Positions 1-64,000 of a stretch of 64,000 bases of DNA are shown here, piece after piece. The DNA is from Escherichia coli (GTDB lineage Bacteria > Pseudomonadota > Gammaproteobacteria > Enterobacterales > Enterobacteriaceae). A model generated the notes under the pieces. That model was not told the origin of the DNA. It searched no databases and saw nothing but the letters and a program-made list of their open reading frames with translations. How positions within the stretch are numbered: the first letter of the stretch is position 1; each line of letters begins with the position of its first letter. Where the stretch lies: the NCBI RefSeq assembly GCF_024502345.1, contig NZ_JALDNN010000001.1; one strand, given 5' to 3'. A program made the translations under genes and the position numbers.

Positions 1-139
1 TCGCCTGGCTCATACAAGGCGTCTCCACCTCCAGCACTCCACGATCGGCAAAGAAACGACGGATCTCCGCCATAATCGCCGCGCGTTTTAATAAGTTAGG
101 AATGGATGCGCTCGGCTGCCAGGATGCCGTTTCGCTCAT
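1..139 (-). CDS. epmA: EF-P lysyltransferase EpmA (PoxA), N-terminal 46 codons only; the rest lies beyond the window start
   Basis: Reverse-complement from ATG at 137-139 translates [46 protein letters not shown], the EpmA N-terminus as I recall it; divergent to frdA as in E. coli. Confidence 0.8.
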
Positions 140-463
140 AGTTAAATCTCCAGTTTTTGACAAGGGCACGAAGTCTACTCGCAACGCGACGGCGAGACAA
201 ATTTTACGCAGGAATCAAACAACGGTGGGCAGTGACTAAAAAAAGCACGATCTGATGGTTTAGTAATTAAATTAATCATCTTCAGTGATAATTTAGCCCT
301 CTTGCGCACTAAAAAAATCGATCTCGTCAAATTTCAGACTTATCCATCAGACTATACTGTTGTACCTATAAAGGAGCAGTGGAATAGCGTTCGCAGACCG
401 TAACTTTCAGGCACTTACCCTGAAGTACGGGGCTGTGGGATAAAAACAATCTGGAGGAATGTC

Positions 464-2264
464 GTGCAAACCTTTCAAGCCGATCTTGCCATTGTAGGCG
501 CCGGTGGCGCGGGATTACGTGCTGCAATTGCTGCCGCGCAGGCAAATCCAAATGCAAAAATCGCACTAATCTCAAAAGTATACCCGATGCGTAGCCATAC
601 CGTTGCTGCAGAAGGGGGCTCCGCCGCTGTCGCGCAGGATCATGACAGCTTCGAATATCACTTTCACGATACAGTAGCGGGTGGCGACTGGTTGTGTGAG
701 CAGGATGTCGTGGATTATTTCGTCCACCACTGCCCAACCGAAATGACCCAACTGGAACTGTGGGGATGCCCATGGAGCCGTCGCCCGGATGGTAGCGTCA
801 ACGTACGTCGCTTCGGCGGCATGAAAATCGAGCGTACCTGGTTCGCCGCCGATAAGACCGGCTTCCATATGCTGCACACGCTGTTCCAGACCTCTCTGCA
901 ATTCCCGCAGATCCAGCGTTTTGACGAACATTTCGTGCTGGATATTCTGGTTGATGATGGTCATGTTCGCGGCCTGGTAGCAATGAACATGATGGAAGGC
1001 ACGCTGGTGCAGATCCGTGCTAACGCGGTCGTTATGGCTACTGGCGGTGCGGGTCGCGTTTATCGTTATAACACTAACGGCGGCATCGTTACCGGTGACG
1101 GTATGGGTATGGCGCTAAGCCACGGCGTTCCGCTGCGTGACATGGAATTCGTTCAGTATCACCCAACCGGTCTGCCAGGTTCCGGTATCCTGATGACCGA
1201 AGGCTGCCGCGGTGAAGGTGGTATTCTGGTCAACAAAAATGGCTACCGTTATCTGCAAGATTACGGCATGGGCCCGGAAACTCCGCTGGGCGAGCCGAAA
1301 AACAAATATATGGAACTGGGTCCACGCGACAAAGTTTCTCAGGCCTTCTGGCACGAATGGCGTAAAGGCAACACCATCTCCACGCCGCGTGGCGATGTGG
1401 TTTATCTCGACTTGCGTCACCTCGGCGAGAAAAAACTGCATGAACGTCTGCCGTTCATCTGCGAACTGGCGAAAGCGTACGTTGGCGTCGATCCGGTTAA
1501 AGAACCGATTCCGGTACGTCCGACCGCACACTACACCATGGGCGGTATCGAAACCGATCAGAACTGTGAAACCCGCATTAAAGGTCTGTTCGCCGTGGGT
1601 GAATGTTCCTCTGTTGGTCTGCACGGTGCAAACCGTCTGGGCTCCAACTCCCTGGCGGAACTGGTGGTCTTCGGCCGTCTGGCCGGTGAACAAGCGACAG
1701 AGCGTGCAGCAACTGCCGGTAATGGCAACGAAGCGGCAATTGAAGCGCAGGCAGCTGGCGTTGAACAACGTCTGAAAGATCTGGTTAACCAGGATGGTGG
1801 CGAAAACTGGGCGAAGATCCGCGACGAAATGGGCCTGGCAATGGAAGAAGGCTGCGGTATCTACCGTACGCCGGAACTGATGCAGAAAACCATCGACAAG
1901 CTGGCTGAGCTGCAGGAACGCTTCAAGCGCGTGCGCATCACCGACACTTCCAGCGTGTTCAACACCGACCTGCTCTACACCATTGAACTGGGCCACGGTC
2001 TGAACGTTGCTGAATGTATGGCGCACTCCGCAATGGCACGTAAAGAGTCCCGCGGCGCGCACCAGCGTCTGGACGAAGGTTGCACCGAGCGTGACGACGT
2101 CAACTTCCTCAAACACACCCTCGCCTTCCGCGATGCTGATGGCACGACTCGCCTGGAGTACAGCGACGTGAAGATTACTACGCTGCCGCCAGCTAAACGC
2201 GTTTACGGTGGCGAAGCGGATGCAGCCGATAAGGCGGAAGCAGCCAATAAGAAGGAGAAGGCGA

Positions 2265-2272
<8 letters not shown>
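464..2272 (+). CDS. frdA: fumarate reductase flavoprotein subunit
   Basis: 602-aa ORF with GTG start; N-terminal FAD-binding motif [14 protein letters not shown]; full-length match to E. coli FrdA from memory; heads the frdABCD operon. Confidence 0.95.
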
Positions 2273-3405
<1,133 letters not shown>

Positions 3406-3415
3406 GGAGCCTGAG

Positions 3416-4971
<1,556 letters not shown>

Positions 4972-5059
4972 AATTTCATCGGGTCCGAATTTTCGGACCT
5001 TTTCTCCGCTTTTCCTTGCTGTCATCTACACTTAGAAAAAAACCAGTAAGGAAACATTT

Positions 5060-5593
5060 ATGCGCCTGCTCCCTCTCGTTGCCGCAGCGACAGCTGCATT
5101 TCTGGTCGTTGCCTGCAGTTCTCCTACGCCGCCGCGTGGCGTGACCGTAGTGAATAATTTCGACGCTAAACGCTATCTCGGTACCTGGTATGAGATTGCC
5201 CGTTTTGATCACCGCTTTGAACGTGGACTGGAAAAAGTCACCGCAACATACAGCCTGCGTGATGACGGCGGCCTGAATGTCATTAATAAAGGCTATAACC
5301 CTGACAGAGGAATGTGGCAGCAGAGTGAAGGGAAAGCGTACTTTACCGGCGTACCAACTCGCGCTGCGCTGAAAGTGTCATTCTTTGGTCCTTTCTATGG
5401 CGGTTATAACGTCATTGCACTTGATCGGGAATACCGCCATGCGCTGGTTTGCGGCCCGGACCGCGACTACCTGTGGATACTCTCCCGCACGCCAACCATT
5501 TCTGACGAAGTGAAACAGGAGATGCTGGCAGTCGCGACCCGGGAAGGGTTTGATGTCAGTAAGTTTATTTGGGTACAGCAGCCCGGTAGTTAG
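5060..5593 (+). CDS. blc: outer membrane lipoprotein Blc (bacterial lipocalin)
   Basis: 177-aa ORF with lipobox LVVACSS and lipocalin motif [16 protein letters not shown]. Confidence 0.9.
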
Positions 5594-5907
5594 TGAGTGC
5601 TGAGTTTCAGACCAATAATCCCCAATACGATTAACGCCAGACTCGCCAGGCGCATCGGGTTAGCGGACTCACCGAGCAGTACAATGCCGGTGATGGCCGC
5701 GCCGACTGCGCCAATACCCGTCCACACGGCATAAGCCGTCCCTACTGGTAACGATTTCATCGCCCAGGCAAGTAGCGCCATACTGACAATCATCGCCGTC
5801 ACAGTAATAACACTCGGCGTCAAACGACTAAAGCCGTGGGTATATTTCAGGCCAACGGCCCATACCACTTCCAGCAGACCAGCAATAACTAAGATAATCC
5901 AGGACAT
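5590..5907 (-). CDS. gdx: guanidinium exporter Gdx (SugE), SMR family
   Basis: 105-aa ORF from [29 protein letters not shown]; the track ORF extends upstream but ATG at 5905-5907 gives the canonical protein. Confidence 0.9.
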
Positions 5908-5924
5908 ATCAGGCTCCGGAGAAT

Positions 5925-5971
5925 TGGGGCCGTCCCCGGTGAAAAGACGCGTTTGCAGGTCGTCCTGCAAA
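5925..5971 (-). promoter_or_regulatory. guanidine-II (mini-ykkC) riboswitch in the gdx leader
   Basis: Minus-strand reading shows two hairpins with ACGR tetraloops: TTGCAGG-ACGA-CCTGCAA (5953..5970) and GGGG-ACGG-CCCC (5926..5937), just upstream of the gdx start codon. Confidence 0.6.
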
Positions 5972-6081
5972 GCTGATGGTTGAACGGATATTTTGCCAGG
6001 TGGCAGGGGAATTTCAACTATTACCTTTGTGACTATCGCAGAGAAAACAAACGGCACGACACAGCTGTCGTACCGTTATTG

Positions 6082-6229
6082 CTTATTGCTGCGCTTTCGT
6101 TGCTGCACCAGAAATCGCGTTACCGCCATCAGAAATGTCTTCACCAACGCCACGCGTGGTGTTGCAGGCAGTTAATACTGTTGAAAGCACCAGAACAGAA
6201 AAGATCGCTGCAATTGTCTTCTTCACCAT
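6082..6229 (-). pseudogene. ecnB: entericidin B lipoprotein gene with apparent +1 frameshift
   Basis: ATG at 6227-6229 gives [16 protein letters not shown], then an extra A (CTTTCAAACAG) shifts frame to a stop after 29 codons; the +1 frame continues [32 protein letters not shown]-stop, the expected EcnB C-terminus with lipobox. Confidence 0.6.
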
Positions 6230-6275
6230 AACGTCTTCCTTTTAGGTAATGTTATTTATGTTTGCCTATAGCAAA

Positions 6276-6464
6276 TTAATAATAGACAACATCGCCAAAA
6301 ATGACGGAAATCTGATGATTTTTCGGAAGAGAAGAAAAATAGCTGGCAGCGCGAGAGATGGAGTTGCCGAGATGTTTGATGTCTTCGCCGAAACCGCGAG
6401 CGGTGTTACAGCCCGTGAGCAGCGTGCTGGCAAGCAAAACAAGAACGATAAGGCGTTTCATCAT
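6276..6464 (-). CDS. ecnA: entericidin A lipoprotein, C-terminally extended ORF (62 codons versus canonical 41)
   Basis: MMKRLIVLVLLASTLLTGCNTARGFGEDIKHLGNSISRAAS matches EcnA, but the expected stop position reads TAT and the ORF runs 21 more codons. Confidence 0.6.
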   Translation of the reverse strand: MMKRLIVLVLLASTLLTGCNTARGFGEDIKHLGNSISRAASYFSSLPKNHQISVIFGDVVYY

Positions 6465-6515
6465 CTCTGACCTGAATAAGTGATGGTGCAGCCTGCAGGC
6501 CGCACCATAACCGCA

Positions 6516-7082
6516 TTACTTCACGCGAGAGACGTATTCACCAGAGCGGGTATCCACTTTGATGACTTCGCCGATTTGTACGAACAGCGGAACTTTAACC
6601 ACAGCGCCAGTAGACAGGGTAGCCGGTTTGCCGCCAGTACCTGCGGTATCACCTTTCAGGCCCGGATCGGTATCAACGATTTCCAGTTCAACGAAGTTCG
6701 GCGGAGTAACGGAGATCGGCTGACCATTCCACAGAGTTACGATACACTCTGCCTGATCCAGCAGCCATTTAGCGTTATCGCCAATTGCTTTTGCATCAGC
6801 AGACAGCTGCTCGAAAGTTTCGTTGTTCATGAAGTGCCAGAACTCACCGTCGTTGTACAGGTAAGTCAGGTTCATATCGACAACATCAGCGCCTTCAGCG
6901 GAATCAGTAGATTTGAAGGTTTTTTCTACGCGAGTACCGGTCAGCAGACGACGCAGTTTAACGCGAGCAAATGCCTGGCCTTTACCCGGTTTTACGAATT
7001 CACTCGCTTCAACCGCGTAAGGTTCGCCGTCTAACATGATTTTAAGACCAGCACGAAAATCGTTGCTATAGTACGTTGCCAT
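6516..7082 (-). CDS. efp: elongation factor P
   Basis: 188-aa [52 protein letters not shown], including the modified-lysine loop KPGKG. Confidence 0.95.
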
Positions 7083-7123
7083 AAGGCCCTCTGAAATTTG
7101 TTAATTGGTAGCTAAGCCACAAA

Positions 7124-8152
7124 ATGGCGCATATTGTAACCCTAAATACCCCATCCAGAGAAGATTGGTTAACGCAACTTGCCGATGTTGTGACCGATCC
7201 TGATGAACTTCTGCGTCTTTTGAATATAGACGCGGACGAAAAACTGTTGGCCGGACGCAACGCCAAAAAGCTGTTTGCCCTGCGTGTGCCCCGCTCATTT
7301 ATCGATCGCATGGAGAAAGGCAATCCGGACGATCCGCTTTTGCGTCAGGTACTTACCTCGCAAGATGAGTTTGCCATCGCGCCCGGATTCTCCACCGACC
7401 CGCTGGAAGAACAGCACAGCGTAGTGCCTGGTTTGTTGCATAAATACCACAACCGGGCGCTTTTGCTGGTCAAAGGCGGCTGCGCGGTAAATTGCCGTTA
7501 TTGCTTCCGTCGCCACTTCCCTTATGCCGAAAATCAGGGCAACAAGCGTAACTGGCAAACTGCACTTGAGTATGTTGCTGCGCATCCGGAACTGGACGAG
7601 ATGATTTTCTCCGGCGGCGATCCGCTGATGGCGAAAGATCACGAGCTGGACTGGTTGCTCACACAACTGGAAGCCATCCCGCATATCAAACGTCTGCGGA
7701 TTCACAGCCGTCTGCCGATTGTGCTCCCGGCACGCATCACAGATGCGCTGGTTGAACGCTTTTCACATTCTACGCTGCAAATCTTGCTGGTGAATCACAT
7801 CAACCATGCCAATGAGGTAGATGAAACATTCCGGCAGGCGATGGCTAAGTTGCGCCGTGTCGGTGTCACCCTGCTTAACCAGAGCGTTCTGTTACGTGGT
7901 GTGAACGATAACGCACAAACGCTGGCAAACCTGAGTAATGCGTTGTTCGATGCCGGCGTGATGCCGTATTACCTGCATGTGCTCGATAAAGTACAGGGCG
8001 CGGCGCATTTTATGGTGAGTGATGACGAAGCACGGCAGATTATGCGTGAGTTGCTGACACTGGTGTCGGGATATCTGGTGCCGAAACTGGCGCGAGAAAT
8101 TGGCGGCGAACCCAGCAAAACGCCGCTGGATCTCCAGCTACGCCAGCAGTAA
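7124..8152 (+). CDS. epmB: EF-P beta-lysylation enzyme EpmB (lysine 2,3-aminomutase-like radical SAM)
   Basis: 342-aa ORF with radical-SAM cysteine motif CAVNCRYCFRR; divergent from efp. Confidence 0.9.
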   Translation: MAHIVTLNTPSREDWLTQLADVVTDPDELLRLLNIDADEKLLAGRNAKKLFALRVPRSFIDRMEKGNPDDPLLRQVLTSQDEFAIAPGFSTDPLEEQHSVVPGLLHKYHNRALLLVKGGCAVNCRYCFRRHFPYAENQGNKRNWQTALEYVAAHPELDEMIFSGGDPLMAKDHELDWLLTQLEAIPHIKRLRIHSRLPIVLPARITDALVERFSHSTLQILLVNHINHANEVDETFRQAMAKLRRVGVTLLNQSVLLRGVNDNAQTLANLSNALFDAGVMPYYLHVLDKVQGAAHFMVSDDEARQIMRELLTLVSGYLVPKLAREIGGEPSKTPLDLQLRQQ

Positions 8153-8184
8153 CTGATTAAACAGGGAAGTCAAACATTAAAATT

Positions 8185-8285
<101 letters not shown>

Positions 8286-8546
8286 GAGCAACATACGCAA
8301 GTACAGCAACCTGTCATTAAACTGGGAAATTTAATCTTTGCCCGTTGCATAACCTTTAATTATTCATATACATTGCTGTTGTTACTCTTTATATAGCTAA
8401 CACCAATAATTAACCTTTCTTTTCTGTTTATATAGAGTGAGCACGGCTACTTATGTTATTTTAACAACTATTATTACCAAGCCCATTCATCTGGCTTATA
8501 AATTAAAATTAATTATTTAATTGAGAAATGGTTAGGGAGAACCTAC

Positions 8547-9416
8547 ATGGCCATAAGCATCAAGGGTGTTAATACCGGTGTTATTCGCAAGAGTAATAAT
8601 TTCATTGCACTGGCGCTGAAAATTAAGGAACCTCGCAATAAAGAATCGTTGTTCTTTATGTCTGTCATGGAACTGCGCGACCTGCTGATTGCGCTGGAAA
8701 GTCGTCTGCATCAAAAGCATAAACTGGATGCTGCTGCACGCCTTCAGTATGAGCAAGCTCGCGATAAAGTCATTAAGAAAATGGCAGAAAATATCCCAGA
8801 AATTCTGGTTGATGAGCTTAAAAATGCCGATATTAATCGTCGGGTTAACACGCTGGAACTTACCGATAATCAAGGCGAAAATCTTACCTTCGTATTAACG
8901 CTACATGACGGTAGCAAATGTGAGTTAGTCGTCAATGAGTTGCAGATTGAAATGCTGGCGCGAGCAATCATTCATGCAATTAATAATGCAGAAATGCGCG
9001 AACTGGCATTACGTATTACCTCACTGTTAGATTTCCTGCCGTTATACGACGTTGACTGCCAGGAAAATGGCAATCTGGAATATGACACCTATTCCCAACC
9101 GGAATGGAAACATAACTTGTTCGACCATTATCTGGCGGTGCTTTACCGCTTTAAAGATGAAAGTGGCAAAGAACAATTTAGCGGCGCAGTGGTGAAAACG
9201 CGTGAAGCAACGCCGGGTAAAGAAATAGAGGCGATCACTCGCCGAATGCTTGATTTCAGCCCACGACTGAAAAAACTCGCGGGTGTGCCATGTCAGGTCT
9301 ATGTTCGCACCGTAGCGGCGAATAACGCCCAACCGCTAACCCAGGATCAATGCTTACGCGCGCTGCATCACTTACGTGTTCAATCCACCAGCAAAACTGC
9401 ACCACAGGCGAAATAA
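8547..9416 (+). CDS. yjeJ: uncharacterized protein YjeJ
   Basis: 289-aa ORF in the conserved position between epmB and yjeI; AT-rich upstream region. Confidence 0.75.
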   Translation: MAISIKGVNTGVIRKSNNFIALALKIKEPRNKESLFFMSVMELRDLLIALESRLHQKHKLDAAARLQYEQARDKVIKKMAENIPEILVDELKNADINRRVNTLELTDNQGENLTFVLTLHDGSKCELVVNELQIEMLARAIIHAINNAEMRELALRITSLLDFLPLYDVDCQENGNLEYDTYSQPEWKHNLFDHYLAVLYRFKDESGKEQFSGAVVKTREATPGKEIEAITRRMLDFSPRLKKLAGVPCQVYVRTVAANNAQPLTQDQCLRALHHLRVQSTSKTAPQAK

Positions 9417-9483
9417 TCTCATCTTTGCTAATGCGAGGCTGGAGCCATCCAGCCTGAAATGACTGATAACGTGATCGTTGGTC

Positions 9484-9578
<95 letters not shown>

Positions 9579-9608
9579 TCTGGCAATTATACGTTTGTCA
9601 CCATCACA

Positions 9609-9962
9609 TCAGTTCGGACACTTATATACCTGGCCGATAATCTGGCTATCCGTCGGGACAAAACTGGACAACATTCCCTGCGACGGGCTACTGATGCCAT
9701 AAATCACGTTACCGCCCATTGCAGCCGCCTGGTTGCGCAGATCGTTTGCTGCGCCGCGCATAGAACCACCTTCTTCTCCGTGTTGCCCGGAAAGCCAGTT
9801 GCTTTGCTTACCTGTCGCAGTACCAATCAGCTGGCACTCTGCGCCTGGCTGCTCGTCCACAATGCGTACACTCTGACCGGCAGCACTCAATTCGTTGCTG
9901 GAGCTACAACCCGCCATCAGTAGCGCGGCACCGACAATCCCTGCTAAGTATTTTACGTGCAT
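9609..9962 (-). CDS. yjeI: lipoprotein YjeI (DUF4156)
   Basis: 117-aa ORF from MHVKYLAGIVGAALLMAGCSSS with lipobox LMAGC; the track ORF starts 11 codons upstream. Confidence 0.8.
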   Translation of the reverse strand: MHVKYLAGIVGAALLMAGCSSSNELSAAGQSVRIVDEQPGAECQLIGTATGKQSNWLSGQHGEEGGSMRGAANDLRNQAAAMGGNVIYGISSPSQGMLSSFVPTDSQIIGQVYKCPN

Positions 9963-10039
9963 GTTATTCCCCATAATCAATGAGCTGGACGCCACTCGCG
10001 TCGTCCGTGTCTGAATCTTATACTAGAAAGATGACCAAA

Positions 10040-10078
10040 AGAAAAACCCCCAGACATTTCTGCCCGGGGGTTTGTTTA
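10040..10078 (-). terminator. groSL operon terminator
   Basis: Minus-strand CCCCCGGGCAG-AAATGT-CTGGGGG followed by TTTTTCTTTT, immediately after the groL stop. Confidence 0.6.
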
Positions 10079-10099
10079 TTTCTGCGAGGTGCAGGGCAA

Positions 10100-11758
<1,659 letters not shown>

Positions 11759-11789
11759 TTAAATTCGTATGTTCAGTGTCGTGCGAGGA

Positions 11790-12134
<345 letters not shown>

Positions 12135-12159
12135 TTACGTGGTTTCCCGGCTGGTGACT

Positions 12160-12195
12160 AGAGAAATGGGGATGAGGATTCGCCCCTTCAAGGGG
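12160..12195 (-). promoter_or_regulatory. sigma32 heat-shock promoter of groSL
   Basis: Minus-strand TTTCCCCCTTGAAGGGGCGAATCCTCATCCCCATTTCTC contains -35 CTTGAA and -10 CCCCATTT with 15-bp spacing, matching the sigma32 consensus. Confidence 0.7.
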
Positions 12196-12358
12196 GAAAA
12201 AGAAAAAAAATTCTGATCAGCACAAAATCGGGTGAAAACCCTGATTCACCTCACATTTCATCGCAATTTCTTCATCGCCGTCATAAGCGAATCTGATTGT
12301 GCTACCATCGAAAATCTACGCAGTTGCCCAAAATTTGGGCGCAATCGGATATCAACCC

Positions 12359-13615
12359 ATGAGTGGACTCAAACAAGAACTGGGGCTGGCCCAGGGCATT
12401 GGCCTGCTATCGACGTCATTATTAGGCACCGGCGTGTTTGCCGTTCCTGCGTTAGCTGCACAGGTAGCAGGCAATAACAGCCTGTGGGCGTGGCCCGTTT
12501 TGATTATCTTAGTGTTCCCGATTGCGATTGTGTTTGCGATTCTGGGTCGCCACTATCCCAGCGCAGGCGGTGTCGCGCACTTCGTCGGTATGGCGTTTGG
12601 TTCGCGGCTTGAGCGAGTCACCGGCTGGTTGTTTTTATCGGTCATTCCCGTGGGTTTGCCTGCCGCGCTACAAATTGCCGCCGGGTTCGGCCAGGCAATG
12701 TTTGGCTGGCATAGCTGGCAACTGTTGTTGGCAGAACTCGGTACGCTGGCGTTGGTGTGGTATATCGGTACTCGCGGTGCCAGTTCCAGTGCAAATCTAC
12801 AAACCGTTATTGCCGGACTTATCGTCGCACTGATTGTCGCTATCTGGTGGGCGGGCGATATCAAACCTGCGAGTATCCCCTTCCCCGCGCCAATAAATAT
12901 CGAACTTACCGGGTTATTTGCTGCGTTATCAGTGATGTTCTGGTGTTTTGTCGGTCTTGAAGCATTTGCCCATCTTGCCTCGGAATTTAAAAATCCAGAA
13001 CGTGATTTTCCTCGTGCTTTGATGATTGGTCTGCTGCTGGCAGGATTAGTCTACTGGGGCTGTACGGTAGTCGTCTTACACTTCGACGCCTATGGTGAAC
13101 AAATGGCGGCGGCAGCATCGCTTCCAAAAATTGTAGTGCAACTGTTCGGAGTAGGAGCGTTATGGATTGCCTGCGTGATTGGCTATCTGGCCTGCTTTGC
13201 CAGTCTCAACATTTATATACAGAGCTTCGCCCGTCTGGTCTGGTCGCAGGCGCAACATAATCCTGACCACTACCTCGCACGCCTCTCTTCTCGCCATATC
13301 CCGAATAATGCCCTCAATGCGGTGCTCGGCTGCTGCGTGGTGAGCACGCTGGTGATTCATGCTTTAGAGATCAATCTGGACGCTCTTATTATTTATGCCA
13401 ATGGCATCTTTATTATGATTTATCTGTTATGCATGCTGGCAGGCTGTAAATTATTGCAAGGACGTTATCGACTACTGGCGGTCGTTGGCGGGCTGTTATG
13501 CGTTCTGTTACTGGCAATGGTCGGCTGGAAAAGTCTCTATGCGCTGCTCATGCTGGCGGGGTTATGGCTGTTTTTGCCAAAACGAAAAACGCCGGAAAAT
13601 GGCATAACCACATAA
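12359..13615 (+). CDS. yjeH: amino-acid exporter YjeH (APC superfamily)
   Basis: 418-aa polytopic membrane ORF from MSGLKQELGLAQGIGLLSTSLLGTGVF; the track ORF begins 20 codons upstream. Confidence 0.85.
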   Translation: MSGLKQELGLAQGIGLLSTSLLGTGVFAVPALAAQVAGNNSLWAWPVLIILVFPIAIVFAILGRHYPSAGGVAHFVGMAFGSRLERVTGWLFLSVIPVGLPAALQIAAGFGQAMFGWHSWQLLLAELGTLALVWYIGTRGASSSANLQTVIAGLIVALIVAIWWAGDIKPASIPFPAPINIELTGLFAALSVMFWCFVGLEAFAHLASEFKNPERDFPRALMIGLLLAGLVYWGCTVVVLHFDAYGEQMAAAASLPKIVVQLFGVGALWIACVIGYLACFASLNIYIQSFARLVWSQAQHNPDHYLARLSSRHIPNNALNAVLGCCVVSTLVIHALEINLDALIIYANGIFIMIYLLCMLAGCKLLQGRYRLLAVVGGLLCVLLLAMVGWKSLYALLMLAGLWLFLPKRKTPENGITT

Positions 13616-13630
13616 TCCGGCGTTTCGACA

Positions 13631-14107
13631 TTAATCCTGGCGATCGTCTTTATGATCAAGGCGGTCGCGGTCATCATCCTTTCGCTGGTACTCACCATCA
13701 AAAGTATTACCGCCACCGGTCCCGGCGCTAAAACCGCCGCCTGGCATACGAGAAAAGCGCAAATGCGGCATCAACTTCACTGTCAGATGCTTTTGCACCG
13801 GCGGCAATAAAAGCAGAAGACCGAGGAAGTCGGTGAAAAAGCCCGGTAATAAAAGCAGCAAACCGGCAATGATCAGCGAAACACTTTTAATCATCTCCGC
13901 CGCTGGGTTTTCACCCGCCGCCATTTTTTGCTGCATCAGCACGAAATTCTTAAAGCCCTGGTTACGTACCAGTGACATACCGATAACTGACGTGAATATA
14001 ACCAGCACGAGGGTCAGCAATACCCCCAATACATGGGCAACCTGAATAAAGATTGAAATCTCAATATAGACATAAAGGAAAATGGCAATAAAAGGTAACC
14101 AGCGCAA
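13631..14107 (-). CDS. fxsA: FxsA inner membrane protein (F-exclusion of phage T7 suppressor)
   Basis: 158-aa ORF MRWLPFIAIFLYVYIEISIFIQVAHVLGV with acidic C-terminal tail. Confidence 0.9.
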   Translation of the reverse strand: MRWLPFIAIFLYVYIEISIFIQVAHVLGVLLTLVLVIFTSVIGMSLVRNQGFKNFVLMQQKMAAGENPAAEMIKSVSLIIAGLLLLLPGFFTDFLGLLLLLPPVQKHLTVKLMPHLRFSRMPGGGFSAGTGGGNTFDGEYQRKDDDRDRLDHKDDRQD

Positions 14108-14443
14108 AGGTTTCTCCTGTAATAGCAGCCGGTAAAACCCGGCTACCTGAATGGGTTGCGAATCGCGTTCAGCTTATATTGTGGTCATTAGCAAAATTTC
14201 AAGATGTTTGCGCAACTATTTTTGGTAGTAATCCCAAAGCGGTGATCTATTTCACAAATTAATAATTAAGGGGTAAAAACCGACACTTAAAGTGATCCAG
14301 ATTACGGTAGAAATCCTCAAGCAGCATATGATCTCGGGTATTCGGTCGATGCAGGGGATAATCGTCGGTCGAAAAACATTCGAAACCACATATATTCTGT
14401 GTGTTTAAAGCAAATCATTGGCAGCTTGAAAAAGAAGGTTCAC

Positions 14444-15880
14444 ATGTCAAACAACATTCGTATCGAAGAAGATCTGTTGGGTACCAGGGAAGTTCCAGCT
14501 GATGCCTACTATGGTGTTCACACTCTGAGAGCGATTGAAAACTTCTATATCAGCAACAACAAAATCAGTGATATTCCTGAATTTGTTCGCGGTATGGTAA
14601 TGGTTAAAAAAGCCGCAGCTATGGCAAACAAAGAGCTGCAAACCATTCCTAAAAGTGTAGCGAATGCCATCATTGCCGCATGTGATGAAGTCCTGAACAA
14701 CGGAAAATGCATGGATCAGTTCCCGGTAGACGTCTACCAGGGCGGCGCAGGTACTTCCGTAAACATGAACACCAACGAAGTGCTGGCCAATATCGGTCTG
14801 GAACTGATGGGTCACCAGAAAGGTGAATATCAGTACCTGAACCCGAACGACCATGTTAACAAATGTCAGTCCACTAACGACGCCTACCCGACCGGTTTCC
14901 GTATCGCAGTTTACTCTTCCCTGATTAAGCTGGTAGATGCGATTAACCAACTGCGTGAAGGCTTTGAACGTAAAGCTGTCGAATTCCAGGACATCCTGAA
15001 AATGGGGCGTACCCAGCTGCAGGACGCAGTACCGATGACCCTCGGTCAGGAATTCCGCGCTTTCAGCATCCTGCTGAAAGAAGAAGTGAAAAACATCCAA
15101 CGTACCGCTGAACTGCTGCTGGAAGTTAACCTTGGCGCAACAGCAATCGGTACTGGTCTGAACACGCCGAAAGAGTACTCTCCGCTGGCAGTGAAAAAAC
15201 TGGCTGAAGTTACTGGCTTCCCATGCGTACCGGCTGAAGACCTGATCGAAGCGACCTCTGACTGCGGCGCTTATGTTATGGTTCACGGCGCGCTGAAACG
15301 CCTGGCTGTGAAGATGTCCAAAATCTGTAACGACCTGCGCTTGCTCTCTTCTGGTCCACGTGCCGGCCTGAACGAGATCAACCTGCCGGAACTGCAGGCG
15401 GGCTCTTCCATCATGCCAGCTAAAGTAAACCCGGTTGTTCCGGAAGTGGTTAACCAGGTATGCTTCAAAGTCATCGGTAACGACACCACTGTTACCATGG
15501 CAGCAGAAGCAGGTCAACTGCAGTTGAACGTTATGGAGCCGGTCATTGGCCAGGCTATGTTCGAATCCGTTCACATTCTGACCAACGCTTGCTACAACCT
15601 GCTGGAAAAATGCATTAACGGCATCACTGCTAACAAAGAAGTGTGCGAAGGTTACGTTTACAACTCTATCGGTATCGTTACTTACCTGAACCCGTTCATC
15701 GGTCACCACAACGGTGACATCGTGGGTAAAATCTGTGCCGAAACCGGTAAGAGTGTACGTGAAGTCGTTCTGGAACGCGGTCTGTTGACTGAAGCGGAAC
15801 TTGACGATATTTTCTCCGTACAGAATCTGATGCACCCGGCTTACAAAGCAAAACGCTATACTGATGAAAGCGAACAGTAA
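14444..15880 (+). CDS. aspA: aspartate ammonia-lyase
   Basis: 478-aa ORF from [30 protein letters not shown]; fumarase/aspartase signature [11 protein letters not shown]. Confidence 0.95.
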
Positions 15881-15900
15881 TCGTACAGGGTAGTACAAAT

Positions 15901-15932
15901 AAAAAAGGCACGTCAGATGACGTGCCTTTTTT
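15901..15932 (+). terminator. aspA terminator
   Basis: AAAAAAGGCACGTCA-GATGACGTGCCTTTTTT perfect hairpin with flanking A and T runs. Confidence 0.85.
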
Positions 15933-15997
15933 CTTGTGAGCAGTAACTTAAAAATAACAATCTAATATCAACTTGTTAAAAAACAAGGAAGGCTAAT

Positions 15998-17299
15998 ATG
16001 CTAGTTGTAGAACTCATCATAGTTTTGCTGGCGATCTTCTTGGGCGCCAGATTGGGGGGAATAGGTATTGGTTTTGCAGGCGGATTGGGGGTGCTGGTTC
16101 TTGCCGCTATTGGCGTTAAACCCGGTAACATCCCGTTCGATGTCATTTCCATTATCATGGCGGTTATCGCCGCTATTTCTGCCATGCAGGTTGCTGGCGG
16201 TCTGGACTATCTGGTTCATCAGACAGAAAAGCTGCTGCGCCGTAACCCGAAATACATCACGATCCTCGCACCGATCGTGACCTATTTCCTGACTATCTTT
16301 GCTGGTACTGGCAACATCTCTCTGGCGACACTGCCAGTTATCGCTGAAGTTGCGAAGGAACAAGGCGTTAAACCTTGCCGTCCGCTGTCTACTGCAGTGG
16401 TATCCGCGCAGATTGCGATCACCGCATCGCCAATCTCAGCGGCAGTGGTTTACATGTCTTCCGTGATGGAAGGTCATGGCATCAGCTACCTCCATCTGCT
16501 CTCCGTGGTCATCCCGTCCACCCTGCTGGCGGTTCTGGTGATGTCCTTCCTGGTCACTATGCTGTTCAACTCCAAACTCTCTGACGATCCGATTTATCGC
16601 AAGCGTCTGGAAGAGGGCCTGGTTGAACTGCGCGGTGAAAAGCAGATTGAAATCAAATCCGGTGCAAAAACGTCCGTCTGGCTGTTCCTGCTGGGCGTAG
16701 TTGGCGTGGTTATCTATGCAATCATCAACAGCCCAAGCATGGGTCTGGTTGAAAAACCGCTGATGAACACCACCAACGCAATCCTGATCATCATGCTCAG
16801 CGTTGCAACTCTGACCACTGTTATCTGTAAAGTTGATACCGACAACATCCTCAACTCCAGCACCTTCAAAGCAGGTATGAGCGCCTGTATTTGTATCCTG
16901 GGTGTTGCGTGGCTGGGCGATACTTTCGTTTCCAACAACATCGACTGGATCAAAGATACCGCTGGTGAAGTGATTCAGGGTCATCCGTGGCTGCTGGCCG
17001 TCATCTTCTTCTTTGCTTCTGCTCTGCTGTACTCTCAGGCTGCAACCGCAAAAGCACTGATGCCGATGGCTCTGGCACTGAACGTTTCTCCGCTGACCGC
17101 TGTTGCTTCTTTCGCTGCGGTGTCTGGTCTGTTCATTCTGCCGACCTACCCGACGCTGGTTGCTGCGGTACAGATGGATGACACGGGTACTACCCGTATC
17201 GGTAAATTCGTCTTCAACCATCCGTTCTTCATCCCGGGTACTCTGGGTGTTGCCCTGGCCGTTTGCTTCGGCTTCGTGCTGGGTAGCTTCATGCTGTAA
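15998..17299 (+). CDS. dcuA: anaerobic C4-dicarboxylate transporter DcuA
   Basis: 433-aa polytopic membrane ORF MLVVELIIVLLAIFLGARLGGIGIGFAGG directly after aspA. Confidence 0.95.
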   Translation: MLVVELIIVLLAIFLGARLGGIGIGFAGGLGVLVLAAIGVKPGNIPFDVISIIMAVIAAISAMQVAGGLDYLVHQTEKLLRRNPKYITILAPIVTYFLTIFAGTGNISLATLPVIAEVAKEQGVKPCRPLSTAVVSAQIAITASPISAAVVYMSSVMEGHGISYLHLLSVVIPSTLLAVLVMSFLVTMLFNSKLSDDPIYRKRLEEGLVELRGEKQIEIKSGAKTSVWLFLLGVVGVVIYAIINSPSMGLVEKPLMNTTNAILIIMLSVATLTTVICKVDTDNILNSSTFKAGMSACICILGVAWLGDTFVSNNIDWIKDTAGEVIQGHPWLLAVIFFFASALLYSQAATAKALMPMALALNVSPLTAVASFAAVSGLFILPTYPTLVAAVQMDDTGTTRIGKFVFNHPFFIPGTLGVALAVCFGFVLGSFML

Positions 17300-17308
17300 T
17301 GACCAATC

Positions 17309-17335
17309 GCGGGGCGTTCACGCCCCGCTTTCTTT
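17309..17335 (+). terminator. dcuA terminator
   Basis: GCGGGGCG-TTCA-CGCCCCGC hairpin followed by TTTCTTT. Confidence 0.8.
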
Positions 17336-17414
17336 CCCGCCGACTAACATCCTTCCCCCGTCCGTTGTATAGTGACCTCTCTCTTGCGGTTCCATCTGTT
17401 CTTGCGAGGTGTTT

Positions 17415-17753
17415 ATGCTTGATGAAAAAAGTTCGAATACCGCGTCTGTCGTGGTGCTATGTACCGCACCGGATGAAGCGACAGCCCAGGATTTAGCCGC
17501 CAAAGTGCTGGCGGAAAAACTGGCGGCCTGCGCGACCTTGATCCCCGGCGCTACCTCTCTCTATTACTGGGAAGGTAAGCTGGAGCAAGAATACGAAGTG
17601 CAGATGATTTTAAAAACTACCGTATCTCACCAGCAGGCACTGCTGGAATGCCTGAAGTCTCATCATCCATATCAAACCCCGGAACTTCTGGTTTTACCTG
17701 TTACACACGGAGACACAGATTACCTCTCATGGCTCAACGCATCTTTACGCTGA
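17415..17753 (+). CDS. cutA: divalent-cation tolerance protein CutA
   Basis: 112-aa ORF from [31 protein letters not shown]; an alternative GTG two codons upstream is in the ORF track. Confidence 0.9.
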
Positions 17754-19426
17754 TCCTGCTACTTTGCAGCACTTCCGTTTTTGCCGGATTATTCGACGCG
17801 CCGGGACGTTCACAATTTGTCCCCGCGGATCAAGCCTTTGCTTTTGATTTTCAGCAAAACCAACATGACCTGAATCTGACCTGGCAGATCAAAGACGGTT
17901 ACTACCTCTACCGTAAACAGATCCGCATTACGCCGGAACACGCGAAAATTGCCGACGTGCAGCTGCCGCAAGGCGTCTGGCATGAAGATGAGTTTTACGG
18001 CAAAAGCGAGATTTACCGCGATCGGCTGACGCTTCCCGTAACCATCAACCAGGCGAGTGCGGGAGCGACGTTAACTGTCACCTACCAGGGCTGTGCTGAT
18101 GCCGGTTTCTGTTATCCGCCAGAAACCAAAACCGTTCCGTTAAGCGAAGTGGTCGCCAACAACGCAGCGCCACAGCCTGTGTCTGTTCCGCAGCAAGAGC
18201 AGCCCACCGCGCAATTGCCCTTTTCCGCGCTCTGGGCGTTGTTGATCGGTATTGGTATCGCCTTTACGCCATGCGTGCTGCCAATGTACCCACTGATTTC
18301 TGGCATCGTGCTGGGCGGTAAACAGCGGCTCTCCACTGCCAGAGCATTGTTGCTGACCTTTATTTATGTGCAGGGGATGGCGCTGACCTACACGGCGCTG
18401 GGTCTGGTGGTTGCCGCCGCAGGGTTACAGTTCCAGGCGGCGCTACAGCACCCATACGTGCTCATTGGCCTCGCTATCGTCTTTACCTTGCTGGCGATGT
18501 CAATGTTTGGCTTGTTTACTCTACAACTCCCCTCCTCGCTGCAAACGCGCCTCACGCTGATGAGCAATCGCCAACAGGGCAGCTCACCCGGCGGAGTGTT
18601 TATTATGGGGGCGATTGCCGGACTGATCTGTTCACCATGCACCACCGCACCGCTTAGCGCGATTCTGCTGTATATCGCCCAAAGCGGGAACATGTGGCTG
18701 GGCGGCGGCACGCTTTATCTCTATGCGTTGGGCATGGGCCTGCCGCTGATGCTAATTACCGTCTTTGGTAACCGCTTGCTGCCGAAAAGCGGCCCGTGGA
18801 TGGAACAAGTCAAAACCGCGTTTGGTTTTGTGATCCTCGCACTGCCGGTCTTCCTGCTGGAGCGAGTGATTGGTGATATATGGGGATTACGCTTGTGGTC
18901 GGCGCTGGGTGTCGCATTCTTTGGCTGGGCCTTTATCACCAGCCTACAGGCCAAACGCGGCTGGATGCGCGTGATGCAAATAATCCTGCTGGCAGCGGCA
19001 TTGGTTAGCGTGCGCCCACTTCAGGATTGGGCATTTGGTGCGACGCATACCGCGCAAACTCAGACGCATCTCAACTTTACACAAATCAAAACGGTAGATG
19101 AGTTAAATCAGGCGCTCGTTGAAGCCAAAGGCAAATCGGTGATGTTAGATCTTTATGCCGACTGGTGCGTCGCCTGTAAAGAGTTTGAGAAATACACCTT
19201 CAGCGACCCGCAGGTGCAAAAAGCGTTAGCAGACACGGTCTTACTTCAGGCCAACGTCACGGCCAACGACGCACAAGATGTGGCGCTGTTAAAGCATCTT
19301 AATGTCCTTGGCCTACCGACAATTCTCTTTTTTGACGGACAAGGCCAGGAGCATCCACAAGCACGCGTCACGGGCTTTATGGATGCTGAAACCTTCAGCG
19401 CACATTTGCGCGATCGCCAACCGTGA
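17729..19426 (+). CDS. dsbD: thiol:disulfide interchange protein DsbD
   Basis: 565-aa ORF from [19 protein letters not shown]; C-terminal thioredoxin-like CVAC motif ([10 protein letters not shown]); overlaps the cutA 3-prime end. Confidence 0.95.
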
Positions 19427-19462
19427 ACGACACTTGCAGTGGGAAAGACGGAGGAAAATAGC

Positions 19463-20038
19463 GTGCAACGTGAAGATGTACTGGGAGAAGCCCTGAAATT
19501 ATTAGAATTACAAGGGATTGCCAACACCACGCTGGAGATGGTTGCTGAACGTGTGGATTATCCACTGGACGAGCTGCGCCGCTTCTGGCCAGACAAAGAG
19601 GCAATCCTCTACGATGCGCTGCGTTATCTTAGCCAACAGATAGATGTCTGGCGTCGTCAGCTGATGCTGGACGAAACGCAAACCGCCGAACAAAAGCTGC
19701 TGGCACGTTATCAGGCGTTATCGGAGTGCGTTAAAAACAACCGCTATCCGGGCTGTCTATTTATCGCTGCCTGTACGTTTTATCCCGATCCTGGCCACCC
19801 TATTCATCAACTGGCCGATCAGCAAAAAAGCGCGGCCTACGATTTCACCCACGAACTGTTAACCACGCTGGAAGTTGACGATCCGGCGATGGTAGCAAAG
19901 CAGATGGAACTGGTGCTGGAAGGATGCCTGAGCCGGATGCTGGTGAATCGTAGCCAGGCGGATGTCGACACTGCACATCGGCTGGCGGAAGATATCCTGC
20001 GCTTCGCCCGCTGCCGCCAGGGTGGCGCATTGACCTGA
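19463..20038 (+). CDS. yjdC: TetR-family transcriptional regulator YjdC
   Basis: 191-aa ORF from GTG at 19463 ([31 protein letters not shown]), N-terminal TetR HTH; alternative upstream ATG at 19439. Confidence 0.8.
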
Positions 20039-20144
20039 CAGAAACACAGAAAAGAAGCGATTTGCCGCAATCTTAAGCAGTTGAATCGCTTTTACTGAAA
20101 TTAGGTTGACGAGATGTGCAGATTACGGTTTAATGCGCCCCGTT

Positions 20145-20220
20145 GCCCGGATAGCTCAGTCGGTAGAGCAGGGGATTGAAAATCCCCGTGTCCTTGGTTC
20201 GATTCCGAGTCCGGGCACCA
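20145..20220 (+). tRNA. pheU: tRNA-Phe (GAA anticodon)
   Basis: 76-nt GCCCGGATAGCTCAGTCGGTAGAGCAGGGGATTGAAAATCCCCGTGTCCTTGGTTCGATTCCGAGTCCGGGCACCA with anticodon loop TTGAAAA and 3-prime CCA; position after yjdC corresponds to pheU. Confidence 0.97.
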
Positions 20221-21071
20221 ATATTCATAAGGCCTCGCTGCAAAGCGGGGCTTTTTCCTTTTCTGGCTACGGTAGATTTCTGGTCGTTGCGGCACGTTAT
20301 TTGTTTGCTGGATTTCTCGCCATTTTCGCAGTTGTTCGTTACTTTTAGACACCTCAACATCCTTTGATGTACCTTTTCCTAACCTCACAGCTACGGTCTT
20401 TCTACGGTCCTCTACGATTCCTTTCTCTCAGAGCATTCATAATAAAGTAGAAAATACGGGGAAAACGGGGGAATTATCATTTCGCCCTAATCCGCAGGTC
20501 TTAACGTGATTTTGTCGCGGGGAATAAGGTGGGGAAATCCCCAATAGCAAGCGGGGAAATCTGGCAGCATACCCCCTCCACCATTCACATGGGGATCTTC
20601 ACCAGTCCGTCCACCTACAACAAGCTCTTCTTGCCCTTTCACTTCTTACCGTTTTCAGAATCCCCCGTTCTCCACGCCATCATAAAATGATTTATCCGTA
20701 AGCTTAACGTAATGGACTGTTGAACCTGAGTGTCCGCTGTGAGCGAAAAGCGGAACTTCTCACATAGGTAATGAAGCGTTTCCTAACGTCAGGGTGTACT
20801 AATCAACGAAGAGCAGGTCAGAGGACTCGAACCGCTTTCCTCTTCCATCTACGTAGAATTCCAAGAATTTATGTGCTTTCCAGTTACAATTTAGCCATGC
20901 TAAGTTAGAAAAAGCATTGAGTACCTTAGGATTGTATCGATGATACTCTAAGGATCTTGGAGGCTTGTGAGGCGTAAGGTTCAAAGCCAATAGTTTATTA
21001 ATAGTCACACAAGTGGCTCTATTTTTCGCCTACAAACCTATATTTTTCATACAAATAAAAGAAGTGTATTT

Positions 21072-22490
21072 ATGAATACTCAGCAAATTAAGGTTGGCAG
21101 TGTACCTGAAATTATTGAGCTATTACCAAACTCTAGCGAGCAGGCTGATTCTCATCCTTTCATCCTATCGGCAAACAGTGCATGGGGTGAACAGGGAGCA
21201 GAAATATCAATAGAGAGATTACGCCAAAATATCGAGCCTTGGCTAACAGCTCTCTTCCAATCCGAACATTTAAATTTATTGATAGGTGCGGGTTTAAGCA
21301 CGTCTATTCAAATATCGGCTACAGATTCACCTCCAGCTGGAATGGGTTGGATCAGCGATCTAGCCGTATGTAAAAGTGAAATAGATGCATTTTCTACTCT
21401 GGCTGCCAAAGCTGCAGGTCGCGATAACGGAAATATAGAAGATCAAATTAGAGCTATTAATGAACTTATTAAAGGGCTTGAAATTCTGACAGTGTTGAAT
21501 ACCCCTCAACCTGAAAATCCTCCAGCTCCTCATGCTGCTTATAGAAATCTAAAAACGGATTTAGAAATACTCAAGGGAGAGCTTTCTCGCTGCCTAGGTG
21601 AGTTTTCAAGATCTGTGAGTGCCGGAGAATACTTGATTAAAACTGCTGAACCAAAGCGTAAAGAGGAAACTTTCAACTATCTAGTTAGTTTCTTGATGAG
21701 CTTTGCAAGTAGGACCGCTACTCGCGATAGGTTGCATATTTTTACAACAAACTATGATCGCATTATTGAAGTAGGTGCTGAGCTTGCTGGTTTGAGACTT
21801 ATAGATCGCTTTGTAGGAAGTATCGCTCCAGTGTTTCGATCTTCAAGATTGGAGGTTGATTATCACTATAATCCTCCAGGAATTCGTGGCGAACCAAGAT
21901 ATTTAGAAGGCGTAGCGCGTTTTACTAAGCTTCATGGATCCCTTGATTGGCATGAACAAAATAGCGCGATTAGGCGCTTTGGTTTACCTTTTGGAGCACG
22001 TTCTGTTGAACCTTTTTTAGAAGCTGAAGGCCATCAAAGCAACAGCTTTGAACAACTTATGATTTACCCTAACTCAGTAAAAGATAGAGAAACTGCCGAG
22101 TACCCTTATGTTGAGCTATTTCGAGATCTAGCCGCAGCAACTAGCCGCCCAAATAGCACATTAGTCACCTATGGCTATAGCTTTGGTGATGAGCATATCA
22201 ACAGGGTAATTGAAGACATGCTTACAGTGCCTTCGACTCATGTAGTCATAATTGCCTTCGGAGATCCGCTTGGAAGAATCATAAATTTCATTAATAAGAG
22301 TGGAAGAAAAGCACAGATCACCCTATTAATGGGAGACCATTTAGGAGACCTCAAGACTTTAGTTGATAACTATTTACCTAAACCAGCTATTGATAAAGCA
22401 TCAATAAAAATGACTGAATTGCTTAAGCAAAGAGGATTTATCCAGCCCAAAGAATTAGGTAATTCAACTGGCTCCGAGGTATCACAATGA
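21072..22490 (+). CDS. SIR2-like NADase component of a SIR2-HerA anti-phage system
   Basis: 472-aa ORF with SIR2-family motifs GAGLS (in LLIGAGLSTS), TTNYD (in HIFTTNYDRII) and HGS (in TKLHGSLDW); translationally coupled to the downstream HerA-like gene. Confidence 0.8.
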   Translation: MNTQQIKVGSVPEIIELLPNSSEQADSHPFILSANSAWGEQGAEISIERLRQNIEPWLTALFQSEHLNLLIGAGLSTSIQISATDSPPAGMGWISDLAVCKSEIDAFSTLAAKAAGRDNGNIEDQIRAINELIKGLEILTVLNTPQPENPPAPHAAYRNLKTDLEILKGELSRCLGEFSRSVSAGEYLIKTAEPKRKEETFNYLVSFLMSFASRTATRDRLHIFTTNYDRIIEVGAELAGLRLIDRFVGSIAPVFRSSRLEVDYHYNPPGIRGEPRYLEGVARFTKLHGSLDWHEQNSAIRRFGLPFGARSVEPFLEAEGHQSNSFEQLMIYPNSVKDRETAEYPYVELFRDLAAATSRPNSTLVTYGYSFGDEHINRVIEDMLTVPSTHVVIIAFGDPLGRIINFINKSGRKAQITLLMGDHLGDLKTLVDNYLPKPAIDKASIKMTELLKQRGFIQPKELGNSTGSEVSQ

Positions 22491-24520
22491 GTTACTTACC
22501 AATAGAAAGATTAGAACAATTAAGAATTGGATCTGTTGGATTTGTATCACCTAATGAAATTAGAGTTTCTTTAGAGATTGACTCCCCTGATTCAGTGTCA
22601 CTTCAAGGCGGTTCCCCCCGCAATTTTCCTCGAATAAATAGTTATGTACTGATCAGTAGCGATGATGGATTTCTCGTCGGACAGGTTGAATGGATTGCCG
22701 TAGAACACTCTCCATACCCCAAAAGAAGAGGCTTACAAGATTTTGGCTTGATAGATCTTCCTTTTCCACTTAAAAAGCTCAGTATCAATCCCGTTGGTAC
22801 TTTGAGAGTCGATAGAAAAAACGAAGATTACAAGTTCACAAGAGGAACAGATGCTTTTCCCTCGGTTGGTGACTCCGTGCTCCTGCCTACTGACCGGCAA
22901 TTAAAATCAATAATAGAATCAGGTGACAATAGAAGAGTAAAAATAGGGGACAGCCCCCTAGCTAACAATGCGGAAATAAAAGTGGACCCTGATAGGCTTT
23001 TTGGACGACATTTAGCTGTTTTGGGCAATACAGGTAGTGGTAAATCATGCTCGGTTGCGGGGTTAATTCAATGGTCTTTAGATGCTGTTTTACAACAGGG
23101 ACAGATTCCAAATGCTCGGTTCATAATACTTGATCCAAATGGAGAATACAGTAGGGCATTCGGCCCAGAATCAAAATACAAGGGTAAGCTATTACGTGTA
23201 GAAGCTAACACTGGTGCTGAAGAGATAGATCTTAAAGTTCCGTCATGGTTATGGAATAGCTCTGAGTGGGGTGCTTTCACTCAAGCGAGTTCAAAAGTTC
23301 AACTTCCTTTACTACGCCGAGCTTTGAGGGCGATGAGAAATGATGTTTTATCAGAAGATGATGTGACAATCCAAGCGAAACACTTCTGCGGTATCCTACT
23401 CGTATCCATACGACAATTATCAAGCCAAGGCCAGATATATGTGAATGGCGGCCATGCCAAAGGTTTCGTTGATAGTTTAACGTCTTGGAATAATAGCCTG
23501 TCCACATTAAACGACAAAATCGATAACAAACCTTTCGATAATCTAATAAACACGATGAATGTGTATCTTTCCTCTCGTATAGGAATAAAATGGCCTGAAA
23601 AACCTGAAGTTTCAGATACTGATCAGTTGATTAATGAATTAAAAAATGCATATGAAACGCTTGGAGGTGATGAACAAGGACTTCTTCCAAAAAGTGAAGA
23701 TTCGCCTATTCGTTTTAAAGGGGATGATTTTGTCGCATACCTAGAAGCTCTAGCTCAAGAGACAGGCACAGAGCAATTCGTTGAATTCCTTTTGACTCGT
23801 ATTCGAACAATGCTAGGTGACACCCGTATAAGTGCAGTAACAAATGATTCGGAACAGCCTATCAGTTTAACTAATTGGTTAGACACTTTTCTCGGTAGAG
23901 ATGGACAAGGTTCCATAACTGTTATCGATTTATCGCTAGTCCCTAATGAAATAATACATTTGGTAACTGCTGTAATTTCCAGAGTAACTTTTGAAGCATT
24001 ACAACGTTATCGAAGACTTAAGGGGAAACCACTACCAACAGTTATGGTTGCAGAAGAAGCGCATACATTTATTAAACGCTACAAAGAAGATAGTGAGGGT
24101 CAGTCAGTCTCTGACGTATGCTGCAAAGTGTTTGAAAAGATCGCACGTGAAGGCAGGAAATTTGGGTTAGGTCTTGTAGTTTCTTCCCAACGACCCTCAG
24201 AGCTATCTCCGACTGTGTTATCTCAATGTAATACTTTTTTGTTGCACAGGATTAGTAATGATAGAGATCAAGAGCAAGTCCATAGACTTGTTCCCGATAA
24301 CATGAGGGGGTTGTTGAGGGAGTTGCCATCGCTACCATCTCGGCATGCCATTCTACTAGGATGGGCTTCTGAACTTCCGGTTTTAGTTAGAATGAAAGAG
24401 CTTACTGAAAAACAAAGACCACAATCTGACGATCCCGATTTTTGGGATGTGTGGTCTAACACTACAGAAGAGCCTCGCGAAGTTAATTGGCAACCAATAG
24501 CTGATGATTGGCAAAGTTAA
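22487..24520 (+). CDS. HerA-like FtsK/HerA-family ATPase of the SIR2-HerA system
   Basis: 677-aa ORF with Walker A GNTGSGKS, Walker B MVAEEAH and SSQRPSEL region; start overlaps the SIR2 stop (ATGA). Confidence 0.8.
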   Translation: MSYLPIERLEQLRIGSVGFVSPNEIRVSLEIDSPDSVSLQGGSPRNFPRINSYVLISSDDGFLVGQVEWIAVEHSPYPKRRGLQDFGLIDLPFPLKKLSINPVGTLRVDRKNEDYKFTRGTDAFPSVGDSVLLPTDRQLKSIIESGDNRRVKIGDSPLANNAEIKVDPDRLFGRHLAVLGNTGSGKSCSVAGLIQWSLDAVLQQGQIPNARFIILDPNGEYSRAFGPESKYKGKLLRVEANTGAEEIDLKVPSWLWNSSEWGAFTQASSKVQLPLLRRALRAMRNDVLSEDDVTIQAKHFCGILLVSIRQLSSQGQIYVNGGHAKGFVDSLTSWNNSLSTLNDKIDNKPFDNLINTMNVYLSSRIGIKWPEKPEVSDTDQLINELKNAYETLGGDEQGLLPKSEDSPIRFKGDDFVAYLEALAQETGTEQFVEFLLTRIRTMLGDTRISAVTNDSEQPISLTNWLDTFLGRDGQGSITVIDLSLVPNEIIHLVTAVISRVTFEALQRYRRLKGKPLPTVMVAEEAHTFIKRYKEDSEGQSVSDVCCKVFEKIAREGRKFGLGLVVSSQRPSELSPTVLSQCNTFLLHRISNDRDQEQVHRLVPDNMRGLLRELPSLPSRHAILLGWASELPVLVRMKELTEKQRPQSDDPDFWDVWSNTTEEPREVNWQPIADDWQS

Positions 24521-24941
24521 TTAACTTAACTAATTTTTAGTAGTGTTATAAGTAGTGGCTTATATCTGACATGACAGTTTAGGTTAGTAGTTTCAATCTA
24601 ACAGTAAGTGTCCACGGTGACGTTTTCATACTCAAATCTCCTGAAATGTGGGAGATTTGAGTATGGTTGTCCCTTATGAGCGAGGAGCGGAAGTTCTGCT
24701 TTAAGTGTATCAAACCCTCCAGCAAAGATGTTCTTGAATGTAATGCCATAATTTCCCTAACATTCCAGCACAAATCAATTAACTCTCAGTCCATAGTGTA
24801 TTTTACTTAAATTAAAATCAAATACTCTAGGAATTAAAATAACAAGATCACTTGCGATTATGCTATTTTAAATTAATATTTTTGTTTTTACTGGGGAACC
24901 TTCAAAACACGGAGCCAGATTTCTTCGTAGCTACCCTGTTG

Positions 24942-25766
24942 CTAGGGTTTCAAGTATTCCCCTAAAGGAAAGAAATTTTTTGACAACTTTTGGGATTCAG
25001 CAATTTTAACCAAATAAATATAGAATCCCAACAGAGCACTGTTCTCGCTTTCCCCCCTCGAATAGTGAACATGCCCAGGCACCTTCCGGATGAGGAAACC
25101 ATTATTTTTTACCAAATAATACCCTCTATCTAAAATTGTAATTACATCAGGCATATCATCTAAATCGATATTATTTCCAGTCATGTAATTAAACAGCGAA
25201 TCTCGTAAGGTACTTTCCTCTGGACCTTGGAAGGCTAGTAGTAAGAATGGTGTTTTTCTCAAGGTTGCACACATCCCTGAGATTTCCTCTACTAATTGCA
25301 CTGTATTTTGGGGAATATTTTCTTTCATAAAATAACCATCGTCAATACCGATTGGATTGATTCTTACCAAACCTTTTGACCTAACGCAAGCATCTAAGGT
25401 TGTCTTAAGGTTTGAAGCTCCTTCGGTCATTGAGCCAGTGTTTAATGAAGATTTACATTCAATTAACGCTAAAGCTGAATCGACAGGGACCATACACTGA
25501 TCTTTATCATAACTAAGTTTTAAAGAATGTTTCGAGTATATGATAATATCCATCTGACTTGAGAGATTATCCTTAGAGTCAAAAACCTGTCCTGATGTAA
25601 TATCTAAATTACTAGGGAGATTTGCTTTTAAAAATTCCCTTATTACAATTTCTCTAGCACTTCCTTTGCTACTCCCGTTCGTCGTTATGGATGACAAATT
25701 AAATGCTGAAACCAAAGATGCCGTATGGTTTTTTAAGTGTTTCTGGATTAATTTCATAAAGCTCAT
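24942..25766 (-). CDS. hypothetical protein, possible PD-(D/E)xK-like nuclease
   Basis: 274-aa ORF in AT-rich DNA convergent with herA; candidate motifs E (GSAREIVI), D (MDIIIYS) and ExK (ALIECKS); no family assigned with confidence. Confidence 0.5.
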   Translation of the reverse strand: MSFMKLIQKHLKNHTASLVSAFNLSSITTNGSSKGSAREIVIREFLKANLPSNLDITSGQVFDSKDNLSSQMDIIIYSKHSLKLSYDKDQCMVPVDSALALIECKSSLNTGSMTEGASNLKTTLDACVRSKGLVRINPIGIDDGYFMKENIPQNTVQLVEEISGMCATLRKTPFLLLAFQGPEESTLRDSLFNYMTGNNIDLDDMPDVITILDRGYYLVKNNGFLIRKVPGHVHYSRGESENSALLGFYIYLVKIAESQKLSKNFFPLGEYLKP

Positions 25767-26194
25767 TCCATTTTAATTTATCTACATCGCTTAAAGGCAA
25801 ATGATGCCACCGGCTACCAATTAAAAATTATCTCAACCTGAGAGATTTTTCCAGACTCCAAACGAAAATAAAAAACTACTCGTCACGTCCCTCCTGGCAC
25901 ATAGCCGACACCAAAACCAGCAACATATGGACAACGGTCCCTGCCCTGATGGCAGGTAATTGTATCAGACTTAAACACATATTATTTCTGTGAACTCCCC
26001 CCAACGGCAGTCCTTTCCTCTGAAGACCAGAACCAGACCGTAAAGCCTGCTCTTTCTGCATTTCCCGTATTAATTCATACCATGTGGCACCAGCATTCCC
26101 TTCGCCACACCAGAAAATCAATTCCCCAATAAAAAAGTGCCGTGCCGGGGATGGGTCAACCCTGACGTTCTTTACACCAGTCACAGGAGGTTAT

Positions 26195-27379
26195 ATGTCC
26201 ACCCCCAAACGCTTCCGTTTTACTAATCAGCTCATTAAATCCCTGCCCCCTAACACATCCGATGCACGCAGTACCGATGCCGAATACAGCGACACCGAGA
26301 TTTCCGGCCTCAAGTGTCTGGTCAGCAGAAGAGAAGGTCGTAAAAAGTTTTTGCTACGCTACCTTTATCATGGACGAAAACGCGCCATCGCCATTGGTCA
26401 CTGGCCTGAAGTGGACGTCAATCTTGCTCGTCAGATTGCCATAGAACACAAACGTTCCCTTGCCACCGGCACTGACCCTAAGCAGGAGCGTGAAAACAAG
26501 AGAATGGAGCTGACGTTCGATGAACTCTTTAATCAGCATTATCTGCCATGGGCAAAATCCGCTAAACGCAGTTGGGGAAAGGATGTTCAGCGCTACCGCG
26601 ATCATATCCGTCCCGCCATTGGTCAGAGGCTGCTGAGCGATATCACACCAGCGAGCATTCTGCGCCTTCAGCAGACGTTAAGTACTTCCCTGTCAGCAGC
26701 TACCTGTAACCGTGTCATCGTACTCATTAAAGCCGTCTTTACATGGGCCGGAAGGCAAAGCATGACCTCTGTCCATCCGGCAAGGGTGGTACAGCTTCTC
26801 AGGGAGAACAACGCCCGACAGCGCTATTTCACCGAGGACGAAATTCGTCGTATTTTTCTCTCCGCCGATAACGATACCAGCCCCGTCGCGGCCCGCTATG
26901 TCAAACTGTTGTTACTGACCGGCCTTCGTCGTGATGAGCTGCGTCTGGCTAAGTGGGAGCATGTTGACCCGGTTAAACGCACCCTGTGGCTCCCGGAAAC
27001 CAAGAATGGCTATGGGCGGATTGTTCACCTTAACTCACTGGCGATGGACGTAATCAGAACGCTGCCAACGCAGCGGGGAAATCCGTGGTTGTTTATCGGT
27101 AAAAAACAAGGAATGCCGCTGAATAACCCCGTTAAAGCCTTTCAGCGTATCGTTCGTCGGGCGGGAATTTTCGACCAGGAAGTGTGTATTCATACCTGCC
27201 GCCATTCGGTTGCCGCCCTCATCGTGTCCTACGGCGGAACACTGTATGACGTTCAGGCTCAACTGGGGCACCGCAGCAGTCAGTCTTCACAACGTTATGC
27301 GCATCTTCACCCTCAGCGCTTACAAAACACCAGTCAGTTACTGGCGGAAAGGATAACGGCTCAGCTACCGTCCTTGTGA
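26195..27379 (+). CDS. tyrosine-type site-specific integrase
   Basis: 394-aa ORF from ATG 26195 preceded by AGGAGG; catalytic boxes TGLRRDELRLAKWEHVD and HTCRHSVAAL...LGHRSSQSSQRYAHL (R, HxxR, Y). Confidence 0.85.
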   Translation: MSTPKRFRFTNQLIKSLPPNTSDARSTDAEYSDTEISGLKCLVSRREGRKKFLLRYLYHGRKRAIAIGHWPEVDVNLARQIAIEHKRSLATGTDPKQERENKRMELTFDELFNQHYLPWAKSAKRSWGKDVQRYRDHIRPAIGQRLLSDITPASILRLQQTLSTSLSAATCNRVIVLIKAVFTWAGRQSMTSVHPARVVQLLRENNARQRYFTEDEIRRIFLSADNDTSPVAARYVKLLLLTGLRRDELRLAKWEHVDPVKRTLWLPETKNGYGRIVHLNSLAMDVIRTLPTQRGNPWLFIGKKQGMPLNNPVKAFQRIVRRAGIFDQEVCIHTCRHSVAALIVSYGGTLYDVQAQLGHRSSQSSQRYAHLHPQRLQNTSQLLAERITAQLPSL

Positions 27380-27434
27380 TAACAGAAAAGCAGAGGCAAG
27401 TGCCCCTGCTTTTTTTTTACTGTTCAGCCATCAG

Positions 27435-27791
27435 TCAGAACGGGATGGCCCCATATTCTTCATCCGGCACCCGGTTATCATCAAATCTGTTATAGAGTTC
27501 ACGAGCACACTCGCGCGCGTCTTTAATAGACATACGAGGGAACCTGCCGAGGGGTTCATAATAGCAGGCCCCTTCAAGCGTATAACGAGCCAGGAATTTA
27601 ATCTCACCGTTGGCAATGACGGCCCGGAGCGCAGGCTCGCTGCCATCGAAGATTTCACGAGAAATGCCGTGATAAAGGCACTCCGCCAGTGTGTTAACCA
27701 GAGCGTAATCATTGAATGAGGTTTTTTCTTCATTTTCGCTGCTGATAGCGTGAGGAAAACCGTCATAGTACTGGTCTGATTCAAAAATCAT
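27435..27791 (-). CDS. hypothetical protein
   Basis: 118-aa ORF directly downstream of and co-oriented with the DUF927-like gene. Confidence 0.45.
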   Translation of the reverse strand: MIFESDQYYDGFPHAISSENEEKTSFNDYALVNTLAECLYHGISREIFDGSEPALRAVIANGEIKFLARYTLEGACYYEPLGRFPRMSIKDARECARELYNRFDDNRVPDEEYGAIPF

Positions 27792-27840
27792 ACATCACCT
27801 TCTATTGGTTGTTATTCAGTCAAAATGGTTTTATTCAGGG

Positions 27841-29769
27841 TTAAAATTCGGTCATCACATTGCATTTCAGAAACGCTTTTTTGACCTGGTAGTAAGACTG
27901 CGCCATCGTCTTCAGCGCTCTTTTTTTATAGTGTCCGGCACTTTCGCCAAGCAGATAACCGGAACGCTCTAACGGTCTGGCCACATCAACGGTCTTAAGT
28001 CCCTTTTCAGAACAGAGCTTTTCAAACACCGATTCATAAATCAGGAAGTCGCCGGTTTTGTAATGGACGAATCCCCACATATCTCCCGGGCATCGGGCAT
28101 GTTCGTCACGCAGGGTGATAAAGTGCCTGCTGCTTTTTGTCACCAGCGTCAGCTGAAGCTCCTCCAGCATGTTACGCACCGGGTTATACTGATTCTGGTT
28201 ATCATCCAGCCAGCGTCGTGCAGCGGACATAACGGATTCAGCCACCGCATCGCTTTCGAAAGGTAAAAGGCCATATTTCAGCGCCTTCTCTCCTGCCAGC
28301 CATACCAGCGCAAATCTTTTCAGTCCGCGCCGCTGAACGCGGGTAATATCACGCCCCTCATCCCTCAGGGCCTCTTCCAGTGCGTTACAGCAATCATCTG
28401 TCTGTTCCTGGAGCCAGGATGAAAACTCTGCGTAGGTGCGAAGACCGCCAGCCGTATTTTTCCCGGATAACAGTTTGCCGATAAATGCAGGCCCGGCATG
28501 ACCATAAGCCTCTGCCAGCCCCGTCTTCAGTGCATCTGCACGGGCACGTGTTTCTGATACCGGTTCATCCGGTTTTTGAGCATCCTCAGGCAACAGTTCC
28601 ATACTGATGGCCCTGTGCTCCTGCCCTCCCTGTAACACGGCTTTCTGTTCAGCCAGCTTTTCGGAGATTGACATCTCACCGGTGGAGAGAATAAACATGC
28701 GCCATTTAAACGGCTCATCTGCCGTCAGGCCACGGTTCAGGCGCTCTTTTGCCGTACCTGACGTAATGTTGTAAAGCAGTGAGGAAAGTTGCTTATGATT
28801 ACTCGCACCCAGTTCATCGACGCAGGCGACCAGACCGGAATAGTCAGCGAGAAGGCGCTCCATCGCGTTAGGCGTGGTATTCCAGCGAATAATATTTACA
28901 TTCCCCCCACTACCCGGCTCGCTGCCATCACCATGGACCGATGCAGCCAGCATCAGGAGAAGCGTTTTACCGGTGGTGGATACGCCGTGAAAATGAAACA
29001 TGCCCACATCCATACCGGCAGGAACCAGAAGCATCGAAGCAAAGGACGCACTCAGTGCAAAGGTCTGCGCCCAGCCATGGACATTTTCCCGGATGAGGTT
29101 AATCCACTCCTCCAGGGCCCCACCTTTGTGCAGTCCGGGACGCACGCGGAATCCCGGCAGTAGATAATCAAACCCGGTCAGAGAGGTCACAACGGGCTCA
29201 TGACCATGTAAAAAGGCCATATCCTCCGAAACGAATCCCATCGCATCTGCCATCAGATAGACAGGCAGCGGTAAACTCCGGCAGCGCTGAAGAAAACGGT
29301 CAAAAAGGGCAAACTGCTGTGGAGAGGAGCCAACACAAAATCCACGATCTGCCAGTTTGCCTACTACCTGAGCACCGCTCTGAACAATATCCTCAAAGCG
29401 TACCAGGGCCTTAACATACTTACCCAGCCCGTTACCGGTCATCAGGCTGATCCCAAGACCGGACTCCTTATCTTTTCCACAAAACAGGGCGACAGGCACA
29501 ACTGGCGTGGTGCAAACCTGCACAGGTTTCTGTCCACCGATGTAGAAAAGGCCATTAGCCGTATTCACATAATGCCGTGGCAGCCCATCACCAATACCGA
29601 GTGAAGCGATATCATCTTCACCGACCTCAGTGTTTTCAGCACGCCTGATAATTGCTTCCGACATTTTGTTGAAATTTTTATCGCGGTCAGCAAAAGCGCG
29701 AATACGCTTAATCCCGGAAACCTTAGGAACATTAGTTGTCACTTTTTTATTCATGTGTATTACCATCAA
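27841..29769 (-). CDS. DUF927-type P-loop NTPase, putative replication initiation (primase/helicase-like) protein of an integrative element
   Basis: 642-aa ORF with Walker A GVSTTGKT and Walker B-like VACVDELG; co-oriented immediately downstream of an integrase gene. Confidence 0.6.
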   Translation of the reverse strand: MMVIHMNKKVTTNVPKVSGIKRIRAFADRDKNFNKMSEAIIRRAENTEVGEDDIASLGIGDGLPRHYVNTANGLFYIGGQKPVQVCTTPVVPVALFCGKDKESGLGISLMTGNGLGKYVKALVRFEDIVQSGAQVVGKLADRGFCVGSSPQQFALFDRFLQRCRSLPLPVYLMADAMGFVSEDMAFLHGHEPVVTSLTGFDYLLPGFRVRPGLHKGGALEEWINLIRENVHGWAQTFALSASFASMLLVPAGMDVGMFHFHGVSTTGKTLLLMLAASVHGDGSEPGSGGNVNIIRWNTTPNAMERLLADYSGLVACVDELGASNHKQLSSLLYNITSGTAKERLNRGLTADEPFKWRMFILSTGEMSISEKLAEQKAVLQGGQEHRAISMELLPEDAQKPDEPVSETRARADALKTGLAEAYGHAGPAFIGKLLSGKNTAGGLRTYAEFSSWLQEQTDDCCNALEEALRDEGRDITRVQRRGLKRFALVWLAGEKALKYGLLPFESDAVAESVMSAARRWLDDNQNQYNPVRNMLEELQLTLVTKSSRHFITLRDEHARCPGDMWGFVHYKTGDFLIYESVFEKLCSEKGLKTVDVARPLERSGYLLGESAGHYKKRALKTMAQSYYQVKKAFLKCNVMTEF

Positions 29770-29838
29770 ATTACGCCACCGTCAGAAAACGGGTGCATCA
29801 GAACCATAGTTAAAAACCATACCGTTGAGTGAAGGTTG

Positions 29839-31251
29839 TTACCCCATCGCCCGGTTAACGACTTCGTGGTAACGCGCCGGGGAAGCGTGCAAGTAAAGCT
29901 CCGTTACTTTGATAGTGCTGTGACCCAATAAGTCTTTGACGGTGTGAATGTCGGCCCCGCTCTCAATGAGCTTTGTCGCAAAGGTATGACGCATCTCATG
30001 GATGGTGAACGGTGGAATACCCGCAGCCTCACAAAGTCGTTTTTGCAGGCGACGCGGCTCAGCAACCGGATTGTCGGTTCCCTTGCCCGGAAATACCCAG
30101 CCTTCATCACCCAGATGCTGACGCTGTTCTGTCAGAAGAACGAAAGCCTTATCACATACCGGTACACGGCGTAGTTTGCCGTTTTTGGTATGGCGAAGGG
30201 TGATAACCTTGCGGCTCCAGTCCACATCTTCAAGACGAAGGTGACGGGTTTCCCCCAGACGCAGCCCCGTCAGGGCAAGGAACATGAGAAGAGCAAGGGC
30301 TTCATGATCGGGTTTACCATTACGCCAGCGCTCACAGACGTCCATCCAGCGCTGAAGCTGGGAGTCATCCATGGCACGGCGATCTGACGTCACTTCAGGC
30401 AGCGCTTTGATATAAAGCGCCGGAGAGCGGCTGATGTATCCCATGCGTATAGCCCAGGTAAACACCGCTTTAATGAGCGCCAGATGGCGGTTGCGGGTGG
30501 CAGGCTTGAGATCGAGATTATGCAGATAGCTCAGAATATCTGCCTCCGTCATACCTGCCAGCTTTTTGTCACCGAGAAGAGGGCGCAGGTATTTACGGAT
30601 CTTAGAAAGGTCGGTGTTAGCTGAACGCTTAACGCCCGTGCTGAGTACGCTTTTCTCATACTCATCCACAAGCTCATTAAACGTCATTTTACTGTGAGTA
30701 AGAAAACGCTCACCGTAAGCCTCAACGGCGGTCTTGAGCTCCTGAATTATTTTAAAGGCATGCTCCCTTGCATCTTTAATTGAAATTTCCGGGTAGCCTC
30801 CTACGGCAACGTAGATATTCTTTCCGCGAATACTTTTGCGGACAATAAATTTAATGCGACCTGATGGATAGAATATTGCCTTAAGTCCGGTTAACTTCTT
30901 ATCGCTGGTCTCGATTGTTTGTGCAGCTTGTACTGCACGGATTTTATATTCATCAAAAAGGGCTTTAGTAAAAACACCTCCAGTATTTTTAGGTGCAACC
31001 CCTGGATATTCTACAACATCAGATACTCCAGAGTCGGAATACCCCTGAGCTTCCACATCTACATTGAAGGAATTTTTATGAGCAGCTGTGATGCTCTTTT
31101 CATCCAGCACTTGCGTTATTTTATTTAAAGGGTAATTAACTTTCATAATATGTACATGGTCCTCTGAAAATTCAGATGATAATGAGTAATTTAATATGTC
31201 GGCCAACAATGGGATAAGCTTATTTATTCGTGGCATCACTTTCAAGCCCAT
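29839..31251 (-). CDS. tyrosine-type site-specific integrase
   Basis: ORF with catalytic boxes ALTGLRLGETRHLRLEDVD and HEMRHTFATKLIESGADIHTVKDLLGHSTIKVTELYLH; true start codon uncertain. Confidence 0.85.
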   Translation of the reverse strand: MGLKVMPRINKLIPLLADILNYSLSSEFSEDHVHIMKVNYPLNKITQVLDEKSITAAHKNSFNVDVEAQGYSDSGVSDVVEYPGVAPKNTGGVFTKALFDEYKIRAVQAAQTIETSDKKLTGLKAIFYPSGRIKFIVRKSIRGKNIYVAVGGYPEISIKDAREHAFKIIQELKTAVEAYGERFLTHSKMTFNELVDEYEKSVLSTGVKRSANTDLSKIRKYLRPLLGDKKLAGMTEADILSYLHNLDLKPATRNRHLALIKAVFTWAIRMGYISRSPALYIKALPEVTSDRRAMDDSQLQRWMDVCERWRNGKPDHEALALLMFLALTGLRLGETRHLRLEDVDWSRKVITLRHTKNGKLRRVPVCDKAFVLLTEQRQHLGDEGWVFPGKGTDNPVAEPRRLQKRLCEAAGIPPFTIHEMRHTFATKLIESGADIHTVKDLLGHSTIKVTELYLHASPARYHEVVNRAMG

Positions 31252-31423
31252 GAAAAATCAGCTCTTACATGCCCATTGACATTTAATACTCAAGTCAGAA
31301 AGACCATGATGATTCATCAGGAGTACTCCTGCTCAGGGAAAAGGGAAAATAGCGTTAAACCCTATAAAAAAATTGTGTTCCGGATGCATCGCCCAAAGTA
31401 AGTCAACTTTTGAGGCCCTGAAG

Positions 31424-32468
31424 GGCTTTGTTGAATAAATCAGATTTCGGGTAAGTCTCCCCCGTAGCGGGTTGTGTTTTCAGGCAATACGCACGCTTTC
31501 AGGCATACCTGCTTTCGTCATTTTGTTCAGCGCTCGTACCAGGGCCATAGCCTCCGCAACCTGACCATCGTAGTCACGCAGCGTCAGTGAACCCCCGAAC
31601 AGCTGTTTTACCCGGTACATCGCCGTTTCCGCTATCGAGCGACGGTTGTAATCTGTTGTCCATTTCCACCGCGCATTACGCTGATTAGCCACTGCACGGT
31701 TACGGTCTGCATATTCACCGGGCCAGTAACCCGCACCTTTTCGGGGAGGGATAAGCGCGCTGATTTTCTTACGCCGCAGTTCATCGTGACAGAGCCGGGT
31801 GTCGTAAGCGCCGTCTGCCGATGCTGCCCTGATTTTTCTGTGAGTCTGCCGGATAAGACCCGGGAAGGCTTCTGAGTCCGTCACATTGTTCAGCGACAGG
31901 TCAGCGCAGATGATTTCATGTGTTTTACTGTCAACGGCGAGATGCAGCTTACGCCAGATACGGCGGCGTTCCTGGCCATGCTTTTTGACTTTCCACTCGC
32001 CTTCACCGAAGACCTTCAGCCCGGTGGAATCAATTACCAGGTGTGCGATTTCACCCCGGGTGGGCGTTTTGAAACTGACGTTAACCGACTTTGCCCGCCT
32101 GCTGACACAGCTGTAATCCGGGCAGCGTAGCGGAACGTTCATCAGAGAAAAAATGGAATCAATAAAGCCCTGCGCAGCGCGCAGGGTCAGCCTGAATACG
32201 CGTTTAATGACCAGCACAGTCGTGATGGCAAGGTCAGAATAGCGCTGAGGTCTGCCTCGTGAAGAAGGTGTTGCTGACTCATACCAGGCCTGAATAGCTT
32301 CATTATCCAGCCAGAAAGTTATGGAGCCACGGTTGATGAGGGCTTTATTGTAGGTGGGCCAGTTGGTGATTTTGAACTTTTGCTTTGCCACGGAACGGTC
32401 TGCGTTGTCGGGAAGATACGTGATCTGATCCTTCAACTCAGCAAAAGTTCGATTTATTCAACAAAGCC
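31424..32468 (-). mobile_element. IS5-family, IS903-group insertion sequence
   Basis: 18-bp terminal inverted repeats GGCTTTGTTGAATAAATC at 31424..31441 and 32451..32468, flanked by a 9-bp direct duplication GCCCTGAAG (31415..31423 and 32469..32477). Confidence 0.9.
31480..32436 (-). CDS. IS903-group transposase (DDE)
   Basis: 318-aa ORF filling the IS; C-terminal segment DGAYDTRLCHDELRRKKISALIPPRKGAGYWPGEYADRNRAVANQR recalled as IS903-type transposase. Confidence 0.85.
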   Translation of the reverse strand: MKDQITYLPDNADRSVAKQKFKITNWPTYNKALINRGSITFWLDNEAIQAWYESATPSSRGRPQRYSDLAITTVLVIKRVFRLTLRAAQGFIDSIFSLMNVPLRCPDYSCVSRRAKSVNVSFKTPTRGEIAHLVIDSTGLKVFGEGEWKVKKHGQERRRIWRKLHLAVDSKTHEIICADLSLNNVTDSEAFPGLIRQTHRKIRAASADGAYDTRLCHDELRRKKISALIPPRKGAGYWPGEYADRNRAVANQRNARWKWTTDYNRRSIAETAMYRVKQLFGGSLTLRDYDGQVAEAMALVRALNKMTKAGMPESVRIA

Positions 32469-32799
32469 GCCCTGAAGTAAGAAAATGGTAATAGACCCCA
32501 CCGATTTTCGACTAAAAAACAACCCAATAAGGCATTTAAAATTAATGCTATTTAAATCAATAGATTAAAGTGATGATTTTGACAATATGCAGCCCAACTT
32601 AAGGGTAAATCAACCTTTCAACAATCAAAACCACACTCCATTAATTTTTATTATTGTGACAATCATCACATTTTACACCTGCGGGTGCTTTGATTTTGTA
32701 CATTCACAAAGCTCACCAACCCCAACGACTATGAACGTAAAAAACCTCTTTTTATGCACATATTATTTCCATGTAAATCAATTCATTATGGAGATAATC

Positions 32800-33153
32800 A
32801 TGTTCAAGCTCACGACACCCACCAGTCTTCCCCTTCTCAAACTGTCCGCCTCCGCGCTGGAAGCCCTCAGCAATGAAATCCTTGGCCCCGTCGATGATAT
32901 CGACCTGTTTACCGCCTTCTGGAACGAAACGGAAACCCTGCTCTGGCATCTCAACCATGATGACACGCTGCCCGAAGACCCGCTGCTGGCAGTTGCACTG
33001 GCTAACCCGGAATACGTCACCGCACTTGATGATGGCTGGTATCTGCTTCTCGGTATCGTCTGTGATAACGGACAGGGTATCTATCTGGTATTCCCGGACA
33101 CGACCATTATCACTCAACTCCAGAACCTGATTGAGGCGCTGAACCATGAGTAA
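32800..33153 (+). CDS. hypothetical acidic protein (gene 1 of the four-gene cassette)
   Basis: 117-aa ORF from ATG 32800 preceded by GGAGA; rich in D/E; stop overlaps the next gene start by 8 nt. Confidence 0.55.
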   Translation: MFKLTTPTSLPLLKLSASALEALSNEILGPVDDIDLFTAFWNETETLLWHLNHDDTLPEDPLLAVALANPEYVTALDDGWYLLLGIVCDNGQGIYLVFPDTTIITQLQNLIEALNHE

Positions 33154-33577
33154 GAAAAAAATCGCTACCGAAGCCGCCGTCATCGAAAGCTATACCGTGT
33201 TCTACAGGGGTGAAGCCGAGAAAATCAGTCCCCACAGTAAGGGTCTGCTGACGTATGAGTTGGGTAAAGAGGGTGAAACCGGAAGCCTTGCCCTGCGCTT
33301 AACCGCCAATGGCGAAGGGGGGCTGTTCTCCCGTGAATGGATAGCGCTTGATGCGATTCACGCCATTCTTGAACAACAGCAGGACAGTTTCCCGTCCCGG
33401 GTATTCCGCCCGCTGTTTGGTCAGGGCAGCACCAACAACGCCGGGTTTCTTGCCGCTGTACTGAGAAGCCCGGATATCTGTCTTATCGAGGCGGACAGCA
33501 GCAGACTCTTTATGCACCGCTGCTACGCCGACTGGCCGCATCGTATGACGCAGCTTGCCGCACTCAGCCAGGACTAA
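33146..33577 (+). CDS. hypothetical protein (gene 2 of the four-gene cassette)
   Basis: 143-aa ORF MSKKKIATEAAVIESYTVFYRGEAEK, translationally coupled to gene 1. Confidence 0.55.
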   Translation: MSKKKIATEAAVIESYTVFYRGEAEKISPHSKGLLTYELGKEGETGSLALRLTANGEGGLFSREWIALDAIHAILEQQQDSFPSRVFRPLFGQGSTNNAGFLAAVLRSPDICLIEADSSRLFMHRCYADWPHRMTQLAALSQD

Positions 33578-33623
33578 TCCCCACTTTTTCTGTGTTCCAT
33601 ACCCCTTAAAAAGGAAATTCACT

Positions 33624-34052
33624 ATGTCATCACCCGCTATATTGCAGGGCGGCTATGTGCTGCCTCTCTCCCGGTCGTTCACCCAACTGCTTCTGGATAT
33701 CCTCGCGCAAAAACCGCCTCATCGTCACCCCATCACCGGATTAACCATTAACTTCCGTGACCCTGAATACTCACCGGAAAAGGGCGGCTGGCATCCGGTC
33801 GAAATACGCCTCATCCCTGCCGGAGAAGACTGGCAGCTCGATTACGTCACCGATTTTCACTATGCAGGACATCCATGGCCTGAGCTTGAAAAAGATGTCG
33901 ATGTGAGCTGGACGCAACAATACACGTGGCTTTCCCGTTGTGGCGATATCTCTCATGTCGACGCCCGTGAGTTCTGGTCGCTATGGGAAAGTAACTTTAT
34001 GGCTTACCACGATATGGGGGTTTTCACGGTCCGTACGTTGTGGGAAAGCTGA
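33624..34052 (+). CDS. hypothetical protein (gene 3 of the four-gene cassette)
   Basis: 142-aa ORF from ATG 33624 (MSSPAILQGGYVLPLSRS), 46 bp after gene 2. Confidence 0.55.
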   Translation: MSSPAILQGGYVLPLSRSFTQLLLDILAQKPPHRHPITGLTINFRDPEYSPEKGGWHPVEIRLIPAGEDWQLDYVTDFHYAGHPWPELEKDVDVSWTQQYTWLSRCGDISHVDAREFWSLWESNFMAYHDMGVFTVRTLWES

Positions 34053-34110
34053 GTGTTCACTACGTTTCCCCCGCATCCCCCCTCTCCCCCATAGTAAGGA
34101 ACTGAATGTT

Positions 34111-34575
34111 ATGTACCGGCTTCTGCTGCTTAACTTCGTGGATTCATTTATCGATAACTGCATTCTGTCCTGCGTCGATGAACCGGCTTACGGCGGTATC
34201 GTGCAGTGCGAACTGCTTTTTGGCCTTGCCGCACACAGCGGTATCTATGTGGGTAACGGCGATATTGTTCATCTTGATGGCGATGGAACCGTTATCAAAA
34301 GTAAGGCTAAAGGTTTTCTTGACCGGCTCGATGGCTGGAACTCCGCTATCTCGGTGTATACCGACTGTATGGATTTGACGCCTCAGGGTTGTGCGCGGGC
34401 CGCTGAACGGGCAAAGGCGGCAGTGGGTCAGCGCTATCCTTATAGCCTGCTCGACTTTAACTGCCACCGGTTTACTGCCCGCTGCGTTACCGGCGATTCG
34501 TGCCCTGATATCTGGCTTGCCAGACACCTCGATACATTTCAGAAAGGGGACCGATGGCGCGTATGGCAACGATGA
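34111..34575 (+). CDS. LRAT/HRASLS-like papain-fold enzyme (gene 4 of the four-gene cassette)
   Basis: 154-aa ORF with AAHSGIYVGNGDIVHL (His42, His54) and DFNCHRF (Cys118), matching the LRAT-family His-His-Cys arrangement and NCEHF-type motif. Confidence 0.65.
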   Translation: MYRLLLLNFVDSFIDNCILSCVDEPAYGGIVQCELLFGLAAHSGIYVGNGDIVHLDGDGTVIKSKAKGFLDRLDGWNSAISVYTDCMDLTPQGCARAAERAKAAVGQRYPYSLLDFNCHRFTARCVTGDSCPDIWLARHLDTFQKGDRWRVWQR

Positions 34576-34793
34576 AAGCCAGCCGTTGCAGGCAACGTGT
34601 CACCGGACAGGGAGAACGGCTTATCCGGCTGACCATGGTGCTGTTTTACGGTCAGACAATATCTGTTCGCTACATCATCCGGCAGTTTGACGTGTCTCCC
34701 CGCACAGCAAGACGGGACCTCGCTCAACTGGCCTTTGTGCTGGAATCCGCTGGCCCTCACCTCTGGCGACTGGCTCCCTCGCTGAAACCCTGA
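34554..34793 (+). CDS. small HTH protein or N-terminal fragment of a WYL-type regulator
   Basis: 79-aa ORF with HTH-like segment TISVRYIIRQFDVSPRTARRDLAQL, resembling the N-terminus of the WYL regulator at 36249; overlaps the end of the LRAT-like gene in another frame. Confidence 0.4.
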   Translation: MARMATMKASRCRQRVTGQGERLIRLTMVLFYGQTISVRYIIRQFDVSPRTARRDLAQLAFVLESAGPHLWRLAPSLKP

Positions 34794-34867
34794 CTTTTTT
34801 CTCTGCCGGACATCTCCTGACCACCCCGTATGGCAGGCTGTCTCCGCTTTTCAATCCATAAGGGAAC

Positions 34868-35254
34868 ATGATGAAAATTTCTAAACTGTTAACCGCCACA
34901 CTTCTGCTTTCAGCCTTCAGCCACAGCGCATTTGCCGACGAGCAGGCTGACGCTCAGATGATAACCAACTCGACCTTCTGTGCGATGTACTCCACCCGCC
35001 TGACCCAGACCAGTGACAGCGGCCTTCAGGTAAAAGGCGTCAATCTCAATGCCCGCATCAACGGACCGGTATTCAACAGGGTACTTCAGGTGATGAACAA
35101 AACCTATGGCAGAACCTGGCTCGAATCAAATGCCCGTAACGGCAGCATGACCGCCATGCAGCTTTCGCAGTCGGAGCTGCTTTATAACCCGGAATATGCC
35201 CGGCAGTGCGATGCCTTTGCGGATAAAGTGGAAAAGGAATGGCGCGGAAAGTAA
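34868..35254 (+). CDS. hypothetical secreted protein
   Basis: 128-aa ORF with N-terminal signal peptide MMKISKLLTATLLLSAFSHSAFA; followed by a terminator. Confidence 0.6.
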   Translation: MMKISKLLTATLLLSAFSHSAFADEQADAQMITNSTFCAMYSTRLTQTSDSGLQVKGVNLNARINGPVFNRVLQVMNKTYGRTWLESNARNGSMTAMQLSQSELLYNPEYARQCDAFADKVEKEWRGK

Positions 35255-35287
35255 TCCCGACGCGTTATACCTCCATCCGGTGAACAG

Positions 35288-35314
35288 AAACCTGCTTTCG
35301 GGCAGGTTTTTTTT
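35288..35314 (+). terminator. rho-independent terminator
   Basis: AAACCTGC-TTTCG-GGCAGGTTT hairpin followed by a T run. Confidence 0.8.
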
Positions 35315-35396
35315 ACTTTTTTATTTTTCAGGCGGACAAACCCTGTCCGGGGGCTTCCTTAAACTGTCAGGTCCAATATCTGCAATGAGGTGAAAT

Positions 35397-36146
35397 ATGG
35401 CTACCTACCGACACGACCCTGATCTTGAATTTCTGCGCCACTGCCATCGTGACGATCTGGATTTACTGGTTTCTGTGCTTATCTGCGATCCGAAAGACGG
35501 ACTGGCACGCATCACGGAAACGCTGACCTATGATCCTCAGTATAAAAAACACAAGCCCAACCACCCGCGCTACTGGGATGCCATTGCCGCCGAGGTTCAG
35601 ACGTTTGGGGCGAACAGCTTTGCCACGCTGCTCCGCTGGGGTAAAGGGGTGCTGTACCGGGAAATTCTCACCGATGCCTGCGATAAAATGAAGGTGAACT
35701 ACAACAACAAATCCAGTGTTGAAACCATTGAAATGAATCTGCTGATGAAGATCCTGGAGAAAAGTCTTGAGAAGATGACGCCTGACCAGCTAAAGACCGT
35801 GGCGGAAGAATTGCAGACAGGCTACAGCAACCCCACGCCGGAGTTGCTGACCATGGCAATCCAGGCGGGGATAAAAACATCCGGGTTTGCGGCCTATCAG
35901 ATGGCACTTGTTGTCACAAATGGTGTGGCGAAAGCCCTGTTAGGCAGAGGGCTGACCGTTGCAGGAAATGCCATGCTGACGCGTACCATGGGCGCTTTTG
36001 CCGGTCCCGTGGGCTGGGTGCTCAGTTCTCTCTGGCTGCTGATTGATTTAGCCGGTCCCGCATACCGGGTGACGCTACCATCCTGCATTTTTATTGCCTA
36101 CATGCGCCAGAAGCATCTTTATTCACCTGAGAATACTGACGTTTAG
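35397..36146 (+). CDS. YaaW-like protein (UPF0174/DUF3944 family)
   Basis: 249-aa ORF; N-terminal DLEFLRHC and C-terminal GPVGW...AYRVTLP segments resemble E. coli YaaW as I recall it. Confidence 0.55.
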   Translation: MATYRHDPDLEFLRHCHRDDLDLLVSVLICDPKDGLARITETLTYDPQYKKHKPNHPRYWDAIAAEVQTFGANSFATLLRWGKGVLYREILTDACDKMKVNYNNKSSVETIEMNLLMKILEKSLEKMTPDQLKTVAEELQTGYSNPTPELLTMAIQAGIKTSGFAAYQMALVVTNGVAKALLGRGLTVAGNAMLTRTMGAFAGPVGWVLSSLWLLIDLAGPAYRVTLPSCIFIAYMRQKHLYSPENTDV

Positions 36147-36248
36147 CACTTACATTTAAGGTATTCAGACTTTAAAAAACTTCAGAGGGCGGACAAATCC
36201 TGTCCGCTACTGCTGGCATCATTTCCCGGCTAAATTCGGAAATGATGT

Positions 36249-36962
36249 ATGACGCTGATAACACAAGAAAACGAACATGACAGACTGGCAACCCGCCTTT
36301 CCATCATCCTGAGCCGTTTGTTTCAGGGTGAAAAGCTGCATATCGGGACGCTGGCAGAAGAATTTGGAGTGACGACGCGAACGCTGCGACGGGATTTCAA
36401 CGTCCGTCTGACCTACCTTGATATTGAACAGAGCAACGGCGTGTATCAGCTTGCCTCACATTACTTTCGTCGCCGCACGGAACGGGATATGAAGATACTG
36501 GCGAGGTTGCTGCATCTTGACCGTCTGTTACCCGCGATGGATGCCAAACTACTGAGCCTGATGCTTGACGGGGAACGTCCCTCGCCATACAGGATTATGC
36601 TACCGGAGCCGCGCCAGAAACCCACCCTTTTCGGTGATTTCAGCAGACTGACGCTCGCCATACTTAACCAGACCCAGGTGCGTATCAGAACCGACGAAAA
36701 CGTCAGCCATACCGTTCATCCCTACCGTCTGCTTTGCAGCCATGCGGAGTGGTTTCTTGCCGGATGTACGTCATCGGGCGTGTTCGTTATTTCCCTGTCC
36801 CGAATCAGGCTGGTTGAGGTATTACCGGATACAACGTTTGAGATCGATAACACACTCATTTCGCTGATTGAACAGTCTGACTTTATGGAAGCCTTACCCC
36901 ACATGAACATTATTCATCAGATAATGCATTACGGGAGTAAACAGACGAATAATCGTAATTAA
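36249..36962 (+). CDS. WYL-domain transcriptional regulator (BrxR/CapW-like)
   Basis: 237-aa ORF with N-terminal HTH (HIGTLAEEFGVTTRTLRRDF) and WYL-type motif (HPYRLLCSHAEWFLAGC); sits upstream of restriction genes. Confidence 0.7.
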   Translation: MTLITQENEHDRLATRLSIILSRLFQGEKLHIGTLAEEFGVTTRTLRRDFNVRLTYLDIEQSNGVYQLASHYFRRRTERDMKILARLLHLDRLLPAMDAKLLSLMLDGERPSPYRIMLPEPRQKPTLFGDFSRLTLAILNQTQVRIRTDENVSHTVHPYRLLCSHAEWFLAGCTSSGVFVISLSRIRLVEVLPDTTFEIDNTLISLIEQSDFMEALPHMNIIHQIMHYGSKQTNNRN

Positions 36963-37002
36963 AATCACAACATATTATTAGTGATGATTAAATCACATTA
37001 AC

Positions 37003-37332
37003 ATGATAAGTGAGAAAGTTATGATTATCGATAAAGAATACGCACTTGTAAATGCAACAGCAAGACTTAACACTGACCTGAGGGATTATGAATATGAAAT
37101 AAACAACGCCGCCATCATAACATTTGGCAATGACCTCATTGAGGTAATCGTATATCAGTTCAGCTTTGTCATCAGCATCAGGGCAGAGGGTGAAAAAATA
37201 AAGCACGGCCTACTTGTTAACTTCGGTAAAAATATAGCAAGACAGGTTTCATCACTTTGTGCATCCGCAATGCGAGTCTACCCGAATGAAAAACACAAAC
37301 CGAGCCGTCAGCTTTTCCATTGCATAAATTAG
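37003..37332 (+). CDS. hypothetical protein
   Basis: 109-aa AT-rich ORF between the WYL regulator and the type IV restriction gene; may be non-coding. Confidence 0.3.
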   Translation: MISEKVMIIDKEYALVNATARLNTDLRDYEYEINNAAIITFGNDLIEVIVYQFSFVISIRAEGEKIKHGLLVNFGKNIARQVSSLCASAMRVYPNEKHKPSRQLFHCIN

Positions 37333-37393
37333 TTTGTGCAAAGACTGTACTACCGACACGCAATAAATTAAAATAGGCCAGCTAATATAACAT

Positions 37394-39271
37394 ATGAGGT
37401 TTATGATGGCTGGCCAGTATGAAAAAGCAATAACGATAAAACAAGCGATAGATTCAATTAATTTACGCCACTATCTTCTGCCTGCAATTCAGAGGAAGTT
37501 CGTCTGGAGCAGCAGTCAAATATGTTTGCTGTTTGATTCCATCATGCGAGACTACCCGATAAACTCTTTCATGATGTGGGATATCCGTAGTGCCAGTATT
37601 AAAAATGATTACAAATTCTATGAATTCCTGAAAGAATACTGTCAGCGATTTAATGAAGAAAACCCCTGCGTAGCAACAAATGCTGGATTTCATGATTTCA
37701 AGGCGGTGATTGATGGTCAGCAGCGTCTCACATCATTATATATTGGATTGTGTGGAACGTATGCGTATAAACAGCCCCGGGTGTGGTGGCCTTCGGCACA
37801 GGATGATCGCATCCTGCCGCCCAGAAAGCTTTACGTCGATTTAACAGCGCCACTTAATTCAGACGATGAGCTCATGATGAAGTATAACTTCAGGTTCCTG
37901 ACCGACAAGCAATACGCTGATTCACTTACAGACAACAAGCATCACTGGTTCTGCCTGCACGAAATATTCAAATACGAGCAACATGATTCGCCTGATGATA
38001 TTTTATTTAACGTTGTCGTACCAGAACTCGAAAAAAGAGGACTCATTTCCAGTGAATTTTCCAGAAAAACATTACTGAGACTTTATACAAAAATAAGAAC
38101 TGAGAACATCATCCACTACTTCAATGAGAGTAGTCAGGATATTGACCATGTGCTGGATGTTTTCATACGCACGAACAGCGGGGGGACAAAACTTGAGTTC
38201 TCCGACTTACTGATGTCAATAGCGGTAGCGCACTGGCAGGGTGATTTCAGAAGAGAACTGGATGAACTGACAAAAAACATTTATCAGAATAATGAAATGG
38301 GGTTTTATATTGAAAGAGACTGGTTCTTAAAAACCAGCCTGATGCTTATTGACTCTGACGTCCGGTTCAAAGTAAAAAACTTCACTTCAGAGGAGGTCGG
38401 TAAGATACAACAACAATGGTCTGAAATAAAATCCTGCATCAAGGAGACTTTTATTCTTATCAGGCGATTCGGCATCAATCCACAGTCTTTGATATCTAAA
38501 AATGCAGTCATTCCTGTGGTCTACTGGCTTTACAAAAAGCAAACCAGTGGACATCCATTATATACAACGATTAACCTCCTGAATAAAAACCACAATGAAC
38601 GCTCAGTAATTAGCCAGTGGTTTTACATGGTACTTCTGAAAGGGATCTTTGGAAGCCAGGCAGATGCGCTACTCACGAGTATCAGAGATGTAATGAAAAA
38701 TAGTCTTTCAGATATTCACTTTCCTCTTGAAAAGATTATTGACAGATATAAAGGCTCGAATAAAGACCTCAGATTTGACGACGAATACATCGAAAGCCTT
38801 CTCAATATCAGATATGGCGAAGGTCGTTGCCGCGCACTATTGCATCTTCTGTTCCCTGAAATGAATCCGACCGAGGTGTTTCATATTGATCACCTTCACC
38901 CAAGAAATCACTTCTCAAAGAAATATCTTGAAAAATTAGATTATGTTGCGAACTCACCAGAGAACCTCAGCTTTTATGAAAACCCGGAACACTGGGACAC
39001 CATACCTAATCTTCATTTACTGAATCATTCTCAGAATATAAGTAAACAGGATACTTCCCTGAAACAATGGCTATCTCAGCCATCAAACAACTATTCGCCA
39101 TCAATGCTGTTAGTTTCAGATGAAAATATTGAGTTCAGTCGCTTCCCGGAATTCTACAATGAACGAAGAAACGCCCTGAAGCAAAGACTACTGAATCGGG
39201 TATTTCTTACAACAAAAATAGATTCATCACCATCCACAATCGATACGGATGAAGAAATTCTCACCGACTGA
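37394..39271 (+). CDS. GmrSD-family type IV restriction endonuclease (DUF262 + DUF1524)
   Basis: N-terminal DUF262 hallmark DGQQR (in KAVIDGQQRLTSLYIG) and C-terminal His-Me finger-like HIDHLHPRNH; likely start at ATG 37406 after GAGG. Confidence 0.8.
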   Translation: MRFMMAGQYEKAITIKQAIDSINLRHYLLPAIQRKFVWSSSQICLLFDSIMRDYPINSFMMWDIRSASIKNDYKFYEFLKEYCQRFNEENPCVATNAGFHDFKAVIDGQQRLTSLYIGLCGTYAYKQPRVWWPSAQDDRILPPRKLYVDLTAPLNSDDELMMKYNFRFLTDKQYADSLTDNKHHWFCLHEIFKYEQHDSPDDILFNVVVPELEKRGLISSEFSRKTLLRLYTKIRTENIIHYFNESSQDIDHVLDVFIRTNSGGTKLEFSDLLMSIAVAHWQGDFRRELDELTKNIYQNNEMGFYIERDWFLKTSLMLIDSDVRFKVKNFTSEEVGKIQQQWSEIKSCIKETFILIRRFGINPQSLISKNAVIPVVYWLYKKQTSGHPLYTTINLLNKNHNERSVISQWFYMVLLKGIFGSQADALLTSIRDVMKNSLSDIHFPLEKIIDRYKGSNKDLRFDDEYIESLLNIRYGEGRCRALLHLLFPEMNPTEVFHIDHLHPRNHFSKKYLEKLDYVANSPENLSFYENPEHWDTIPNLHLLNHSQNISKQDTSLKQWLSQPSNNYSPSMLLVSDENIEFSRFPEFYNERRNALKQRLLNRVFLTTKIDSSPSTIDTDEEILTD

Positions 39272-39474
39272 ACGTTCAGCCCCGATAGTATTGGGGCTTC
39301 AGTATTTATCATCAGCGCAACGTTTCTACTGGCCTGGCTGAAAGAGCATTGGCTACACAACCGGGCAAACGAACTCTCAGTGCAACGTATGACATACAAA
39401 GCCTGTCATCAATATGAAATTGCGATAAAATCGGGCCAATAACAGTACTTAAGAATCATACAACAGGATACAAA

Positions 39475-41031
39475 ATGACAAGCCTTCAGCAGCGTGCAGA
39501 GCTACACCGTCAAATCTGGGCCATTGCCAATGATGTCAGAGGCTCCGTAGATGGGTGGGATTTTAAACAGTATGTACTCGGTGCACTTTTCTACCGCTTC
39601 ATCAGTGAGAATTTTTCCAGCTACATGGAAGCAGGGGATGAGAGCATACATTATGCAGCACTTGATGACAGCATCATTACCGATGACATCAAAGACGATG
39701 CCATCAGGACTAAAGGCTATTTCATCTACCCGAGCCAGCTGTTCTGCAACGTTGCCGCTAAAGCGAACACCAACGACAGGCTGAATGCTGATTTAAACAG
39801 TATCTTCGTCGCTATAGAAAGCTCTGCCTACGGCTACCCGTCAGAGGCCGACATCAAAGGCCTGTTCGCCGATTTCGATACGACCAGCAATCGACTGGGG
39901 AACACAGTTAAAGACAAAAACAGCCGTCTTGCCGCGGTTCTGAAAGGGGTTGAAGGGTTAAAACTTGGTGACTTCAACGAACATCAGATTGACCTGTTCG
40001 GTGATGCCTATGAGTTCCTGATTTCTAACTATGCCGCAAATGCCGGTAAGTCAGGCGGTGAGTTCTTTACACCGCAGCACGTCTCCAAGCTGATTGCACA
40101 ACTGGCTATGCACGGGCAGACCAGCGTTAACAAAATCTACGACCCGGCAGCGGGTTCCGGCTCACTGTTGTTGCAGGCGAAAAAACAGTTTGATAACCAC
40201 ATCATCGAAGAAGGCTTTTTCGGTCAGGAAATCAACCATACGACCTATAACCTGGCGCGTATGAACATGTTTTTGCACAATATCAACTACGACAAGTTTG
40301 ATATCAAGCTGGGTAATACACTGACTGAGCCGCACTTCAGAGATGAAAAACCGTTTGACGCCATCGTATCTAATCCACCGTATTCGGTGAAATGGATTGG
40401 CAGCGATGACCCGACGCTGATTAACGATGAACGTTTTGCCCCGGCTGGCGTTCTGGCCCCCAAATCCAAAGCTGACTTTGCGTTTGTATTACATGCACTG
40501 AACTATCTTTCTGCCAAAGGTCGTGCTGCGATTGTCTGCTTCCCGGGTATTTTTTACCGTGGCGGCGCAGAGCAGAAAATCCGTCAATATCTGGTCGACA
40601 ATAACTATGTCGAAACCGTGATTTCACTGGCACCGAACCTGTTCTTTGGCACCACCATTGCCGTCAATATTCTGGTGCTGTCTAAACATAAAACGGATAC
40701 CAAAGTTCAGTTTATTGATGCCAGCGAATTATTCAAAAAAGAGACTAACAACAATATCCTGACCGATGCCCATATCGAACAGATTATGCAGGTATTTGCC
40801 AGCAAGGAAGATGTTGCTCATCTGGCGAAATCTGTCGCGTTTGAGACCGTTGTCGCTAATGACTATAACCTGTCGGTGAGCTGCTATGTAGAAGCGAAAG
40901 ATAACCGCGAAATTATCAATATTGCTGAGCTAAATGCAGAGCTTAAAACTACGGTTAGCAAAATCGACCAGTTGCGTAAAGATATTGATGCGATTGTGGC
41001 TGAAATTGAAGGCTGCGAGGTGCAGAAATGA
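39475..41031 (+). CDS. hsdM: type I restriction-modification system methyltransferase subunit
   Basis: 518-aa ORF with SAM-binding [11 protein letters not shown] and catalytic NPPY (IVSNPPYS) motifs. Confidence 0.9.
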
Positions 41032-42200
41032 GCGAGTTGAGTTATCTGGAAAAATTGCTGGATGGGGTTGAGGTTGAGTGGAAATCATTGGGAGATGTTG
41101 TAAATTTTCAGCGCGGAAGGCGGCTCGTAAAATCTCAGTTAGAAACCAGAGGTAAATATGCGGTTTACCAAAACAGCATGACACCACTCGGTTACTATCA
41201 TGAGTATAATGTCGCAGCTCAATCTTCGTTCATTATCTGTGCGGGTGCAGCCGGTGAAATTGGTTATAGCGAAAATGAATTTTGGGCTGCCGACGATGTT
41301 CATTTCGCAATCACACCAGAATATATAAATGACAGGTTTTTGTTTCATTTTTTGTTGACGCAAAAGAATAAAATTTCAGGACAAGTACGCCGTGCCAGTA
41401 TTCCGCGTCTCTCAAAGTCAGTAATTGAAAAACTTGAATTCCCCATCCCCTGCCCGGATAATCCGGAAAAGTCCCTTGCCATCCAGTCTGAAATCGTTCG
41501 GATTCTGGATAAATTTACTGCACTTACCGCTGAGCTTACCGCTGAGCTTAACATGCGTAAAAAACAGTACAACTACTATCGCGACCAGTTGCTGAGTTTT
41601 GATGAGGGTGAGGTTGAGTGGAAGGCTTTGGAGGAAGTCTCAACTTTTGCTAATGGAAAGGGGCATGAAAAAGACATATCAGAAGACGGTAAATATATTG
41701 TTGTAAACTCTAAGTTTATATCTACCAATGGCGAAGTCGCCAAGTTATCAAACAAACAGCTATGCCCTCTTTTTAAAGACGATATTCTTTTGGTTATGAG
41801 TGACCTGCCCAATGGCAAAGCACTTTCAAAAACATTTATTGTTGATGAAGATCATAAATACACTTTAAACCAACGTATTGGTGGAATTACAGTAAAAAAC
41901 AGTAATGAATTACTCCCTAAGTTTTTGCACTATTTTTTAAATAGAACCCCGCAATTGCTGAAACATGACAATGGTGTTGATCAAACAAATTTGCGTAAAG
42001 GTCAAATACTTGAAGTAAAAATACCAATAATTTCACTCATCAAACAAGTTCAGATCGTTGAAACTCTTGATAAATTCGATACTTACACTAAGTCGATTTC
42101 AGAAGGCCTCCCGCGCGAAATCGAGCTGCGCCATAAACAGTACGAGTACTATCGTGATTTATTGTTCAGCTTCCCGAGACCAGAAACCGCCAGCAACTGA
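41028..42200 (+). CDS. hsdS: type I restriction-modification system specificity subunit
   Basis: 390-aa ORF with two target-recognition halves and repeated conserved segments (EVEWKSL...[15 protein letters not shown]; EVEWKAL...[15 protein letters not shown]); start overlaps the hsdM stop. Confidence 0.9.
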
Positions 42201-42316
42201 CGGACCATTGATACCGGCAGGGTTTGTTCTCACCCGCCCGGTATCAGGCTTTAAGAATGCCGGAAGATGCTTCTGATACCCTTCCGGAATTTGCCAGATG
42301 ACGCACAGGATGCACC

Positions 42317-45300
42317 ATGACACAACAGATACACACCATTGCTGAATCCAATAACTTTATCGTCCTTGATAAATACACCAAAGTTCTGGAGAACGGCGAC
42401 AGCTACCAGAGCGAATCGGATCTTGAGCGGGAACTGATTCAGGACCTTCTGAATCAGGGCTATGAATTTATATCCGTTAAGTCACCGACAGCGATGCTGG
42501 CGAATGCACGGGACCAGCTTCAGCATCTTAATGGTGTGGTGTTTAACGAAAGTGAATGGCGGCGCTTCGCAGAGCAGTATCTGGACAGCCCCAGTGACAG
42601 CAGCCTGGACAAAACTCGTAAAATCCATATCGACTATATCTGTGATTTCACGTTTGATGACGGTCGTCTGGAAAACATCTATCTGATAGATAAAAAGAAC
42701 CTGCTGCGCAATAAGGTGCAGGTCATTCAGCAGTTTGAACAGACCGGCTCACACGCTAACCGTTATGACGTCACCATTCTGGTTAACGGCCTGCCACTGG
42801 TGCAAATCGAACTCAAAAAGCGCGGCGTGGCTATTCGTGAAGCCTTTAACCAGATACACCGTTACAGCAAGGAAAGCTTTAACAGCGACAACTCCCTGTT
42901 TAAATACCTGCAACTGTTTGTGATATCTAACGGAACCGATACCCGGTACTTTGCCAGTACCACTAAGCGGGATAAAAACAGCTTTGATTTCACCATGAAC
43001 TGGGCGAAGTCGGATAACACTCTGATTAAGGACCTGAAGGACTTTACCGCCACCTTCTTCCAGAAACATACCCTGCTGAATGTTCTGTTTAATTACAGCG
43101 TGTTTGACAGCAGCCAGACTCTGCTCGTCATGCGCCCCTATCAGATTGCCGCCACTGAGCGAATCCTCTGGAAAATTAACAGCTCATTTAAAGCGAAGAA
43201 TTGGTCAAAACCCGAAAGCGGCGGGTTTATCTGGCATACCACCGGGTCAGGCAAAACCCTGACCAGTTTTAAGGCTGCACGACTGGCAACCGAACTGGAC
43301 TTTATAGACAAAGTCTTCTTCGTGGTCGACAGAAAAGACCTTGATTACCAGACAATGAAGGAGTATCAGCGCTTTTCTCCGGACAGCGTCAACGGTTCGG
43401 ATAATACAGCAGGCCTCAGAAGAAACCTGGATAAGGACGATAACAAAATCATCGTCACAACCATTCAGAAACTCAATAACCTGATGAAAGCCGAAGCTGA
43501 CCTGCCCGTCTATCAGCAGCAGGTAGTGTTTATCTTTGATGAGTGTCACCGCAGCCAGTTTGGTGAGGCCCAGAAAAACCTCAAAAAGAAATTCAGACGC
43601 TTTTATCAGTTTGGTTTTACCGGTACGCCTATTTTCCCGGAAAATGCACTGGGGGCAGAAACCACAACCAGCGTGTTCGGGCGTGAGTTACATTCTTACG
43701 TCATTACTGATGCGATTCGTGATGAAAAAGTACTGAAGTTTAAGGTGGACTATAACGATGTCCGCCCACAGTTTAAGTCTCTTGAAACGGAAACAGACGA
43801 GAAAAAACTCAGCGCGGCTGAAAACCAACAGGCATTTTTGCACCCCCTGCGTATCCAGGAAATAACGCAATACATTCTCAATAACTTCCGGCAGAAAACA
43901 CACCGAACCTTCCCGGGAGCTAAGGGCTTTAACGCCATGTTAGCAGTTAGCAGCGTGGACGCGGCGAAAGCTTATTACACGACGTTTAAAATGCTACAGG
44001 AAGAAGCAGAGAAGAAATCTGGCAGCTATAAATGCCTTCGGGTGGCAACCATCTTCTCCTTTGCTGCAAATGAAGAGCAAAGCGCCATTGGTGATATTAC
44101 TGACGAAAGCTTTGATACCAGTGCAATGAACAGCAGCGCGAAGGAATTCCTGGATTCAGCCATTGATGACTATAACAATCACTTTAAAACCAATTTCAGC
44201 ACCGACAGTAACGGTTTCCAGAACTACTACCGCAATTTAGCTCAACGAGTGAAAAATCAGGATATTGACCTTCTCATCGTGGTGGGAATGTTCTTGACTG
44301 GCTTTGATGCCCCGACGCTTAACACTCTTTTCGTTGACAAAAACCTCCGTTATCACGGCCTGATGCAGGCATTTTCCCGCACAAACCGTATCTATGATGC
44401 CACCAAAACCTTCGGCAATATCGTGACTTTCAGGGATCTGGAGCGTCCGACCATTGATGCCATCACACTATTTGGCGACAAAAACACCAAGAATGTGGTG
44501 CTGGAAAAAAGCTACGAAGAGTACATGCAGGGCTTTACCGATGCGGCAACCGGTGAGGCTAAACGAGGTTTTATGGCTGTTGTTTCGGAGCTGGAGCAGC
44601 GCTTCCCTGACCCTGCCAGTATCGACAGTGAAAAAGAGAAAAAAGCCTTCGTCAAACTGTTTGGTGAATATCTGCGGGCAGAAAACATCCTGCAAAACTA
44701 TGATGAATTTGCCACGCTGAAAGCCCTGCAGAAGGTTGATATTAGTGACCCGGAAGCGGTAGAAACCTTTAAAGCAGAGCACTATGTGGATGATGAAAAA
44801 TTTGCTGAATTACAAACCATTCGTCTCCCGGCAGAACGTAAAGTTCAGGACTATCGCTCAGCATACAATGATATCCGGGACTGGCAGCGACGCGAAAAAG
44901 CATCAAACGACAGGGATAAATCAACCACAGACTGGGATGACGTGGTGTTTGAAATTGACCTGCTGAAGTCGCAGGAAATTAACCTGGATTACATCCTTGG
45001 TCTGATTTTCGACCACAATCGTCAGAAAAAAGGTAAAGAAGCCCTGACTGAAGAGGTCAGACGCTTAATCCGCTCAAGTCTGGGCAACCGTGCCAAAGAA
45101 GGTCTGATTGTTGACTTTATTCAGCAAACTAACCTTGATGACATGCCGGACAAGGCCAGTATCATTGATGCATTCTTTACCTATGCTCAGCGTGAACAGC
45201 AACGGGAAGCAGAGGCGTTGATTAAGGAAGAAAACCTCAATGAAGAGGCTGCAAGGCGCTATATCCGCACATCACTAAAACGGGAGTATGCCACCGAAAA

Positions 45301-45433
45301 TGGGACGGAGCTAAATGAGACGCTACCAAAGCTCAGTCCGCTGAATCCTCAGTACAAAACGAAAAAGCAGACTGTATTCCAGAAAATTGGGGCATTTATC
45401 GAAAAATTTAAAGGGGTTGGAGGACACCTCTAG
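42317..45433 (+). CDS. hsdR: type I restriction enzyme R subunit (helicase/endonuclease)
   Basis: 1038-aa ORF with helicase motifs RPYQ, TGSGKT and DECH (IFDECHRSQ). Confidence 0.9.
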
Positions 45434-45654
45434 ATGTCAGATAAAAGAACAATGCGCTACCGCAATTTATGGGTAAGATTGTATCTTTTAACCTGCATCA
45501 GACCTGTTATGATCGATGAGGCGCTGGTTAATGTTAATGCTAACTGGATGAGTTTTAATCGCTGATTCAGACAATTAGCGTCCAGAACTCACAGAAACCA
45601 GTGCTTGATTTTGGATGGTAAAGTGCTGAACGGACGTATCACAGGAGAATGCTT

Positions 45655-45993
45655 ATGAGCGTAACTATAAAAGACGATCGACTCCGTACCATCGCTACCT
45701 TTGACGGTAAAACCCTGAAAGACGACCGGCTCAGGACCATCGCAACGTTTGACGGTAAAACCCTGAAAGACGACCGGCTCAGAACCATCTCAACTTTTGA
45801 CGGTAAAACCCTGAAAGACGACCGACTCCGCACCATCGCTACCTTTGATGGCAAGACCCTGAAAGACGATCGACTCCGCACCATCGCAACATTTGATGGT
45901 AAAACACTTAAAGACGATCGACTCAGAACCATCGCGACAGTTAATGGTAATGTTAGTATTGTTGTTTTGGCGTTTGCTGCTCGGCTATTTTAG
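45655..45993 (+). CDS. hypothetical tandem-repeat protein
   Basis: ORF after AGGAGA with five full and one partial 16-aa repeats (DDRLRTIATFDGKTLK), encoded by 48-bp tandem DNA repeats; could instead be a non-coding minisatellite. Confidence 0.4.
   Translation: MSVTIKDDRLRTIATFDGKTLKDDRLRTIATFDGKTLKDDRLRTISTFDGKTLKDDRLRTIATFDGKTLKDDRLRTIATFDGKTLKDDRLRTIATVNGNVSIVVLAFAARLF
45667..45960. repeat. 48-bp tandem repeat array, about six copies
   Basis: Near-identical units AAAGACGAYCGRCTCMGNACCATCGCNACNTTTGAYGGYAARACCCTG repeated head to tail. Confidence 0.85.
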
Positions 45994-46270
45994 GGCTAAG
46001 AGCCTATCTCAACAGAGATTAATACTTTACCCAAAAGATATAATATCAGTATCTAAAAGCCTGCACCGTCTGATTTTTAGTCATTGAATCGCGAGAACGG
46101 GAGATAATTTCTCTTCTATGGGTATAGGCTCATAATGGTAGGATTCTGGTAGCTTCGAAACGCCGTATTTAAGCAATACTTAAGTCATGAAGAACCAAAC
46201 TTAAACATTTTTCTCAAGGTAAACCAGTAAAAAACTGTTAGTGCTGATGGATCGTTTGGGCTCTTTTAAA

Positions 46271-46319
46271 GGGATTGAAAATCCCCGTGTCCTTGGTTCG
46301 ATTCCGAGTCCGGGCACCA
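46271..46319 (+). repeat. 49-bp direct repeat of the tRNA-Phe 3-prime end (island junction, att-site core)
   Basis: GGGATTGAAAATCCCCGTGTCCTTGGTTCGATTCCGAGTCCGGGCACCA is identical to tRNA-Phe positions 20172..20220. Confidence 0.95.
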
Positions 46320-46333
46320 AATTCATATCAACG

Positions 46334-46358
46334 GACCTCCACGGAGGTCCGTTTTTCG
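46334..46358 (+). terminator. hairpin terminator after the partial tRNA copy
   Basis: GGACCTCC-ACG-GAGGTCCG followed by TTTTTCGTTT. Confidence 0.7.
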
Positions 46359-46516
46359 TTTCAGAACGCCACAATTTAAGCGTTCTGCCTCCAAATCAAT
46401 TCTACCGAACTCAACCAGATTCCCCCCACATCAACCCCATTGTGTGGGTATAATTGCGGGTATACCCCAGTTCGACAGAATTTGTACCCTCTTTAACGCA
46501 TTCAGAAGGCTGAACT

Positions 46517-47782
46517 ATGGCACTGACTGACGCAAAAATCCGGGCTGCAAAGCCCACTGACAAGGCTTATAAACTCACTGACGGGGCCGGCATGTTCCTG
46601 CTGGTTCATCCTAATGGTTCCCGTTACTGGCGTCTCCGTTATCGTATTCTGGGTAAGGAGAAAACCCTGGCACTTGGTGTGTATCCGGAAGTTTCTCTCT
46701 CCGAAGCTCGTACAAAACGGGATGAGGCCCGAAAACTGATTTCGGAGGGGGTTGACCCTTGCGAACAGAAAAGAGCTAAAAAAGTAGTCCCTGATTTACA
46801 ACTCTCTTTTGAACATATTGCACGACGCTGGCATGCCAGTAATAAACAATGGGCACAATCACACAGCGATAAAGTACTCAAAAGCCTCGAGACACACGTT
46901 TTCCCCTTTATCGGCAACCGGGATATCACAACACTCAGTACCCCGGACCTGCTTATCCCTGTTCGTGCTGCAGAAGCTAAACAAATTTATGAAATCGCCA
47001 GTCGTCTGCAGCAAAGAATATCTGCTGTAATGCGTTATGCCGTACAGTCTGGCATCATCAGATATAACCCGGCTCTGGATATGGCTGGTGCATTGACCAC
47101 GGTAAAACGCCAGCATCGCCCTGCTCTGGATCTTTCACGCCTGCCTGAACTTCTGTCGCGTATTGACGGTTATAAAGGCCAGCCTGTCACCCGACTGGCA
47201 GTTATGCTGAATTTACTGGTTTTTATTCGTTCCAGTGAACTCAGATATGCCCGCTGGTCTGAAATTGATATTGACAATGCCATGTGGACTATTCCAGCCG
47301 AACGCGAACCTCTGCCAGGCGTAAAATTTTCATACCGGGGCTCCAAGATGCGAACACCACATCTTGTGCCACTCAGCCAACAGGCTGTAGCCATACTGGC
47401 AGAACTTCAGACATGGGCAGGTGAAAATGGTCTGATCTTTACGGGAGCACATGACCCACGTAAACCAATCAGTGAAAACACCGTAAATAAAGCCCTGAGG
47501 GTTATGGGGTATGACACAACCCAGGATGTCTGTGGTCATGGATTCCGGGCGATGGCATGTAGTGCATTAATAGAATCAGGTTTGTGGTCCCGCGATGCTG
47601 TGGAACGCCAGATGAGCCATCAGGAGCGTAATGGTGTACGTGCTGCGTATATCCATAAAGCCGAACATCTGGAAGAACGTCGACTTATGCTACAGTGGTG
47701 GGCCGATTTTCTGGATGCAAACAGAGAAAGATTTATCAGTCCATTTGAATATGCAAAGATTAATAATCCATTAAAACAATAA
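46517..47782 (+). CDS. P4-type tyrosine integrase
   Basis: 421-aa ORF MALTDAKIRAAKPTDKAYKLTDGAGMFLLVHPNGSRYWRLRYR (P4-like arm-binding N-terminus) and catalytic HGFRAMA...RAAYIH; 197 bp after the tRNA-derived repeat. Confidence 0.9.
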   Translation: MALTDAKIRAAKPTDKAYKLTDGAGMFLLVHPNGSRYWRLRYRILGKEKTLALGVYPEVSLSEARTKRDEARKLISEGVDPCEQKRAKKVVPDLQLSFEHIARRWHASNKQWAQSHSDKVLKSLETHVFPFIGNRDITTLSTPDLLIPVRAAEAKQIYEIASRLQQRISAVMRYAVQSGIIRYNPALDMAGALTTVKRQHRPALDLSRLPELLSRIDGYKGQPVTRLAVMLNLLVFIRSSELRYARWSEIDIDNAMWTIPAEREPLPGVKFSYRGSKMRTPHLVPLSQQAVAILAELQTWAGENGLIFTGAHDPRKPISENTVNKALRVMGYDTTQDVCGHGFRAMACSALIESGLWSRDAVERQMSHQERNGVRAAYIHKAEHLEERRLMLQWWADFLDANRERFISPFEYAKINNPLKQ

Positions 47783-48103
47783 TCCTCCCGGGAAAATGCC
47801 CGGGAACCACCCGGGGATTATTTTTTGTTAAAAAAGGCAAAACGATATTAACTGATGTATTAAATGTTTACCGGATTGCTCCCTGCAGGTGGATTATCAG
47901 AATCCGCAGTTATTCGTTATTTATATATATTCAATAAAAAGAAACATCATAAAAAATCCCGCACCCACAGGGTGATGCGGGATAACTGACGTAAGGAATG
48001 CTGCCGGGATTTGGTGGTCCCTTGTGCTGATATGAATACAGGTTCTATTCTATACAGAATCCTTTTCAGTACAAGAGACTGTATTACAGTTTGCCATATA
48101 TGA

Positions 48104-49603
48104 TTACCTGTGGTCCGGAAGAATAAGTGGCTGCGGTTTCAGACTGTCTGCCGGCACATTTTTCTCTCCGTTAAAAACCATAACGGGTTCATTATCTTCG
48201 TCTGTCAGCGGATTGAATGGCGGTATATTTTCGGTACGAATACCGGTCAGCCACTGAAAAATGCCTGCGAAATTACGGGCACTGATTTTCCTGCTGACGG
48301 ACTGATGAGACGTGATGTCACTGGCGGTAATAATCAGGGGAACGCTGTAGCCCCCCTGCACATGACCATCATGATGAACAGGATTAGCACTGTCGCTGAC
48401 CGACAGCCCATGGTCAGAAAAGTAAAGCATTGCAAAGTGACGGGAATGCCGGCGAAGGATACCATCAAGCTGATCGAGAAAGTTATCCAGTTTACTGATG
48501 CTGGCGAGGTAACAGGCAATCTTTCGGGGATACTGCTCCAGGTAATAATTCGGCCAGGAGTTAAGTCGGTCACACGGATTCGGATGAGAGCCAATCATGT
48601 GCAGGAAAATCACCTTCGGCGAGGATTTATCCGCCAGCGCACGTTCTGTTTCCTGTAACAACAACATGTCATCCGTTTTACGGGAAGCGAAGCTGCCTTT
48701 CTTGAGGAAAACGGTATGCTCCGCATCAGAAGCAATAACAGAGATGCGTGTGTCATGCTCTCCCAGTTTTCCCTGATTGGATATCCACCATGTGCTGTAT
48801 CCTGCTTTTGCTGCCAGCGCCACCACGTTGTTGCCGGAGTCAGGGTTCTGCTCATAGTCATAAATCAGTGTCCGGCTCAGGGAAGGTACGGTACTGGCTG
48901 CTGCCGATGTATAGCCGTCAATAAATAAACCGGGAGCCGTATTCAGCCATGGTGTGGTTGGCACGGGATAGCCATATACCGACATATAATCCCTGCGCAC
49001 ACTCTCACCAGTAACGATAACAATCGTGTCATACAACGGTGTTCCCGGCAGGATTTTCCAGTTGTCAGCCCCGTGCTGACTCAGTTGTTTATAACGCTGC
49101 ATTTCACGCAATGTGTCAGTTGTTCCCACAACAATTCCTTTAACCATCCGCAACGGCCAGCTGTTTACAGAGCATAATACGAACAGCAGCAGTGCCAGCC
49201 AGTTACGGTGACCGCGGTGGTGTGTCCGCCAGAAAATCACCATGAATACCAGAATCGCGGCACTGACCAGAAAATGATAAACAGGAATCATCCCGGTAAA
49301 CTCTGCAGCCTCATCAGCCGTGGTCTGCAGCAACGCGACAATAAAACTGTTGTTGATTTTACCGTACGTCATACCCGCAGGCGCATACAGTGCACAACAG
49401 AACAGAAATAACAGCGTTGTAATGGATGTGAGGGTATTTCTGTGTGCAAGGAGAAGAAGGAGAAACAGAAGCAGCACATTTCCTGTGGCATTCTTCTCAG
49501 TGTATCCGCATGCAATTGTGATTATCACAGAAATAACAAAAAAGAATAAAAACAATAAAATCCGGGGTGTGTCGCCCGGACAAAACAGTTTTCTGATATT
49601 CAT
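48104..49603 (-). CDS. phosphoethanolamine-transferase-like membrane protein (sulfatase family, EptA-like)
   Basis: 499-aa ORF with N-terminal transmembrane region and sulfatase-domain motifs LHMIGSHPNP and YFSDHGLS. Confidence 0.7.
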   Translation of the reverse strand: MNIRKLFCPGDTPRILLFLFFFVISVIITIACGYTEKNATGNVLLLFLLLLLAHRNTLTSITTLLFLFCCALYAPAGMTYGKINNSFIVALLQTTADEAAEFTGMIPVYHFLVSAAILVFMVIFWRTHHRGHRNWLALLLFVLCSVNSWPLRMVKGIVVGTTDTLREMQRYKQLSQHGADNWKILPGTPLYDTIVIVTGESVRRDYMSVYGYPVPTTPWLNTAPGLFIDGYTSAAASTVPSLSRTLIYDYEQNPDSGNNVVALAAKAGYSTWWISNQGKLGEHDTRISVIASDAEHTVFLKKGSFASRKTDDMLLLQETERALADKSSPKVIFLHMIGSHPNPCDRLNSWPNYYLEQYPRKIACYLASISKLDNFLDQLDGILRRHSRHFAMLYFSDHGLSVSDSANPVHHDGHVQGGYSVPLIITASDITSHQSVSRKISARNFAGIFQWLTGIRTENIPPFNPLTDEDNEPVMVFNGEKNVPADSLKPQPLILPDHR

Positions 49604-49762
49604 CGGAGTATATCGACAACATTATTATGAAGAGAACAGGATAATAAAAATCAGAAATTATCTGTAAAACAGATAACAGACAACCCTGCAGTATAATTAC
49701 TGCAGGGTGTTTCCTTTTAATTACAGAAGATAAGTAATTATTATCTTTCAGGAGCAGTTTCG

Positions 49763-50503
49763 TCAGAAGTTATAAGTCACACCAAGCATGATGTCATGAC
49801 TTTTAACATCAACCTCTGATTTATATTTATCGCCCCACTCATCCTTGTAACTCACACTGCTGTCACCTGCATCAATATAGCGATAGCTGAGGTCAAGAGC
49901 GATATCCGGGGTTACGTCATAACGGACACCAGCCCCAAGGCTCCATGCAAAGTTGTCAGCAGAGTCTGAGTGTGACAACGACTCACGCCCACTGTACCCG
50001 TACCCGTAATCCCAAGTACTGATACCAGTTGTTTTCTGATGAATTCTGGCGTAACCAATCCCTGCGGATACCCATGGTGTGAATGCACTGTCGTTCCGGA
50101 AGTCATAGTACGTATTCAGCATCAGAGTGTTGACTGACACTTCATTCTTCAGGTCATCACGCCAGTAACCACCTGACCAGCTGTCTTTATCTACGTTATA
50201 CTTCGAATCAGCTTTTCCACGCGCGTAAAACTCCAGTTCTGTACGAACCGGAATACTGAACTGCGGATAAAAATCATAACCGGCCGCAATACCGCCACTG
50301 AATACCGTATCATGGTCATCGCCGCCTTTATACTTTGACGTTTCTTCCTCATCTCCTGACAGGAAACGCTGGTCTGAAAGTGACACCACAGAGGCACCGG
50401 CTTTACCGGTCAGATAAAAACCGCTTTTACCTTCCTCAGCACCTGCATTTGCTGCAAATACACAGGCTGCGGCCACCACTGAAACAGCAAAAACCTTTTT
50501 CAT
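49763..50503 (-). CDS. outer-membrane beta-barrel protein
   Basis: 246-aa ORF with signal peptide MKKVFAVSVVAAACVFAANAGA, alternating aromatic/hydrophilic strands and C-terminal ...GVTYNF. Confidence 0.7.
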   Translation of the reverse strand: MKKVFAVSVVAAACVFAANAGAEEGKSGFYLTGKAGASVVSLSDQRFLSGDEEETSKYKGGDDHDTVFSGGIAAGYDFYPQFSIPVRTELEFYARGKADSKYNVDKDSWSGGYWRDDLKNEVSVNTLMLNTYYDFRNDSAFTPWVSAGIGYARIHQKTTGISTWDYGYGYSGRESLSHSDSADNFAWSLGAGVRYDVTPDIALDLSYRYIDAGDSSVSYKDEWGDKYKSEVDVKSHDIMLGVTYNF

Positions 50504-50937
50504 TTCAATTATCTCCGTTATTGCTCCGTTGCTGCAAGCAGTACTCAGTGCATTTTAAAACCCGCCATGCGATAGTCTCAATTGAATAAAATCGATCGAA
50601 TCGATAGATGATATCGATCGTCATTAACCAGAAATTTTTATCGTATTCAGTCAGCACAGATACAACAAATGCATGCCATGCAGACAGTCATACCCGGCAA
50701 CAACAGCAGATGGTTGCTGAGCAAGCAGGGAGTGAGGCTGAATCCCGGGGAAGAAAAAACCTGTAAAATTTGTTTATTCTGCCAGGAGATAAAAGTGACG
50801 TGTGTTCATGTAACACACCAGGGACGAAAGATGCATGGACTGACAGTTTGGGGGATATGATGCAACTACAGACCAAAGTGTGAATCAGTATGACCCGGGC
50901 CAGAGTTTGTGCGGTTTCTTTATATAAAAAAGCCCAC

Positions 50938-51374
50938 GGTAATGACTCCAACTTATTGATAGTGTTTTATGTTCAGATAATGCCCGATGACTTTGTCATG
51001 CAGCTCCACCGATTTTGAGAACGACAGCGACTTCCGTCCCAGCCGTGCCAGGTGCTGCCTCAGATTCAGGTTATGCCGCTCAATTCGCTGCGTATATCGC
51101 TTGCTGATTACGTGCAGCTTTCCCTTCAGGCAGGATTCATACAGCGGCCAGCCATCCGTCATCCATATCACCACGTCAAAGGGTGACAGCAGGCTCATAA
51201 GACGCCCCAGCGTCGCCATCGTGCGTTCACCGAATACGTGCGCAACAACCGTCTTCCGGAGCCTGTCATACGCGTAAAACAGCCAGCGCTGGCGCGATTT
51301 AGCCCCGACATAGCCCCACTGTTCGTCCATTTCCGCGCAGACGATGACGTCACTGCCCGGCTGTATGCGCGAGG
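50938..51374 (-). mobile_element. truncated IS1 (right end and 3-prime part of insB)
   Basis: Begins with IS1 terminal sequence GGTAATGACTCCAACTTATTGATAGTG; minus-strand ORF 50953..51330 encodes the InsB C-terminal portion ([22 protein letters not shown]...); IS1 similarity stops near 51374. Confidence 0.85.
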
Positions 51375-51445
51375 TTACCTGCTCCCCGTTGATTAATACA
51401 CCGTGATGTTAGTAATGTCTTCATAAGCCACATGAGGACATCCCC

Positions 51446-51709
51446 ATGAAGAAGCGTTTTTCCGACGAACAGATCATATGTATTCTCCGCGAGGCCGAAG
51501 CTGGCGTTTCTGCCCGTGAGCTCTGCCGTAAGCACGCCATTTCCGACGCCACCTTTTACACATGGCGTAAGAAGTATGGCGGTATGGAGGTGCCTGAGGT
51601 TAAGCGCCTGAAGTCGCTTGAGGAAGAGAACGCCAGACTCAAGAAGCTGCTTGCCGAAGCCATGCTGGATAAAGAGGCGCTTCAGGTGGCTCTTGGGCGA
51701 AAGTACTGA
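51446..51709 (+). CDS. IS3-family transposase OrfA (HTH)
   Basis: 87-aa [52 protein letters not shown]. Confidence 0.85.
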
Positions 51710-51732
51710 CGACAGACCAGAAGCGGGAAGCC

Positions 51733-52566
51733 GTGATGTTGATGTGTGATGCGACCGGTCTGTCGCAACGTCGTGCCTGCAGGCTTACAGGTTTATCCCT
51801 GTCGACCTGCCGCTATGAGGCTCACCGTCCGGCTGCTGATGCGCATTTATCAGGGCGCATCACTGAGCTGGCACTGGAGCGCAGGCGTTTTGGCTACCGT
51901 CGTATTTGGCAGTTGCTGCGCCGTGAAGGGCTTCATGTTAATCATAAGCGCGTGTACCGGCTTTATCACCTCAGTGGCCTGAGCGTAAAACGCAGAAGAC
52001 GTCGTAAAGGGCTGGCAACAGAACGTCTGCCGCTGCTCCGTCCGGCGGCGCCCAATCTGACCTGGTCGATGGATTTCGTCATGGACGCACTTTCCACCGG
52101 TCGCAGGATCAAGTGTCTTACCTGCGTCGATGATTTCACAAAGGAATGCCTGACGGTCACTGTTGCCTTTGGGATTTCAGGCGTTCAGGTCACGCGTATT
52201 CTGGACAGCATTGCACTGTTTCGAGGCTATCCGGCGACGATAAGAACTGACCAGGGGCCGGAGTTCACTTGCCGTGCACTGGATCAATGGGCCTTTGAGC
52301 ATGGTGTTGAGTTGCGCTTAATCCAGCCGGGCAAGCCAACGCAGAACGGATTTATTGAGAGCTTTAACGGACGATTTCGCGATGAATGTTTGAATGAGCA
52401 CTGGTTCAGCGATATCGTTCATGCCAGGAAAATTATTAATGACTGGCGGCAGGATTATAACGAATGCCGCCCGCACTCCACGCTGAATTATCAGACACCG
52501 TCTGAATTTGCAGCGGGCTGGAGAAAGGGTCATTCTGAGAATGAAGATTCCGACGTTACTAACTGA
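51733..52566 (+). CDS. IS3-family transposase OrfB (DDE catalytic domain)
   Basis: 277-aa ORF with integrase-core segments TWSMDFV, TDQGPEF and [16 protein letters not shown]; probably expressed as an OrfAB frameshift fusion. Confidence 0.85.
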
Positions 52567-52812
52567 GTGTTGTATCTAATCGTGGGGGCAGGTCACTCGA
52601 CTTGGTTCCATTAAAAACCATGAAGTTGATATAGGGTCAAGATTTTATACGATATACACATCAAGCATCTTGCATGAGTCGCACTGACTGACCCGGGTTA
52701 GTTACCATCATATTCTTTATGGTTGAGACCATACGGAAATCAGTGAATTAAAAATATTTATTCATCCAAAACACAAATGGTTTTAAGAAAGCCTAATGCC
52801 CTTCTTGTAAAA

Positions 52813-53082
52813 TTATTCAAGATAGTCAAGTATGTTTTTTATATTGTCAATTAAGGCGACATGCAGGTCAGGGTCATCACATTCATCTGAATGGCAATAG
52901 GAAATATGTTGAAGTATAATTCTTTTTTTGAATTCACTAACTGTACACTCCAACTCATACACCGACCGTACGATATCAATACAAGGTTCATCATCGATTA
53001 AAAAATCCTGCATTTTATTATACTTATCAGTCAGATCTTCTATCATAGAAATTAATACGGGGTCATTAACTAACATTGGCAT
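52813..53082 (-). CDS. hypothetical small protein
   Basis: About 89 codons from MPMLVNDPVLISMIEDL with upstream AGGAGA; downstream of and co-oriented with the AraC-family gene. Confidence 0.4.
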   Translation of the reverse strand: MPMLVNDPVLISMIEDLTDKYNKMQDFLIDDEPCIDIVRSVYELECTVSEFKKRIILQHISYCHSDECDDPDLHVALIDNIKNILDYLE

Positions 53083-53488
53083 ATCTCTCCTCATAATCTG
53101 AAAGTAAAGATGGACACAGCGCTGATAAATTCCAATTCCCTTGCTTGCGGTACCGACCGGGAGGAAGATGAAACTTGTTTTTAAAAGCTCTCGTGAAAGT
53201 TTGTTGCGAATTAAAACCATACTGAAGTGCAATGTCTAGGACTGTTCTGGAAGTCAATTTCAGATCAATCGCAGCACATGATAATCGACGAGCACGAACA
53301 TATTCACCCAGCGCAACACCGGTCGTCTGTTTAAACAAACGTTGAAAATGCCATCGTGAATACCCAGACTTCTCAGCAATAAATTCTACTGGCAAGGTTG
53401 TATTCAATGAACTTTCAACCCACTGCAAAATATCTTTGACAACACTTTCAGAATATTTCCTGGTGTCCATTCTCTCCCCCCAAACCAT
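53066..53488 (-). CDS. AraC/XylS-family transcriptional regulator (MarA/SoxS-like)
   Basis: ORF with paired HTH segments LPVEFIAEKSGYSRWHFQRLFKQTTGVALGEY and DIALQYGFNSQQTFTRAFKNKF. Confidence 0.8.
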   Translation of the reverse strand: MVWGERMDTRKYSESVVKDILQWVESSLNTTLPVEFIAEKSGYSRWHFQRLFKQTTGVALGEYVRARRLSCAAIDLKLTSRTVLDIALQYGFNSQQTFTRAFKNKFHLPPGRYRKQGNWNLSALCPSLLSDYEERYANVS

Positions 53489-53562
53489 ATTCTATGAATA
53501 TATTCAAACCAGAATACGGTCTCTGAGTCTGTCATCCATGAAGAACTCAGGGACCCAACTCT

Positions 53563-56064
53563 TTATTTTCGTAATAACCTCAGGCCATTTGCCACAACCA
53601 GAAGACTGGCACCAACATCAGCAAATACAGCCATCCACATAGTTCCCATTCCCATGAGCGTGAGTACAAGGAATACGGCTTTAATACCTAGAGCGAGGCT
53701 GATATTTTGCACGAGTAAGCTGTACGTTTGTCGGGATAATTTTACAAAGGCTGGGATTTTACGCAGGTCATCATCCATTAAGGCTACATCTGCAGTTTCA
53801 ATCGCCGTATCAGTACCCATTGCGCCCATAGCAAAACCGATATCAGCTGCAGCCAGAGCCGGTGCATCATTGATACCATCACCAACCATCCCAGTGATTC
53901 CAATCCGTGAATGCTCTTCAACTGCACGATGTTTATCTTCTGGCAATTGATTCCCTCGAGCCTCATCGATTCCAACCTGAGATGCGATTGCTTTAGCTGT
54001 ATGTGGGTTATCACCAGTCAGCATAATAGTTTTAACGCCAAGTTCATGAAGTTGTTCAATCGCTTCACGGCTGCTGTTTTTAACAGTATCAGCAACAGCG
54101 AACAACCCAAGCACTTGCTTACCATCATTGAGTAAAATAACTGTTTTACCCTGGCTTTCCAGCCTTTGTACTGTTGCTTTAATCTCTGATGGACAATTAA
54201 AGTGTTCTTCAGTCAAACGCAGGTTACCAAGGTAAAAATCCTTACCTGTAATCGCGCCATGCACACCTCGCCCAACAATCGCTTCAAAGCTGTCAACATC
54301 CTGCTTTTTCAAATCAGCAGAAGCATTCACAATTGCCAGTGAAACAGGGTGATCAGAGTAACTAGCGAGACTAGCTGCAGTAGTACGAACTTCACGCTCG
54401 CTCCACCCATTGAATACCATTACGTCGGTTTGTACTGGTTTCCCATAGGTAATAGTTCCTGTTTTATCCAGCGCAAGGGCTTTTAGCTTACGTCCCTGCT
54501 CAAGATAAACACCGCCTTTAATGAGAATCCCTTTGCGAGCAGCTGCAGTAAGTCCACTAACAATCGTTACTGGCGTAGAAATAACCAGGGCACATGGACA
54601 CGCAATGACAAGCATAACTAAAGCTTTATAGATCCACTCCTGCCATGTTCCTGCCCCAAACAATGGTGGCAATACAGCAACCGCAACAGCAATACCCATA
54701 ACGACGGGGGTATAAATCTGGGAAAAGCGGTCAACAAAACGTTGTGTAGCTGCTTTGGCGCCTTGCGCCTGCTCAACGGCATGAATGATGCGAGCAAGGG
54801 TTGTATTATTTGCAGCTGCAGTGACTTTATATTCAAAAGAGCCTGACTGATTTATTGTTCCAGCAAATACAGCATCGCCCGCAATTTTATCGACAGGCAT
54901 ACTTTCACCTGTAATTGGAGCTTGGTTAATGGTGGTTTGGCCTTTGACGATTTCTCCGTCGAGACCAATTCGTTCACCTGGTTTTACCCTGACAATACTG
55001 CCCGGTTGTACGCTACTGGCGTCAACTTCCTGCCATGTTCCATCAGCTTGTTGGACCATTGCAGTTTCAGGAGTCAGGTTCATCAGGGAACCTATTGCAT
55101 TTCTGGCTCTATCAAGTGATTTGGCTTCTATCAGCTCGGCAATGGTGAATAACACCATAACCATCGCCGCTTCTGGCCACTGCCCAAGGACCAAAGCCCC
55201 AGTAACGGCAATACTCATTAGTGCATTGATATTCAAGTTGCCATTGCGAATCGAAATCCAACCTTTTTTGTAGGTTGTCAGACCACAAGAAAGCACTGCT
55301 ATCAAAGCCAACCCAGCTTCTAGCCAGTCAGGCATATCAGCCCAGTGCATCACTTCGGCTGCAAGAGCAGCTACGCCAGCAAGAGCTAATGGCCACCAGG
55401 GCTTTTTTTTCTCCTGGGTATTTTTCTTGCCGCTAGTATTATCAGAGACTTCTGGCGCGAATCCCAACGAGCGAATTGCAGCCATGATAGCTTCAAGCGA
55501 ATCCGGTGTATGGGTTACAGTCAAAACACGCTGCATCAGGTTGAAATCAAGCTCTTTAACAGCGCTCATTCCACCCAGTTTCTTTTTGATAAGATTTTCT
55601 TCAACAGGACAATCCATCTGCATAATGCGAATTTCTGTCCGTAATCCACCAGCCACAACCTGCGAGCCCCCTAGGCTACTCAATTGTTCTGGAGCAGCGG
55701 AGCAACAATCCCCCTCATGGCCGTGATCGTGGCCTTCATGAGAATGCTCTTGCGCGGCATGAGCATGGTTACATCCCTTATGATTATGCTCATCATGCGA
55801 ATGCCCTTCGCCGCCATGGCTATGGGCATCATGATTATGGCCTTCATGGTTATGGCCTTCATGGTTATGACCTTCATGGGAATGATCATCACTGCATTTC
55901 TTGTGATTATGAGCCTGCTGATCATGTGCATGATCATTTGCTTTATGTGATTCACCAGTATTCTTAACCCGGAGTCCTGTCCCTAAATTGAACGTTTCAC
56001 AGCAACTAGCCGCTTCGTCTCCTGCAGGGTTTTTGCTATTTTTTACACCACCACTCATTTTCAT
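53563..56064 (-). CDS. heavy-metal-translocating P1B-type ATPase (Zn/Cd/Pb-type, ZntA/CadA-like) with His-rich N-terminus
   Basis: 833-aa ORF with His-rich N-terminal repeats (HEGHNHEGHNHEGHNH), metal-binding DCP motif, membrane CPC motif (VIACPCALV), phosphorylation site DKTGT and GDGINDAP. Confidence 0.85.
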   Translation of the reverse strand: MKMSGGVKNSKNPAGDEAASCCETFNLGTGLRVKNTGESHKANDHAHDQQAHNHKKCSDDHSHEGHNHEGHNHEGHNHDAHSHGGEGHSHDEHNHKGCNHAHAAQEHSHEGHDHGHEGDCCSAAPEQLSSLGGSQVVAGGLRTEIRIMQMDCPVEENLIKKKLGGMSAVKELDFNLMQRVLTVTHTPDSLEAIMAAIRSLGFAPEVSDNTSGKKNTQEKKKPWWPLALAGVAALAAEVMHWADMPDWLEAGLALIAVLSCGLTTYKKGWISIRNGNLNINALMSIAVTGALVLGQWPEAAMVMVLFTIAELIEAKSLDRARNAIGSLMNLTPETAMVQQADGTWQEVDASSVQPGSIVRVKPGERIGLDGEIVKGQTTINQAPITGESMPVDKIAGDAVFAGTINQSGSFEYKVTAAANNTTLARIIHAVEQAQGAKAATQRFVDRFSQIYTPVVMGIAVAVAVLPPLFGAGTWQEWIYKALVMLVIACPCALVISTPVTIVSGLTAAARKGILIKGGVYLEQGRKLKALALDKTGTITYGKPVQTDVMVFNGWSEREVRTTAASLASYSDHPVSLAIVNASADLKKQDVDSFEAIVGRGVHGAITGKDFYLGNLRLTEEHFNCPSEIKATVQRLESQGKTVILLNDGKQVLGLFAVADTVKNSSREAIEQLHELGVKTIMLTGDNPHTAKAIASQVGIDEARGNQLPEDKHRAVEEHSRIGITGMVGDGINDAPALAAADIGFAMGAMGTDTAIETADVALMDDDLRKIPAFVKLSRQTYSLLVQNISLALGIKAVFLVLTLMGMGTMWMAVFADVGASLLVVANGLRLLRK

Positions 56065-56139
56065 TGCCTCATCTGTTAACTATACTGACGATTAAAGACC
56101 CTAATCTAACTAGAGGGTCAAGCGCATAAGGGGGGAGGC

Positions 56140-56592
56140 ATGAAAATTGGTGAATTGGCCCGTAAGGCGGATTGTCCGGTGGAAACTATTCGGTACTATG
56201 AGAAAGAAGGATTACTTCAGGCTCCATTAAGAGATATTGAAAATAACTATCGCCGTTACAACAATACTCATCTGGAAAAGTTATTATTTATCCGACGCTG
56301 CCGCTCTCTTGATATGACCCATGAGGAAATACGTGCATTGCTACTGGCAATGAATAATCACGGTAAAGACTGTGGCCCCATTGATGCAATAATCAGTGCC
56401 CATCTCACTCATGTTCAGCATCGTATTAAAGAATTAATAGCCCTGGAAATACAACTCAAAGAACTTAATAACTATTGCAGCTCAGACCGGAGCGTGGACG
56501 AATGCGGGATAGTACAGAAATTGACTGCTGATGAAGAGAATGGTGATCTTCCTTTAACCGTACCAACTGACCACTTGGGGGGTGTGCATTAG
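56140..56592 (+). CDS. MerR-family metal-responsive regulator (ZntR/CadR/PbrR-like)
   Basis: 150-aa ORF with N-terminal HTH MKIGELARKADCPVETIRYYEKEGLL and C-terminal cysteines; divergent from the Zn/Cd/Pb-type ATPase. Confidence 0.8.
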   Translation: MKIGELARKADCPVETIRYYEKEGLLQAPLRDIENNYRRYNNTHLEKLLFIRRCRSLDMTHEEIRALLLAMNNHGKDCGPIDAIISAHLTHVQHRIKELIALEIQLKELNNYCSSDRSVDECGIVQKLTADEENGDLPLTVPTDHLGGVH

Positions 56593-56681
56593 TGGTGTGC
56601 GCTTATAAGTTGATTAGACTGATGGCGTAACACAAGCCCATACAGCTTTGTGCTACGCCATCATGCCCTTAAAATAAGGGG

Positions 56682-57146
56682 TCAGGCTTTTTCCATTTCG
56701 TTACCACGAGAACGACGTTGCACTGCCCCTTCTCTCTTACCGGGATGGCTTTTAGCATCAGCGGTCATTAATGTCTGGAGTATTGGGCATTCAACTCGCT
56801 CATCCCCAGCACAGCTTTTGATCAGAGCTCTGAGTGTATCTGCCATTCGTCGCATATTTTCCATACGTCGCTCTAAATCATCCATATGCTCTTGTGCCAG
56901 ACGTTTAACATCGGCGCTCTGGCGAGATTTGTCATTCCATAACTTGAGCAAATCGGCTATCTCTTCAAGAGAAAAACCAAGATCGCGCGCACTGCGGATA
57001 AAAATCAGACGATGGACATCATTGGGTGCATAATCACGGTAGCCCGCTTCGGTACGGCCAGTAGCAGGAATCAGACCAATTTGCTCGTAATAGCGAATCA
57101 TCTTTGCGGAGATTCCTGATTCGTTCGATGCTTTACCAATGTTCAT
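56682..57146 (-). CDS. MerR-family Cu/Au-responsive regulator (CueR/GolS-like)
   Basis: 154-aa ORF from MNIGKASNESGISAKMIRYYEQIGLIP with C-terminal metal-binding cysteines (CAGDERVECP); directly downstream of and co-oriented with the CopA-like ATPase. Confidence 0.8.
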   Translation of the reverse strand: MNIGKASNESGISAKMIRYYEQIGLIPATGRTEAGYRDYAPNDVHRLIFIRSARDLGFSLEEIADLLKLWNDKSRQSADVKRLAQEHMDDLERRMENMRRMADTLRALIKSCAGDERVECPILQTLMTADAKSHPGKREGAVQRRSRGNEMEKA

Positions 57147-57159
57147 AGCTCCCCTTTTC

Positions 57160-59655
57160 TTAGTGCTCAGAGTCTTCTGCCAGCGGAGGCTGGAACCGAC
57201 GCAAACGAAGTGCGTTGCCCAGGACAAATACACTGGATAGCGCCATCGCGCCTGCAGCAAAGATTGGTGAAAGCAGCAATCCATAGGCAGGGTACAGCAG
57301 GCCTGCTGCTACAGGGATCAATGCGGCATTATAACCAAACGCCCAAAAAAGATTTTGCCTGATGTTACCTATGGTTGCCTTAGACAATCCAATAGCATTA
57401 GGCACACCCTGTAGGTTGCCGGACATTAAGACAACATCAGCAGATTCCACCGCTATATCGGTACCTGTACCAATTGCAAGCCCAATATCTGCCACGGCTA
57501 AAGCTGGGGCATCATTAATGCCATCACCAACATAAGCGACCTTACCGTAAGACTCCTTCAACCGACGAACTGCTTCAACTTTCCCTTCTGGCAACACTTC
57601 GGCAACCACTTCATCAATACCAAGCTGTCTCGCAATCGCATTTGCTGTATTGGCATTGTCACCGGTAATCATTGCGACTTTGAGCCCCAGTTGGTGCAAT
57701 GCATTTATGGCAATCGGCGTACTTGATTTAATAGGGTCAGCGACTGCGATAATGGCAGCCAGACGTCCATCAATAGCAACATAGAGTGGCGATTTTCCTT
57801 CGTTTCCAAGGCGTATCGCAGTCTTTGAAAAATACTCGATATCCAAGCCTAACTCACGCATAAATCGATCGGCCCCGACCTCTACGCGCTCTCCGTCTAC
57901 GGTAGCCCTGACGCCCATCCCAGTAATTGAATCAAACTCAGTCAACGCTGGCAGCGATATCTCTTTTCCTAGAGCAGCTTCAACGATAGCGCGGGCAATA
58001 GGATGTTCCGAACGTGATTCAACAGCGGCAACTTTTGCTAATACTAAGTCAAGCTCAAACCCTTCGGCCAACTCCAGGTCTGTCATTACTGGGCGCCCTT
58101 CAGTCAAAGTACCTGTTTTGTCTACAGCGACAACCCTGGCATCTTTAAGCAACTGCAGAGCTTCTCCCTTACGGAACAAGATCCCCATTTCTGCACCACG
58201 CCCAGTACCTACCATGATAGAGGTTGGGGTAGCCAATCCCATTGCACATGGGCAGGCAATGATCAATACAGCCACGGCATTAACCAGTGCGAAAGACAGG
58301 GCCGGTGATGGCCCAAATGTTAACCAGGCAAGGAAAGTTAACAACGCTGCCAGCATCACCACAGGAACAAACCATAATGTCACCTTATCGACCACGGCTT
58401 GTATAGGTAGTTTAGAGCCCTGGGCTTGCTCTACCATTCTGATTATTTGTGACAACATCGTCTGGCCACCAACGGCTGTTGCACGCAACCTCAATGCTCC
58501 TTTCTGGTTAACAGTCCCGCCAACCATTAAGCTTCCGGGAACTTTCTCGACGGGGATAGGCTCCCCCGTTATCATCGATTCATCGACAAAACTTGTTCCT
58601 TCACTCACCTCACCATCAACAGGTATCCGCTCACCTGGTCGAACTTCGATAATGTCATCAAGGGCTACATCACTAATGGGAATATCGATGACAATGCCGT
58701 TACGCAGCACATGCGCCTCTTTGGCCTGCAATCCAACCAAACGCTTGATAGCCTCAGACGTTCGACCTTTAGCTCGCGCCTCCATAAATCGTCCTAAAAG
58801 AATAAGAGCGACGATTACCGCAGCAGCTTCGTAATACACATTGACGGTACCTTGAGGCAAAAGACCTGGAGCAAAGGTCGCAATCATTGAATAACCGAAT
58901 GCAGCGAGAGTCCCGACGGAGACGAGAGAGTTCATGTCTGGGCCAAGTCTTAATAACGCGGGAATACCTTTCAGGTAAAAGCGCCGCCCCGGAATAGCCA
59001 ACACCAGCAATGTTAATACAAACTGGAGATACCAGCTTTCCTGGAGCCCAATGGTATCCATTATCCATTGATGCATTCCCGGTATCACATGCGACCCCAT
59101 TTCCAGAATAAATACTGGTAACGCAAGTACGGTCGCCAGAACTAAATCTTTCTTCAACGCAACCTTTTCAGCATCTTTTTTTTCTGCGGCACTATCATTA
59201 TTCTGGCTTTGGTTATCAACCAGGCTGGCTTCATAACCGATTTTTTCGATAGCAGTTATGAGGTCATCAACTCCTGCGGTTCCACGTACAGTAGCTCTTT
59301 CAGTCGCTAAATTAACAGTGGCTTCTTTTACACCTTTAACCGCTCGGAGCGATTTTTCGACACGCCCTACGCATGATGCACATGTCATGCCCTGAACTGA
59401 TAACTCTACAGAAGCTTGAGGAACCTCATAACCAACCTTTTCAACTGCTTCAACCAACGCCATACGATTAACGAATGCATTTAGGCGGATATCTGCACGC
59501 TCTGTTGCAAGGTTAACGCTTACGTTTTGTACGCCTTCAACCTTAGCCAGAGCGGCTTCAACTCGTCCAACGCAGCTTGCACAAGTCATTCCCTCAATGG
59601 GCAAGCTGACTTGAGTTTCACCATCATTAGAATGCTGTTTTTTTTGAATGCTCAT
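57160..59655 (-). CDS. copper/gold-translocating P1B-type ATPase (CopA/GolT-like)
   Basis: 831-aa ORF with two N-terminal heavy-metal-associated domains ([12 protein letters not shown] twice), CPC motif ([12 protein letters not shown]), DKTGT and GDGINDAP. Confidence 0.9.
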
Positions 59656-59840
59656 GATGTATTTCTCATCGTTATGGTCAGATAAAGAACAACCTTAAGG
59701 CTTACCATCGTGGGAAGGTCAAGCGCATTATTTTGAACATGCCGATGCCGTGGAAGGAATGGATATAAAAACCCTTTACATGAACACATATTCATATGTT
59801 ATATTGAAGGCATCATGTATAACCAACCGCTTGAGGCCCT

Positions 59841-60845
<1,005 letters not shown>

Positions 60846-60890
60846 TCAGGCCTCTGGTGATGCACTATCAATTTAGGAGGGAGAATCATA

Positions 60891-61253
60891 ATGTCCAGCA
60901 CATCAGATTGCGGCAACATACAAGACTGTTCCGCGACAGATCATGTCGCGGAGCCAGATCTATCAATGCTCTCGCAAAACGACATTGGGCAACTTTCCGA
61001 GATTTTCCATCTACTGGGGGACCAGTCAAGACTACGAATCCTGCTTTACTGTATGCGTGGTTCGGTCTCTGTAGGCGACATTGCTGAGTCGCTCCAGTTA
61101 TCACAATCTCTGGTCAGTCATCATCTGAGGTTGTTACGAAGTGCAAGGCTTGTTCGCGGAGAGAGAAAGGGTAAGTACATATTTTATAGCATAATGGATC
61201 ACCATGTAAGTCATGTTCTTCAGGACATGGTATTTCACATAGCTGAAGAATAA
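60891..61253 (+). CDS. ArsR/SmtB-family metalloregulatory repressor
   Basis: 120-aa ORF with HTH segment GDIAESLQLSQSLVSHHLRLLRSARLV. Confidence 0.75.
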   Translation: MSSTSDCGNIQDCSATDHVAEPDLSMLSQNDIGQLSEIFHLLGDQSRLRILLYCMRGSVSVGDIAESLQLSQSLVSHHLRLLRSARLVRGERKGKYIFYSIMDHHVSHVLQDMVFHIAEE

Positions 61254-61637
61254 CCCGAATGAATTTTGATAAGTAGAGCTTGTGTAATTCCAACTCACCT
61301 TAGTTTTTCATTACTTTGGTGAGTTGTTTCATCATTAATTTATTAAAACCTTAATAATTAACCTTTTAATAATGAAACCTGCCCCCTTCCCTTGTATGTA
61401 ATAAATACCTGATGGTTCACTATCACCAGATAAAGCGAAGTGAGCAGGCCACCTCATGAAGGAGAAACCTTGCTTTGCAAGCTTATTGAATAGCCACGGA
61501 TAATCTAGTTTGTCTGCTTCGTGCCAAAAGCGGACATTGCTACATCACAATGCGTTATGGTCAACATCAGAATGCAGCCCTTGTGTTGTGACGTGTAGTC
61601 TGGCCTAAACGCAGTTGCACTACATTACCTCGTGGGG

Positions 61638-61886
61638 TCAGCGACGGCCCCGTTTCAGTTCACGTACACAGGGATCATACTCATCTGCATAGCCACCAAA
61701 GTCATGGCTGGGCATGAAGTACCACTTTTCACCTTTCCAACCAGCGATCCGGGTGGTCGGTTTGGTTTTATTCAGAACAACAATACAGACGCCGACGGGA
61801 GACACTGGAGGAAGAAGTCGTTGCACCACACACTCACGATTGCCCACATCAATCCAGTCTTTGACGTGAATTTCAGGATGGTTCAT
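61638..61886 (-). CDS. hypothetical protein
   Basis: 82-aa ORF MNHPEIHVKDWIDVGNRECVVQRL; no family recognised. Confidence 0.35.
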   Translation of the reverse strand: MNHPEIHVKDWIDVGNRECVVQRLLPPVSPVGVCIVVLNKTKPTTRIAGWKGEKWYFMPSHDFGGYADEYDPCVRELKRGRR

Positions 61887-62166
61887 TGTTTATCTTCATG
61901 TGATGGAATTGCTTACCGTAATGCATCCGATTACCGTGCAAGATCATGTATCCTGTCGCCTTCCTGCTCCCTTGAGGTGGCGCTGCCTTGGTACAGTCAG
62001 CACTCTGAATGTCAGGCCCAGCCGCGAGGCCGGAAGCTCATCAGGTCGCTGCGGTAGGGGAAAACGGTCCGGGTAACAGACCGTAATCGCCTGCTGGTGG
62101 TTATTGGCCCTGACTGGAGCCGCACTGAAAACTGAAGCGCATTAATATACTCGCGCCTCCGACAGG

Positions 62167-64000
62167 TCAGGCAATTTCTTCCAGCGCATCGTCATTTGCC
62201 GGTGGAGGAGGAAGTATAAGCGCGTCGCACTCCCTGATGACATATTCAGGAATGAGATCAAACCGGGCAGGATCCAGCTGACAGATAAATTCATTTTCAA
62301 TGTGGTAGGTCTCATTCATGAATTTACGTATTACTGCGTTCTCGAGTCCGGTCTGAAGCAACCTGAACACCTGCAGTTTCTCGTAGCCATTACGGCAGAG
62401 CAGATAAAGCGCACGTATACGATCCGGGTCGGTGAGCTGAACGAAAGTGGCCTGGTAGTCAAAGCCGGGAATGCGATCGGCGATTGCCTGGCAGCCGAAG
62501 GCAACTTTTTCTGCGGACATTTCAGGATGTCCCACTCCCTGCACAACGGGTTCACGGGTGTCGATGGGCGTTTCACGGTGATGAAAAAGGTTTGACAGCA
62601 CCTGATAGGCATCACCGAGGTCGTCCATAATTTCATAATGTCGGCGAAGATAGATCAACTTGATGATGTCTTCACTATCAGAGTCAGTGACAGACTGGCA
62701 GATCTGAGCAAAAGTGCGGATATCACTTTCACCGATGAGCTGCTCGGTGATGCAGCCTGCGCTGTAGTGCAAGTGTGAGGCCGTAACCAGATTACTGAAC
62801 AGCTTCCTGACGGACTTCAGTGTATCAATAATAGGCTCAACATCGTGAGTCAGCATCAGTACCGTTTCATTTTTCAGGCACTCACCGGTATTGCGGCGAA
62901 ACAGCATCTCCAGGATGGCAAATTTCTTGTTCTTATCAAACGATGAAATCGGGTCGTCAAGAATGATCAGGCCTGGCTTCTTGGCTAAGCATTCATACAT
63001 AAACAGAACAATGGCAAAGGCGTTGCGTTCACCGTAGCTGAGATGCTGGCTGCCGCCGCTGACGTAGCCTTCAAAGTCTTCGTGGCGCAGTTTCAGCCGA
63101 CATTTATCGCCTTCCCCAGTGATATCCACCTGATAACGATAGCCTGCGTAAGCCAGAAAGGTATTGATATCGGTTTTATGCTTGAGGATCAGCTTCTGCA
63201 TGCCCTGACGCTGCTTATTTATTTGACCCTGCAGGCGTCCGGCCTGCGTCGTCAGGTCGTCTAAAGAGGTATTGAGACTGGCTACGGTGCGGGCCGTTTT
63301 ATCCGACTGCAGCTCCGGGAAAAACTTCACGTCTAGGCGACAGGCTTCCAGTGCAGCCTTGACGTTGGTTGAAGCGCTGAACGTAAAGCCGTTAAGAGTC
63401 TTAAGGGTATTCAGCATATTTATCAGGCTGTCTGTCTGCTTCTTCACTGTCACGAGATATTCTTCGTGCTGTTTTTCCAGCCCACTTTTTAGGGTTGTAA
63501 TATCAGCGAGGCGGGCACGGGCAGGCTCTGAAAAATATTCGCCGAGTTTATCTAGCACGCCGATCAGGCCGATCAGGTTTTTAATGACAGCCTTATCATA
63601 CTCCGCGCTGACGCGGCTAATCTGCTCGGCCTTTTCACGGGAGTCGCCAGTACAGAACGGACAGCAGCCGTCGGATAGCGCGGAGAATTTCTCATACCCC
63701 CGGGTCTGCCACTCGATCCACTCTACGCTGCTTTTACTTTGGATGTACGGCTTATAAGATTCCAAACCGTCGGGAATGTGCTGAAGCTTGTTGCCAGCGG
63801 ATAAGCCTTTCATACCGGTAGACGTTTTTGCAATCCCGGTACTACTCAGCTTAAATGCGGCGCTGAGTTCCCCCAGGTGCGTGATGAATTCTTCAAGCCC
63901 GACGTTATCAGCAAACTGCTGCCGTATGGCCACGACCATGGCTTCGATTTCGCGTTCTGTCTCGTGATACGCTTCACTTTTGATGAAGATGTCAAAACTA
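62167..64000 (-). CDS. ABC/SMC-like ATPase, C-terminal part; N-terminus beyond the window end
   Basis: ABC signature LSYGERNAF and Walker B LIILDDPISSFD; no Walker A within the window; the reading frame stays open upstream of the first ATG to position 64000. Confidence 0.65.
   Translation of the reverse strand, partial: SFDIFIKSEAYHETEREIEAMVVAIRQQFADNVGLEEFITHLGELSAAFKLSSTGIAKTSTGMKGLSAGNKLQHIPDGLESYKPYIQSKSSVEWIEWQTRGYEKFSALSDGCCPFCTGDSREKAEQISRVSAEYDKAVIKNLIGLIGVLDKLGEYFSEPARARLADITTLKSGLEKQHEEYLVTVKKQTDSLINMLNTLKTLNGFTFSASTNVKAALEACRLDVKFFPELQSDKTARTVASLNTSLDDLTTQAGRLQGQINKQRQGMQKLILKHKTDINTFLAYAGYRYQVDITGEGDKCRLKLRHEDFEGYVSGGSQHLSYGERNAFAIVLFMYECLAKKPGLIILDDPISSFDKNKKFAILEMLFRRNTGECLKNETVLMLTHDVEPIIDTLKSVRKLFSNLVTASHLHYSAGCITEQLIGESDIRTFAQICQSVTDSDSEDIIKLIYLRRHYEIMDDLGDAYQVLSNLFHHRETPIDTREPVVQGVGHPEMSAEKVAFGCQAIADRIPGFDYQATFVQLTDPDRIRALYLLCRNGYEKLQVFRLLQTGLENAVIRKFMNETYHIENEFICQLDPARFDLIPEYVIRECDALILPPPPANDDALEEIA

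What the first reader, a model, noticed from the sequence alone, without database searches (positions are those of the whole stretch)
21072..24520. SIR2-HerA two-gene anti-phage operon immediately downstream of tRNA-Phe
Seen in sequence: two translationally coupled genes (ATGA overlap at 22487..22490) in visibly AT-rich DNA. The first protein carries SIR2-type NADase motifs GAGLS, TTNYD and HGS. The second carries HerA/FtsK-type Walker A GNTGSGKS and Walker B MVAEEAH. Established knowledge: SIR2 plus HerA forms a characterised defence system (described about 2020) that assembles into a large complex and depletes NAD+ on infection. Inference: this is a functional copy carried as island cargo.
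Basis: partly seen in the sequence, partly recalled or inferred. Interest (0 to 1): 0.65.

Follow-up and report, generated by a model that had tools for sequence, protein, structure and literature searches.

The report
Intact SIR2-HerA phage-defence operon in island
This is an intact copy of a known two-gene bacterial anti-virus system (a SIR2 NAD+-destroying enzyme paired with a HerA ATPase), carried as a small mobile cassette in a genomic island next to a tRNA-Phe gene of E. coli; standard tools recognise it, so it is real but ordinary.

Summary
There are two overlapping ORFs, 21072..22490 (472 aa) and 22487..24520 (677 aa), sharing an ATGA. All the quoted motifs are present. GC is 41% against 51% in the core genome. 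tRNA-Phe lies 851 bp upstream.

PADLOC SIR2 and HerA profiles match almost end to end (E 2.7e-154 and 2e-252). The catalytic Asn227, Asp229 and His288 and the Walker A Lys186 align with residues that were mutated in characterised systems. dN/dS is about 0.1. The pair is conserved as a unit in unrelated mobile elements: a P2-like prophage, an SXT-like ICE, the Citrobacter koseri chromosome and an Acinetobacter island.

The operon sits in a variable slot between attL and the integrase of a ~26-kb pheU island. That island is bounded by 23-bp tRNA repeats and also carries HEC-05 and a type I R-M system.

It is a divergent subtype. Its SIR2 is about 22% identical to the solved E. coli Sir2, and both proteins score below the NCBIfam equivalog cut-offs. 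I found no experimental test of this subtype, so NAD+ depletion and complex formation are inferred by homology.

Novelty and interest are low: this is a known kind of system that is already catalogued.

The parts
20145..20220 (+). tRNA-Phe (GAA), the pheU locus after dsbD and dicD. Its 3' end is the attL-side repeat of the island.
   Evidence: ARAGORN; Rfam tRNA 68 bits; RefSeq annotation of the identical locus in strain cS33a.
20758..21071 (+). Non-coding leader that travels with the operon. About 310 bp are shared with the C. koseri copy. About 190 bp are shared with the P2-prophage and V. cholerae ICE copies. It presumably holds the promoter, which I did not locate.
   Evidence: DNA alignments. 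The simple sigma-70 scan found no + strand promoter-like site upstream of SIR2.
21072..22490 (+). SIR2-family NADase gene (472 aa). GAGLS at aa 72-76; catalytic N227 and D229 in TTNYD; H288 in HGS.
   Evidence: PADLOC PDLC04079, E 2.7e-154, residues 43-460 on profile positions 28-419 of 430. Pfam SIR2_2. PDB 8j4u_A, E 2.5e-21 alone and 3.4e-29 with a profile. Foldseek top 35 hits are all SIR2 subunits of SIR2-HerA complexes. Motifs.
22487..24520 (+). HerA-family ATPase gene (677 aa). Walker A GNTGSGKS (K186), Walker B MVAEEAH (aa 520-526), SQRP at aa 567-570. Its start codon overlaps the SIR2 stop codon (ATGA).
   Evidence: PADLOC PDLC04098, E 2e-252, residues 5-676 on profile positions 4-684 of 686. 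Pfam DUF87 (HerA central domain), 3e-18. PDB 8wiv_A (Paenibacillus HerA) 2.7e-50 and 8j4u_M (E. coli HerA) 1.8e-36. Motifs.
20740..20760 (+). Left copy of a diverged direct repeat flanking the cassette (TGAGCGAAAAGCGGAACTTCT).
   Evidence: Pattern search: 2 matches in the window, about 0.01 expected. Alignment of the two boundaries.
24611..24698 (-). 88-bp remnant of a small (~200 aa) site-specific integrase gene: its leader plus its first six codons (MKTSPW). It includes a perfect 15-bp hairpin (24627-24641 / 24651-24665) and the right copy of the flanking repeat (24677-24697). It marks the right edge of the cassette.
   Evidence: The block is present in 744 of 5426 E. coli genomes at the 5' end of annotated integrase genes. 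Translation of the intact gene. RNA fold z-score about -5.
46297..46319 (+). Exact 23-bp repeat of the tRNA-Phe 3' end. This is the far (attR-side) boundary of the ~26-kb island that carries the operon. A second island, with its own integrase at 46517..47782, follows.
   Evidence: the DNA search: 2 exact matches, 0 expected. Integrase hit.

Best explanation
The two genes form an intact SIR2-HerA ('Nezha') anti-phage system.

By homology, the HerA ATPase forms a hexamer that docks a double-ring SIR2 oligomer into a roughly 1-MDa complex. On phage infection the SIR2 subunits hydrolyse NAD+ to ADP-ribose and nicotinamide, using Asn227, Asp229 and His288. Characterised homologues also show ATPase, helicase and nuclease activities. 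NAD+ loss starves the phage of NAD+ and stops infection at the cost of the infected cell's growth.

Shown here: gene integrity, family membership, conservation of the catalytic and ATPase residues, purifying selection, conservation of the pair as a unit, and mobile-element context.

Inferred from homologues: complex formation, NADase activity, the trigger, and phage resistance.

The operon is a self-contained ~3.85-kb cassette (about 20758-24603). It lies in a variable slot between attL (the tRNA-Phe 3' end) and the integrase (ORF 26084..27379; probable ATG at 26196) of a ~26-kb pheU island.
For: - Profile matches: PADLOC SIR2 E 2.7e-154 and HerA E 2e-252, both near full length.
- Phage-protein families: PHROGs phrog_9581 and phrog_7035, both near full length.
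- PDB by sequence: only SIR2 subunits of SIR2-HerA complexes are hit by the SIR2 protein. HerA subunits of anti-phage complexes lead the HerA hits.
- Fold: the AlphaFold model's top 35 Foldseek hits are all Ec, Sa or Ps SIR2-HerA SIR2 chains. SPARSA, DSR2 and classical sirtuins come only after them.
- Catalytic residues: N227 and H288 align with EcSir2 N168/H227 and SaSir2 N226/H287. Mutating these residues abolishes defence or NADase activity (PMC11559045, PMC11514289). D229 corresponds to PsSIR2 D165 (PMC11472057).
- ATPase: K186 aligns with PsHerA K173, whose mutation abolishes defence (PMC11472057).
- Selection: dN/dS is 0.10-0.12 against both the P2-prophage and the C. koseri copies, and all copies lack internal stops.
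- Conserved pair: the 470-aa plus 675-697-aa pair is kept, overlapping or 2 nt apart, in a P2-like prophage, an SXT-like ICE, C. koseri, A. pittii and Thermanaerovibrio.
- Island context: low GC, att repeats, and HEC-05 and type I R-M in the same island.
Against: - No experiment on this subtype was found in the searched literature.
- It is distant from the characterised systems: 21-23% identity to EcSir2 and 16-19% to the Sa and Ps SIR2 proteins.
- It scores far below the NCBIfam equivalog cut-offs: 123.6 bits against 500 for SIR2, and 229.5 against 850 for HerA.
- The AlphaFold model is only moderate (mean pLDDT 63). It is poor around residues 242-290, which include His288.
- No promoter was identified, so expression is unproven.
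- Characterised homologues differ among themselves in stoichiometry (12:6 or 14:6) and in whether HerA hydrolyses ATP. The details for this subtype therefore cannot be transferred with confidence.
Confidence: 0.88

Rival explanations
1. The unit is really a three-gene system. In this reading the convergent downstream gene (24942..25766, minus strand; a DUF6602 / NucC-like PD-(D/E)xK nuclease) is a nuclease effector that works with SIR2-HerA, much as NurA works with archaeal HerA.
For: The gene lies 421 bp downstream of HerA in the same low-GC block (GC 0.36). Its N-terminal half matches NucC-type nuclease cores and keeps the D...ExK motif. The V. cholerae classical-biotype island also lists an endonuclease next to Nezha (PMC11559045).
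Against: - It is on the opposite strand and lies outside the DNA shared with every other copy of the cassette.
- The neighbour in the same position differs in each context: PD-T4-7 in C. koseri, an EndA-like DNase in the ICE, an unrelated 229-aa protein in A. pittii, and gpD in P2.
- In the two E. coli genomes with the identical operon, most of this gene is replaced by IS903B.
- Its own homologues occur without SIR2-HerA.
Confidence: 0.04
2. The genes are a decaying or silent relic, or they have a housekeeping role (a sirtuin deacylase plus a HerA DNA-repair helicase), and are not an active defence system.
For: No promoter-like site was found upstream. RefSeq annotates identical copies only as 'SIR2 family protein' and 'ATP-binding protein'. 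The archaeal repair HerA models give weak hits.
Against: - Both ORFs are full length against their profiles and orthologues, and dN/dS is about 0.1.
- No NurA, Mre11 or Rad50 partner is present. The repair-HerA models score 121 bits against a 970 cut-off, and 105 against 800.
- Classical sirtuins appear only at E of 2e-3 or worse in the fold search, well after the defence SIR2 proteins.
- Every context found, except the C. koseri chromosomal copy (which lies next to a PD-T4-7 defence gene), is a mobile element or a defence island.
Confidence: 0.05
3. It is a SIR2-HerA system whose main beneficiary is the mobile element: exclusion of competing phages or elements, or stabilisation of the island. 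The biochemistry is the same but the selective role differs.
For: Close copies sit in cargo positions of a P2-like prophage (between ogr and gpD) and of an SXT-like ICE (after traN). SIR2+HerA is listed among the cargo of P4-like satellite hotspots (PMC9122126).
Against: This is not exclusive of host defence, and nothing in the sequence tells the two roles apart. The C. koseri copy lies among ordinary chromosomal genes and was listed in 764 blocks of the assembly collection.
Confidence: 0.1

Closest known systems
E. coli SIR2-HerA / Nezha (Gao et al. 2020 system; structures 8su9, 8sub, 8uae, 8j4u)
   Same: Two-gene SIR2-then-HerA operon. It is the best PDB match for the SIR2 protein, by sequence (E 2.5e-21, or 3.4e-29 with a profile) and by fold (E 5.5e-17). 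The catalytic Asn and His align (N227/H288 with N168/H227). The Walker A and B motifs of HerA are present.
   Different: SIR2 is only about 21-23% identical and about 57 aa longer (472 against 415 aa), with a conserved N-terminal extension. HerA is 677 against 610 aa, and EcHerA is only the fifth-best HerA match in the PDB (1.8e-36). Both proteins score below the NCBIfam equivalog cut-offs.
Paenibacillus sp. 453MF SIR2-HerA (Garb et al. 2022; structures 8w9l, 8wiv, 8wld; PMC11472057)
   Same: It is the best PDB match for HerA (8wiv_A, 2.7e-50), aligning over the N-terminal barrel plus Walker A region and over the C-terminal ATPase. K186 aligns with K173. SIR2 N227/D229/H288 correspond to N163/D165/H212.
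   Different: The SIR2 match is weak (E 7.5e-9; 16-19% identity by fold). PsSIR2 is 381 aa. The reported Ps stoichiometry (14:6) differs from Ec and Sa (12:6), so the assembly of this subtype cannot be predicted.
Staphylococcus aureus Sir2-HerA (8yhx, 8yho; PMC11514289)
   Same: The TTNYD and HGS motifs align exactly with SaSir2 N226 and H287. The architecture is the same.
   Different: About 16-18% identity by fold. SaHerA lacks ATPase activity and SaSir2 lacks the C-terminal oligomerisation helix. Whether either applies here is unknown.
DUF4297-HerA defence systems (9c1m, 8xau, 8ziq)
   Same: Their HerA subunits match this HerA almost as well as SIR2-partnered ones do (1.3e-47 to 6.3e-44).
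   Different: The partner here is a SIR2 NADase, not a DUF4297 nuclease.
Other SIR2 defence effectors (Thoeris ThsA, DSR1/DSR2, SPARSA pAgo-associated SIR2)
   Same: The SIR2 NADase fold and the Asn/His active site.
   Different: No SLOG, TIR, pAgo or long sensor domains are present. These proteins appear only as weak hits: Aga_SIR2 at 7.8e-13, and SPARSA at 2e-6 and DSR2 at 1e-4 by fold.

Membership tests
SIR2-HerA (Nezha) anti-phage system | Adjacent, co-directional SIR2-family and HerA-family genes in one operon | tested here: met
   21072..22490 and 22487..24520 on the + strand, with a 4-nt ATGA overlap.
SIR2-HerA (Nezha) anti-phage system | The SIR2 component belongs to the HerA-associated SIR2 group rather than to other SIR2 families | tested here: met
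   PADLOC PDLC04079, 511.8 bits, near full length. All three PDB sequence hits, and the top 35 fold hits, are SIR2 subunits of SIR2-HerA complexes.
SIR2-HerA (Nezha) anti-phage system | NADase active-site Asn, Asp and His conserved | tested here: met
   N227, D229 and H288 are present. They align with EcSir2 N168/H227 and SaSir2 N226/H287. N227, D229 and H288 are invariant in 32 homologues down to 55% identity. The residues were validated by mutation in PMC11559045 and PMC11514289; PMC11472057 names PsSIR2 N163/D165/H212 as putative catalytic residues and reports that catalytic-residue mutants lose protection.
SIR2-HerA (Nezha) anti-phage system | HerA component with an N-terminal barrel, a RecA-like ATPase (Walker A Lys, Walker B acidic residues) and a C-terminal region | tested here: met
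   PADLOC PDLC04098, 837.7 bits, residues 5-676. Pfam DUF87. The alignment to PsHerA covers residues 14-261 and 459-660, with GxxGSGKS and EEAH conserved. Motifs.
SIR2-HerA (Nezha) anti-phage system | Reaches NCBIfam's curated equivalog cut-offs (SIR2_antiphage NF042942; HerA_antiphage NF042943 and NF042944) | tested here: not met
   123.6 bits against a cut-off of 500; 198.8 against 800; 229.5 against 850. These equivalogs model other subtypes. This is a divergent subfamily, which PADLOC models separately.
SIR2-HerA (Nezha) anti-phage system | The pair is inherited as a unit and lies in mobile elements or defence islands | tested here: met
   The same pair occurs in a P2-like prophage, an SXT-like ICE, the C. 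koseri chromosome next to PD-T4-7, an A. pittii integrase island, and inside a Thermanaerovibrio type I R-M operon. The window's own island also carries HEC-05 and a type I R-M system.
SIR2-HerA (Nezha) anti-phage system | Assembly of a SIR2 12- or 14-mer with a HerA hexamer | not testable with these tools
   Only single-chain prediction is available. This needs SEC or cryo-EM.
SIR2-HerA (Nezha) anti-phage system | Phage resistance with NAD+ depletion on infection | not testable with these tools
   This needs plaque assays and NAD+ measurement. No published test of this subtype was found.
Archaeal-type HerA-NurA DNA-end resection machinery | Repair-type HerA with an adjacent NurA (and Mre11/Rad50) | tested here: not met
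   NF040819 scores 121 bits against a 970 cut-off, and NF040937 scores 105 against 800. The neighbours are SIR2 and a DUF6602 protein, not NurA.
Thoeris / DSR / SPARSA SIR2 effectors | SIR2 fused to, or paired with, SLOG+TIR (Thoeris), long sensor domains (DSR) or pAgo (SPARSA) | tested here: not met
   None of these domains or partners appears in Pfam or PADLOC output. Only weak Aga_SIR2 hits were found, and these proteins rank low in the fold search.

The most novel reading that the evidence does not exclude
The 472-aa SIR2 / 677-aa HerA clade could be a mechanistically distinct, so far untested subtype of SIR2-HerA, with a different trigger, stoichiometry or N-terminal module.

It moves as a self-contained ~3.85-kb cassette with its own conserved 190-310-bp leader. 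It is found in P2 prophages, SXT-like ICEs, enterobacterial chromosomes and tRNA islands.

In the window the cassette is bracketed by diverged copies of a hairpin-bearing leader of a small site-specific integrase. This hints that such recombinase sites might act as entry points for defence cassettes.
Probability: 0.12. Interest if true: 0.45.

Novelty: already known. Interest (0 to 1): 0.22.

Why it matters
It adds one more confirmed defence module to a pheU island that also holds a HEC-05 candidate and a type I R-M system. This helps predict the strain's phage susceptibility, for example for phage therapy or typing.

The only modestly useful points beyond routine annotation are these:
- This subtype is rare in E. 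coli: 19 of 5426 complete genomes carry it.
- It is distant from the three structurally solved systems, and I found no experimental test of it.
- Its nearly identical cassette can be traced across four kinds of genomic context, which illustrates cassette-level exchange of defence genes.

Tried and rejected
- Third component. I tested whether the downstream DUF6602 / NucC-like gene belongs to the system and rejected it. It lies outside the conserved cassette, the neighbours differ in every context, and IS903B replaces it in the closest genomes.
- Intermediate att site. I looked for a copy of the tRNA 3' end between the operon and the integrase, to explain why the integrase is 6 kb from the tRNA. 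The only other copy is at 46297. Comparison with strain MLI023K2 instead showed a variable slot between attL and the integrase.
- V. cholerae Nezha. I checked whether the published V. cholerae system is this subtype, because a V. cholerae protein is 88% identical. Probably not. The published active-site numbering (N168/H227) is that of the 415-aa Ec type. The 88%-identical protein sits in an SXT-like ICE, not in the tonB-trmA island.
- Non-coding RNA. An Rfam scan of 19500-27500 found only the tRNA.
- Promoter and terminator. The scan gave no convincing promoter for the operon and no terminator after HerA.
- Minus-strand ORF in the leader. The 69-aa ORF at 20799..21008 is not conserved in frame in the P2 copy, so I treated it as spurious.
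- Structure. The AlphaFold model of SIR2 was only moderate (mean pLDDT 63). I used it for fold assignment only.
- Literature. Searches for an experimental test of this subtype, or of the P2-borne copy, found none. The library is incomplete.
Full report
**Observation**

The window is E. coli chromosome around dsbD-dicD-tRNA-Phe (pheU). An identical locus is annotated in strain cS33a. ARAGORN and Rfam place tRNA-Phe(GAA) at 20145..20220 on the + strand.

They share the four bases ATGA at 22487..22490.

All quoted motifs are present:
- SIR2: GAGLS at aa 72-76, TTNYD at aa 225-229, HGS at aa 288-290.
- HerA: GNTGSGKS at aa 180-187, MVAEEAH at aa 520-526.

Both genes have 40.7% G+C, against 51% for the first 20 kb of the window. 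The operon starts 851 bp after the tRNA, so 'immediately downstream' is slightly generous.

**Family assignment**

Against PADLOC-DB, the first protein matches a SIR2 model (PDLC04079) at E 2.7e-154, with residues 43-460 on profile positions 28-419 of 430. The second matches a HerA model (PDLC04098) at E 2e-252, with residues 5-676 on positions 4-684 of 686.

Pfam gives SIR2_2 and DUF87 (the HerA central domain). PHROGs has near-full-length families of unknown function for both proteins.

NCBIfam's 'SIR2_antiphage' and 'HerA_antiphage' equivalogs are hit, but far below their curated cut-offs: 123.6 bits against 500, and 229.5 against 850. This is therefore a different subfamily from the ones NCBI curated.

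In the PDB, the SIR2 protein matches only the SIR2 subunits of three solved SIR2-HerA systems:
- E. coli 8j4u/8su9 (E 2.5e-21; 3.4e-29 with a 32-sequence profile);
- S. aureus 8yhx;
- Paenibacillus 8w9l.

HerA matches, in order, Paenibacillus HerA (2.7e-50), three DUF4297-associated HerA proteins, E. coli HerA (1.8e-36), S. aureus HerA and archaeal HerA.

An AlphaFold model of SIR2 was only moderate (mean pLDDT 63, pTM 0.65, poor over residues 242-290). Its 35 best Foldseek matches in the PDB are nevertheless all SIR2 chains of SIR2-HerA complexes, at 16-23% identity. SPARSA, DSR2 and classical sirtuins rank well behind.

**Catalytic residues**

- The phmmer alignments put N227 and H288 on EcSir2 N168/H227 and on SaSir2 N226/H287.
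- N168A or H227A abolishes defence in the V. cholerae Nezha system, which uses Ec-type numbering (PMC11559045).
- H287 is required for SaSir2 NADase activity (PMC11514289).
- PsSIR2 N163/D165/H212 are named as the putative catalytic residues, and mutating catalytic residues of PsSIR2 abolished protection from T7 (PMC11472057). They correspond to N227/D229/H288.
- These three residues are invariant in 32 homologues down to 55% identity.
- HerA K186 aligns with PsHerA K173, whose mutation abolishes defence.
- The EEAH Walker B motif and the SQRP segment are also conserved in that alignment.

**Is it a working gene pair?**

Neither gene has an internal stop, and both have the lengths of their orthologues.

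Against the ~85%-identical copy in a P2-like prophage, dN/dS is 0.10 for both genes (dS about 0.6). Against the C. koseri copy it is 0.12 and 0.10. Both proteins are therefore under purifying selection.

I could not identify a promoter. The simple sigma-70 scan finds no + strand site upstream, and a terminator-like hairpin follows the tRNA. The operon presumably uses a promoter inside its own conserved leader.

**Distribution and context**

The SIR2 protein has more than 7000 relatives at E ≤ 1e-10 in the large protein collection. These include 98% identity in Citrobacter koseri and 88% in V. cholerae.

Only 19 of 5426 complete E. coli genomes carry the pair:
- Two strains, cS33a and fM51a, have it at 99.9% identity at the same pheU site.
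- Fifteen carry ~85%-identical copies. The two I opened lie in P2-like prophages between ogr and gpD.
- Two carry ~83%-identical copies. The one I opened lies in an SXT/R391-like ICE just after traN. The V. cholerae protein sits in the same kind of place.

The pair also occurs in the C. koseri chromosome next to a PD-T4-7 gene. It occurs next to an integrase in Acinetobacter pittii. It occurs nested inside a type I R-M operon in Thermanaerovibrio velox.

The convergent downstream neighbour is different in every case. The conserved functional unit is therefore the two genes.

**Cassette and island structure**

DNA shared with the C. koseri copy runs from about 20758 to about 24603. DNA shared with the P2 copy runs from about 20885 to about 24572. 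A ~190-bp leader is also recognisable in the V. cholerae ICE copy.

In the window the cassette is bracketed by a diverged direct repeat:
- 20740..20760, TGAGCGAAAAGCGGAACTTCT
- 24677..24697, TGAGCGAGGAGCGGAAGTTCT

Two matches were found where about 0.01 are expected.

The right copy is part of an 88-bp block (24611..24698). That block occurs in 744 of 5426 E. coli genomes as the leader and first codons of a ~200-aa site-specific integrase. It contains a perfect 15-bp hairpin. Here the integrase gene itself is gone.

The exact 23-bp 3' end of tRNA-Phe recurs at 46297..46319, so the island spans about 20221..46319. A second island, with its own integrase (46517..47782), follows.

In strain MLI023K2 the same island family has tRNA-Phe, then 262 bp, then a single 195-aa hypothetical gene, then the integrase, an Arm-type DNA-binding gene and a DUF927 gene. 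The stretch between attL and the integrase (window ~20483..25931) is therefore a variable cargo slot. In the window, SIR2-HerA and a DUF6602 gene occupy it.

The rest of the island carries a HEC-05 candidate (37394..39271) and a complete type I R-M system (39475..45433). The 'island cargo' inference is well supported.

**Mechanism**

The mechanism is transferred from the characterised systems. HerA hexamers bind a two-layer SIR2 oligomer, at 12:6 in the E. coli and S. aureus systems and 14:6 in Paenibacillus. Complex formation licenses the SIR2 NADase, and in two systems also ATPase, helicase and nuclease activities. Infection leads to NAD+ depletion and loss of phage replication (PMC11514289, PMC11472057, PMC11559045, bioRxiv 10.1101/2024.02.11.579819).

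For this locus I have shown the parts list, its integrity and its conservation. Assembly, the trigger and phage resistance are inferred.

The homologues disagree on stoichiometry and on HerA ATPase activity, and this subtype is only ~22% identical to EcSir2. Those details should not be assumed.

**Comparison and novelty**

This is a member of the SIR2-HerA (Nezha) kind by every sequence-level criterion I could test, apart from the NCBIfam equivalog cut-offs. It belongs to a subfamily that PADLOC-DB (2023) already models. It would be called automatically by standard defence-annotation tools.

Near-identical genes (99.9% nucleotide identity over the region) are in RefSeq, named only 'SIR2 family protein' and 'ATP-binding protein'.

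I found no paper that tests this 472/677-aa subtype. SIR2+HerA is listed among the cargo of P4-like satellite hotspots (PMC9122126), and tRNA-linked defence islands in E. coli are well documented (PMC10121019).

I therefore rate the finding as correct but ordinary: already known in kind, low interest.

The residual novelty is twofold. The subtype is experimentally uncharacterised. And the cassette, with its conserved leader, can be followed across a prophage, an ICE, a chromosome and a tRNA island.

Noticed in passing
window 24942..25766 (- strand): A 274-aa DUF6602 protein (Pfam 1.3e-20). Its N-terminal half matches the NucC / PD-(D/E)xK nuclease core and keeps the D...ExK motif (PDB Serratia NucC 9e-7; PADLOC PD_DExK 6e-27). 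No CD-NTase or CRISPR partner lies nearby. The family is rare (20 clusters found) and absent from all 5426 complete E. coli genomes. In P. aeruginosa a homologue sits in an integrase island, just after a DEAD-box helicase gene. It may be a stand-alone or two-gene defence candidate.
   Followed up: partly
window 24611..24698 and 20740..20760: An 88-bp block with a perfect 15-bp hairpin (RNA fold z about -5). It is the leader plus the first six codons of a ~200-aa site-specific integrase, and it occurs in 744 of 5426 E. coli genomes (for example in a lambdoid prophage accessory region). A diverged copy of its 3' part flanks the other side of the SIR2-HerA cassette. It could be a recombination or entry site for cassettes. 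This was not tested.
   Followed up: partly
window 20758..21071: The non-coding leader upstream of SIR2 is conserved along with the operon in C. koseri (~310 bp) and in the P2-prophage and V. cholerae ICE copies (~190 bp). The simple scan finds no sigma-70-like promoter in it. A weak terminator-like hairpin lies at 21003..21018. Its regulatory role is unknown.
   Followed up: partly
window 20221..46319 and 46297..64000: Two islands lie in tandem at pheU. The exact 23-bp tRNA-Phe 3' end repeats at 46297..46319, followed by a second integrase (46517..47782). The second island carries a phosphoethanolamine-transferase-like gene (48104..49603, -), an Adr-like adhesin gene (49763..50503, -) and two heavy-metal P-type ATPases (53563..56064 and 57160..59655, -).
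   Followed up: partly
window 37394..45433: Other defence cargo in the same island: a HEC-05 candidate protein (37394..39271; PADLOC 3.9e-231) and a complete type I restriction-modification system, hsdM 39475..41031, hsdS 41028..42200 and hsdR 42317..45433.
   Followed up: partly
window ~20483..25931; L006 (E. coli MLI023K2): The stretch between attL and the island integrase is a variable cargo slot. MLI023K2 has the same integrase / Arm-binding / DUF927 backbone but only one 195-aa hypothetical gene in the slot. LEE-pheU strains share only the first ~476 bp after the tRNA.
   Followed up: partly
window 26084..32436: Island backbone: a tyrosine integrase (ORF 26084..27379; probable ATG at 26196); a small Arm-type DNA-binding gene (27435..27791, -); a DUF927 / Cch-like replicative helicase (27841..29769, -); a second tyrosine recombinase (29839..31251, -); and an IS5-family transposase (31480..32436, -).
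   Followed up: no
L001 (E. coli cS33a) 13072..14040; window 24700..26083: The only two complete E. coli genomes with the identical SIR2-HerA operon at pheU are cS33a and fM51a. In both, an IS903B copy replaces most of the DUF6602 gene.
   Followed up: yes
L012 (Thermanaerovibrio velox) 3977..13410: A 59%-identical SIR2-HerA pair is nested, with overlapping stop and start codons, inside a type I R-M operon: hsdM, SIR2, HerA, hsdS, a Fic/RhuM gene, hsdR. A BrxC/PglY-like gene lies next to it. This is an unusual embedded arrangement.
   Followed up: no
L004 (Citrobacter koseri) 11760..12785: In C. koseri the 98%-identical SIR2-HerA pair lies among ordinary chromosomal genes. It is convergent with a PD-T4-7 single-gene defence system (PADLOC 1.9e-142), forming a mini defence islet. 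The SIR2 protein was listed in 764 blocks of the assembly collection.
   Followed up: partly

What the first reader, a model, noticed from the sequence alone, without database searches (positions are those of the whole stretch)
24942..25766. Orphan 274-aa gene with nuclease-like motifs convergent with SIR2-HerA: candidate single-gene defence protein
Seen in sequence: a lone ORF on the opposite strand in the same AT-rich block as SIR2-HerA, separated from the integrase-bearing GC-richer DNA. It contains a possible PD-(D/E)xK-like triad spaced as in restriction-endonuclease folds (E in GSAREIVI, D in MDIIIYS, ExK in ALIECKS). Inference: could be a stand-alone defence nuclease or abortive-infection factor. 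The assignment is tentative.
Basis: inference. Interest (0 to 1): 0.55.

Follow-up and report, generated by a model that had tools for sequence, protein, structure and literature searches.

The report
Stand-alone NucC-like nuclease gene beside SIR2-HerA
The gene is real and encodes a DNA-cutting enzyme with the same fold as NucC, a known phage-defence nuclease, but it lacks NucC's signal-binding site and travels alone, so it is most likely a one-gene phage-defence nuclease of a family (DUF6602) already linked to defence.

Summary
The ORF at 24942-25766 (-) exists. Its true start is probably 25757, giving 271 aa. It is under purifying selection (dN/dS 0.11-0.22).

- **Not a cA3 receptor:** the NucC contacts for cyclic tri-AMP (R53, Y81, T226) are not conserved. 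The gate loop is replaced by a longer two-helix insertion. No cyclase lies in the window or beside the homologues examined.
- **Travels alone:** homologues occur as a Vibrio cholerae integron cassette, beside an integron integrase in Halomonas, in a lambdoid prophage and in defence islands with varied neighbours.
- **Not tied to SIR2-HerA:** linkage holds inside one Enterobacteriaceae tRNA-Phe island family. Ninety-per-cent-identical SIR2-HerA pairs travel without the gene. Two E. coli strains lost it to an IS903B-linked deletion and kept SIR2-HerA.

Closest precedent is Damona, a single-gene DUF6602 defence cassette. Verdict: a new member of a known kind; defence function and trigger remain inferred. 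Interest moderate.

The parts
24942..25757 (-). Coding sequence of the DUF6602 / NucC-fold nuclease (271 aa from the conserved start; the longest ORF runs to 25766, 274 aa)
   Evidence: ORF. Homologues start at M4. The upstream ATG is not conserved in L009. Identical to P0193. Pfam DUF6602 1.3e-20. dN/dS 0.11-0.22.
25452..25652 (-). Catalytic core: E39 (25652-25650), D73 (25550-25548), E103-C-K105 (25460-25452). This is the PD-(D/E)xK motif, equivalent to NucC IDx30EAK.
   Evidence: Codons read. Invariant or nearly invariant. Aligned to NucC D73 and E104/K106. NucC active site as described in 10.1101/694703.
25272..25352 (-). Subfamily-specific insertion (residues ~139-165, two predicted helices) at the position of the NucC gate loop
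   Evidence: Helices 143-149 and 154-163 in the model. About 23 extra residues relative to EcNucC 129-146. Absent from more distant DUF6602 relatives. Least conserved part of the protein.
25758..25910 (-). Conserved 5' flank that travels with the gene (presumed own promoter and ribosome-binding region)
   Evidence: 92% identical in L011 and 83% in L009, in unrelated contexts. No promoter is proven; the scan gave only weak consensus matches.
24915..25794 (.). 880-bp segment holding the whole gene, replaced by a 1057-bp IS903B in E. coli cS33a and fM51a
   Evidence: blastn breakpoints. Junctions lack a target-site duplication. Annotation of both strains.
21072..24520 (+). Neighbouring SIR2-HerA two-gene defence system (context, not part of the unit)
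   Evidence: PADLOC SIR2 2.7e-154 and HerA 2e-252. The DNA block shared with pVPS43 and ICE R997 ends at 24515.
20145..20220 (+). tRNA-Phe, left boundary of the ~26-kb island (context)
   Evidence: ARAGORN, Rfam.
46297..46319 (+). Perfect 23-nt repeat of the tRNA-Phe 3' end, right boundary of the island (context)
   Evidence: the DNA search: 2 matches against 0 expected.

Best explanation
The gene encodes a stand-alone, metal-dependent DNA endonuclease of the NucC / DUF6602 family. It acts as a one-gene anti-phage or abortive-infection module.

**Shown:**
- It is a full-length NucC-fold PD-(D/E)xK protein with an intact E39/D73/E103-x-K105 active site.
- It moves as a single gene with its own roughly 150-bp 5' region.
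- It is not tied to SIR2-HerA or to any cyclic-oligonucleotide synthase in the loci examined.
- The NucC contacts for cyclic tri-AMP, and the gate loop, are not retained.

**Inferred:**
- Like NucC, it probably forms an oligomer (trimer to hexamer) that is kept inactive in uninfected cells.
- On infection it is probably switched on to cut DNA with little sequence specificity, destroying phage DNA, host DNA or both.
- The switch is not cA3. It is an unknown phage-linked cue, read through the rebuilt region at the former allosteric site: the conserved RINPxGxD segment plus a variable two-helix insertion.
For: - **Active site.** Conserved in 118 relatives and aligned to NucC D73/E104/K106.
- **Lost cA3 site.** R53 becomes N53. 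Y81 becomes H80/S81. The 'GTVP' segment of Serratia NucC, placed by numbering offset at EcNucC T226-V227, aligns with 'NFFP' here. The gate loop is replaced by about 23 extra residues. Across the family the R53 column shows mostly N, S, L, A, F and T, with no Arg among the common residues.
- **Autonomy.**
  - A 49%-identical, same-length homologue is a single-gene V. cholerae integron cassette bounded by repeats of about 121-135 nt.
  - A 50%-identical one sits about 1.4 kb from an integron-integrase-like ORF in Halomonas.
  - Another sits after the antiterminator gene of a lambdoid prophage.
  - Others sit beside PDC-S28 plus R-M, PDC-S59, or Septu.
  - No small partner gene is conserved.
- **Independence from SIR2-HerA.**
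  - 89.5-90%-identical HerA with SIR2 travels without it on pVPS43 and ICE R997.
  - Two E. coli strains lost exactly this gene and kept SIR2-HerA.
- **Precedent.** Damona, a single-gene DUF6602 cassette, gave phage resistance when cloned alone, and is reported to match Cas PD_DExK and a small CBASS endonuclease profile, much as here.
Against: - No experiment on this protein exists. Defence, nuclease activity, oligomeric state and trigger are all inferred.
- Loss of the cA3 site rests on sequence alignment. The C-terminal half aligns poorly by sequence (hhalign stops at residue 138), and I could not inspect coordinates or model a trimer.
- The fold keeps all NucC embellishments, and the segments around the former pocket are well conserved (RINPxGxD 0.85; residues 206-224 0.88). 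A small-molecule ligand therefore remains possible.
- In Enterobacteriaceae the gene was next to SIR2-HerA in 13 of 13 places shown. A second, unrelated SIR2-HerA lies 3.2 kb from a 72%-identical homologue.
- In P. moorei the homologue sits among ordinary metabolic genes.
- The Damona sequence could not be obtained for direct comparison.
Confidence: 0.6

Rival explanations
1. Orphan signal-dependent effector. The protein is a NucC-type nuclease still gated by a small nucleotide messenger. The messenger could be cA3 bound in a different way or another cyclic or linear nucleotide. It would be made by a CBASS, type III CRISPR or other system elsewhere in the genome, or by the phage.
For: Full-length NucC fold including the embellishments that build the allosteric pocket. 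Segments flanking the former pocket are conserved within the subfamily. The best PADLOC hits are CRISPR-associated PD_DExK and CBASS NucC effectors.
Against: The cA3-contacting side chains and the gate-loop latch are not conserved, here or across 118 relatives. No CD-NTase, Cas10 or other cyclase was seen in the window, nor in the Pfam or record annotation of the loci that carried annotation; most of the 23 genome loci were checked only for SIR2/HerA. A single-gene integron cassette is hard to reconcile with dependence on a distant partner.
Confidence: 0.13
2. Accessory or second effector of SIR2-HerA. The nuclease works with the neighbouring HerA ATPase, as the DUF4297 nuclease does in DUF4297-HerA, or it responds to SIR2 activity. 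The locus would then be a three-gene system.
For: Invariant int-DUF6602-HerA-SIR2 order in all 13 Enterobacteriaceae places shown, at two different chromosomal sites. A 72%-identical homologue lies 3.2 kb from a different SIR2-HerA subtype. HerA is known to pair with nucleases (PMC12198126, listed; title and abstract only).
Against: The 13 places are one island lineage (99.7-100% identical), so they count as one observation. At least nine other lineages of the subfamily, and 23 more distant genome loci, have no SIR2 or HerA homologue in their flanks. The shared SIR2-HerA DNA block ends at the HerA stop, and 90%-identical pairs carry other genes there. cS33a and fM51a keep both SIR2 and HerA annotated as full-length, non-pseudogene CDSs without this gene. 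The genes are convergent with a 421-bp gap. Papers describe SIR2-HerA as a two-gene system (PMC11472057 and PMC11514289, abstracts).
Confidence: 0.09
3. Solitary sequence-specific or modification-dependent (type IV-like) restriction endonuclease. It would cut particular sites or modified phage DNA constitutively, with no switch.
For: Restriction-endonuclease fold, with the CCGG-family enzymes as the next-best structural neighbours. No methyltransferase is adjacent, which would suit a type IV enzyme. The gene sits in an island with type I R-M and a DUF262 gene.
Confidence: 0.1
4. Element-maintenance or selfish function rather than phage defence. Examples are a nuclease used in island or cassette competition, plasmid exclusion or an addiction-like role.
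For: It is always on mobile DNA (islands, an integron cassette, a prophage). It has been lost or broken repeatedly, in the E. coli IS903B variant and as fragments in E. roggenkampii, as expected for a costly gene.
Against: Its neighbours are mostly recognised or candidate defence systems. The only tested DUF6602 gene protected against phage. No antitoxin-like partner is conserved.
Confidence: 0.05

Closest known systems
NucC (cA3-activated endonuclease of type III CBASS and some type III CRISPR systems; PDB 6p7o, 6p7p, 6q1h, 6uxf, 7zgv)
   Different: The cA3 contacts R53, Y81 and T226 are not conserved. The gate loop with its H136/Y141 latch is replaced by an insertion about 23 residues longer with two helices. 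There is a 7-residue insertion after the E-x-K motif. No CD-NTase or Cas10 partner was seen in the loci examined.
Damona (single-gene DUF6602 anti-phage cassette of the Vibrio cholerae N16961 chromosomal integron; Darracq et al., bioRxiv 10.1101/2024.07.02.601686)
   Same: Same Pfam domain (DUF6602). The paper reports matches to Cas PD_DExK and a small CBASS endonuclease profile, paralleling the PADLOC hits here. It is a single gene. Close relatives of the window protein are likewise integron cassettes in Vibrio.
   Different: The V. cholerae cassette I found (P0021, 49% identical) occurs on only 9 contigs, and no N16961 protein appeared in the searches. Damona is therefore probably a more distant DUF6602 member. 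Here the gene sits in a tRNA-Phe island, not an integron.
Type IIP restriction endonucleases of the CCGG family (Kpn2I, PspGI, BsaWI, NgoMIV, SgrAI)
   Different: Only the core aligns. There is no cognate methyltransferase, and the NucC-type embellishments are present instead.
DUF4297-HerA and SIR2-HerA (Nezha) systems
   Same: A PD-(D/E)xK nuclease gene lies next to a HerA ATPase gene, and a SIR2-HerA pair is the immediate neighbour.
   Different: The nuclease family is different: Pfam reports only DUF6602 for this protein. The orientation is convergent and the module is separate. The linkage is not conserved outside one island lineage.

Membership tests
PD-(D/E)xK restriction-endonuclease-like superfamily | Restriction-endonuclease core fold | tested here: met
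PD-(D/E)xK restriction-endonuclease-like superfamily | Conserved acidic residues and Lys in the D...(D/E)xK arrangement | tested here: met
   D73 and K105 invariant, and E103 at least 90% conserved, in 118 sequences; E39 also invariant.
Pfam DUF6602 (PF20247) | Significant match to the family HMM | tested here: met
   E = 1.3e-20 over residues 25-122. All 11 sequences of alignment A3 match. Sources name the identical protein 'DUF6602 domain-containing protein'.
NucC (cA3-activated effector) | Whole-chain NucC architecture (core plus embellishments) | tested here: met
NucC (cA3-activated effector) | Active-site motif IDx30EAK (D73, E104, K106) | tested here: met
   MD73-x29-E103-C-K105, aligned column for column.
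NucC (cA3-activated effector) | cA3-binding residues R53, Y81, T226 | tested here: not met
   N53, H80/S81 and 'NFFP' in place of 'GTVP'. No Arg is common in the R53 column across 118 relatives. This is alignment-based; the C-terminal position is less certain.
NucC (cA3-activated effector) | Gate loop with H136/Y141 latch | tested here: not met
   Replaced by residues ~135-175, about 23 residues longer, with two predicted helices.
NucC (cA3-activated effector) | Encoded in a CD-NTase operon or a type III CRISPR locus | tested here: not met
   None in the 64-kb window, and none in the annotated homologue contexts.
NucC (cA3-activated effector) | Homotrimer that becomes a hexamer and cleaves DNA on cA3 binding | not testable with these tools
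   No multimer prediction or biochemistry was available.
Damona (DUF6602 single-gene defence) | blastp match to V. cholerae N16961 Damona (at least 50% query coverage, E < 1e-5; the authors' criterion) | not testable with these tools
   The sequence was not retrievable. The supplement text has no entry. No N16961 protein appeared.
Damona (DUF6602 single-gene defence) | DUF6602 domain with secondary matches to Cas PD_DExK and a CBASS endonuclease | tested here: met
   Searches compared with the paper's description.
Damona (DUF6602 single-gene defence) | Protects against phage as a single gene | not testable with these tools
   Only indirect support: single-gene integron cassettes and varied neighbours.
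SIR2-HerA system (as a third component) | Co-occurrence with SIR2-HerA conserved across independent lineages | tested here: not met
   Present in 2 lineages and absent in at least 9 (and the context calls). SIR2-HerA at 90% identity occurs without it. The gene is deleted in cS33a and fM51a while SIR2 and HerA remain annotated as full-length CDSs.
Type II restriction-modification system | Adjacent cognate DNA methyltransferase | tested here: not met
   The neighbours are HerA and an integrase. The type I R-M genes lie 14 kb away.

The most novel reading that the evidence does not exclude
A NucC-fold nuclease whose allosteric site has been rebuilt, with a conserved RINPxGxD segment and a fast-varying two-helix insertion in place of the cA3 gate loop. 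It would read a new kind of cue: a phage protein or nucleic acid, or a non-cyclic-oligonucleotide metabolite such as a product of NAD+ cleavage by the neighbouring SIR2. That would make it a self-contained sensor-effector derived from a second-messenger effector. It might also explain the two independent co-locations with SIR2-HerA.
Probability: 0.12. Interest if true: 0.75.

Novelty: new member of a known kind. Interest (0 to 1): 0.4.

Why it matters
NucC is understood as a nuclease that stays off until a cyclase makes cyclic tri-AMP. This gene belongs to a large, mostly unstudied set of proteins: 4,269 cluster representatives at E <= 0.001, and 911 AFDB50 matches, the 50 listed all named DUF6602. 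These proteins keep the NucC body but, in the loci examined, have no cyclase partner. In the 118 relatives aligned they also lack the cA3 contacts.

One such protein, Damona, is reported to protect against phage on its own. Working out how a non-specific nuclease of this fold is kept silent and then triggered without a second messenger would extend the known logic of defence effectors.

This copy is a convenient test case. It is small, has its own 5' region, sits in E. coli next to a characterised system, and has natural deletion variants for comparison. Beyond that the finding is not surprising. The family is named, the identical protein is annotated in public records, and defence is the expected reading.

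Tried and rejected
- **First structure prediction.** The 21-sequence alignment gave an unusable model (pLDDT 48.6). I replaced it with the 118-sequence alignment.
- **Family libraries.** NCBIfam gave no family. PHROGs gave one weak family of unknown function.
- **Phage collections.** No match in 50,697 phage records. No confirmed relative in IMG/VR. The 'phage gene' idea is therefore supported only by one prophage context and one phage-like context.
- **E. coli genomes.** megablast of the gene against 5,426 complete E. coli genomes found nothing. That led to the IS903B replacement variant.
- **GTDB species representatives.**
  - The close-family patterns gave no confirmed locus.
  - The 118-sequence alignment was too diverse to search with.
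  - An 11-sequence alignment gave 23 loci.
- **Damona sequence.** Not in the stored supplement. Not recovered by the profile or P0021 protein searches, nor among the top 50 AFDB50 hits.
- **Conserved small partner gene.** The small ORFs next to homologues are unrelated to each other and to the window flank. Rejected.
- **Non-coding features.** No RNA family other than the tRNA in 19500-32500. No terminator-like site between HerA and the gene.
- **ICE R997 'endonuclease'.** I checked whether the gene at the same convergent position is a relative. It is Endonuclease I and unrelated.
- **hhalign of the close family against Serratia NucC.** It aligned confidently only to residue 138. Statements about the C-terminal pocket residue are correspondingly weaker.

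Full report
**1. Observation**

Three points show it is a real gene.
- **Homologues.** Twenty full-length homologues of 51-91% identity exist among 5.8 billion proteins, all carrying Pfam DUF6602.
- **Selection.** dN/dS against four of them is 0.11-0.22.
- **Public records.** The identical protein (from Met4) is named 'MULTISPECIES: DUF6602 domain-containing protein [Enterobacteriaceae]'.

The first ATG is probably not used. Homologues start at MKLIQ. In locus L009 the upstream ATG is ATT, with a 1-nt indel. The CDS is best given as 24942..25757.

GC is 0.35-0.43 across the SIR2-HerA and gene block and 0.50-0.54 from the integrase onward. The gene is convergent with HerA, with a 421-bp gap.

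**2. What the protein is**

*Sequence matches*
- Pfam finds DUF6602 at residues 25-122 (E = 1.3e-20).
- PADLOC finds the CRISPR-associated PD_DExK profile (5.8e-27) and two NucC effector profiles (2e-15 and 8e-14).
- A direct sequence search of the PDB finds only NucC chains, over the N-terminal 100 residues.
- An exhaustive profile search found 4,269 cluster representatives at E <= 0.001. Among the 150 best listed, most are 240-280 aa and many match along their full length.

*Structure*
- A 118-sequence alignment from those hits gave a very confident model (pLDDT 95.9, pTM 0.93). The 21-sequence attempt had failed.
- Foldseek gives only NucC chains below E = 1e-11.
- The family profile aligns to Serratia NucC over residues 21-253 (E = 2e-27).
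- AFDB holds a model of the identical Enterobacter protein that superposes at TM 0.98.

The protein is therefore a full-length NucC homologue, not just a generic PD-(D/E)xK domain.

**3. The active site**

The NucC paper defines the active site as IDx30EAK, with D73 and E104 binding Mg2+. D73N abolishes both cleavage and immunity (10.1101/694703). Here the aligned residues are D73 and E103-C-K105.
- D73, K105, E39 and G35 are invariant in 118 sequences.
- E103, R38, S69 and Q71 are at least 90% conserved.

**4. The allosteric site**

NucC binds cA3 through R53, Y81 and T226, plus the V227 main chain. It closes a gate loop latched by H136 and Y141, and mutation of any of these kills activation.

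| NucC feature | This protein |
|---|---|
| R53 | N53 |
| Y81 | H80/S81 |
| 'GTVP' segment (seen in Serratia NucC; I place EcNucC T226-V227 here by numbering offset) | 'NFFP' |
| 18-residue gate loop | about 41 residues, with two predicted helices (143-149, 154-163) |

- Across the 118 relatives the R53 column shows mostly N, S, L, A, F and T.
- The long insertion is specific to the close subfamily; more distant DUF6602 proteins have a short loop.
- The insertion is the least conserved part of the protein (0.50-0.58 majority fraction). It is flanked by well conserved segments: RINPxGxD at 0.85 and residues 206-224 at 0.88.

I conclude that this protein is unlikely to be a cA3 receptor. Two caveats apply. 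The C-terminal half aligns poorly by sequence. I could not inspect coordinates or model the trimer.

**5. Genomic context in the window**

*The island*
- The backbone is E. coli (dcuA-cutA-dsbD-dicD-tRNA-Phe).
- The gene lies in an island of about 26 kb. Its limits are tRNA-Phe (20145-20220) and a perfect 23-nt repeat of the tRNA 3' end at 46297-46319.
- The island holds:
  - SIR2-HerA and this gene;
  - two integrases, a DUF927 gene and an IS903-like copy;
  - a DUF262 gene and a type I R-M system.
- No CBASS or CRISPR genes are in the window.

*Separate DNA modules*
- The block shared with SIR2-HerA on V. parahaemolyticus pVPS43 and ICE R997 is 20841-24515 and stops at the HerA stop codon.
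- The block shared with two other carriers of the nuclease gene is about 24891-25910. It covers the gene plus 125-150 bp of conserved 5' flank.

**6. Context of homologues**

*The same island*
- The identical protein is indexed in 173 blocks of the assembly collection.
- In all 13 places shown the order is integrase - DUF6602 - HerA - SIR2, at two chromosomal sites: next to dsbD, or next to DUF554 and an ornithine/lysine/arginine decarboxylase-family (OKR_DC) gene.
- SIR2 and HerA there are 99.7-100% identical to the window's. This is one island lineage and counts as one observation.

*Outside that lineage the neighbours change*
- 91%: a phage-like contig, after a lambda-P-type replication gene.
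- 84%: next to PDC-S59.
- 74%: P. moorei, among metabolic genes.
- 72%: an island with Septu and a different SIR2-HerA that is only 31-35% identical.
- 66%: a P. aeruginosa integrase island with PDC-S28 and a type II R-M system.
- 60%: a Shewanella locus beside a transposase.
- 51%: a lambdoid prophage in Motilimonas, downstream of the antiterminator gene.
- 49%: a V. cholerae integron cassette bounded by repeats of about 121-135 nt, in an array rich in toxin-antitoxin cassettes.
- 50%: Halomonas faecis, about 1.4 kb from an integron-integrase-like ORF and flanked by attC-like elements.

*Further points*
- No small partner ORF is conserved.
- More distant DUF6602 genes on plasmids also sit alone or beside Abi-type genes.
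- The subfamily is rare. No relative was found in the phage or IMG/VR collections. Only two members at 39-50% identity were found among 100,044 species-representative genomes, with the search patterns used.

**7. Relation to SIR2-HerA**

*Against a functional unit*
- Ninety-per-cent-identical SIR2-HerA pairs carry a NYN-domain gene or Endonuclease I at the convergent position instead.
- Most nuclease lineages lack SIR2-HerA.
- In E. coli cS33a and fM51a the 880-bp segment 24915-25794 is replaced by a 1057-bp IS903B without a target-site duplication. That is the signature of an IS insertion followed by an adjacent deletion. SIR2 and HerA remain annotated as full-length, non-pseudogene CDSs.
- Papers describe SIR2-HerA as a two-gene system (abstracts).

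*For a link*
- There are two independent co-locations: the window, and L021.

I treat this as unexplained and give the accessory hypothesis about 9%.

**8. Mechanism**

*Shown*
- NucC fold, with an intact catalytic motif.
- Single-gene mobility with its own 5' region.
- Absence of the cA3 contacts and of any cyclase partner in the loci examined.

*Inferred*
- Mg2+-dependent DNA cleavage.
- A NucC-like oligomeric switch, given that the N-terminal helix is retained.
- Activation on infection by a cue other than cA3, read by the rebuilt region.
- An outcome of either phage-DNA destruction or abortive infection.

*Precedent*
- Damona is a single-gene DUF6602 cassette of the V. cholerae N16961 integron, named among 16 cassettes that reduced phage plaquing when cloned alone. 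The authors note the same secondary matches, to Cas PD_DExK and a small CBASS endonuclease.
- I could not obtain its sequence. Membership by the authors' blastp criterion is therefore untested.

**9. Verdict**

The sharper statement is that this is a stand-alone NucC-family (DUF6602) nuclease. It has a conserved active site and a rebuilt allosteric region, and it rides in a tRNA-Phe defence island next to SIR2-HerA but separately from it.
- **Novelty.** It is a new member of a known kind. The family is named, the identical protein is annotated in public records, and a family member has been tied to defence.
- **Open question.** What switches on a NucC-fold nuclease that has no second messenger? 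That question gives the locus moderate interest.

Noticed in passing
window 24915-25794; L007 8916-9972; L008: In E. coli cS33a and fM51a (Malawi) this 880-bp segment is replaced by a 1057-bp IS903B with no target-site duplication. SIR2, HerA and the integrase remain in place. This is a natural knockout of the gene.
   Followed up: yes
window 20145-20220 and 46297-46319: The tRNA-Phe and a perfect 23-nt repeat of its 3' end delimit an island of about 26 kb. Its cargo includes SIR2-HerA, the nuclease gene, a DUF262 gene (37394-39271) and a type I R-M system (39475-45433). A further integrase ORF at 46517-47782 appears to start a second element placed in tandem.
   Followed up: partly
window 52600-64000: This stretch is 100% identical to two 250-270-kb records of E. 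coli strain 44. It encodes heavy-metal P-type ATPases, CueR, a Cd/Pb regulator and a cation-diffusion transporter.
   Followed up: no
window 31422-32468: An IS903-like copy, 96.5% identical to the IS903B that replaces the nuclease gene in cS33a, sits beside the second integrase gene (29839-31251). In cS33a the corresponding integrase is annotated as a shorter CDS (about 276 aa) next to an IS3-family element.
   Followed up: no
window 20841-24515; L061 (pVPS43); L062 (ICE R997): The SIR2-HerA block is shared at about 83% DNA identity (HerA protein 89.5-90%) with a V. parahaemolyticus conjugative plasmid and Proteus ICE R997. Each carries a different convergent gene right after HerA: a NYN-domain protein or Endonuclease I.
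   Followed up: yes
L021 5138-7664; L018 387-1499: A nucleoid-associated-protein-type gene (Pfam NA37) lies next to DUF6602 homologues in two unrelated loci. In L021 it forms an overlapping three-gene run with a RelA_SpoT-domain gene, which has a weak PADLOC PDC-S33 match. This may be another candidate defence module.
   Followed up: no
L021 9725-15140: The island carrying the 72%-identical homologue also holds Septu (PtuA/PtuB) and a SIR2-HerA pair only 31-35% identical to the window's. This is a second, independent co-location of the nuclease subfamily with SIR2-HerA.
   Followed up: partly
cluster of P0001: Enterobacter roggenkampii records hold the gene as fragments (75 aa plus 183 or 221 aa on the same large contigs), and several E. 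coli entries are partial. This suggests recurrent disruption of the gene in some strains.
   Followed up: no
L009 1-30: The metagenomic contig carrying the 84%-identical homologue begins inside a tRNA-Phe gene (30-nt perfect match to window 20170-20199). PDC-S59 sits between the tRNA and the nuclease gene. That island may use the same type of integration site with different cargo.
   Followed up: no
L039 9017-9487: The 39%-identical homologue in a gammaproteobacterial MAG is followed by a 156-aa ORF with a weak, below-cutoff SLATT_4 match.
   Followed up: no
window 20221-21071: About 850 bp between the tRNA-Phe and SIR2 contain no ORF supported by any evidence gathered here. The sequence shared with the pVPS43 SIR2-HerA block begins only at 20841.
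   Followed up: no

Follow-up and report, generated by a model that had tools for sequence, protein, structure and literature searches.

Integrase, helicase, and arm-domain genes

Two tyrosine recombinase genes, a DUF927 helicase gene, and a gene for a small arm-type DNA-binding domain lie side by side in the window (the whole 64,000-nucleotide stretch of Escherichia coli DNA that was analyzed). The first-pass annotation had placed open reading frames (ORFs) at 26195..27379 (+), 27435..27791 (-, 118 aa), 27841..29769 (-, 642 aa), and 29839..31251 (-, 470 aa), and these coordinates and strands were correct. Because gene order is conserved in many genomes and dN/dS is 0.12-0.28 for the helicase and int470, the four ORFs are real genes and not chance ORFs. 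All four are intact, with 97-100% identity to copies in other genomes, which contradicts the earlier description of the region as a degraded remnant.

The plus-strand gene, int395 (26195..27379), encodes an IntSXT/P4-type tyrosine recombinase with Pfam domains Arm-DNA-bind_3, Phage_int_M, and Phage_integrase, and it is likely the tRNA-Phe integrase. A 387-aa alignment with the H10407 pipolin IntSXT gives 46% identity (E 1e-106), and the dN/dS of int395 is 0.03-0.10. The second recombinase gene, int470 (29839..31251, minus strand), is the first gene of an int-helicase-Arm operon. Both proteins match Pfam Phage_integrase (5e-32 for int470, 3e-23 for int395), and their translations retain the R...HxxR...H...Y catalytic pattern, in agreement with the earlier identification of two tyrosine integrases, one of them convergent. 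RefSeq starts int470 at 31146 (435 aa, versus the 470-aa ORF), and the first ~94 codons of the longer ORF are unconserved in more distant relatives. Against the pipolin integrases, int470 shows 28% identity with IntP2 (E 5e-42) and 26% with IntSXT; with so little difference between the two, its equivalence to IntP2 rests mainly on operon position. No excisionase homologue was found, and Arm118 stands at the end of the operon. A hairpin between the convergent genes (27380..27419), with 19-nt arms followed by a T-run and a terminator-like match, is likely a bidirectional terminator.

Cch and SaPI Rep are self-loading MCM-like replicative helicases. The protein encoded downstream of int470 (27841..29754, minus strand) is predicted to be of this type. 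It has 637 aa from the ATG at 29754 (the RefSeq start) or 642 aa from the TTG at 29769. The Walker A motif GVSTTGKT reported earlier was found as FHGVSTTGKT in the 642-aa ORF (27841..29769), and the DUF927 assignment was upheld (PF06048, 7e-34, 118.2 bits against a gathering cut-off of 22.6). Sequence searches of the PDB matched 5DGK (1e-14) and 8TCH (7e-12). The AF2 model (pLDDT 88) had the same two structures as its leading Foldseek matches (5DGK 3e-23, 8TCH 7e-20; ~593 columns), with MCMs next, and the PHROG "DNA primase/helicase" also matched (1e-41). In an alignment of 39 sequences, K263 (Walker A), D313 (Walker B), E360, and R381 are invariant, and E314 (Walker B) is conserved in at least 90%. 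The C-terminal winged-helix domain HTH_56 (Cch HTH) scored 21.6 bits, under the 26.2 cut-off, and the fold alignment reaches the C-terminus. The protein belongs to a replicative family; its best sequence and fold matches are Cch and the SaPI Rep of SaPIbov1, and not the non-replicative ATPase family that would have spoken against the earlier reading.

Like Cch and SaPI Rep, the helicase falls in DUF927, shares the full-length fold, Walker A and B motifs, and arginine, and is encoded next to the recombinase gene of an integrative element. It differs from them in that sequence identity does not exceed 15-18%, it comes from a Gram-negative host, and no primase, CCPol, or SSB gene is adjacent. The partners of Cch are serine recombinases (ccrAB), and SCC elements integrate at rlmH (orfX) by means of ccr serine recombinases, whereas the recombinases here are tyrosine recombinases and the target is tRNA-Phe. 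In the SaPI type, 6-12 short iterons surround an AT-rich stretch directly 3' of the gene, but no iteron origin was found downstream of the gene here: k-mer counts were not clearly above shuffled controls in this allele or in four loci of two other alleles. No convincing iterons were found elsewhere in the module, and no primase or polymerase gene lies alongside the helicase gene.

Arm118 (27435..27791, minus strand) has 118 aa, including a conserved N-terminal extension of ~45 aa. It has 40% identity to the arm domain of int470, and its match to Pfam Arm-DNA-bind_3 (1e-4) is under the cut-off. The top three Foldseek matches of its AF2 model (pLDDT 75) are arm-binding domains of P4-like integrases. 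By its modeled fold, Arm118 is a stand-alone integrase arm-binding domain. Homologues are encoded by ORFs of 113-116 aa in two other helicase alleles.

Upstream of int470 is an IS903-group insertion sequence of the IS5 family (31424..32468, minus strand; NCBIfam transpos_IS5_2, NF033579, 8e-106, 354 bits). Its end at 31424 was placed correctly in the first-pass annotation, as borders and target site duplication (TSD) could be read directly. The 9-bp TSD GCCCTGAAG is present at 31415-31423 and 32469-32477, and the termini are GGCTTTGTTGAATAAATC and GATTTATTCAACAAAGCC. E. coli MB15 is without the IS and is colinear across the insertion site. Because the TSD is intact and IS-free relatives are colinear over the site, this is a simple insertion that deleted nothing, and the module was not cut off upstream by IS903 as had been proposed. 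The IS interrupts an AT-rich divergent control region between int470 and orf117 (31252..32799), with 21-nt inverted repeats at 32567-32587 and 32652-32672, which might serve as an operator or origin. Insertion in this divergent promoter region may affect expression of the int470-helicase-Arm operon.

Island boundaries, backbone, and defense cargo

Integrative elements can be delimited by the direct repeats at their ends. A tRNA-Phe (GAA) gene identified by ARAGORN (20145..20220, plus strand) lies at a pheU-type site with dsbD-yjdC upstream and is the integration target; the flank at 12619-20409 has 98.5% identity to the pheU region of E. coli CP100970. The 3' end of the tRNA gene forms one copy of a perfect 50-bp direct repeat (attL, 20172..20221, plus strand), and the second copy (attR, 46271..46320, plus strand) marks the right end of the island. 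The 25-nt core of the repeat matched twice in the window, with 0 matches expected. The module was earlier described as nested in a larger island, but the search for att-like repeats around 26.0-31.4 kb gave only a pair at chance level that is not conserved, and the tRNA-Phe repeats bound the whole 26-kb island. Candidate arm-type integrase sites lie in the conserved left arm (20267..20418, plus strand), with CTACGGT at 20267, 20391, and 20402 and CTACGAT at 20412. Spacing among the last three is 10-11 bp, and offsets of +46, +170, and +181 are kept in 11 related loci. A search of metagenome contigs for the attP-type junction pattern gave 0 matches.

To the right of the control region is a conserved backbone of plus-strand genes (32800..37332). 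It consists of orf117 (32800..33153), orf143 (33146..33577), a DUF2787 gene (ending at 34052), an LRAT gene (ending at 34575), the DeoR-like gene DeoR79 (34554..34793), orf128 (34868..35254), a YaaW/DUF3944 gene (35397..36146), an HTH-WYL gene (36249..36962), and orf103 (~37021..37332); the domain assignments are from Pfam. The backbone has a match in 133 of 5426 complete E. coli genomes, in 112 of them with at least 80% query coverage.

Defense cargo, identified mostly by PADLOC, occupies two slots and differs between relatives. Slot 1 (20483..25941), between attL and int395, is variable and contains SIR2 (21072..22490, +; 3e-154), HerA (22487..24520, +; 2e-252), and a DUF6602/PD-DExK NucC-like gene (24942..25766, -; PD_DExK 6e-27); relatives have other defense genes in its place. 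Slot 2 on the right side (37394..45993, plus strand) contains a DUF262/HEC-05 gene (37394..39271; HEC-05 4e-231), the type I restriction-modification (RM) genes hsdM (39475..41031; MTase_I), hsdS (41028..42200; Specificity_I), and hsdR (42317..45433; REase_I), and a 114-aa repeat ORF (45649..45993). The island carries no transfer genes. With this cargo and the matches of the helicase to Cch and SaPI Rep, the earlier view of an integrase and replication-protein module belonging to a mobile integrative element with defense genes is retained.

Related islands and comparison with known elements

The order of a plus-strand integrase gene facing Arm, DUF927, and a minus-strand integrase gene, followed by about nine genes, is kept in at least 10 Enterobacterales genera, and the module holds the same position in every relative examined. 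The target is tRNA-Phe in every related locus in which the tRNA or its 3' end was captured. This architecture persists at helicase identities of 59% (E. coli), 46% (Enterobacter), and 43% (Citrobacter), and it also occurs in Enterobacter, Buttiauxella, Kluyvera, Pseudocitrobacter, Edwardsiella, and Pantoea; from Mixta there is only a 1.6-kb contig with the helicase gene. E. coli has near-identical islands at pheV as well as pheU, and helicase genes with 95-96% identity occur across genera. The helicase gene, together with Arm where present, is exchanged as a cassette, with 43-59% identity inside backbones that are 94-99% identical. In loci L017 and L019 only Arm and the helicase gene (27447-29844) are replaced, while in L005 the replaced stretch also takes in int470 and the intergenic region. 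No member of the tRNA-Phe family without the int470-helicase unit was seen.

[quoted passage not shown] Homologues of eight backbone genes occur in the H10407 pipolin, at 26-55% identity, among them those of orf143 (55%), DUF2787 (46%), orf103 (43%), orf117 (38%), DeoR79 (38%), and WYL (32%). Both kinds of island integrate at a tRNA 3' end with long direct repeats, and in both an IntSXT-type tyrosine recombinase near the att site (46% identity) is joined by a second tyrosine recombinase. They share IntSXT, the second recombinase, two orphan genes, DUF2787, a small DeoR-like HTH, HTH-WYL, and a 103-aa orphan, and in both the second recombinase gene is followed in its operon by a replication gene. 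A variable module in which type I RM, DUF262, and other defense genes abound is likewise common to both, and neither has transfer genes. However, pipolins have xis-hyp-piPolB where the present island has the MCM-like DUF927 helicase (plus an arm domain in some alleles), and neither the HTH_17 excisionase (xis) nor hyp212 has a counterpart in the island. For piPolB, the primer-independent family B polymerase that is the hallmark of pipolins, tblastn with the H10407 protein (866 aa) gave no match in the window at E<=1e-3. Pfam scans of island ORFs turned up no PolB domain; for the type I RM genes the check was by PADLOC only. The H10407 pipolin is at tRNA-Leu and not tRNA-Phe. In the present island the int-replication operon lies inverted, with IntSXT on one side and the orphan genes (orf117) on the other. 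LRAT, orf128, and YaaW are extra backbone genes, and a second cargo slot separates attL from the integrase. Homologues of orf143 split cleanly into a DUF927-linked and a piPolB-linked group. "piPolB-less, pipolin-like islands" have been mentioned in passing (PMC11551731).

The mobilizable genomic islands MGIVchHai6 and MGIVflInd1 resemble the present island in their RM/defense cargo and in a conserved DUF927 gene that shares an operon with functions for recombination directionality. They lie at trmE or yicC (tRNA-Phe here), rely on IncC/SXT helpers by way of AcaCD/SetCD boxes and mobI, and carry a single integrase with Xis; their DUF927 proteins are only distant relatives of the helicase. GMT islands and the P. 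aeruginosa cDHS (core-gene-poor platforms) likewise combine a minimal conserved core with dynamic defense cargo and no transfer machinery of their own, but their core genes are different; the sole link is a weak, sub-threshold match of int470 to GmtY (E 6e-4, 19 bits, cut-off 340).

Alternative explanations and proposed working

We consider it probable, on sequence and fold comparisons, that the four genes form an intact core for mobility and replication within an integrative defense island in the 3' end of tRNA-Phe (pheU), and not a broken leftover. The island, of 26.1 kb (~25.0 kb without IS903), would share its backbone with pipolins, without piPolB, and its family would be a relative of the pipolin defense islands with a replicative helicase in place of the DNA polymerase. 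The first-pass annotation had instead pictured a degraded satellite-like element of integrase and Rep, lying inside a bigger island and having lost its upstream part to IS903. In favor of this, PICIs and P4-like satellites are built around an integrase with a replication gene behind it, SaPI Rep is a homologue of the helicase, and the IS abuts the region. Such an integrase and primase/replicase core is present, but it is not diagnostic of satellites because many other integrative elements have it. The intact TSD with colinear sequence beyond it, the intact genes, the lack of att repeats around the module, and the fixed place of the module in every relative speak against this picture. Satellite hallmarks (capsid redirection, packaging, hijacking, AlpA-type/master-repressor control) were absent from the core proteins in Pfam, NCBIfam, and PHROGs, IMG/VR held no relative, phage records matched only below 31% identity, and the backbone is homologous to that of pipolins. 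Already largely refuted, the satellite explanation is very improbable: a mobile integrase/replication module stands, and truncation, degradation, nesting, and satellite affinity do not.

Two other explanations concern the origin and function of the swapped genes. The int470-helicase(-Arm) unit could be a separate small element, parasite or partner, at a set site beside int395, and replacement of one version by another would account for the divergent alleles. In favor of this, the unit carries a recombinase and a replication gene of its own, helicase alleles of 43-59% identity sit in nearly identical backbones, and the second pipolin integrase (IntP2) was suggested to be a secondary acquisition (PMC11551731). 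We regard a fixed composite as quite unlikely. No flanking repeats were found, every family member seen has the unit, and homologous recombination fits better than site-specific insertion because swap boundaries differ between genomes (L017/L019 versus L005). Alternatively, the helicase and Arm could form an interference module, for example against a helper or competing element, and not serve island replication. A role in conflict would explain their fast evolution. In its favor, the cassette is far more divergent than its neighbors, no origin or primase was found, and the rest of the island is given to defense. In MGIVchHai6 the DUF927 gene is conserved, yet excision, mobilization, and integration proceed without it, which means that such a gene is not necessarily the replicase of its element; the conserved DUF927 gene of MGIVflInd1 is likewise dispensable for mobilization (PMC7449626). 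However, neither protein has a PADLOC match, the closest characterized homologues of the helicase are replication initiator-helicases, and distantly related DUF927 proteins are encoded by annotated genes of small plasmids, most of them non-mobilizable. Rep specificity is variable in SaPI replicons as well (PMC9371898), and the dN/dS within an allele, 0.12-0.20, is that of ordinary purifying selection. An interference function is therefore unlikely.

In the favored explanation of an intact island core, int395 would recombine the 50-bp att sites via the CTACGGT arm sites beside attL, leading to excision and integration. The helicase would load itself at an origin, and host primase and polymerase would replicate the excised circle. 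Arm118 would bind arm-type DNA and could influence either the directionality of recombination or how replication is coupled to the att region, and the WYL and DeoR-like regulators may gate induction. Since the island has no transfer genes, transfer by hitch-hiking is proposed. The two cargo slots, one per end, would hold exchangeable anti-phage systems.

More tentatively, pipolins and the tRNA-Phe family may be two branches of one superfamily of hitch-hiking defense islands. A common chassis (IntSXT, second recombinase, DUF2787, WYL, and orphans) would take interchangeable replication modules, either primer-independent PolB or self-loading MCM-like helicase, with the helicase and its Arm partner forming a specificity cassette swapped between near-identical chassis. 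If so, this cassette may act as a replicon or incompatibility determinant, and the Arm-only protein would represent a novel type of accessory factor tying arm-type att DNA to recombination directionality or the start of replication. Of the six helicase lineages examined, three have a stand-alone arm-binding domain alongside the helicase.

Island limits and integrity of the core module

The island is integrated at a tRNA-Phe gene (20145..20220). The last 49 nt of this gene plus one base (attL, 20172-20221) recur without mismatch as a 50-bp direct repeat at 46271..46320 (attR), and the 25-nt core of the repeat has two copies in the window versus zero expected. By sequence analysis, this repeat pair places the integrase-helicase module inside a 26.1-kb island extending from attL to attR. 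The site is identified as pheU because the flank at 12619-20409 shares 98.5% identity with the dsbD-yjdC-pheU stretch of one E. coli chromosome. In E. coli MB15, this island is found at pheV and lacks the insertion sequence. The E. coli defence-hotspot paper does not mention tRNA-Phe sites by name.

The first-pass annotation had placed the module genes correctly: the small ORF Arm118 (118 aa, 27435..27791, minus strand), a 642-aa protein (27841..29769, minus strand), and the integrases int470 (470 aa, 29839..31251, minus strand) and int395 (26195..27379, plus strand). Both integrases match Phage_integrase in Pfam, and their translations retain the catalytic R, HxxR, H, and Y residues. The genes are intact, and the module is not the degraded remnant it had been taken for.

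An IS903-group element of 1045 bp lies at 31424-32468, its end at 31424 being where it was originally reported, with a 9-bp duplication GCCCTGAAG on both sides. MB15 is 98.2% identical to window positions 25942-31422, and the alignment resumes from the same point at 32469 with an 8-9-bp overlap. This colinearity indicates a simple insertion, intergenic between int470 and the divergent orf117, that removed nothing; the module was not cut off upstream by IS903 as first proposed. The IS903-group copy is 82% identical over 1057 columns to a related copy in a Citrobacter locus (L008), which, given its length of 1045 bp, suggests that it may carry a small internal deletion. Its longest transposase ORF has a TTG start.

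Repeat searches of the window and of related loci found no att-like repeats flanking the module. The sole candidate for a nested att pair around 26.0-31.4 kb, an 18-nt match at 25971 and 32752, was rejected because its 13-nt exact core is at chance level (44 kb) and its right copy is absent in six related loci. The left copy is conserved and may be an operator. The motif ACACATATTATTTCTGTG (25975-25992), which has CACA...TGTG symmetry and lies about 220 bp upstream of int395, is kept in most relatives, including the diverged loci L002 and L008, and may serve the integrase gene as an operator or promoter element.

A tRNA-Phe island family related to pipolins

Gene order remains the same in relatives whose helicases are only 59%, 46%, and 43% identical. 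On the left, it consists of tRNA-Phe, variable genes, a plus-strand integrase, an Arm ORF (minus strand, where present), the DUF927 helicase, and a second integrase (both minus strand). On the right, a backbone of orf117, orf143, DUF2787, LRAT, a DeoR-like gene, orf128, YaaW, HTH-WYL, and orf103 (32800..37332) is followed by variable genes and attR. The module is thus a fixed core of the island rather than an element nested in it.

When one genome per species was scanned, the helicase lineage occurred in only eight loci, all from Enterobacterales (three Enterobacter, Buttiauxella, Kluyvera, Mixta, Pseudocitrobacter, and Citrobacter). All six re-examined loci have the same architecture, and the tRNA-Phe gene was captured in four of them; a 1.6-kb Mixta fragment and the Citrobacter locus, already known as L008, were left out. 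An orf143 search added Edwardsiella, Pantoea, and one metagenomic contig, all with this layout, and the family is present in at least 10 genera. Among 5426 complete E. coli genomes, int395 was found in 133 and the right-hand backbone was matched in 133 (at least 80% of the query covered in 112); 73 of the genomes had this helicase allele and 41 had a second one. Helicase alleles C and D had no match in RefSeq complete E. coli genomes. Helicase genes are 95-96% identical across different genera, and the island occupies both pheV and pheU, indicating recent horizontal transfer and site-specific integration.

Pipolins are integrative islands encoding the primer-independent family B polymerase piPolB, which is currently their defining gene. 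The H10407 pipolin of E. coli served as reference and was compared with the window in both directions. Int395 is 46% identical to the pipolin IntSXT, and int470 is 28% identical to IntP2 and 26% to IntSXT. Pipolin orphan genes have counterparts in orf143 (55%), orf103 (43%), and orf117 (38%), and DUF2787 (46%), DeoR79 (38% to a small HTH protein), and HTH-WYL (32% to WYL) also have homologues. The window has no counterpart of the H10407 piPolB, excisionase, or intervening 212-aa gene, and the H10407 pipolin has none of the helicase, LRAT, orf128, or YaaW. The operon is IntP2-xis-hyp-piPolB in pipolins, whereas in this island it is int470-helicase-Arm. Homologues of orf143 fall into two groups, one of 143 aa that is DUF927-linked in every case and one of about 176 aa that is piPolB-linked and located at the pgsA tRNA-Leu site.

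The gammaproteobacterial pipolin core was described in 2024 as piPolB, IntSXT, IntP2 with an excisionase, DUF2787, WYL, and orphan genes, and "piPolB-less, pipolin-like islands" were mentioned in passing (PMC11551731). Judged by sequence homology, the island is a sister of pipolins with a different predicted replication module; it is not classed as a pipolin because the hallmark gene piPolB is absent. The module forms an intact core in a family of pipolin-like islands at tRNA-Phe that lack piPolB and employ a helicase of the Cch/Rep type. The initial reading of an integrase-replication module in a mobile, defence-carrying element holds, but not its description as degraded, nested, satellite-like, and IS903-cut. 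Recognition of the family gives an element type to islands at tRNA-Phe that would otherwise pass for integrase-only islands. Membership of the GMT group was rejected, as int470 scored only 19 bits against GmtY (cut-off 340).

Helicase cassette and proposed replication

The 642-aa protein contains FHGVSTTGKT, and Pfam assigns it to DUF927 (7e-34) as first suggested, with a sub-threshold match to Cch HTH_56. Its closest NCBIfam model is the SCCmec replicative helicase Cch1, at a score far under the cut-off. The AlphaFold model is confident (pLDDT 88). Over its full length, it is structurally closest to SCCmec Cch (5DGK, E 3e-23) and to the SaPIbov1 replication initiator-helicase (8TCH, E 7e-20), with MCM subunits ranking next; 5DGK and 8TCH are also the only PDB sequence matches. 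Residues K263 (Walker A), D313/E314 (Walker B), and R381 are conserved in 39 homologues. No relatives above 31% identity were found in plasmid and phage collections, and none in IMG/VR.

Arm118 has a sub-threshold match to Arm-DNA-bind_3, and its greatest similarity is to the arm domain of int470, the integrase of its own operon (40% over 52 aa). The top three PDB matches of its model are arm-type binding domains of P4-like integrases. Two other alleles have homologous ORFs of 113-116 aa in the same place, sharing a conserved N-terminal extension, and three other lineages lack the ORF. Its dN/dS (0.34-0.45, with one short comparison at 1.3) is above that of the helicase (0.12-0.20), indicating weaker constraint.

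At least five helicase alleles exist, with pairwise identities of 43-59%, in loci where int395 is 81-100% and orf143 77-99% identical. Loci from Pseudocitrobacter (L017) and E. coli ETEC6 (L019) have 94-99% DNA identity to the window on either side of a diverged interval, and identity is lost only from about 27417-27447 to 29844, which is exactly Arm plus helicase. In an Enterobacter locus (L005), the swapped block is longer, reaching 32756 and taking in the control region and int470 as well. These varying boundaries argue for homologous recombination in conserved flanks, and replacement of Arm together with the helicase argues for a functional link between the two genes. Wholesale exchange of the helicase (with Arm where present) between otherwise identical islands is a tractable puzzle.

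Int395 would act as the tRNA-Phe integrase, because it is an IntSXT orthologue and CTACGGT repeats lie near attL. These repeats (+46, +170, and +181 from attL) are kept in relatives with int395 at least 84% identical and absent in the attL arm of a variant with an 82%-identical int395. The helicase would replicate the excised circle, Arm118 may modulate recombination or origin use, and the island could be transferred through hitch-hiking. The sister family keeps the pipolin chassis, the backbone common to both, and has a replicative-helicase homologue in the operon slot of piPolB, which argues for a role of this slot in replicating the excised element and for the chassis, rather than the polymerase, as the unit of evolution.

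Several observations count against replication by the helicase. The Rep proteins of SaPIs, initiator-helicases that load themselves, recognise iterons immediately downstream of their own gene (PMC9371898), and no SaPI-type iteron origin was found downstream of the helicase gene in four alleles. Scanning the module for repeats and tandem repeats yielded weak pairs only and no origin, and no primase gene is present. In MGIVchHai6, the DUF927 gene is dispensable for mobilization (PMC7449626). An attP-type junction had zero matches in metagenome contigs; this is uninformative, and a match would also have been ambiguous, since tandem islands give an identical junction. A promoter/terminator consensus scan was uninformative, with fewer promoter-like matches than in shuffles.

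Defence cargo and neighbouring elements

The two predictable cargo slots can be used for defence-system mining. Slot 1 (20483-25941), at the left end, encodes SIR2-HerA and a PD-(D/E)XK NucC-like protein; in relatives it contains PDC-M01/PtuA-like genes, another SIR2-HerA system, a dCTP deaminase, a HEC-07-like gene, or unknowns. The NucC-like protein of this window, a DUF6602 protein (24942-25766, minus strand) that adjoins SIR2-HerA, has PD-(D/E)XK and NucC-like PADLOC matches and may be either a third SIR2-HerA component or a separate single-gene system. Slot 2, at the right end, encodes HEC-05 (DUF262) and a type I RM system. The RM specificity subunit (41028-42200) is 66% identical in MB15 and 34% in ETEC6, while hsdM and hsdR are 98% identical, which fits target-recognition-domain shuffling. 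Between hsdR and attR, a 114-aa ORF (45649-45993, plus strand) with six 16-aa repeats KDDRLRTIATFDGKTL is formed by a 48-bp tandem array (5.5 copies, 87% matches) and is missing from MB15 at this position.

Directly past attR, the region 46517-52600 encodes a second P4-type integrase (421 aa, all three integrase Pfam domains with strong scores). Next come a membrane protein (499 aa), an outer-membrane-like protein (246 aa), and fragments of insertion sequences. The region resembles a second island inserted in tandem at this tRNA-Phe site; no third att copy occurs within the window. In E. coli CP100970 (L003), the right-hand att of the allele-C island is followed by a left arm of the window type, which shares 93% identity with window positions 20172-20758 and includes the CTACGGT motifs; this suggests that islands have accreted in tandem or that a second member of the family has left a remnant there. 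Two E. coli plasmids, NZ_CP026578.2 and NZ_CP158189.1, contain the final 434 bp of the island's HTH-WYL gene (99.5% identity) next to ISKpn26, a hint that insertion sequences have carried pieces of the island to plasmids.

Follow-up and report, generated by a model that had tools for sequence, protein, structure and literature searches.

A single IS903B copy with a 12-bp deletion in its transposase gene, inserted into a tRNA-Phe island of Escherichia coli

We analyzed a stretch of 64,000 nucleotides of E. coli DNA (the window) that contains an insertion sequence next to a gene for a tyrosine recombinase. The element is very probably a single copy of IS903B that transposed into a 494-bp spacer of a tRNA-Phe island of about 26 kb, and that carries a 12-bp deletion which probably weakens or disables its own transposase. 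It is one ordinary IS903B copy, a known insertion sequence inserted in a known manner. The new information is modest, namely a 12-bp deletion derivative with a probably impaired transposase, and an island whose truncation, suspected in a preliminary description of this DNA, did not happen. The features are as follows, in window coordinates.

31415..31423, no strand: left copy of the target-site duplication, GCCCTGAAG; present as a single copy in unoccupied alleles, GCCCTGAAA or GCTCTGAAA
31424..31441, plus strand: IRR, 18 bp, on the 3' side of the transposase, GGCTTTGTTGAATAAATC; identical to annotated IS903B ends
31424..32468, minus strand: IS903B element (IS5 family, IS903 group) of 1045 bp (1057 minus 12), by alignment
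31480..32391, minus strand: transposase gene, 303 aa; the open reading frame reaches a TTG at 32436, giving the 318-aa WP_256632683.1 (Pfam, NCBIfam)
31675..31682, minus strand: junction of the 12-bp deletion, CTCCCGGTCATT absent, by alignment to canonical copies
32451..32468, minus strand: IRL, 18 bp, on the 5' side of the transposase, by inverted-repeat scan and alignment
32469..32477, no strand: right copy of the target-site duplication, GCCCTGAAG, abutting the inverted repeat
29839..31251, minus strand: context, 470-aa tyrosine recombinase (Pfam Phage_integrase, 5.5e-32)

The boundaries of the element are sharply defined. A search of the whole 64-kb window for the inverted repeat GGCTTTGTTGAATAAATC gave exactly two matches, one at 31424-31441 (plus strand) and the other at 32451-32468 (minus strand), both without mismatches, while 0.06 matches would be expected by chance even allowing three mismatches. 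Both ends are adjoined by the 9-bp direct repeat GCCCTGAAG (31415-31423 and 32469-32477); the chance of a 9-bp identity at two fixed flanking positions is 4^-9, or about 4e-6. The 18-bp inverted repeats and the 9-bp duplication reported in the preliminary description are therefore both perfect at these positions. A composite transposon was considered and rejected, as there is no second IS903B end anywhere in the 64-kb window. The transposase is encoded on the minus strand by an uninterrupted open reading frame (32436-31480), which gives 318 aa from a TTG or 303 aa from a GTG, the latter being the counterpart of the canonical 307-aa start. Thus, the full-length transposase gene described earlier stands as far as the open frame is concerned, but not in its length, since 12 bp are missing and the protein has 303 instead of 307 residues.

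Using the element as a megablast query, we found copies covering at least 80% of it in 1536 of 5426 complete E. coli genomes and in at least 5000 plasmid records. Nearly all listed matches are annotated as 'IS5-like element IS903B family transposase', and the name IS903B is used here in the sense of this NCBI annotation label. All full-length matches span 1057 bp, compared with 1045 bp for the window element. Alignment with two annotated copies demonstrated that the window element is base-identical to IS903B of the Salmonella plasmid pSal679_2 save for one 12-bp gap, with no substitutions and the same single gap relative to the annotated IS903B on NZ_CP067083; relative to the copy of E. coli AR_0061 there is one substitution. 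Both aligned reference copies bear 9-bp duplications of their own (ACTAAAAAC and CAGCAAACG). The transposase matches the Pfam domains DDE_Tnp_1_5 (2.4e-40) and DDE_Tnp_1 (5e-32), scores 353.7 bits with the NCBIfam model NF033579 for IS5 family transposases (cut-off 140), and is matched by the transpos_IS5_2 model and by none of the other IS5 models.

IS903B has been described as 1057 bp long (PMC8431375) and as a member of the IS5 family producing direct target repeats of 9 bp (PMC9769513). The window element shows the IS903B sequence, the perfect 18-bp inverted repeats, the 9-bp duplication and the DDE triad with the Y(2)R(3)E(6)K motif, whereas in place of the canonical 1057 bp and 307 aa it has 1045 bp and 303 aa. 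Compared with IS903B (IS5 family, IS903 group), it thus has the same ends, duplication and gene orientation, and differs in being 12 bp shorter and in having a transposase without Met239-Ser242. The isoforms of the IS903 group, IS903 of Tn903, IS102 and ISKpn74, agree with it in family, length class, end structure and 9-bp duplication. They are about 89-95% identical to each other (PMC8431375). Since the window copy is base-identical to IS903B specifically, it derives from IS903B and not from IS903, IS102 or ISKpn74. The type element IS5, of the IS5 group, also encodes a DDE transposase of the same Pfam/NCBIfam superfamily, is about 1.2 kb long and makes 4-bp duplications at YTAR targets; unlike IS5, the window element has a 9-bp duplication and matches the transpos_IS5_2 model. 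Judged from its sequence, the window element is therefore a deletion derivative of IS903B and not a member of another family, and the earlier assignment to the IS903 group can be narrowed to identity with copies annotated as IS903B, apart from the deletion.

The deletion replaces canonical CATTA-CTCCCGGTCATT-CGCTG by CATTA-CGCTG at about 31678/31679. This 12-bp loss, which accounts for an element of 1045 bp instead of 1057 bp, is in frame and removes residues Met239-Thr240-Gly241-Ser242 in the canonical 307-aa numbering. Residues D121, D193 and E259 are retained, together with the motif Y252-x2-R255-x3-E259-x6-K266. In line with the IS903 literature and with their invariance in the alignment, we take D121, D193 and E259 to be the catalytic residues. 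For the alignment, homologues at 34-48% identity were drawn from a representative library of 1.84 billion proteins. Six residues are invariant over 45 aligned homologues (D121, D193, E259, R230, W246 and K266), while Y252 and R255 are nearly so. In the AlphaFold2 model of the canonical protein, whose mean pLDDT is 90.8, residues 228-240 form a helix, 241-243 a turn and 244-249 a second, short helix, followed by the catalytic helix at 252-269. Judged by this model, the deletion would therefore take away the last part of the first helix together with most of the turn preceding the catalytic helix, which carries Tyr252, Arg255, Glu259 and Lys266. A fold search against solved structures returned only distant RNase-H-like transposases and integrases, and no close IS5-family structure for mapping the deletion.

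The spacing between Arg230 and Trp246 is 15 residues in canonical IS903B and 11 in the window copy, while in 101 full-length homologues it ranges from 14 to 25 and is never less than 14. On the other hand, the deleted residues are not conserved, and the region accommodates insertions of up to 10 residues in homologues, so the protein might still work. Taking these sequence comparisons together, we consider it fairly likely that the deletion has cost the transposase its activity. The preliminary description had called the element intact, which does not agree with an in-frame loss of 12 bp predicted to remove the turn before the catalytic helix. We infer that the ends of the element would still be usable and that its own transposase would be impaired. 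As to the origin of the deletion, slippage was considered and rejected: the microhomology at the junction is 1 nt only, and the nearby CATT repeats would lead to a loss of 13 bp, not 12. The loss probably took place at the present site or in the copy that served as immediate donor.

The shortened form was found to be very rare. The exact 318-aa translation corresponds to WP_256632683.1 / MCQ7032273.1 (E. coli), known from one 4.74-Mb contig (a count of contigs, not of copies), while the 90%-identity cluster around WP_256632683.1 has 25127 members. Neither the 5426 E. coli genomes nor the plasmid matches listed contained a match to the 1045-bp form better than the gapped 98.8-98.9%. The 40-nt sequence of the deletion junction had no exact match in 241 million metagenome records, in which the canonical junction, used as a positive control, was found at 81 loci. 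The 51 other complete IS903B copies, from fetched loci that are nearly all metagenome assemblies, are 1055-1058 bp long, and none of them has 1045 bp. The deletion derivative was thus found nowhere else in the collections searched, which take in the source chromosome only within the window.

It is possible, though rather doubtful, that the window copy is a fully active isoform of IS903B, in which the loss of four residues from a tolerant surface turn leaves transposition unaffected. Such an isoform would be in keeping with the open reading frame, the intact D121, D193, E259 and Y-R-E-K motif, the two perfect inverted repeats, and the placement of the deleted residues at variable alignment columns, within a region that is longer in some homologues than in others. 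It is harder to reconcile with an Arg230-Trp246 spacing that lies below the minimum of all 101 homologues, and with the absence of other variant copies from the collections searched, given that canonical IS903B is very common and that an active element ought to spread. An artefact of sequencing or assembly, the element being in reality a canonical 1057-bp IS903B, appears quite unlikely to us. The variant was found only once, IS copies, being repeated, are difficult to assemble, and the matching flanks in only 16 of 51 copies (see below) suggest that mis-joins are frequent. However, a clean 12-bp in-frame loss within non-repetitive, non-homopolymer sequence is atypical of read errors, the remainder of the element is base-perfect relative to the reference copy, and the identical protein has been deposited at NCBI from the 4.74-Mb contig.

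The insertion of the deletion derivative could be traced by means of the unoccupied site. The two flanks joined with one copy of the 9-mer gave an empty-site query of 452 bp, which was found in one uninterrupted piece in 14 E. coli chromosomes, ten of them at 99.6-99.8% identity, and had no match in the plasmid collection. The occupied version of the site was present in no E. coli genome of the collection. A pattern scan of 100,044 species-representative genomes added five species in which the site is unoccupied (Buttiauxella warmboldiae, Enterobacter genomosp. O, Enterobacter sichuanensis, Mixta tenebrionis and Pseudocitrobacter vendiensis). In all ten unoccupied alleles that were read, five from E. 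coli and five from the other species, the 9-mer is single-copy; we also looked for empty alleles whose difference from the joined flanks exceeded one duplication copy, and saw none. Empty alleles with one 9-mer indicate a simple insertion into the 494-bp intergenic spacer. The preliminary description had read the 9-bp duplication as the mark of simple transposition and had proposed a comparison with empty-site alleles; the single-9-mer alleles of E. coli and five other species now provide direct proof.

Among the 51 complete IS903B copies with readable flanks (metagenome contigs, loci L013-L093), only 16 have a perfect 9-bp duplication. The remaining copies probably represent composite transposons, recombination between copies or chimeric assembly. 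With a duplication in only 16 of 51 copies, a matching duplication is informative and not automatic. By the usual mechanism of the family, the DDE transposase would have bound the 18-bp terminal inverted repeats, the 3' ends of the element would have been joined to target phosphates staggered by 9 bp, and gap repair would have duplicated the 9-mer GCCCTGAAG. With its own transposase impaired, the copy would most likely be stranded, or would move only with the help of another copy.

One base of the target differs from the unoccupied alleles. Base 9 of the duplication (31423 and 32477) is G in both copies in the window, compared with A in ten of ten unoccupied alleles read, in which the target reads GCCCTGAAA or GCTCTGAAA. 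In E. coli 2018-01-1CC, whose allele was aligned base by base, this is the sole difference in 452 bp, and eight further E. coli genomes match the query at the same 99.8%. Since base 9 is next to the IS in the left copy but at the far end of the repeat in the right copy, an error at the junction or in gap repair cannot account for both. The simplest reading is probably an A-to-G polymorphism that was present in the target before the insertion; no G-type empty allele occurred among the ten unoccupied alleles read. The chance that a single SNP lands inside the 9-mer is about 2%, a post hoc figure. Among 17 IS903B duplications (PMC9769513 also used), we observed neither a consensus nor a preference at base 9. 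It seems very improbable that the change to G made the site an IS903B target or a better one, that IS903 insertion involves some process acting on its target, or that the shorter transposase is functional with altered properties.

The island that received the element is delimited by repeats of the tRNA-Phe 3' end. The tRNA-Phe gene lies at 20145-20220 and its last 50 bp or so are repeated at about 46271-46320, so that the two att repeats (20172-20221 and about 46271-46320), both present, enclose an island of about 26 kb. The flank from efp to tRNA-Phe is 98.7% identical to E. coli 2018-01-1CC. The genes are arranged in the order SIR2-HerA pair, DUF6602 nuclease-like gene, P4-type integrase, Arm-DNA-binding gene, DUF927 gene, 470-aa tyrosine recombinase, IS, several small genes, GmrSD/HEC-05-like gene, and type I restriction-modification system. 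The location given earlier, inside an island between an integrase module and a gene cassette, is thus correct, the neighbors being the 470-aa recombinase of a tRNA-Phe island and small plus-strand genes. In 2018-01-1CC, an IS-free relative like E. coli MB15, the insertion point corresponds to a position in the 494-bp spacer, from which the recombinase and the first small plus-strand gene (about 32800-33153 in the window) diverge; the recombinase homologue there is annotated as a tyrosine-type recombinase.

Several other features of this island were noted. Between tRNA-Phe and the P4-type integrase (21072-25766) there is a SIR2-HerA defence pair (PADLOC SIR2 2.7e-154, HerA 2e-252), adjoined by a minus-strand DUF6602 / PD-DExK nuclease-like gene. 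The 2018-01-1CC island, otherwise colinear, lacks this segment of 5.4 kb, which is therefore a variable cargo slot. The region 26084-31251 encodes two tyrosine recombinases, of 431 aa (plus strand) and 470 aa (minus strand), which flank a small Arm-DNA-binding gene and a DUF927 gene; at least 80% of this four-gene module is covered in 68 E. coli genomes. The 470-aa recombinase has about 100 extra N-terminal residues ahead of its arm-binding domain, and an assignment to GmtY of the gamma-mobile-trio was rejected (19 bits, cut-off 340). On the other side of the IS, the region 37394-45433 contains a GmrSD-like DUF262 gene (PADLOC HEC-05, 3.9e-231) followed by the type I restriction-modification genes hsdM, hsdS and hsdR. 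The hsdS region has diverged from 2018-01-1CC, with an alignment gap at 41083-42065.

The preliminary description had suggested that the insertion may have cut the integrative element off from its upstream part, and in a broader form the IS could be the scar of a larger rearrangement (for example one end of a composite transposon, a recombination event involving two IS copies, or a neighboring deletion) by which the island was cut and lost its upstream part. The position of the IS between two functionally different modules and the many IS903B copies elsewhere without matching flanks would fit such a history. However, the window segments 25942-31422 and 32469-41083 are colinear with the 2018-01-1CC island and overlap only in the 9-mer, and the two flanks of 5.5 kb (left) and 8.6 kb (right) are covered to at least 80% in 68 and 64 E. 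coli genomes, respectively. Nothing is missing or rearranged, which means that the island, entered at an intergenic point, has not been structurally severed. The perfect 9-bp duplication, the lack of a second IS903B end in the window, the recovery of the joined flanks as unoccupied alleles in one piece and the retention of both att repeats argue in the same direction; non-matching flanks, or sequence missing relative to the empty alleles, were checked for and neither was found. We therefore regard a rearrangement scar as extremely improbable.

A simple insertion into the spacer might nevertheless influence its neighbors. The start codon of the recombinase lies 172 bp beyond the end of the IS, and the transposase is transcribed toward the recombinase and in the same direction, so that read-through altering recombinase expression is conceivable from the gene arrangement. 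Scans for sigma-70 promoters and terminators in the occupied and the unoccupied spacer gave nothing above shuffled expectation. An Rfam scan of the unoccupied spacer found no RNA family, and nothing thus indicates that a known RNA element was disrupted by the IS.

The DNA to the right of the island belongs to further mobile segments. In the region 46271-51380, the second copy of the tRNA-Phe 3' end, which is the attR of the first island, is directly followed by another P4-type integrase (46517-47782), and then by a phosphoethanolamine transferase gene, an outer-membrane beta-barrel gene and an IS1. This region represents a second island in tandem, with 99.9% identity to several E. coli chromosomes. 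To the right of IS1 (52597-64000) there is a heavy-metal module with two P-type ATPases, cueR, a Cd/Pb-responsive regulator and a cation diffusion facilitator. The module is 100% identical to contigs of about 250-270 kb from E. coli strain 44 that are non-chromosomal and apparently of plasmid origin, and the reference strain has cadCBA at this position. The identity to apparent plasmid contigs, together with cadCBA in the reference strain, suggests that plasmid-type DNA may have been captured into the chromosome via an IS.

IS903B is among the commonest insertion sequences of Enterobacteriaceae, and a textbook simple insertion of it has little import beyond annotation. For annotation, the copy should be recorded as a deletion derivative whose transposase is probably impaired, and not as an intact IS, and the tRNA-Phe defence island, being structurally complete, need not be treated as truncated. 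Neither the insertion nor the 12-bp deletion turned up in any other genome searched, so that they may be of use in marking the strain or its lineage.

Follow-up and report, generated by a model that had tools for sequence, protein, structure and literature searches.

A conserved stand-alone winged-helix gene and a shared candidate operator in the jukA-bearing backbone of an Escherichia coli integrative island

Does a 79-codon open reading frame that overlaps the end of an LRAT-like gene encode a regulator in its own right, or is it what recombination left of a longer one? A preliminary description of this E. coli locus, made from the sequence of a 64-kb window (the whole stretch of DNA analysed, 64,000 nt), noted that the HTH segment of the ORF resembles the N-terminus of a WYL regulator encoded at 36249, and considered two origins: a truncated paralogue produced by recombination between defence modules, or a genuine small regulator of the neighbouring cassette. 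The ORF is present where it had been placed (Table 1), and we refer to it and to its product as HTH79.

Table 1. Features of the module, in order along the window.
Feature	Position	Strand	Basis or remark
LRAT/PLAAT-like gene (NlpC/P60 superfamily), 154 aa	34111..34575	+	Pfam LRAT E 9.7e-11
HTH79, small stand-alone winged-helix protein, 79 aa	34554..34793	+	ATG start; Pfam HTH_DeoR 26.4 bits
O1, operator-like site GGACATCTCCTGACC (GACA-N5-TGAC)	34808..34822	.	Centre 53 nt upstream of sec128 start codon
sec128, secreted 128-aa protein	34868..35254	+	Sec signal peptide, two invariant Cys
Intrinsic terminator	35286..35320	+	11-pair stem, 4-nt loop, T run
O2, operator-like palindrome CGGACAAACCCTGTCCG	35333..35349	.	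Centre 56 nt upstream of jukA start codon
jukA-family gene (YaaW, DUF3944 + Cbp3-like), 249 aa	35397..36146	+	PADLOC JukA E 3.5e-72
O3, operator-like palindrome CGGACAAATCCTGTCCG	36190..36206	.	Centre 51 nt upstream of WYL gene start codon
HTH-WYL regulator, 237 aa, YafY-like, short C-terminus	36249..36962	+	Pfam HTH_DeoR + WYL
Closing orphan of backbone, 103-109 aa	37003..37332	+	In all related loci, including Tatumella

HTH79 and its relatives

Comparative sequence analysis identifies HTH79 as a functional and conserved gene for a complete, stand-alone winged-helix protein with a predicted DNA-binding role. The ORF is intact in the 12 loci from which dN/dS was estimated at 0.05-0.24 (codons 19-79), with dS above 1 in the most divergent pairs. 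Its length stays at 71-79 aa in all related loci as identity falls from 99% to ~35%, and is conserved through the Enterobacteriaceae and Hafniaceae; nearly all of 38 homologues have 76-79 aa, and stand-alone relatives, more distant ones included, span 71-84 aa. P0100, the remotest of the small relatives analysed, lies on a 657-bp contig on which the upstream gene is uninformative. Frameshifted or shortened versions occur in a few assemblies (P0026, P0037 and 52-aa annotations). Searches for the small HTH family found no relative in viral_contigs and no match among plasmids. The first 18 residues are disordered, basic and variable, and a complete wHTH follows them, matching Pfam HTH_DeoR above its gathering cut-off of 21 bits (E 5.9e-6). 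The AF2 model (pLDDT 77; shallow input alignment, 12 sequences) comprises three helices and a wing, all complete (H19-31, H38-45, H49-58, E63-67, E70-73).

Length conservation, low dN/dS, the complete wHTH model and a PGAP annotation as a DeoR-type regulator all speak for the genuine small regulator among the two origins first considered. The truncated paralogue finds no support as a recent event: the ORF has not decayed, and no WYL-domain remnant lies 3′ of it because the next gene is only 75 nt away. A truncated pseudogene was rejected on dN/dS, length conservation and fold.

The likeness to the WYL regulator held up on formal alignment. Against the N-terminus of the 36249 protein, BLASTP returned 33% identity over 43 aa (E 1e-4); against that protein's family, profile-profile comparison with hhalign gave a probability of 96% and E 4.5e-9 over 57 columns, which is the whole winged helix; and the PADLOC WYL profile matched HTH79 at positions 4-42 (E 3.5e-6). 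Among 1.84 billion representative proteins, the best full-length matches were HTH-WYL-WCX proteins, aligned at their N-termini. The N-terminally matched representatives that were checked comprised four WYL-WCX proteins, one with WCX only and one with no Pfam match, and none was a classical DeoR regulator. The sole PDB sequence match was the N-terminus of BrxR (7qfz), and a fold search ranked CapW and BrxR among the top TM-scores. These sequence comparisons group the HTH79 domain with the DNA-binding domains of WYL regulators in one winged-helix clade. The polypeptide stops at residue 79, directly past the wing, with no Pfam WYL match, so that it is not itself a WYL regulator and is only a relative of the DNA-binding domain of that family; since this kinship is real, an ancient origin as a DNA-binding-domain-only paralogue is plausible. 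The motif of its recognition helix, S/T-x-R-T-x-R-R-D, is common to DeoR/HTH_11 domains in general. HTH79 thus shares with DeoR-family regulators an HTH motif above the Pfam HTH_DeoR cut-off, but lacks their C-terminal sugar-phosphate-binding domain, and the PGAP name of its RefSeq entry (WP_071977973.1, 'DeoR family transcriptional regulator') covers the motif only.

The neighbouring genes

The LRAT-like protein upstream matches PLAAT2/3 sequences in the PDB in alignments that pair the His/His/Cys (NCHRF) residues, and H42, H54 and C118 are invariant among seven divergent homologues; PADLOC gave no match for it. The end of its gene overlaps the start of HTH79 by 22 nt in a different frame, in agreement with the preliminary description. 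Overlaps of 22, 19, 17, 4 and 1 nt were found in loci that are 99% to ~35% identical, and in every island-borne locus, including L025 and L023, the HTH gene begins before the LRAT gene ends. This consistency makes translational coupling of the two genes probable.

Downstream of HTH79, the signal-peptide protein noted earlier proved to be a conserved one, here called sec128, with a typical Sec signal (MMKISKLLTATLLLSAFSHSAFA, then DE) retained in eight homologues. Its AF2 model is an all-alpha bundle (pLDDT 86.8) that matched no PDB fold at E < 1, and the protein had no match in Pfam, PADLOC, NCBIfam or PHROG. The strong terminator described after this gene is likewise confirmed at 35286-35311, where an 11-pair stem runs into a string of T, and is conserved in the aligned jukA upstream regions. 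Rfam, searched at E <= 1 over the intergenic regions, returned just two chance-level matches, one of them the terminator itself, and a structured RNA was rejected.

The next gene had been described as YaaW-like, which is consistent with its Pfam matches (DUF3944 and Ubiq_cyt_C_chap) and with its RefSeq names ('YaaW family' or 'DUF3944 domain-containing'). The preliminary description had missed that, by sequence, it is a full-length JukA homologue: the match to PADLOC JukA covers positions 4-239 of 245, and the protein also falls in PHROG 13238 (E 4.9e-75). A PADLOC scan of the eight flanking proteins detected no JukB, so the locus is at most a JukA-only or JukA-WYL variant. WYL is the commonest reported defence-associated neighbour of jukA, and some JukA homologues protect alone (10.1101/2022.09.17.508391). 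The locus resembles the Juk JukA/JukB system in its full-length JukA homologue and adjoining WYL gene. It differs from that system in lacking JukB and in the position of jukA, which here belongs to an island backbone, has a candidate operator of its own and lies downstream of a terminator; an anti-jumbo-phage role is predicted from its sequence.

The protein encoded at 36249 has the expected two domains (HTH_DeoR, E 2.3e-6; WYL, 22.1 bits against a cut-off of 21.8) and matches PADLOC WYL at positions 1-219 of 229 (3.2e-15). No WCX dimerisation domain was matched at E <= 0.1, and its sequence identifies it as a short WYL-regulator variant, with 31% identity to the WYL-WCX regulator of L025 (310 aa). 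It is comparable to BrxR and CapW, and more distantly to PafBC and DriD, in having an N-terminal wHTH, a WYL domain and adjoining defence genes; the palindromes ahead of its own and of the neighbouring genes add to the likeness with BrxR and CapW, as does the wHTH of HTH79, which is of the same clade. In contrast to BrxR and CapW, the 36249 protein is short (237 aa) with no WCX match, and HTH79 has neither WYL nor WCX.

Island backbone and candidate operators

These genes lie in a 26-kb integrative island at tRNA-Phe (20221-46319), flanked by direct repeats and containing two tyrosine recombinases, DUF2787, a WYL protein, orphans and, between the integrases, a DUF927 protein. A backbone operon (orf117, orf143, DUF2787, LRAT, HTH) diverges from the integrase/DUF927 genes. 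Defence cargo occupies both sides of the backbone genes, in two modules, and the variable cargo on one side begins after the closing orphan. HTH79, sec128, jukA and the WYL gene are conserved island backbone and not cargo, a point that had gone unnoticed. A 36249-family WYL regulator accompanies HTH79 in every locus of sufficient length; L023 and L027, whose length does not allow the WYL gene to be scored, were left out of this comparison. The Tatumella locus has neither the small HTH gene nor sec128, jukA, the WYL gene or any copy of the motif, and keeps the LRAT gene (catalytic triad intact), the closing orphan, the integrases and DUF927. L024 carries the small HTH, jukA, WYL and the motif beside BREX brxL, outside the island, the small HTH being downstream of brxL and without LRAT. 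L025 is a distant version in which the small HTH is kept with the backbone and jukA is missing.

A further observation absent from the preliminary description is that sec128, jukA and the WYL gene share a palindromic candidate operator, GACA-N5-TG(T/A)C, 51-60 nt upstream of their start codons. Across loci this spacing holds in 22 of 23 cases. The 6.3-kb module contains three sites against 0.31 expected from shuffles, and the motif is rare elsewhere, with ~9 stray matches in the remaining sequence of all loci; the exact form CGGACA-N5-TGTCCG has only two matches in the window, both in promoter regions and O2 among them. Half-sites are conserved and the spacer varies across divergent loci, a conservation that is partly inheritance because the loci are evolutionarily related. 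All divergent loci have a site at the O1 position, the L005 copy (GGACACATCCTGGCA) being degenerate and failing the pattern scan.

Which of the two winged-helix proteins would recognise these sites? Covariation between recognition helices and half-sites is uninformative, since both are invariant. In Hafnia, the motif precedes the gene for a 38%-identical WYL regulator carried by an unrelated island, and HTH79 is absent. In L025, three copies precede the gene for the WYL-WCX homologue, and the same 13-mer as in those copies is also found 3′ of the small HTH gene. As the motif always accompanies a WYL regulator, and once does so without HTH79, the data assign this candidate operator to the WYL regulator rather than to HTH79. 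In the three intergenic regions that carry the candidate operators, a simple sigma-70 scan detected no promoter; its only sites lay around 36938-37052, upstream of orf109. The integrase/orf117 intergenic region contains neither GACA-N5-TGTC nor another conserved palindrome and is highly variable except for a promoter-like ACATATTAT box; this box also lies upstream of orf109 and is kept in Tatumella, which lacks HTH79. An HTH79 operator in the integrase/orf117 region was rejected on these grounds.

Possible control of the cassette

On balance we lean towards a reading in which the small winged-helix and WYL regulators bracket a JukA payload, the palindromes are WYL operators and HTH79 acts on the cassette. 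The HTH79 and WYL genes would flank a payload cassette that here carries mainly a predicted JukA-type anti-jumbo-phage protein. The spacing of the half-sites, one turn of the helix, suggests that the WYL regulator binds as a dimer, and it may link expression of the payload and of itself to a signal that its WYL domain senses; by analogy, it might either repress, like BrxR and CapW, or activate, like PafBC and DriD. HTH79 would be a ligand-blind transcription factor, produced from the upstream backbone operon and acting on the same cassette, most likely at the same GACA half-sites, the first of which lies directly 3′ of its own gene. Were HTH79 and the WYL regulator to act on the same operators, this would give a compact model for the control of a JukA-type defence gene by a mobile island. 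A more specific version, which we put forward with considerable doubt, is that HTH79 is a DNA-binding-domain-only WYL paralogue that occupies the same GACA half-sites as a ligand-blind competitor or co-occupant and so sets the induction threshold of a portable cassette. To our knowledge, no WYL regulator has been described that pairs with a separate protein consisting of a DNA-binding domain only, and a two-regulator logic of this kind would be new for WYL-regulated defence genes such as jukA.

The overlap with the LRAT-like gene allows a different reading, which we consider unlikely, namely a two-gene toxin-antitoxin or abortive-infection pair in which HTH79 would serve the LRAT-like enzyme as DNA-binding antitoxin or immunity protein. 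A PLAAT-like phospholipase/acyltransferase would then be the effector that damages membranes, restrained by the product of the overlapping downstream gene. The persistence of the overlap over wide divergence in all island-borne loci and the invariant catalytic His/His/Cys fit such a pair, and JukA systems can use phospholipase effectors (Nat Commun 2026 review, PMC13282480). Against it, however, Tatumella retains an LRAT protein with an intact triad and no HTH79, and L024 has the small HTH without LRAT; these two loci, in which co-occurrence fails, weaken an obligate pair. HTH79 adds to its wHTH only a variable disordered N-terminal tail and no further domain, and the LRAT-like protein is without a PADLOC match.

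About equally improbable is a role for HTH79 in the island life cycle, as a repressor of the integrase, of DUF927 replication or of excision genes, or as a recombination directionality factor, with no particular tie to the JukA/WYL cassette. Small HTH proteins are often island regulators or excisionases, and HTH79 both ends a backbone operon that diverges from the integrase/DUF927 genes and stays with the backbone in distant L025, which lacks jukA. The integrase/orf117 region, however, offers no conserved palindrome, the small HTH of L024 travels with jukA and WYL beside BREX outside the island, and Tatumella lost HTH79 together with the jukA/WYL block while its integrases and DUF927 remain; a DeoR-type wHTH is, moreover, probably not the usual excisionase fold.

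That the ORF is a non-functional N-terminal remnant of a recombination-truncated WYL regulator is highly improbable: its wHTH is clearly of the WYL-regulator type and a few assemblies carry broken or shortened variants, but purifying selection is strong with synonymous divergence saturated, length is conserved and the domain complete including the wing, the 75 non-coding nt before the next gene hold no WYL-coding remnant, and in a consistent fashion the LRAT stop and the start of the ORF stay coupled.

The locus is a useful annotation and not a new kind of system, and it neither opens nor closes a long-standing question. The main gain is improved annotation of a module present in ~2% of complete E. 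coli genomes and in other genera: a 'DeoR family regulator' becomes a WYL-type winged helix that lacks a sensor domain, a 'DUF3944/YaaW' gene becomes a JukA homologue, and one candidate operator common to the three genes downstream of HTH79 is directly testable.

By gene content, the island is similar to pipolins and to 'piPolB-less, pipolin-like islands' (PMC11551731), with which it shares two tyrosine recombinases, DUF2787, a WYL protein and orphans around the integrase, defence cargo in two modules, tRNA integration and direct repeats. That report makes no mention of LRAT, a small HTH or JukA. Unlike pipolins, the island has no piPolB (Pfam scans of all large ORFs in 20221-46319 found no polymerase), carries DUF927 between its integrases and uses a tRNA-Phe site. 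A search for distant DNA matches in E. coli found no diverged copies of the module, which is thus unrelated to pipolins at the DNA level. The module was detected in 112 of 5426 complete E. coli genomes, and also in Enterobacter, Citrobacter, Kluyvera, Buttiauxella, Pseudocitrobacter and Edwardsiella.

A conserved small winged-helix gene

Each element named in the preliminary description (a 79-codon ORF, a signal-peptide protein, a terminator, a YaaW-like gene and a regulator) was found in the window, with the LRAT-like gene and the 79-codon gene, HTH79, overlapping by 22 nt in different frames according to the ORF listing and the sequence. That description left two readings of HTH79, a truncated paralogous regulator produced by recombination or a genuine small regulator. 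A word-indexed search returned 38 homologues (99% to 67% identity), nearly all of 76-79 aa, and the ORF was intact in 12 of 12 cases, comprising the window and 11 loci from E. coli, Buttiauxella, Pseudocitrobacter, Enterobacter, Kluyvera and metagenome contigs. Codons 19-79 gave dN/dS values of 0.05-0.24 (Nei-Gojobori), with dS of 1.1-2.6 between the most divergent pairs. Codons 1-18 are variable (omega 0.3-1.3), and the recurring 'MARMA' start arises largely because the invariant C-terminal WRVW of LRAT is read in the other frame. An AlphaFold2 model built on the family alignment (pLDDT 77) has a disordered N-terminus, helices at 19-31, 38-45 and 49-58 and a beta hairpin at 63-73, and predicts a complete winged helix. 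Moreover, the stop codon lies only 75 nt from the next gene, leaving no space for a decayed WYL domain. The intact ORFs, the constraint on codons and length, the modelled fold and the short gap speak against a recombination remnant, and the truncated-paralogue reading is rejected; the proposal of a genuine small regulator was right. PGAP names the product a DeoR family transcriptional regulator (WP_071977973.1).

The resemblance first noted between HTH79 and the N-terminus of the WYL regulator encoded at 36249 is borne out by formal alignment. BLASTP aligned HTH79 to this 237-aa protein with 33% identity over 43 residues (E 1e-4), and hhalign matched the HTH79 family profile (12 members) to the WYL-regulator profile (11 homologues) with a probability of 96% (E 4.5e-9). 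The match spans 57 columns, residues 20-76 of HTH79 against 14-71 of the WYL family, which is the entire winged helix including the wing. Searched against 1.84 billion representative proteins, the HTH79 profile gave just 36 matches at E <= 1e-3. The closest were further stand-alone proteins of 71-84 aa, followed by the N-termini of 293-300 aa proteins with Pfam HTH_11, WYL and WCX domains; no classical DeoR regulator was present among the checked proteins from this search. The sole PDB sequence match was the BrxR N-terminus (7qfz, E 0.39). Foldseek returned generic winged helices for the model, none reaching E <= 0.001, with CapW (TM 0.67, 30% identity) and BrxR (TM 0.64) among the top TM-scores. 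These data are compatible with HTH79 being an ancient offshoot of WYL regulators that consists of the DNA-binding domain alone.

Features of the window discussed in the text
Feature	Coordinates	Strand	Basis or description
tRNA-Phe gene	20145-20220		
SIR2-like gene	21072-22490		tRNA-proximal cargo
HerA-like ATPase gene	22487-24520		DUF87
DUF6602 gene	24942-25766	-	tRNA-proximal cargo
IS5-family transposase gene	31480-32436		DDE_Tnp_1_5 and DDE_Tnp_1
Box upstream of orf117	32741-32790		
LRAT-like gene	34111-34575	+	Pfam LRAT; start as used by PGAP in homologous loci
HTH79, 79 codons	34554-34793	+	Pfam HTH_DeoR, 26.4 bits vs cut-off 21
Candidate operator O1	34808-34822		Degenerate copy
sec128, 128 codons	34868-35254	+	ORF listing
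Terminator (stem-loop and T-run)	35286-35311	+	Sequence scan
Candidate operator O2	35333-35349		CGGACA-N5-TGTCCG
YaaW-like gene, 249 codons	35397-36146	+	Pfam DUF3944 and Ubiq_cyt_C_chap
Candidate operator O3	36190-36206		CGGACA-N5-TGTCCG
WYL regulator gene, 237 codons	36249-36962	+	Pfam HTH_DeoR and WYL
Box upstream of orf109	36965-36995		
Distal cargo	37394-45433		HEC-05, hsdM, hsdS, hsdR
Bflower_2 protein	45649-45993		
Repeat of tRNA-Phe 3' end	46297-46319		23 nt, exact
P4-type integrase	46517-47782		
Second island genes	48104-60845		
EptA-like transferase	48104-49603	-	

Candidate operators and the genes they accompany

WYL regulators such as BrxR, CapW, PafBC and DriD act as dimers on palindromic sites in the promoters of their own and adjacent genes. 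In the window, GGCGGACAAAyCCTGTCCG was found upstream of both the jukA homologue (the YaaW-like gene) and the WYL gene. The pattern CGGACA-N5-TGTCCG has two exact matches in the whole 64-kb window, at these two positions, and a degenerate copy, GGACATCTCCTGACC, lies between HTH79 and sec128, the gene for the signal-peptide protein. The relaxed pattern GACA-N5-TG(T/A)C was seen three times in the 6.3-kb module against 0.31 expected from shuffles. The scanned loci have matches at the same three intergenic positions, the copy 3' of the small HTH gene in L005 being too degenerate for the relaxed pattern, and elsewhere about nine strays occur, summed over all loci. Conservation holds for the half-sites but not for the 5-nt spacer, and the motif centre is 51-60 nt upstream of the next start codon in 22 of 23 cases. 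Since the half-sites are one helical turn apart, the motif suits a dimeric winged-helix protein.

Comparison of loci indicates that the motif goes with the WYL regulator family. Hafnia alvei has a WYL regulator of 38% identity in an unrelated CP4-57-like island without the small HTH gene or jukA, and the regulator gene has GGTCATAACCTGTCC 68 nt upstream of the start codon. A distant version of the island (L025/L026) has LRAT and a small HTH gene (71 aa, 1-nt overlap) without jukA; a 310-aa WYL-WCX homologue of the window regulator (31% identity, E 2e-26) is encoded 2 kb away on the opposite strand, with three motif copies upstream of its gene and the same 13-mer after the small HTH gene. In L024, the order is small HTH gene, terminator, motif, jukA, two motif copies and WYL gene, this block being immediately 3' of the BREX gene brxL and not within such an island. 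Tatumella jointly lacks the small HTH gene, sec128, jukA, the WYL gene and all motif copies, and its LRAT gene (catalytic triad intact) adjoins the closing orphan, orf109.

Among contigs long enough to show one, a WYL regulator accompanied the small HTH gene every time, and the two genes bracket a variable payload. In the window it consists of sec128 and jukA, in Edwardsiella an extra 117-aa ORF is added to these two, L024 has jukA only, and L025 has GRAM-domain and 261-aa proteins. The individual parts are of known kinds; the arrangement, in which a small HTH protein and a WYL regulator are paired around the payload, adds modestly to these and can be tested. The 117-aa ORF between sec128 and jukA also occurs in a metagenome contig. 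Extra backbone insertion slots are located at 7300-7653 in L002, 7620-7973 and 9798-11161 in L018 and 7702-8055 in L022; the L018 slot between the WYL gene and the closing orphan holds a TM2-domain gene and a 243-aa gene. In Kluyvera georgiana (L016, 10700-12216), approximately 1.4 kb of additional DNA, probably an insertion, separates sec128 from the jukA operator.

We propose that the 36249 protein binds O1-O3 and would thereby tie expression of sec128, jukA and its own gene to the signal sensed by its WYL domain. No sigma-70-like promoter was detected in the operator-bearing intergenic regions, and the control may be either repression or activation; no structured RNA was found in the intergenic regions. 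HTH79 would be expressed as part of the upstream backbone operon, with its translation probably coupled to that of LRAT, and may act, ligand-free, at the same half-sites as the WYL regulator. This is the most economical guess, given that its domain falls in the same clade and that its gene is always followed by an operator copy; the recognition-helix motif common to both proteins is generic for this HTH class. In L024, GTGACATGTCAAAAGTGTC (~1640-1660), upstream of the small HTH gene standing alone after brxL, has GACA/TGTC half-sites at spacings other than 5 nt, which may point to recognition of single half-sites by the small protein.

A role for HTH79 in island maintenance is possible, but outside the island the small HTH gene travels with jukA and the WYL gene, and inside it the three are lost together. 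A toxin-antitoxin pairing of LRAT with HTH79, which the conserved overlap would fit, is weakened by the occurrence of LRAT without the small HTH gene and of the small HTH gene without LRAT.

The payload products

The YaaW-like product matches PADLOC JukA models (E 3.5e-72, positions 4-239 of 245). The Juk anti-jumbo-phage system uses JukA, previously called YaaW, as its sensor (10.1101/2022.09.17.508391; PMC13282480). The jukA gene is reported to have WYL-domain and restriction-modification genes as its commonest defence-associated neighbours, and some JukA proteins are reported to give protection on their own (10.1101/2022.09.17.508391). By sequence similarity the gene encodes a homologue of JukA; its pairing with a WYL neighbour has been recorded before. 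PADLOC gave no JukB match among neighbouring proteins. The best NCBIfam match of the JukA homologue is PRK10236, which scores far under its cut-off (E 3.4e-26) and is described as 'acidic protein MsyB', a label that looks inconsistent with YaaW/JukA.

The sec128 product has an n-region, hydrophobic core and AFA|D cleavage motif, all kept in 8 homologues, whose alignment also shows two invariant cysteines. The prediction is an all-alpha bundle in the periplasm, probably with one disulfide; family and fold searches gave no match.

The tRNA-Phe island

An exact repeat of the tRNA-Phe 3' 23 nt delimits, with the gene itself, a 26.1-kb element. From the tRNA, the order is SIR2-like, HerA-like, DUF6602, tyrosine recombinase, DUF927 protein, second recombinase, IS5-family insertion, orphans of 117 and 143 aa, DUF2787, LRAT, HTH79, sec128, YaaW-like, WYL regulator and a 103-109 aa orphan, after which come the GmrSD-like HEC-05 gene and the genes of a type I restriction-modification system. 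Gene order between the first recombinase and the 103-aa orphan is the same in related loci, which differ in the genes beyond that orphan and beside the tRNA, so the genes from HTH79 to the WYL regulator are backbone, not cargo. The module is present at >= 80% coverage and 94-99% identity in 112 of 5426 complete E. coli genomes.

Gammaproteobacterial pipolins have two recombinases, DUF2787, a WYL protein, orphans and two cargo modules, and 'piPolB-less, pipolin-like islands' have been named (PMC11551731). The window island shares these features, a likeness of layout only, but lacks piPolB; LRAT, the small HTH protein and JukA are not mentioned in that paper. The region is better described as the conserved backbone of a tRNA-Phe defence island, pipolin-like by layout. 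As read from sequence, this backbone encodes a stand-alone WYL-type winged-helix protein, a secreted protein and a JukA homologue, which a candidate operator links to the WYL regulator.

The SIR2-like and HerA-like cargo looks like a defence pair of the SIR2-HerA type. The IS5-family insertion, between the second integrase and the operon beginning with orf117, is absent from E. coli locus L001 and may separate the backbone operon from its native upstream region. A ACATATTATT...AAATCA box lies upstream of both orf117 and orf109. It is kept in every locus, Tatumella among them, where both regulators are missing, and the backbone operon and the cargo-proximal orphan may share it as a promoter element. 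The distal cargo begins with a GmrSD-like DUF262 protein (PADLOC HEC-05, E 3.9e-231), followed by the type I genes, with the Bflower_2 protein beyond them. As the P4-type integrase comes after the second repeat, two islands lie in tandem at one tRNA-Phe gene. The second encodes an EptA-like phosphoethanolamine transferase, an outer-membrane beta-barrel, IS1 and IS3 transposases and an AraC regulator, as well as two P-type metal ATPases, a MerR regulator and a cation-diffusion facilitator.
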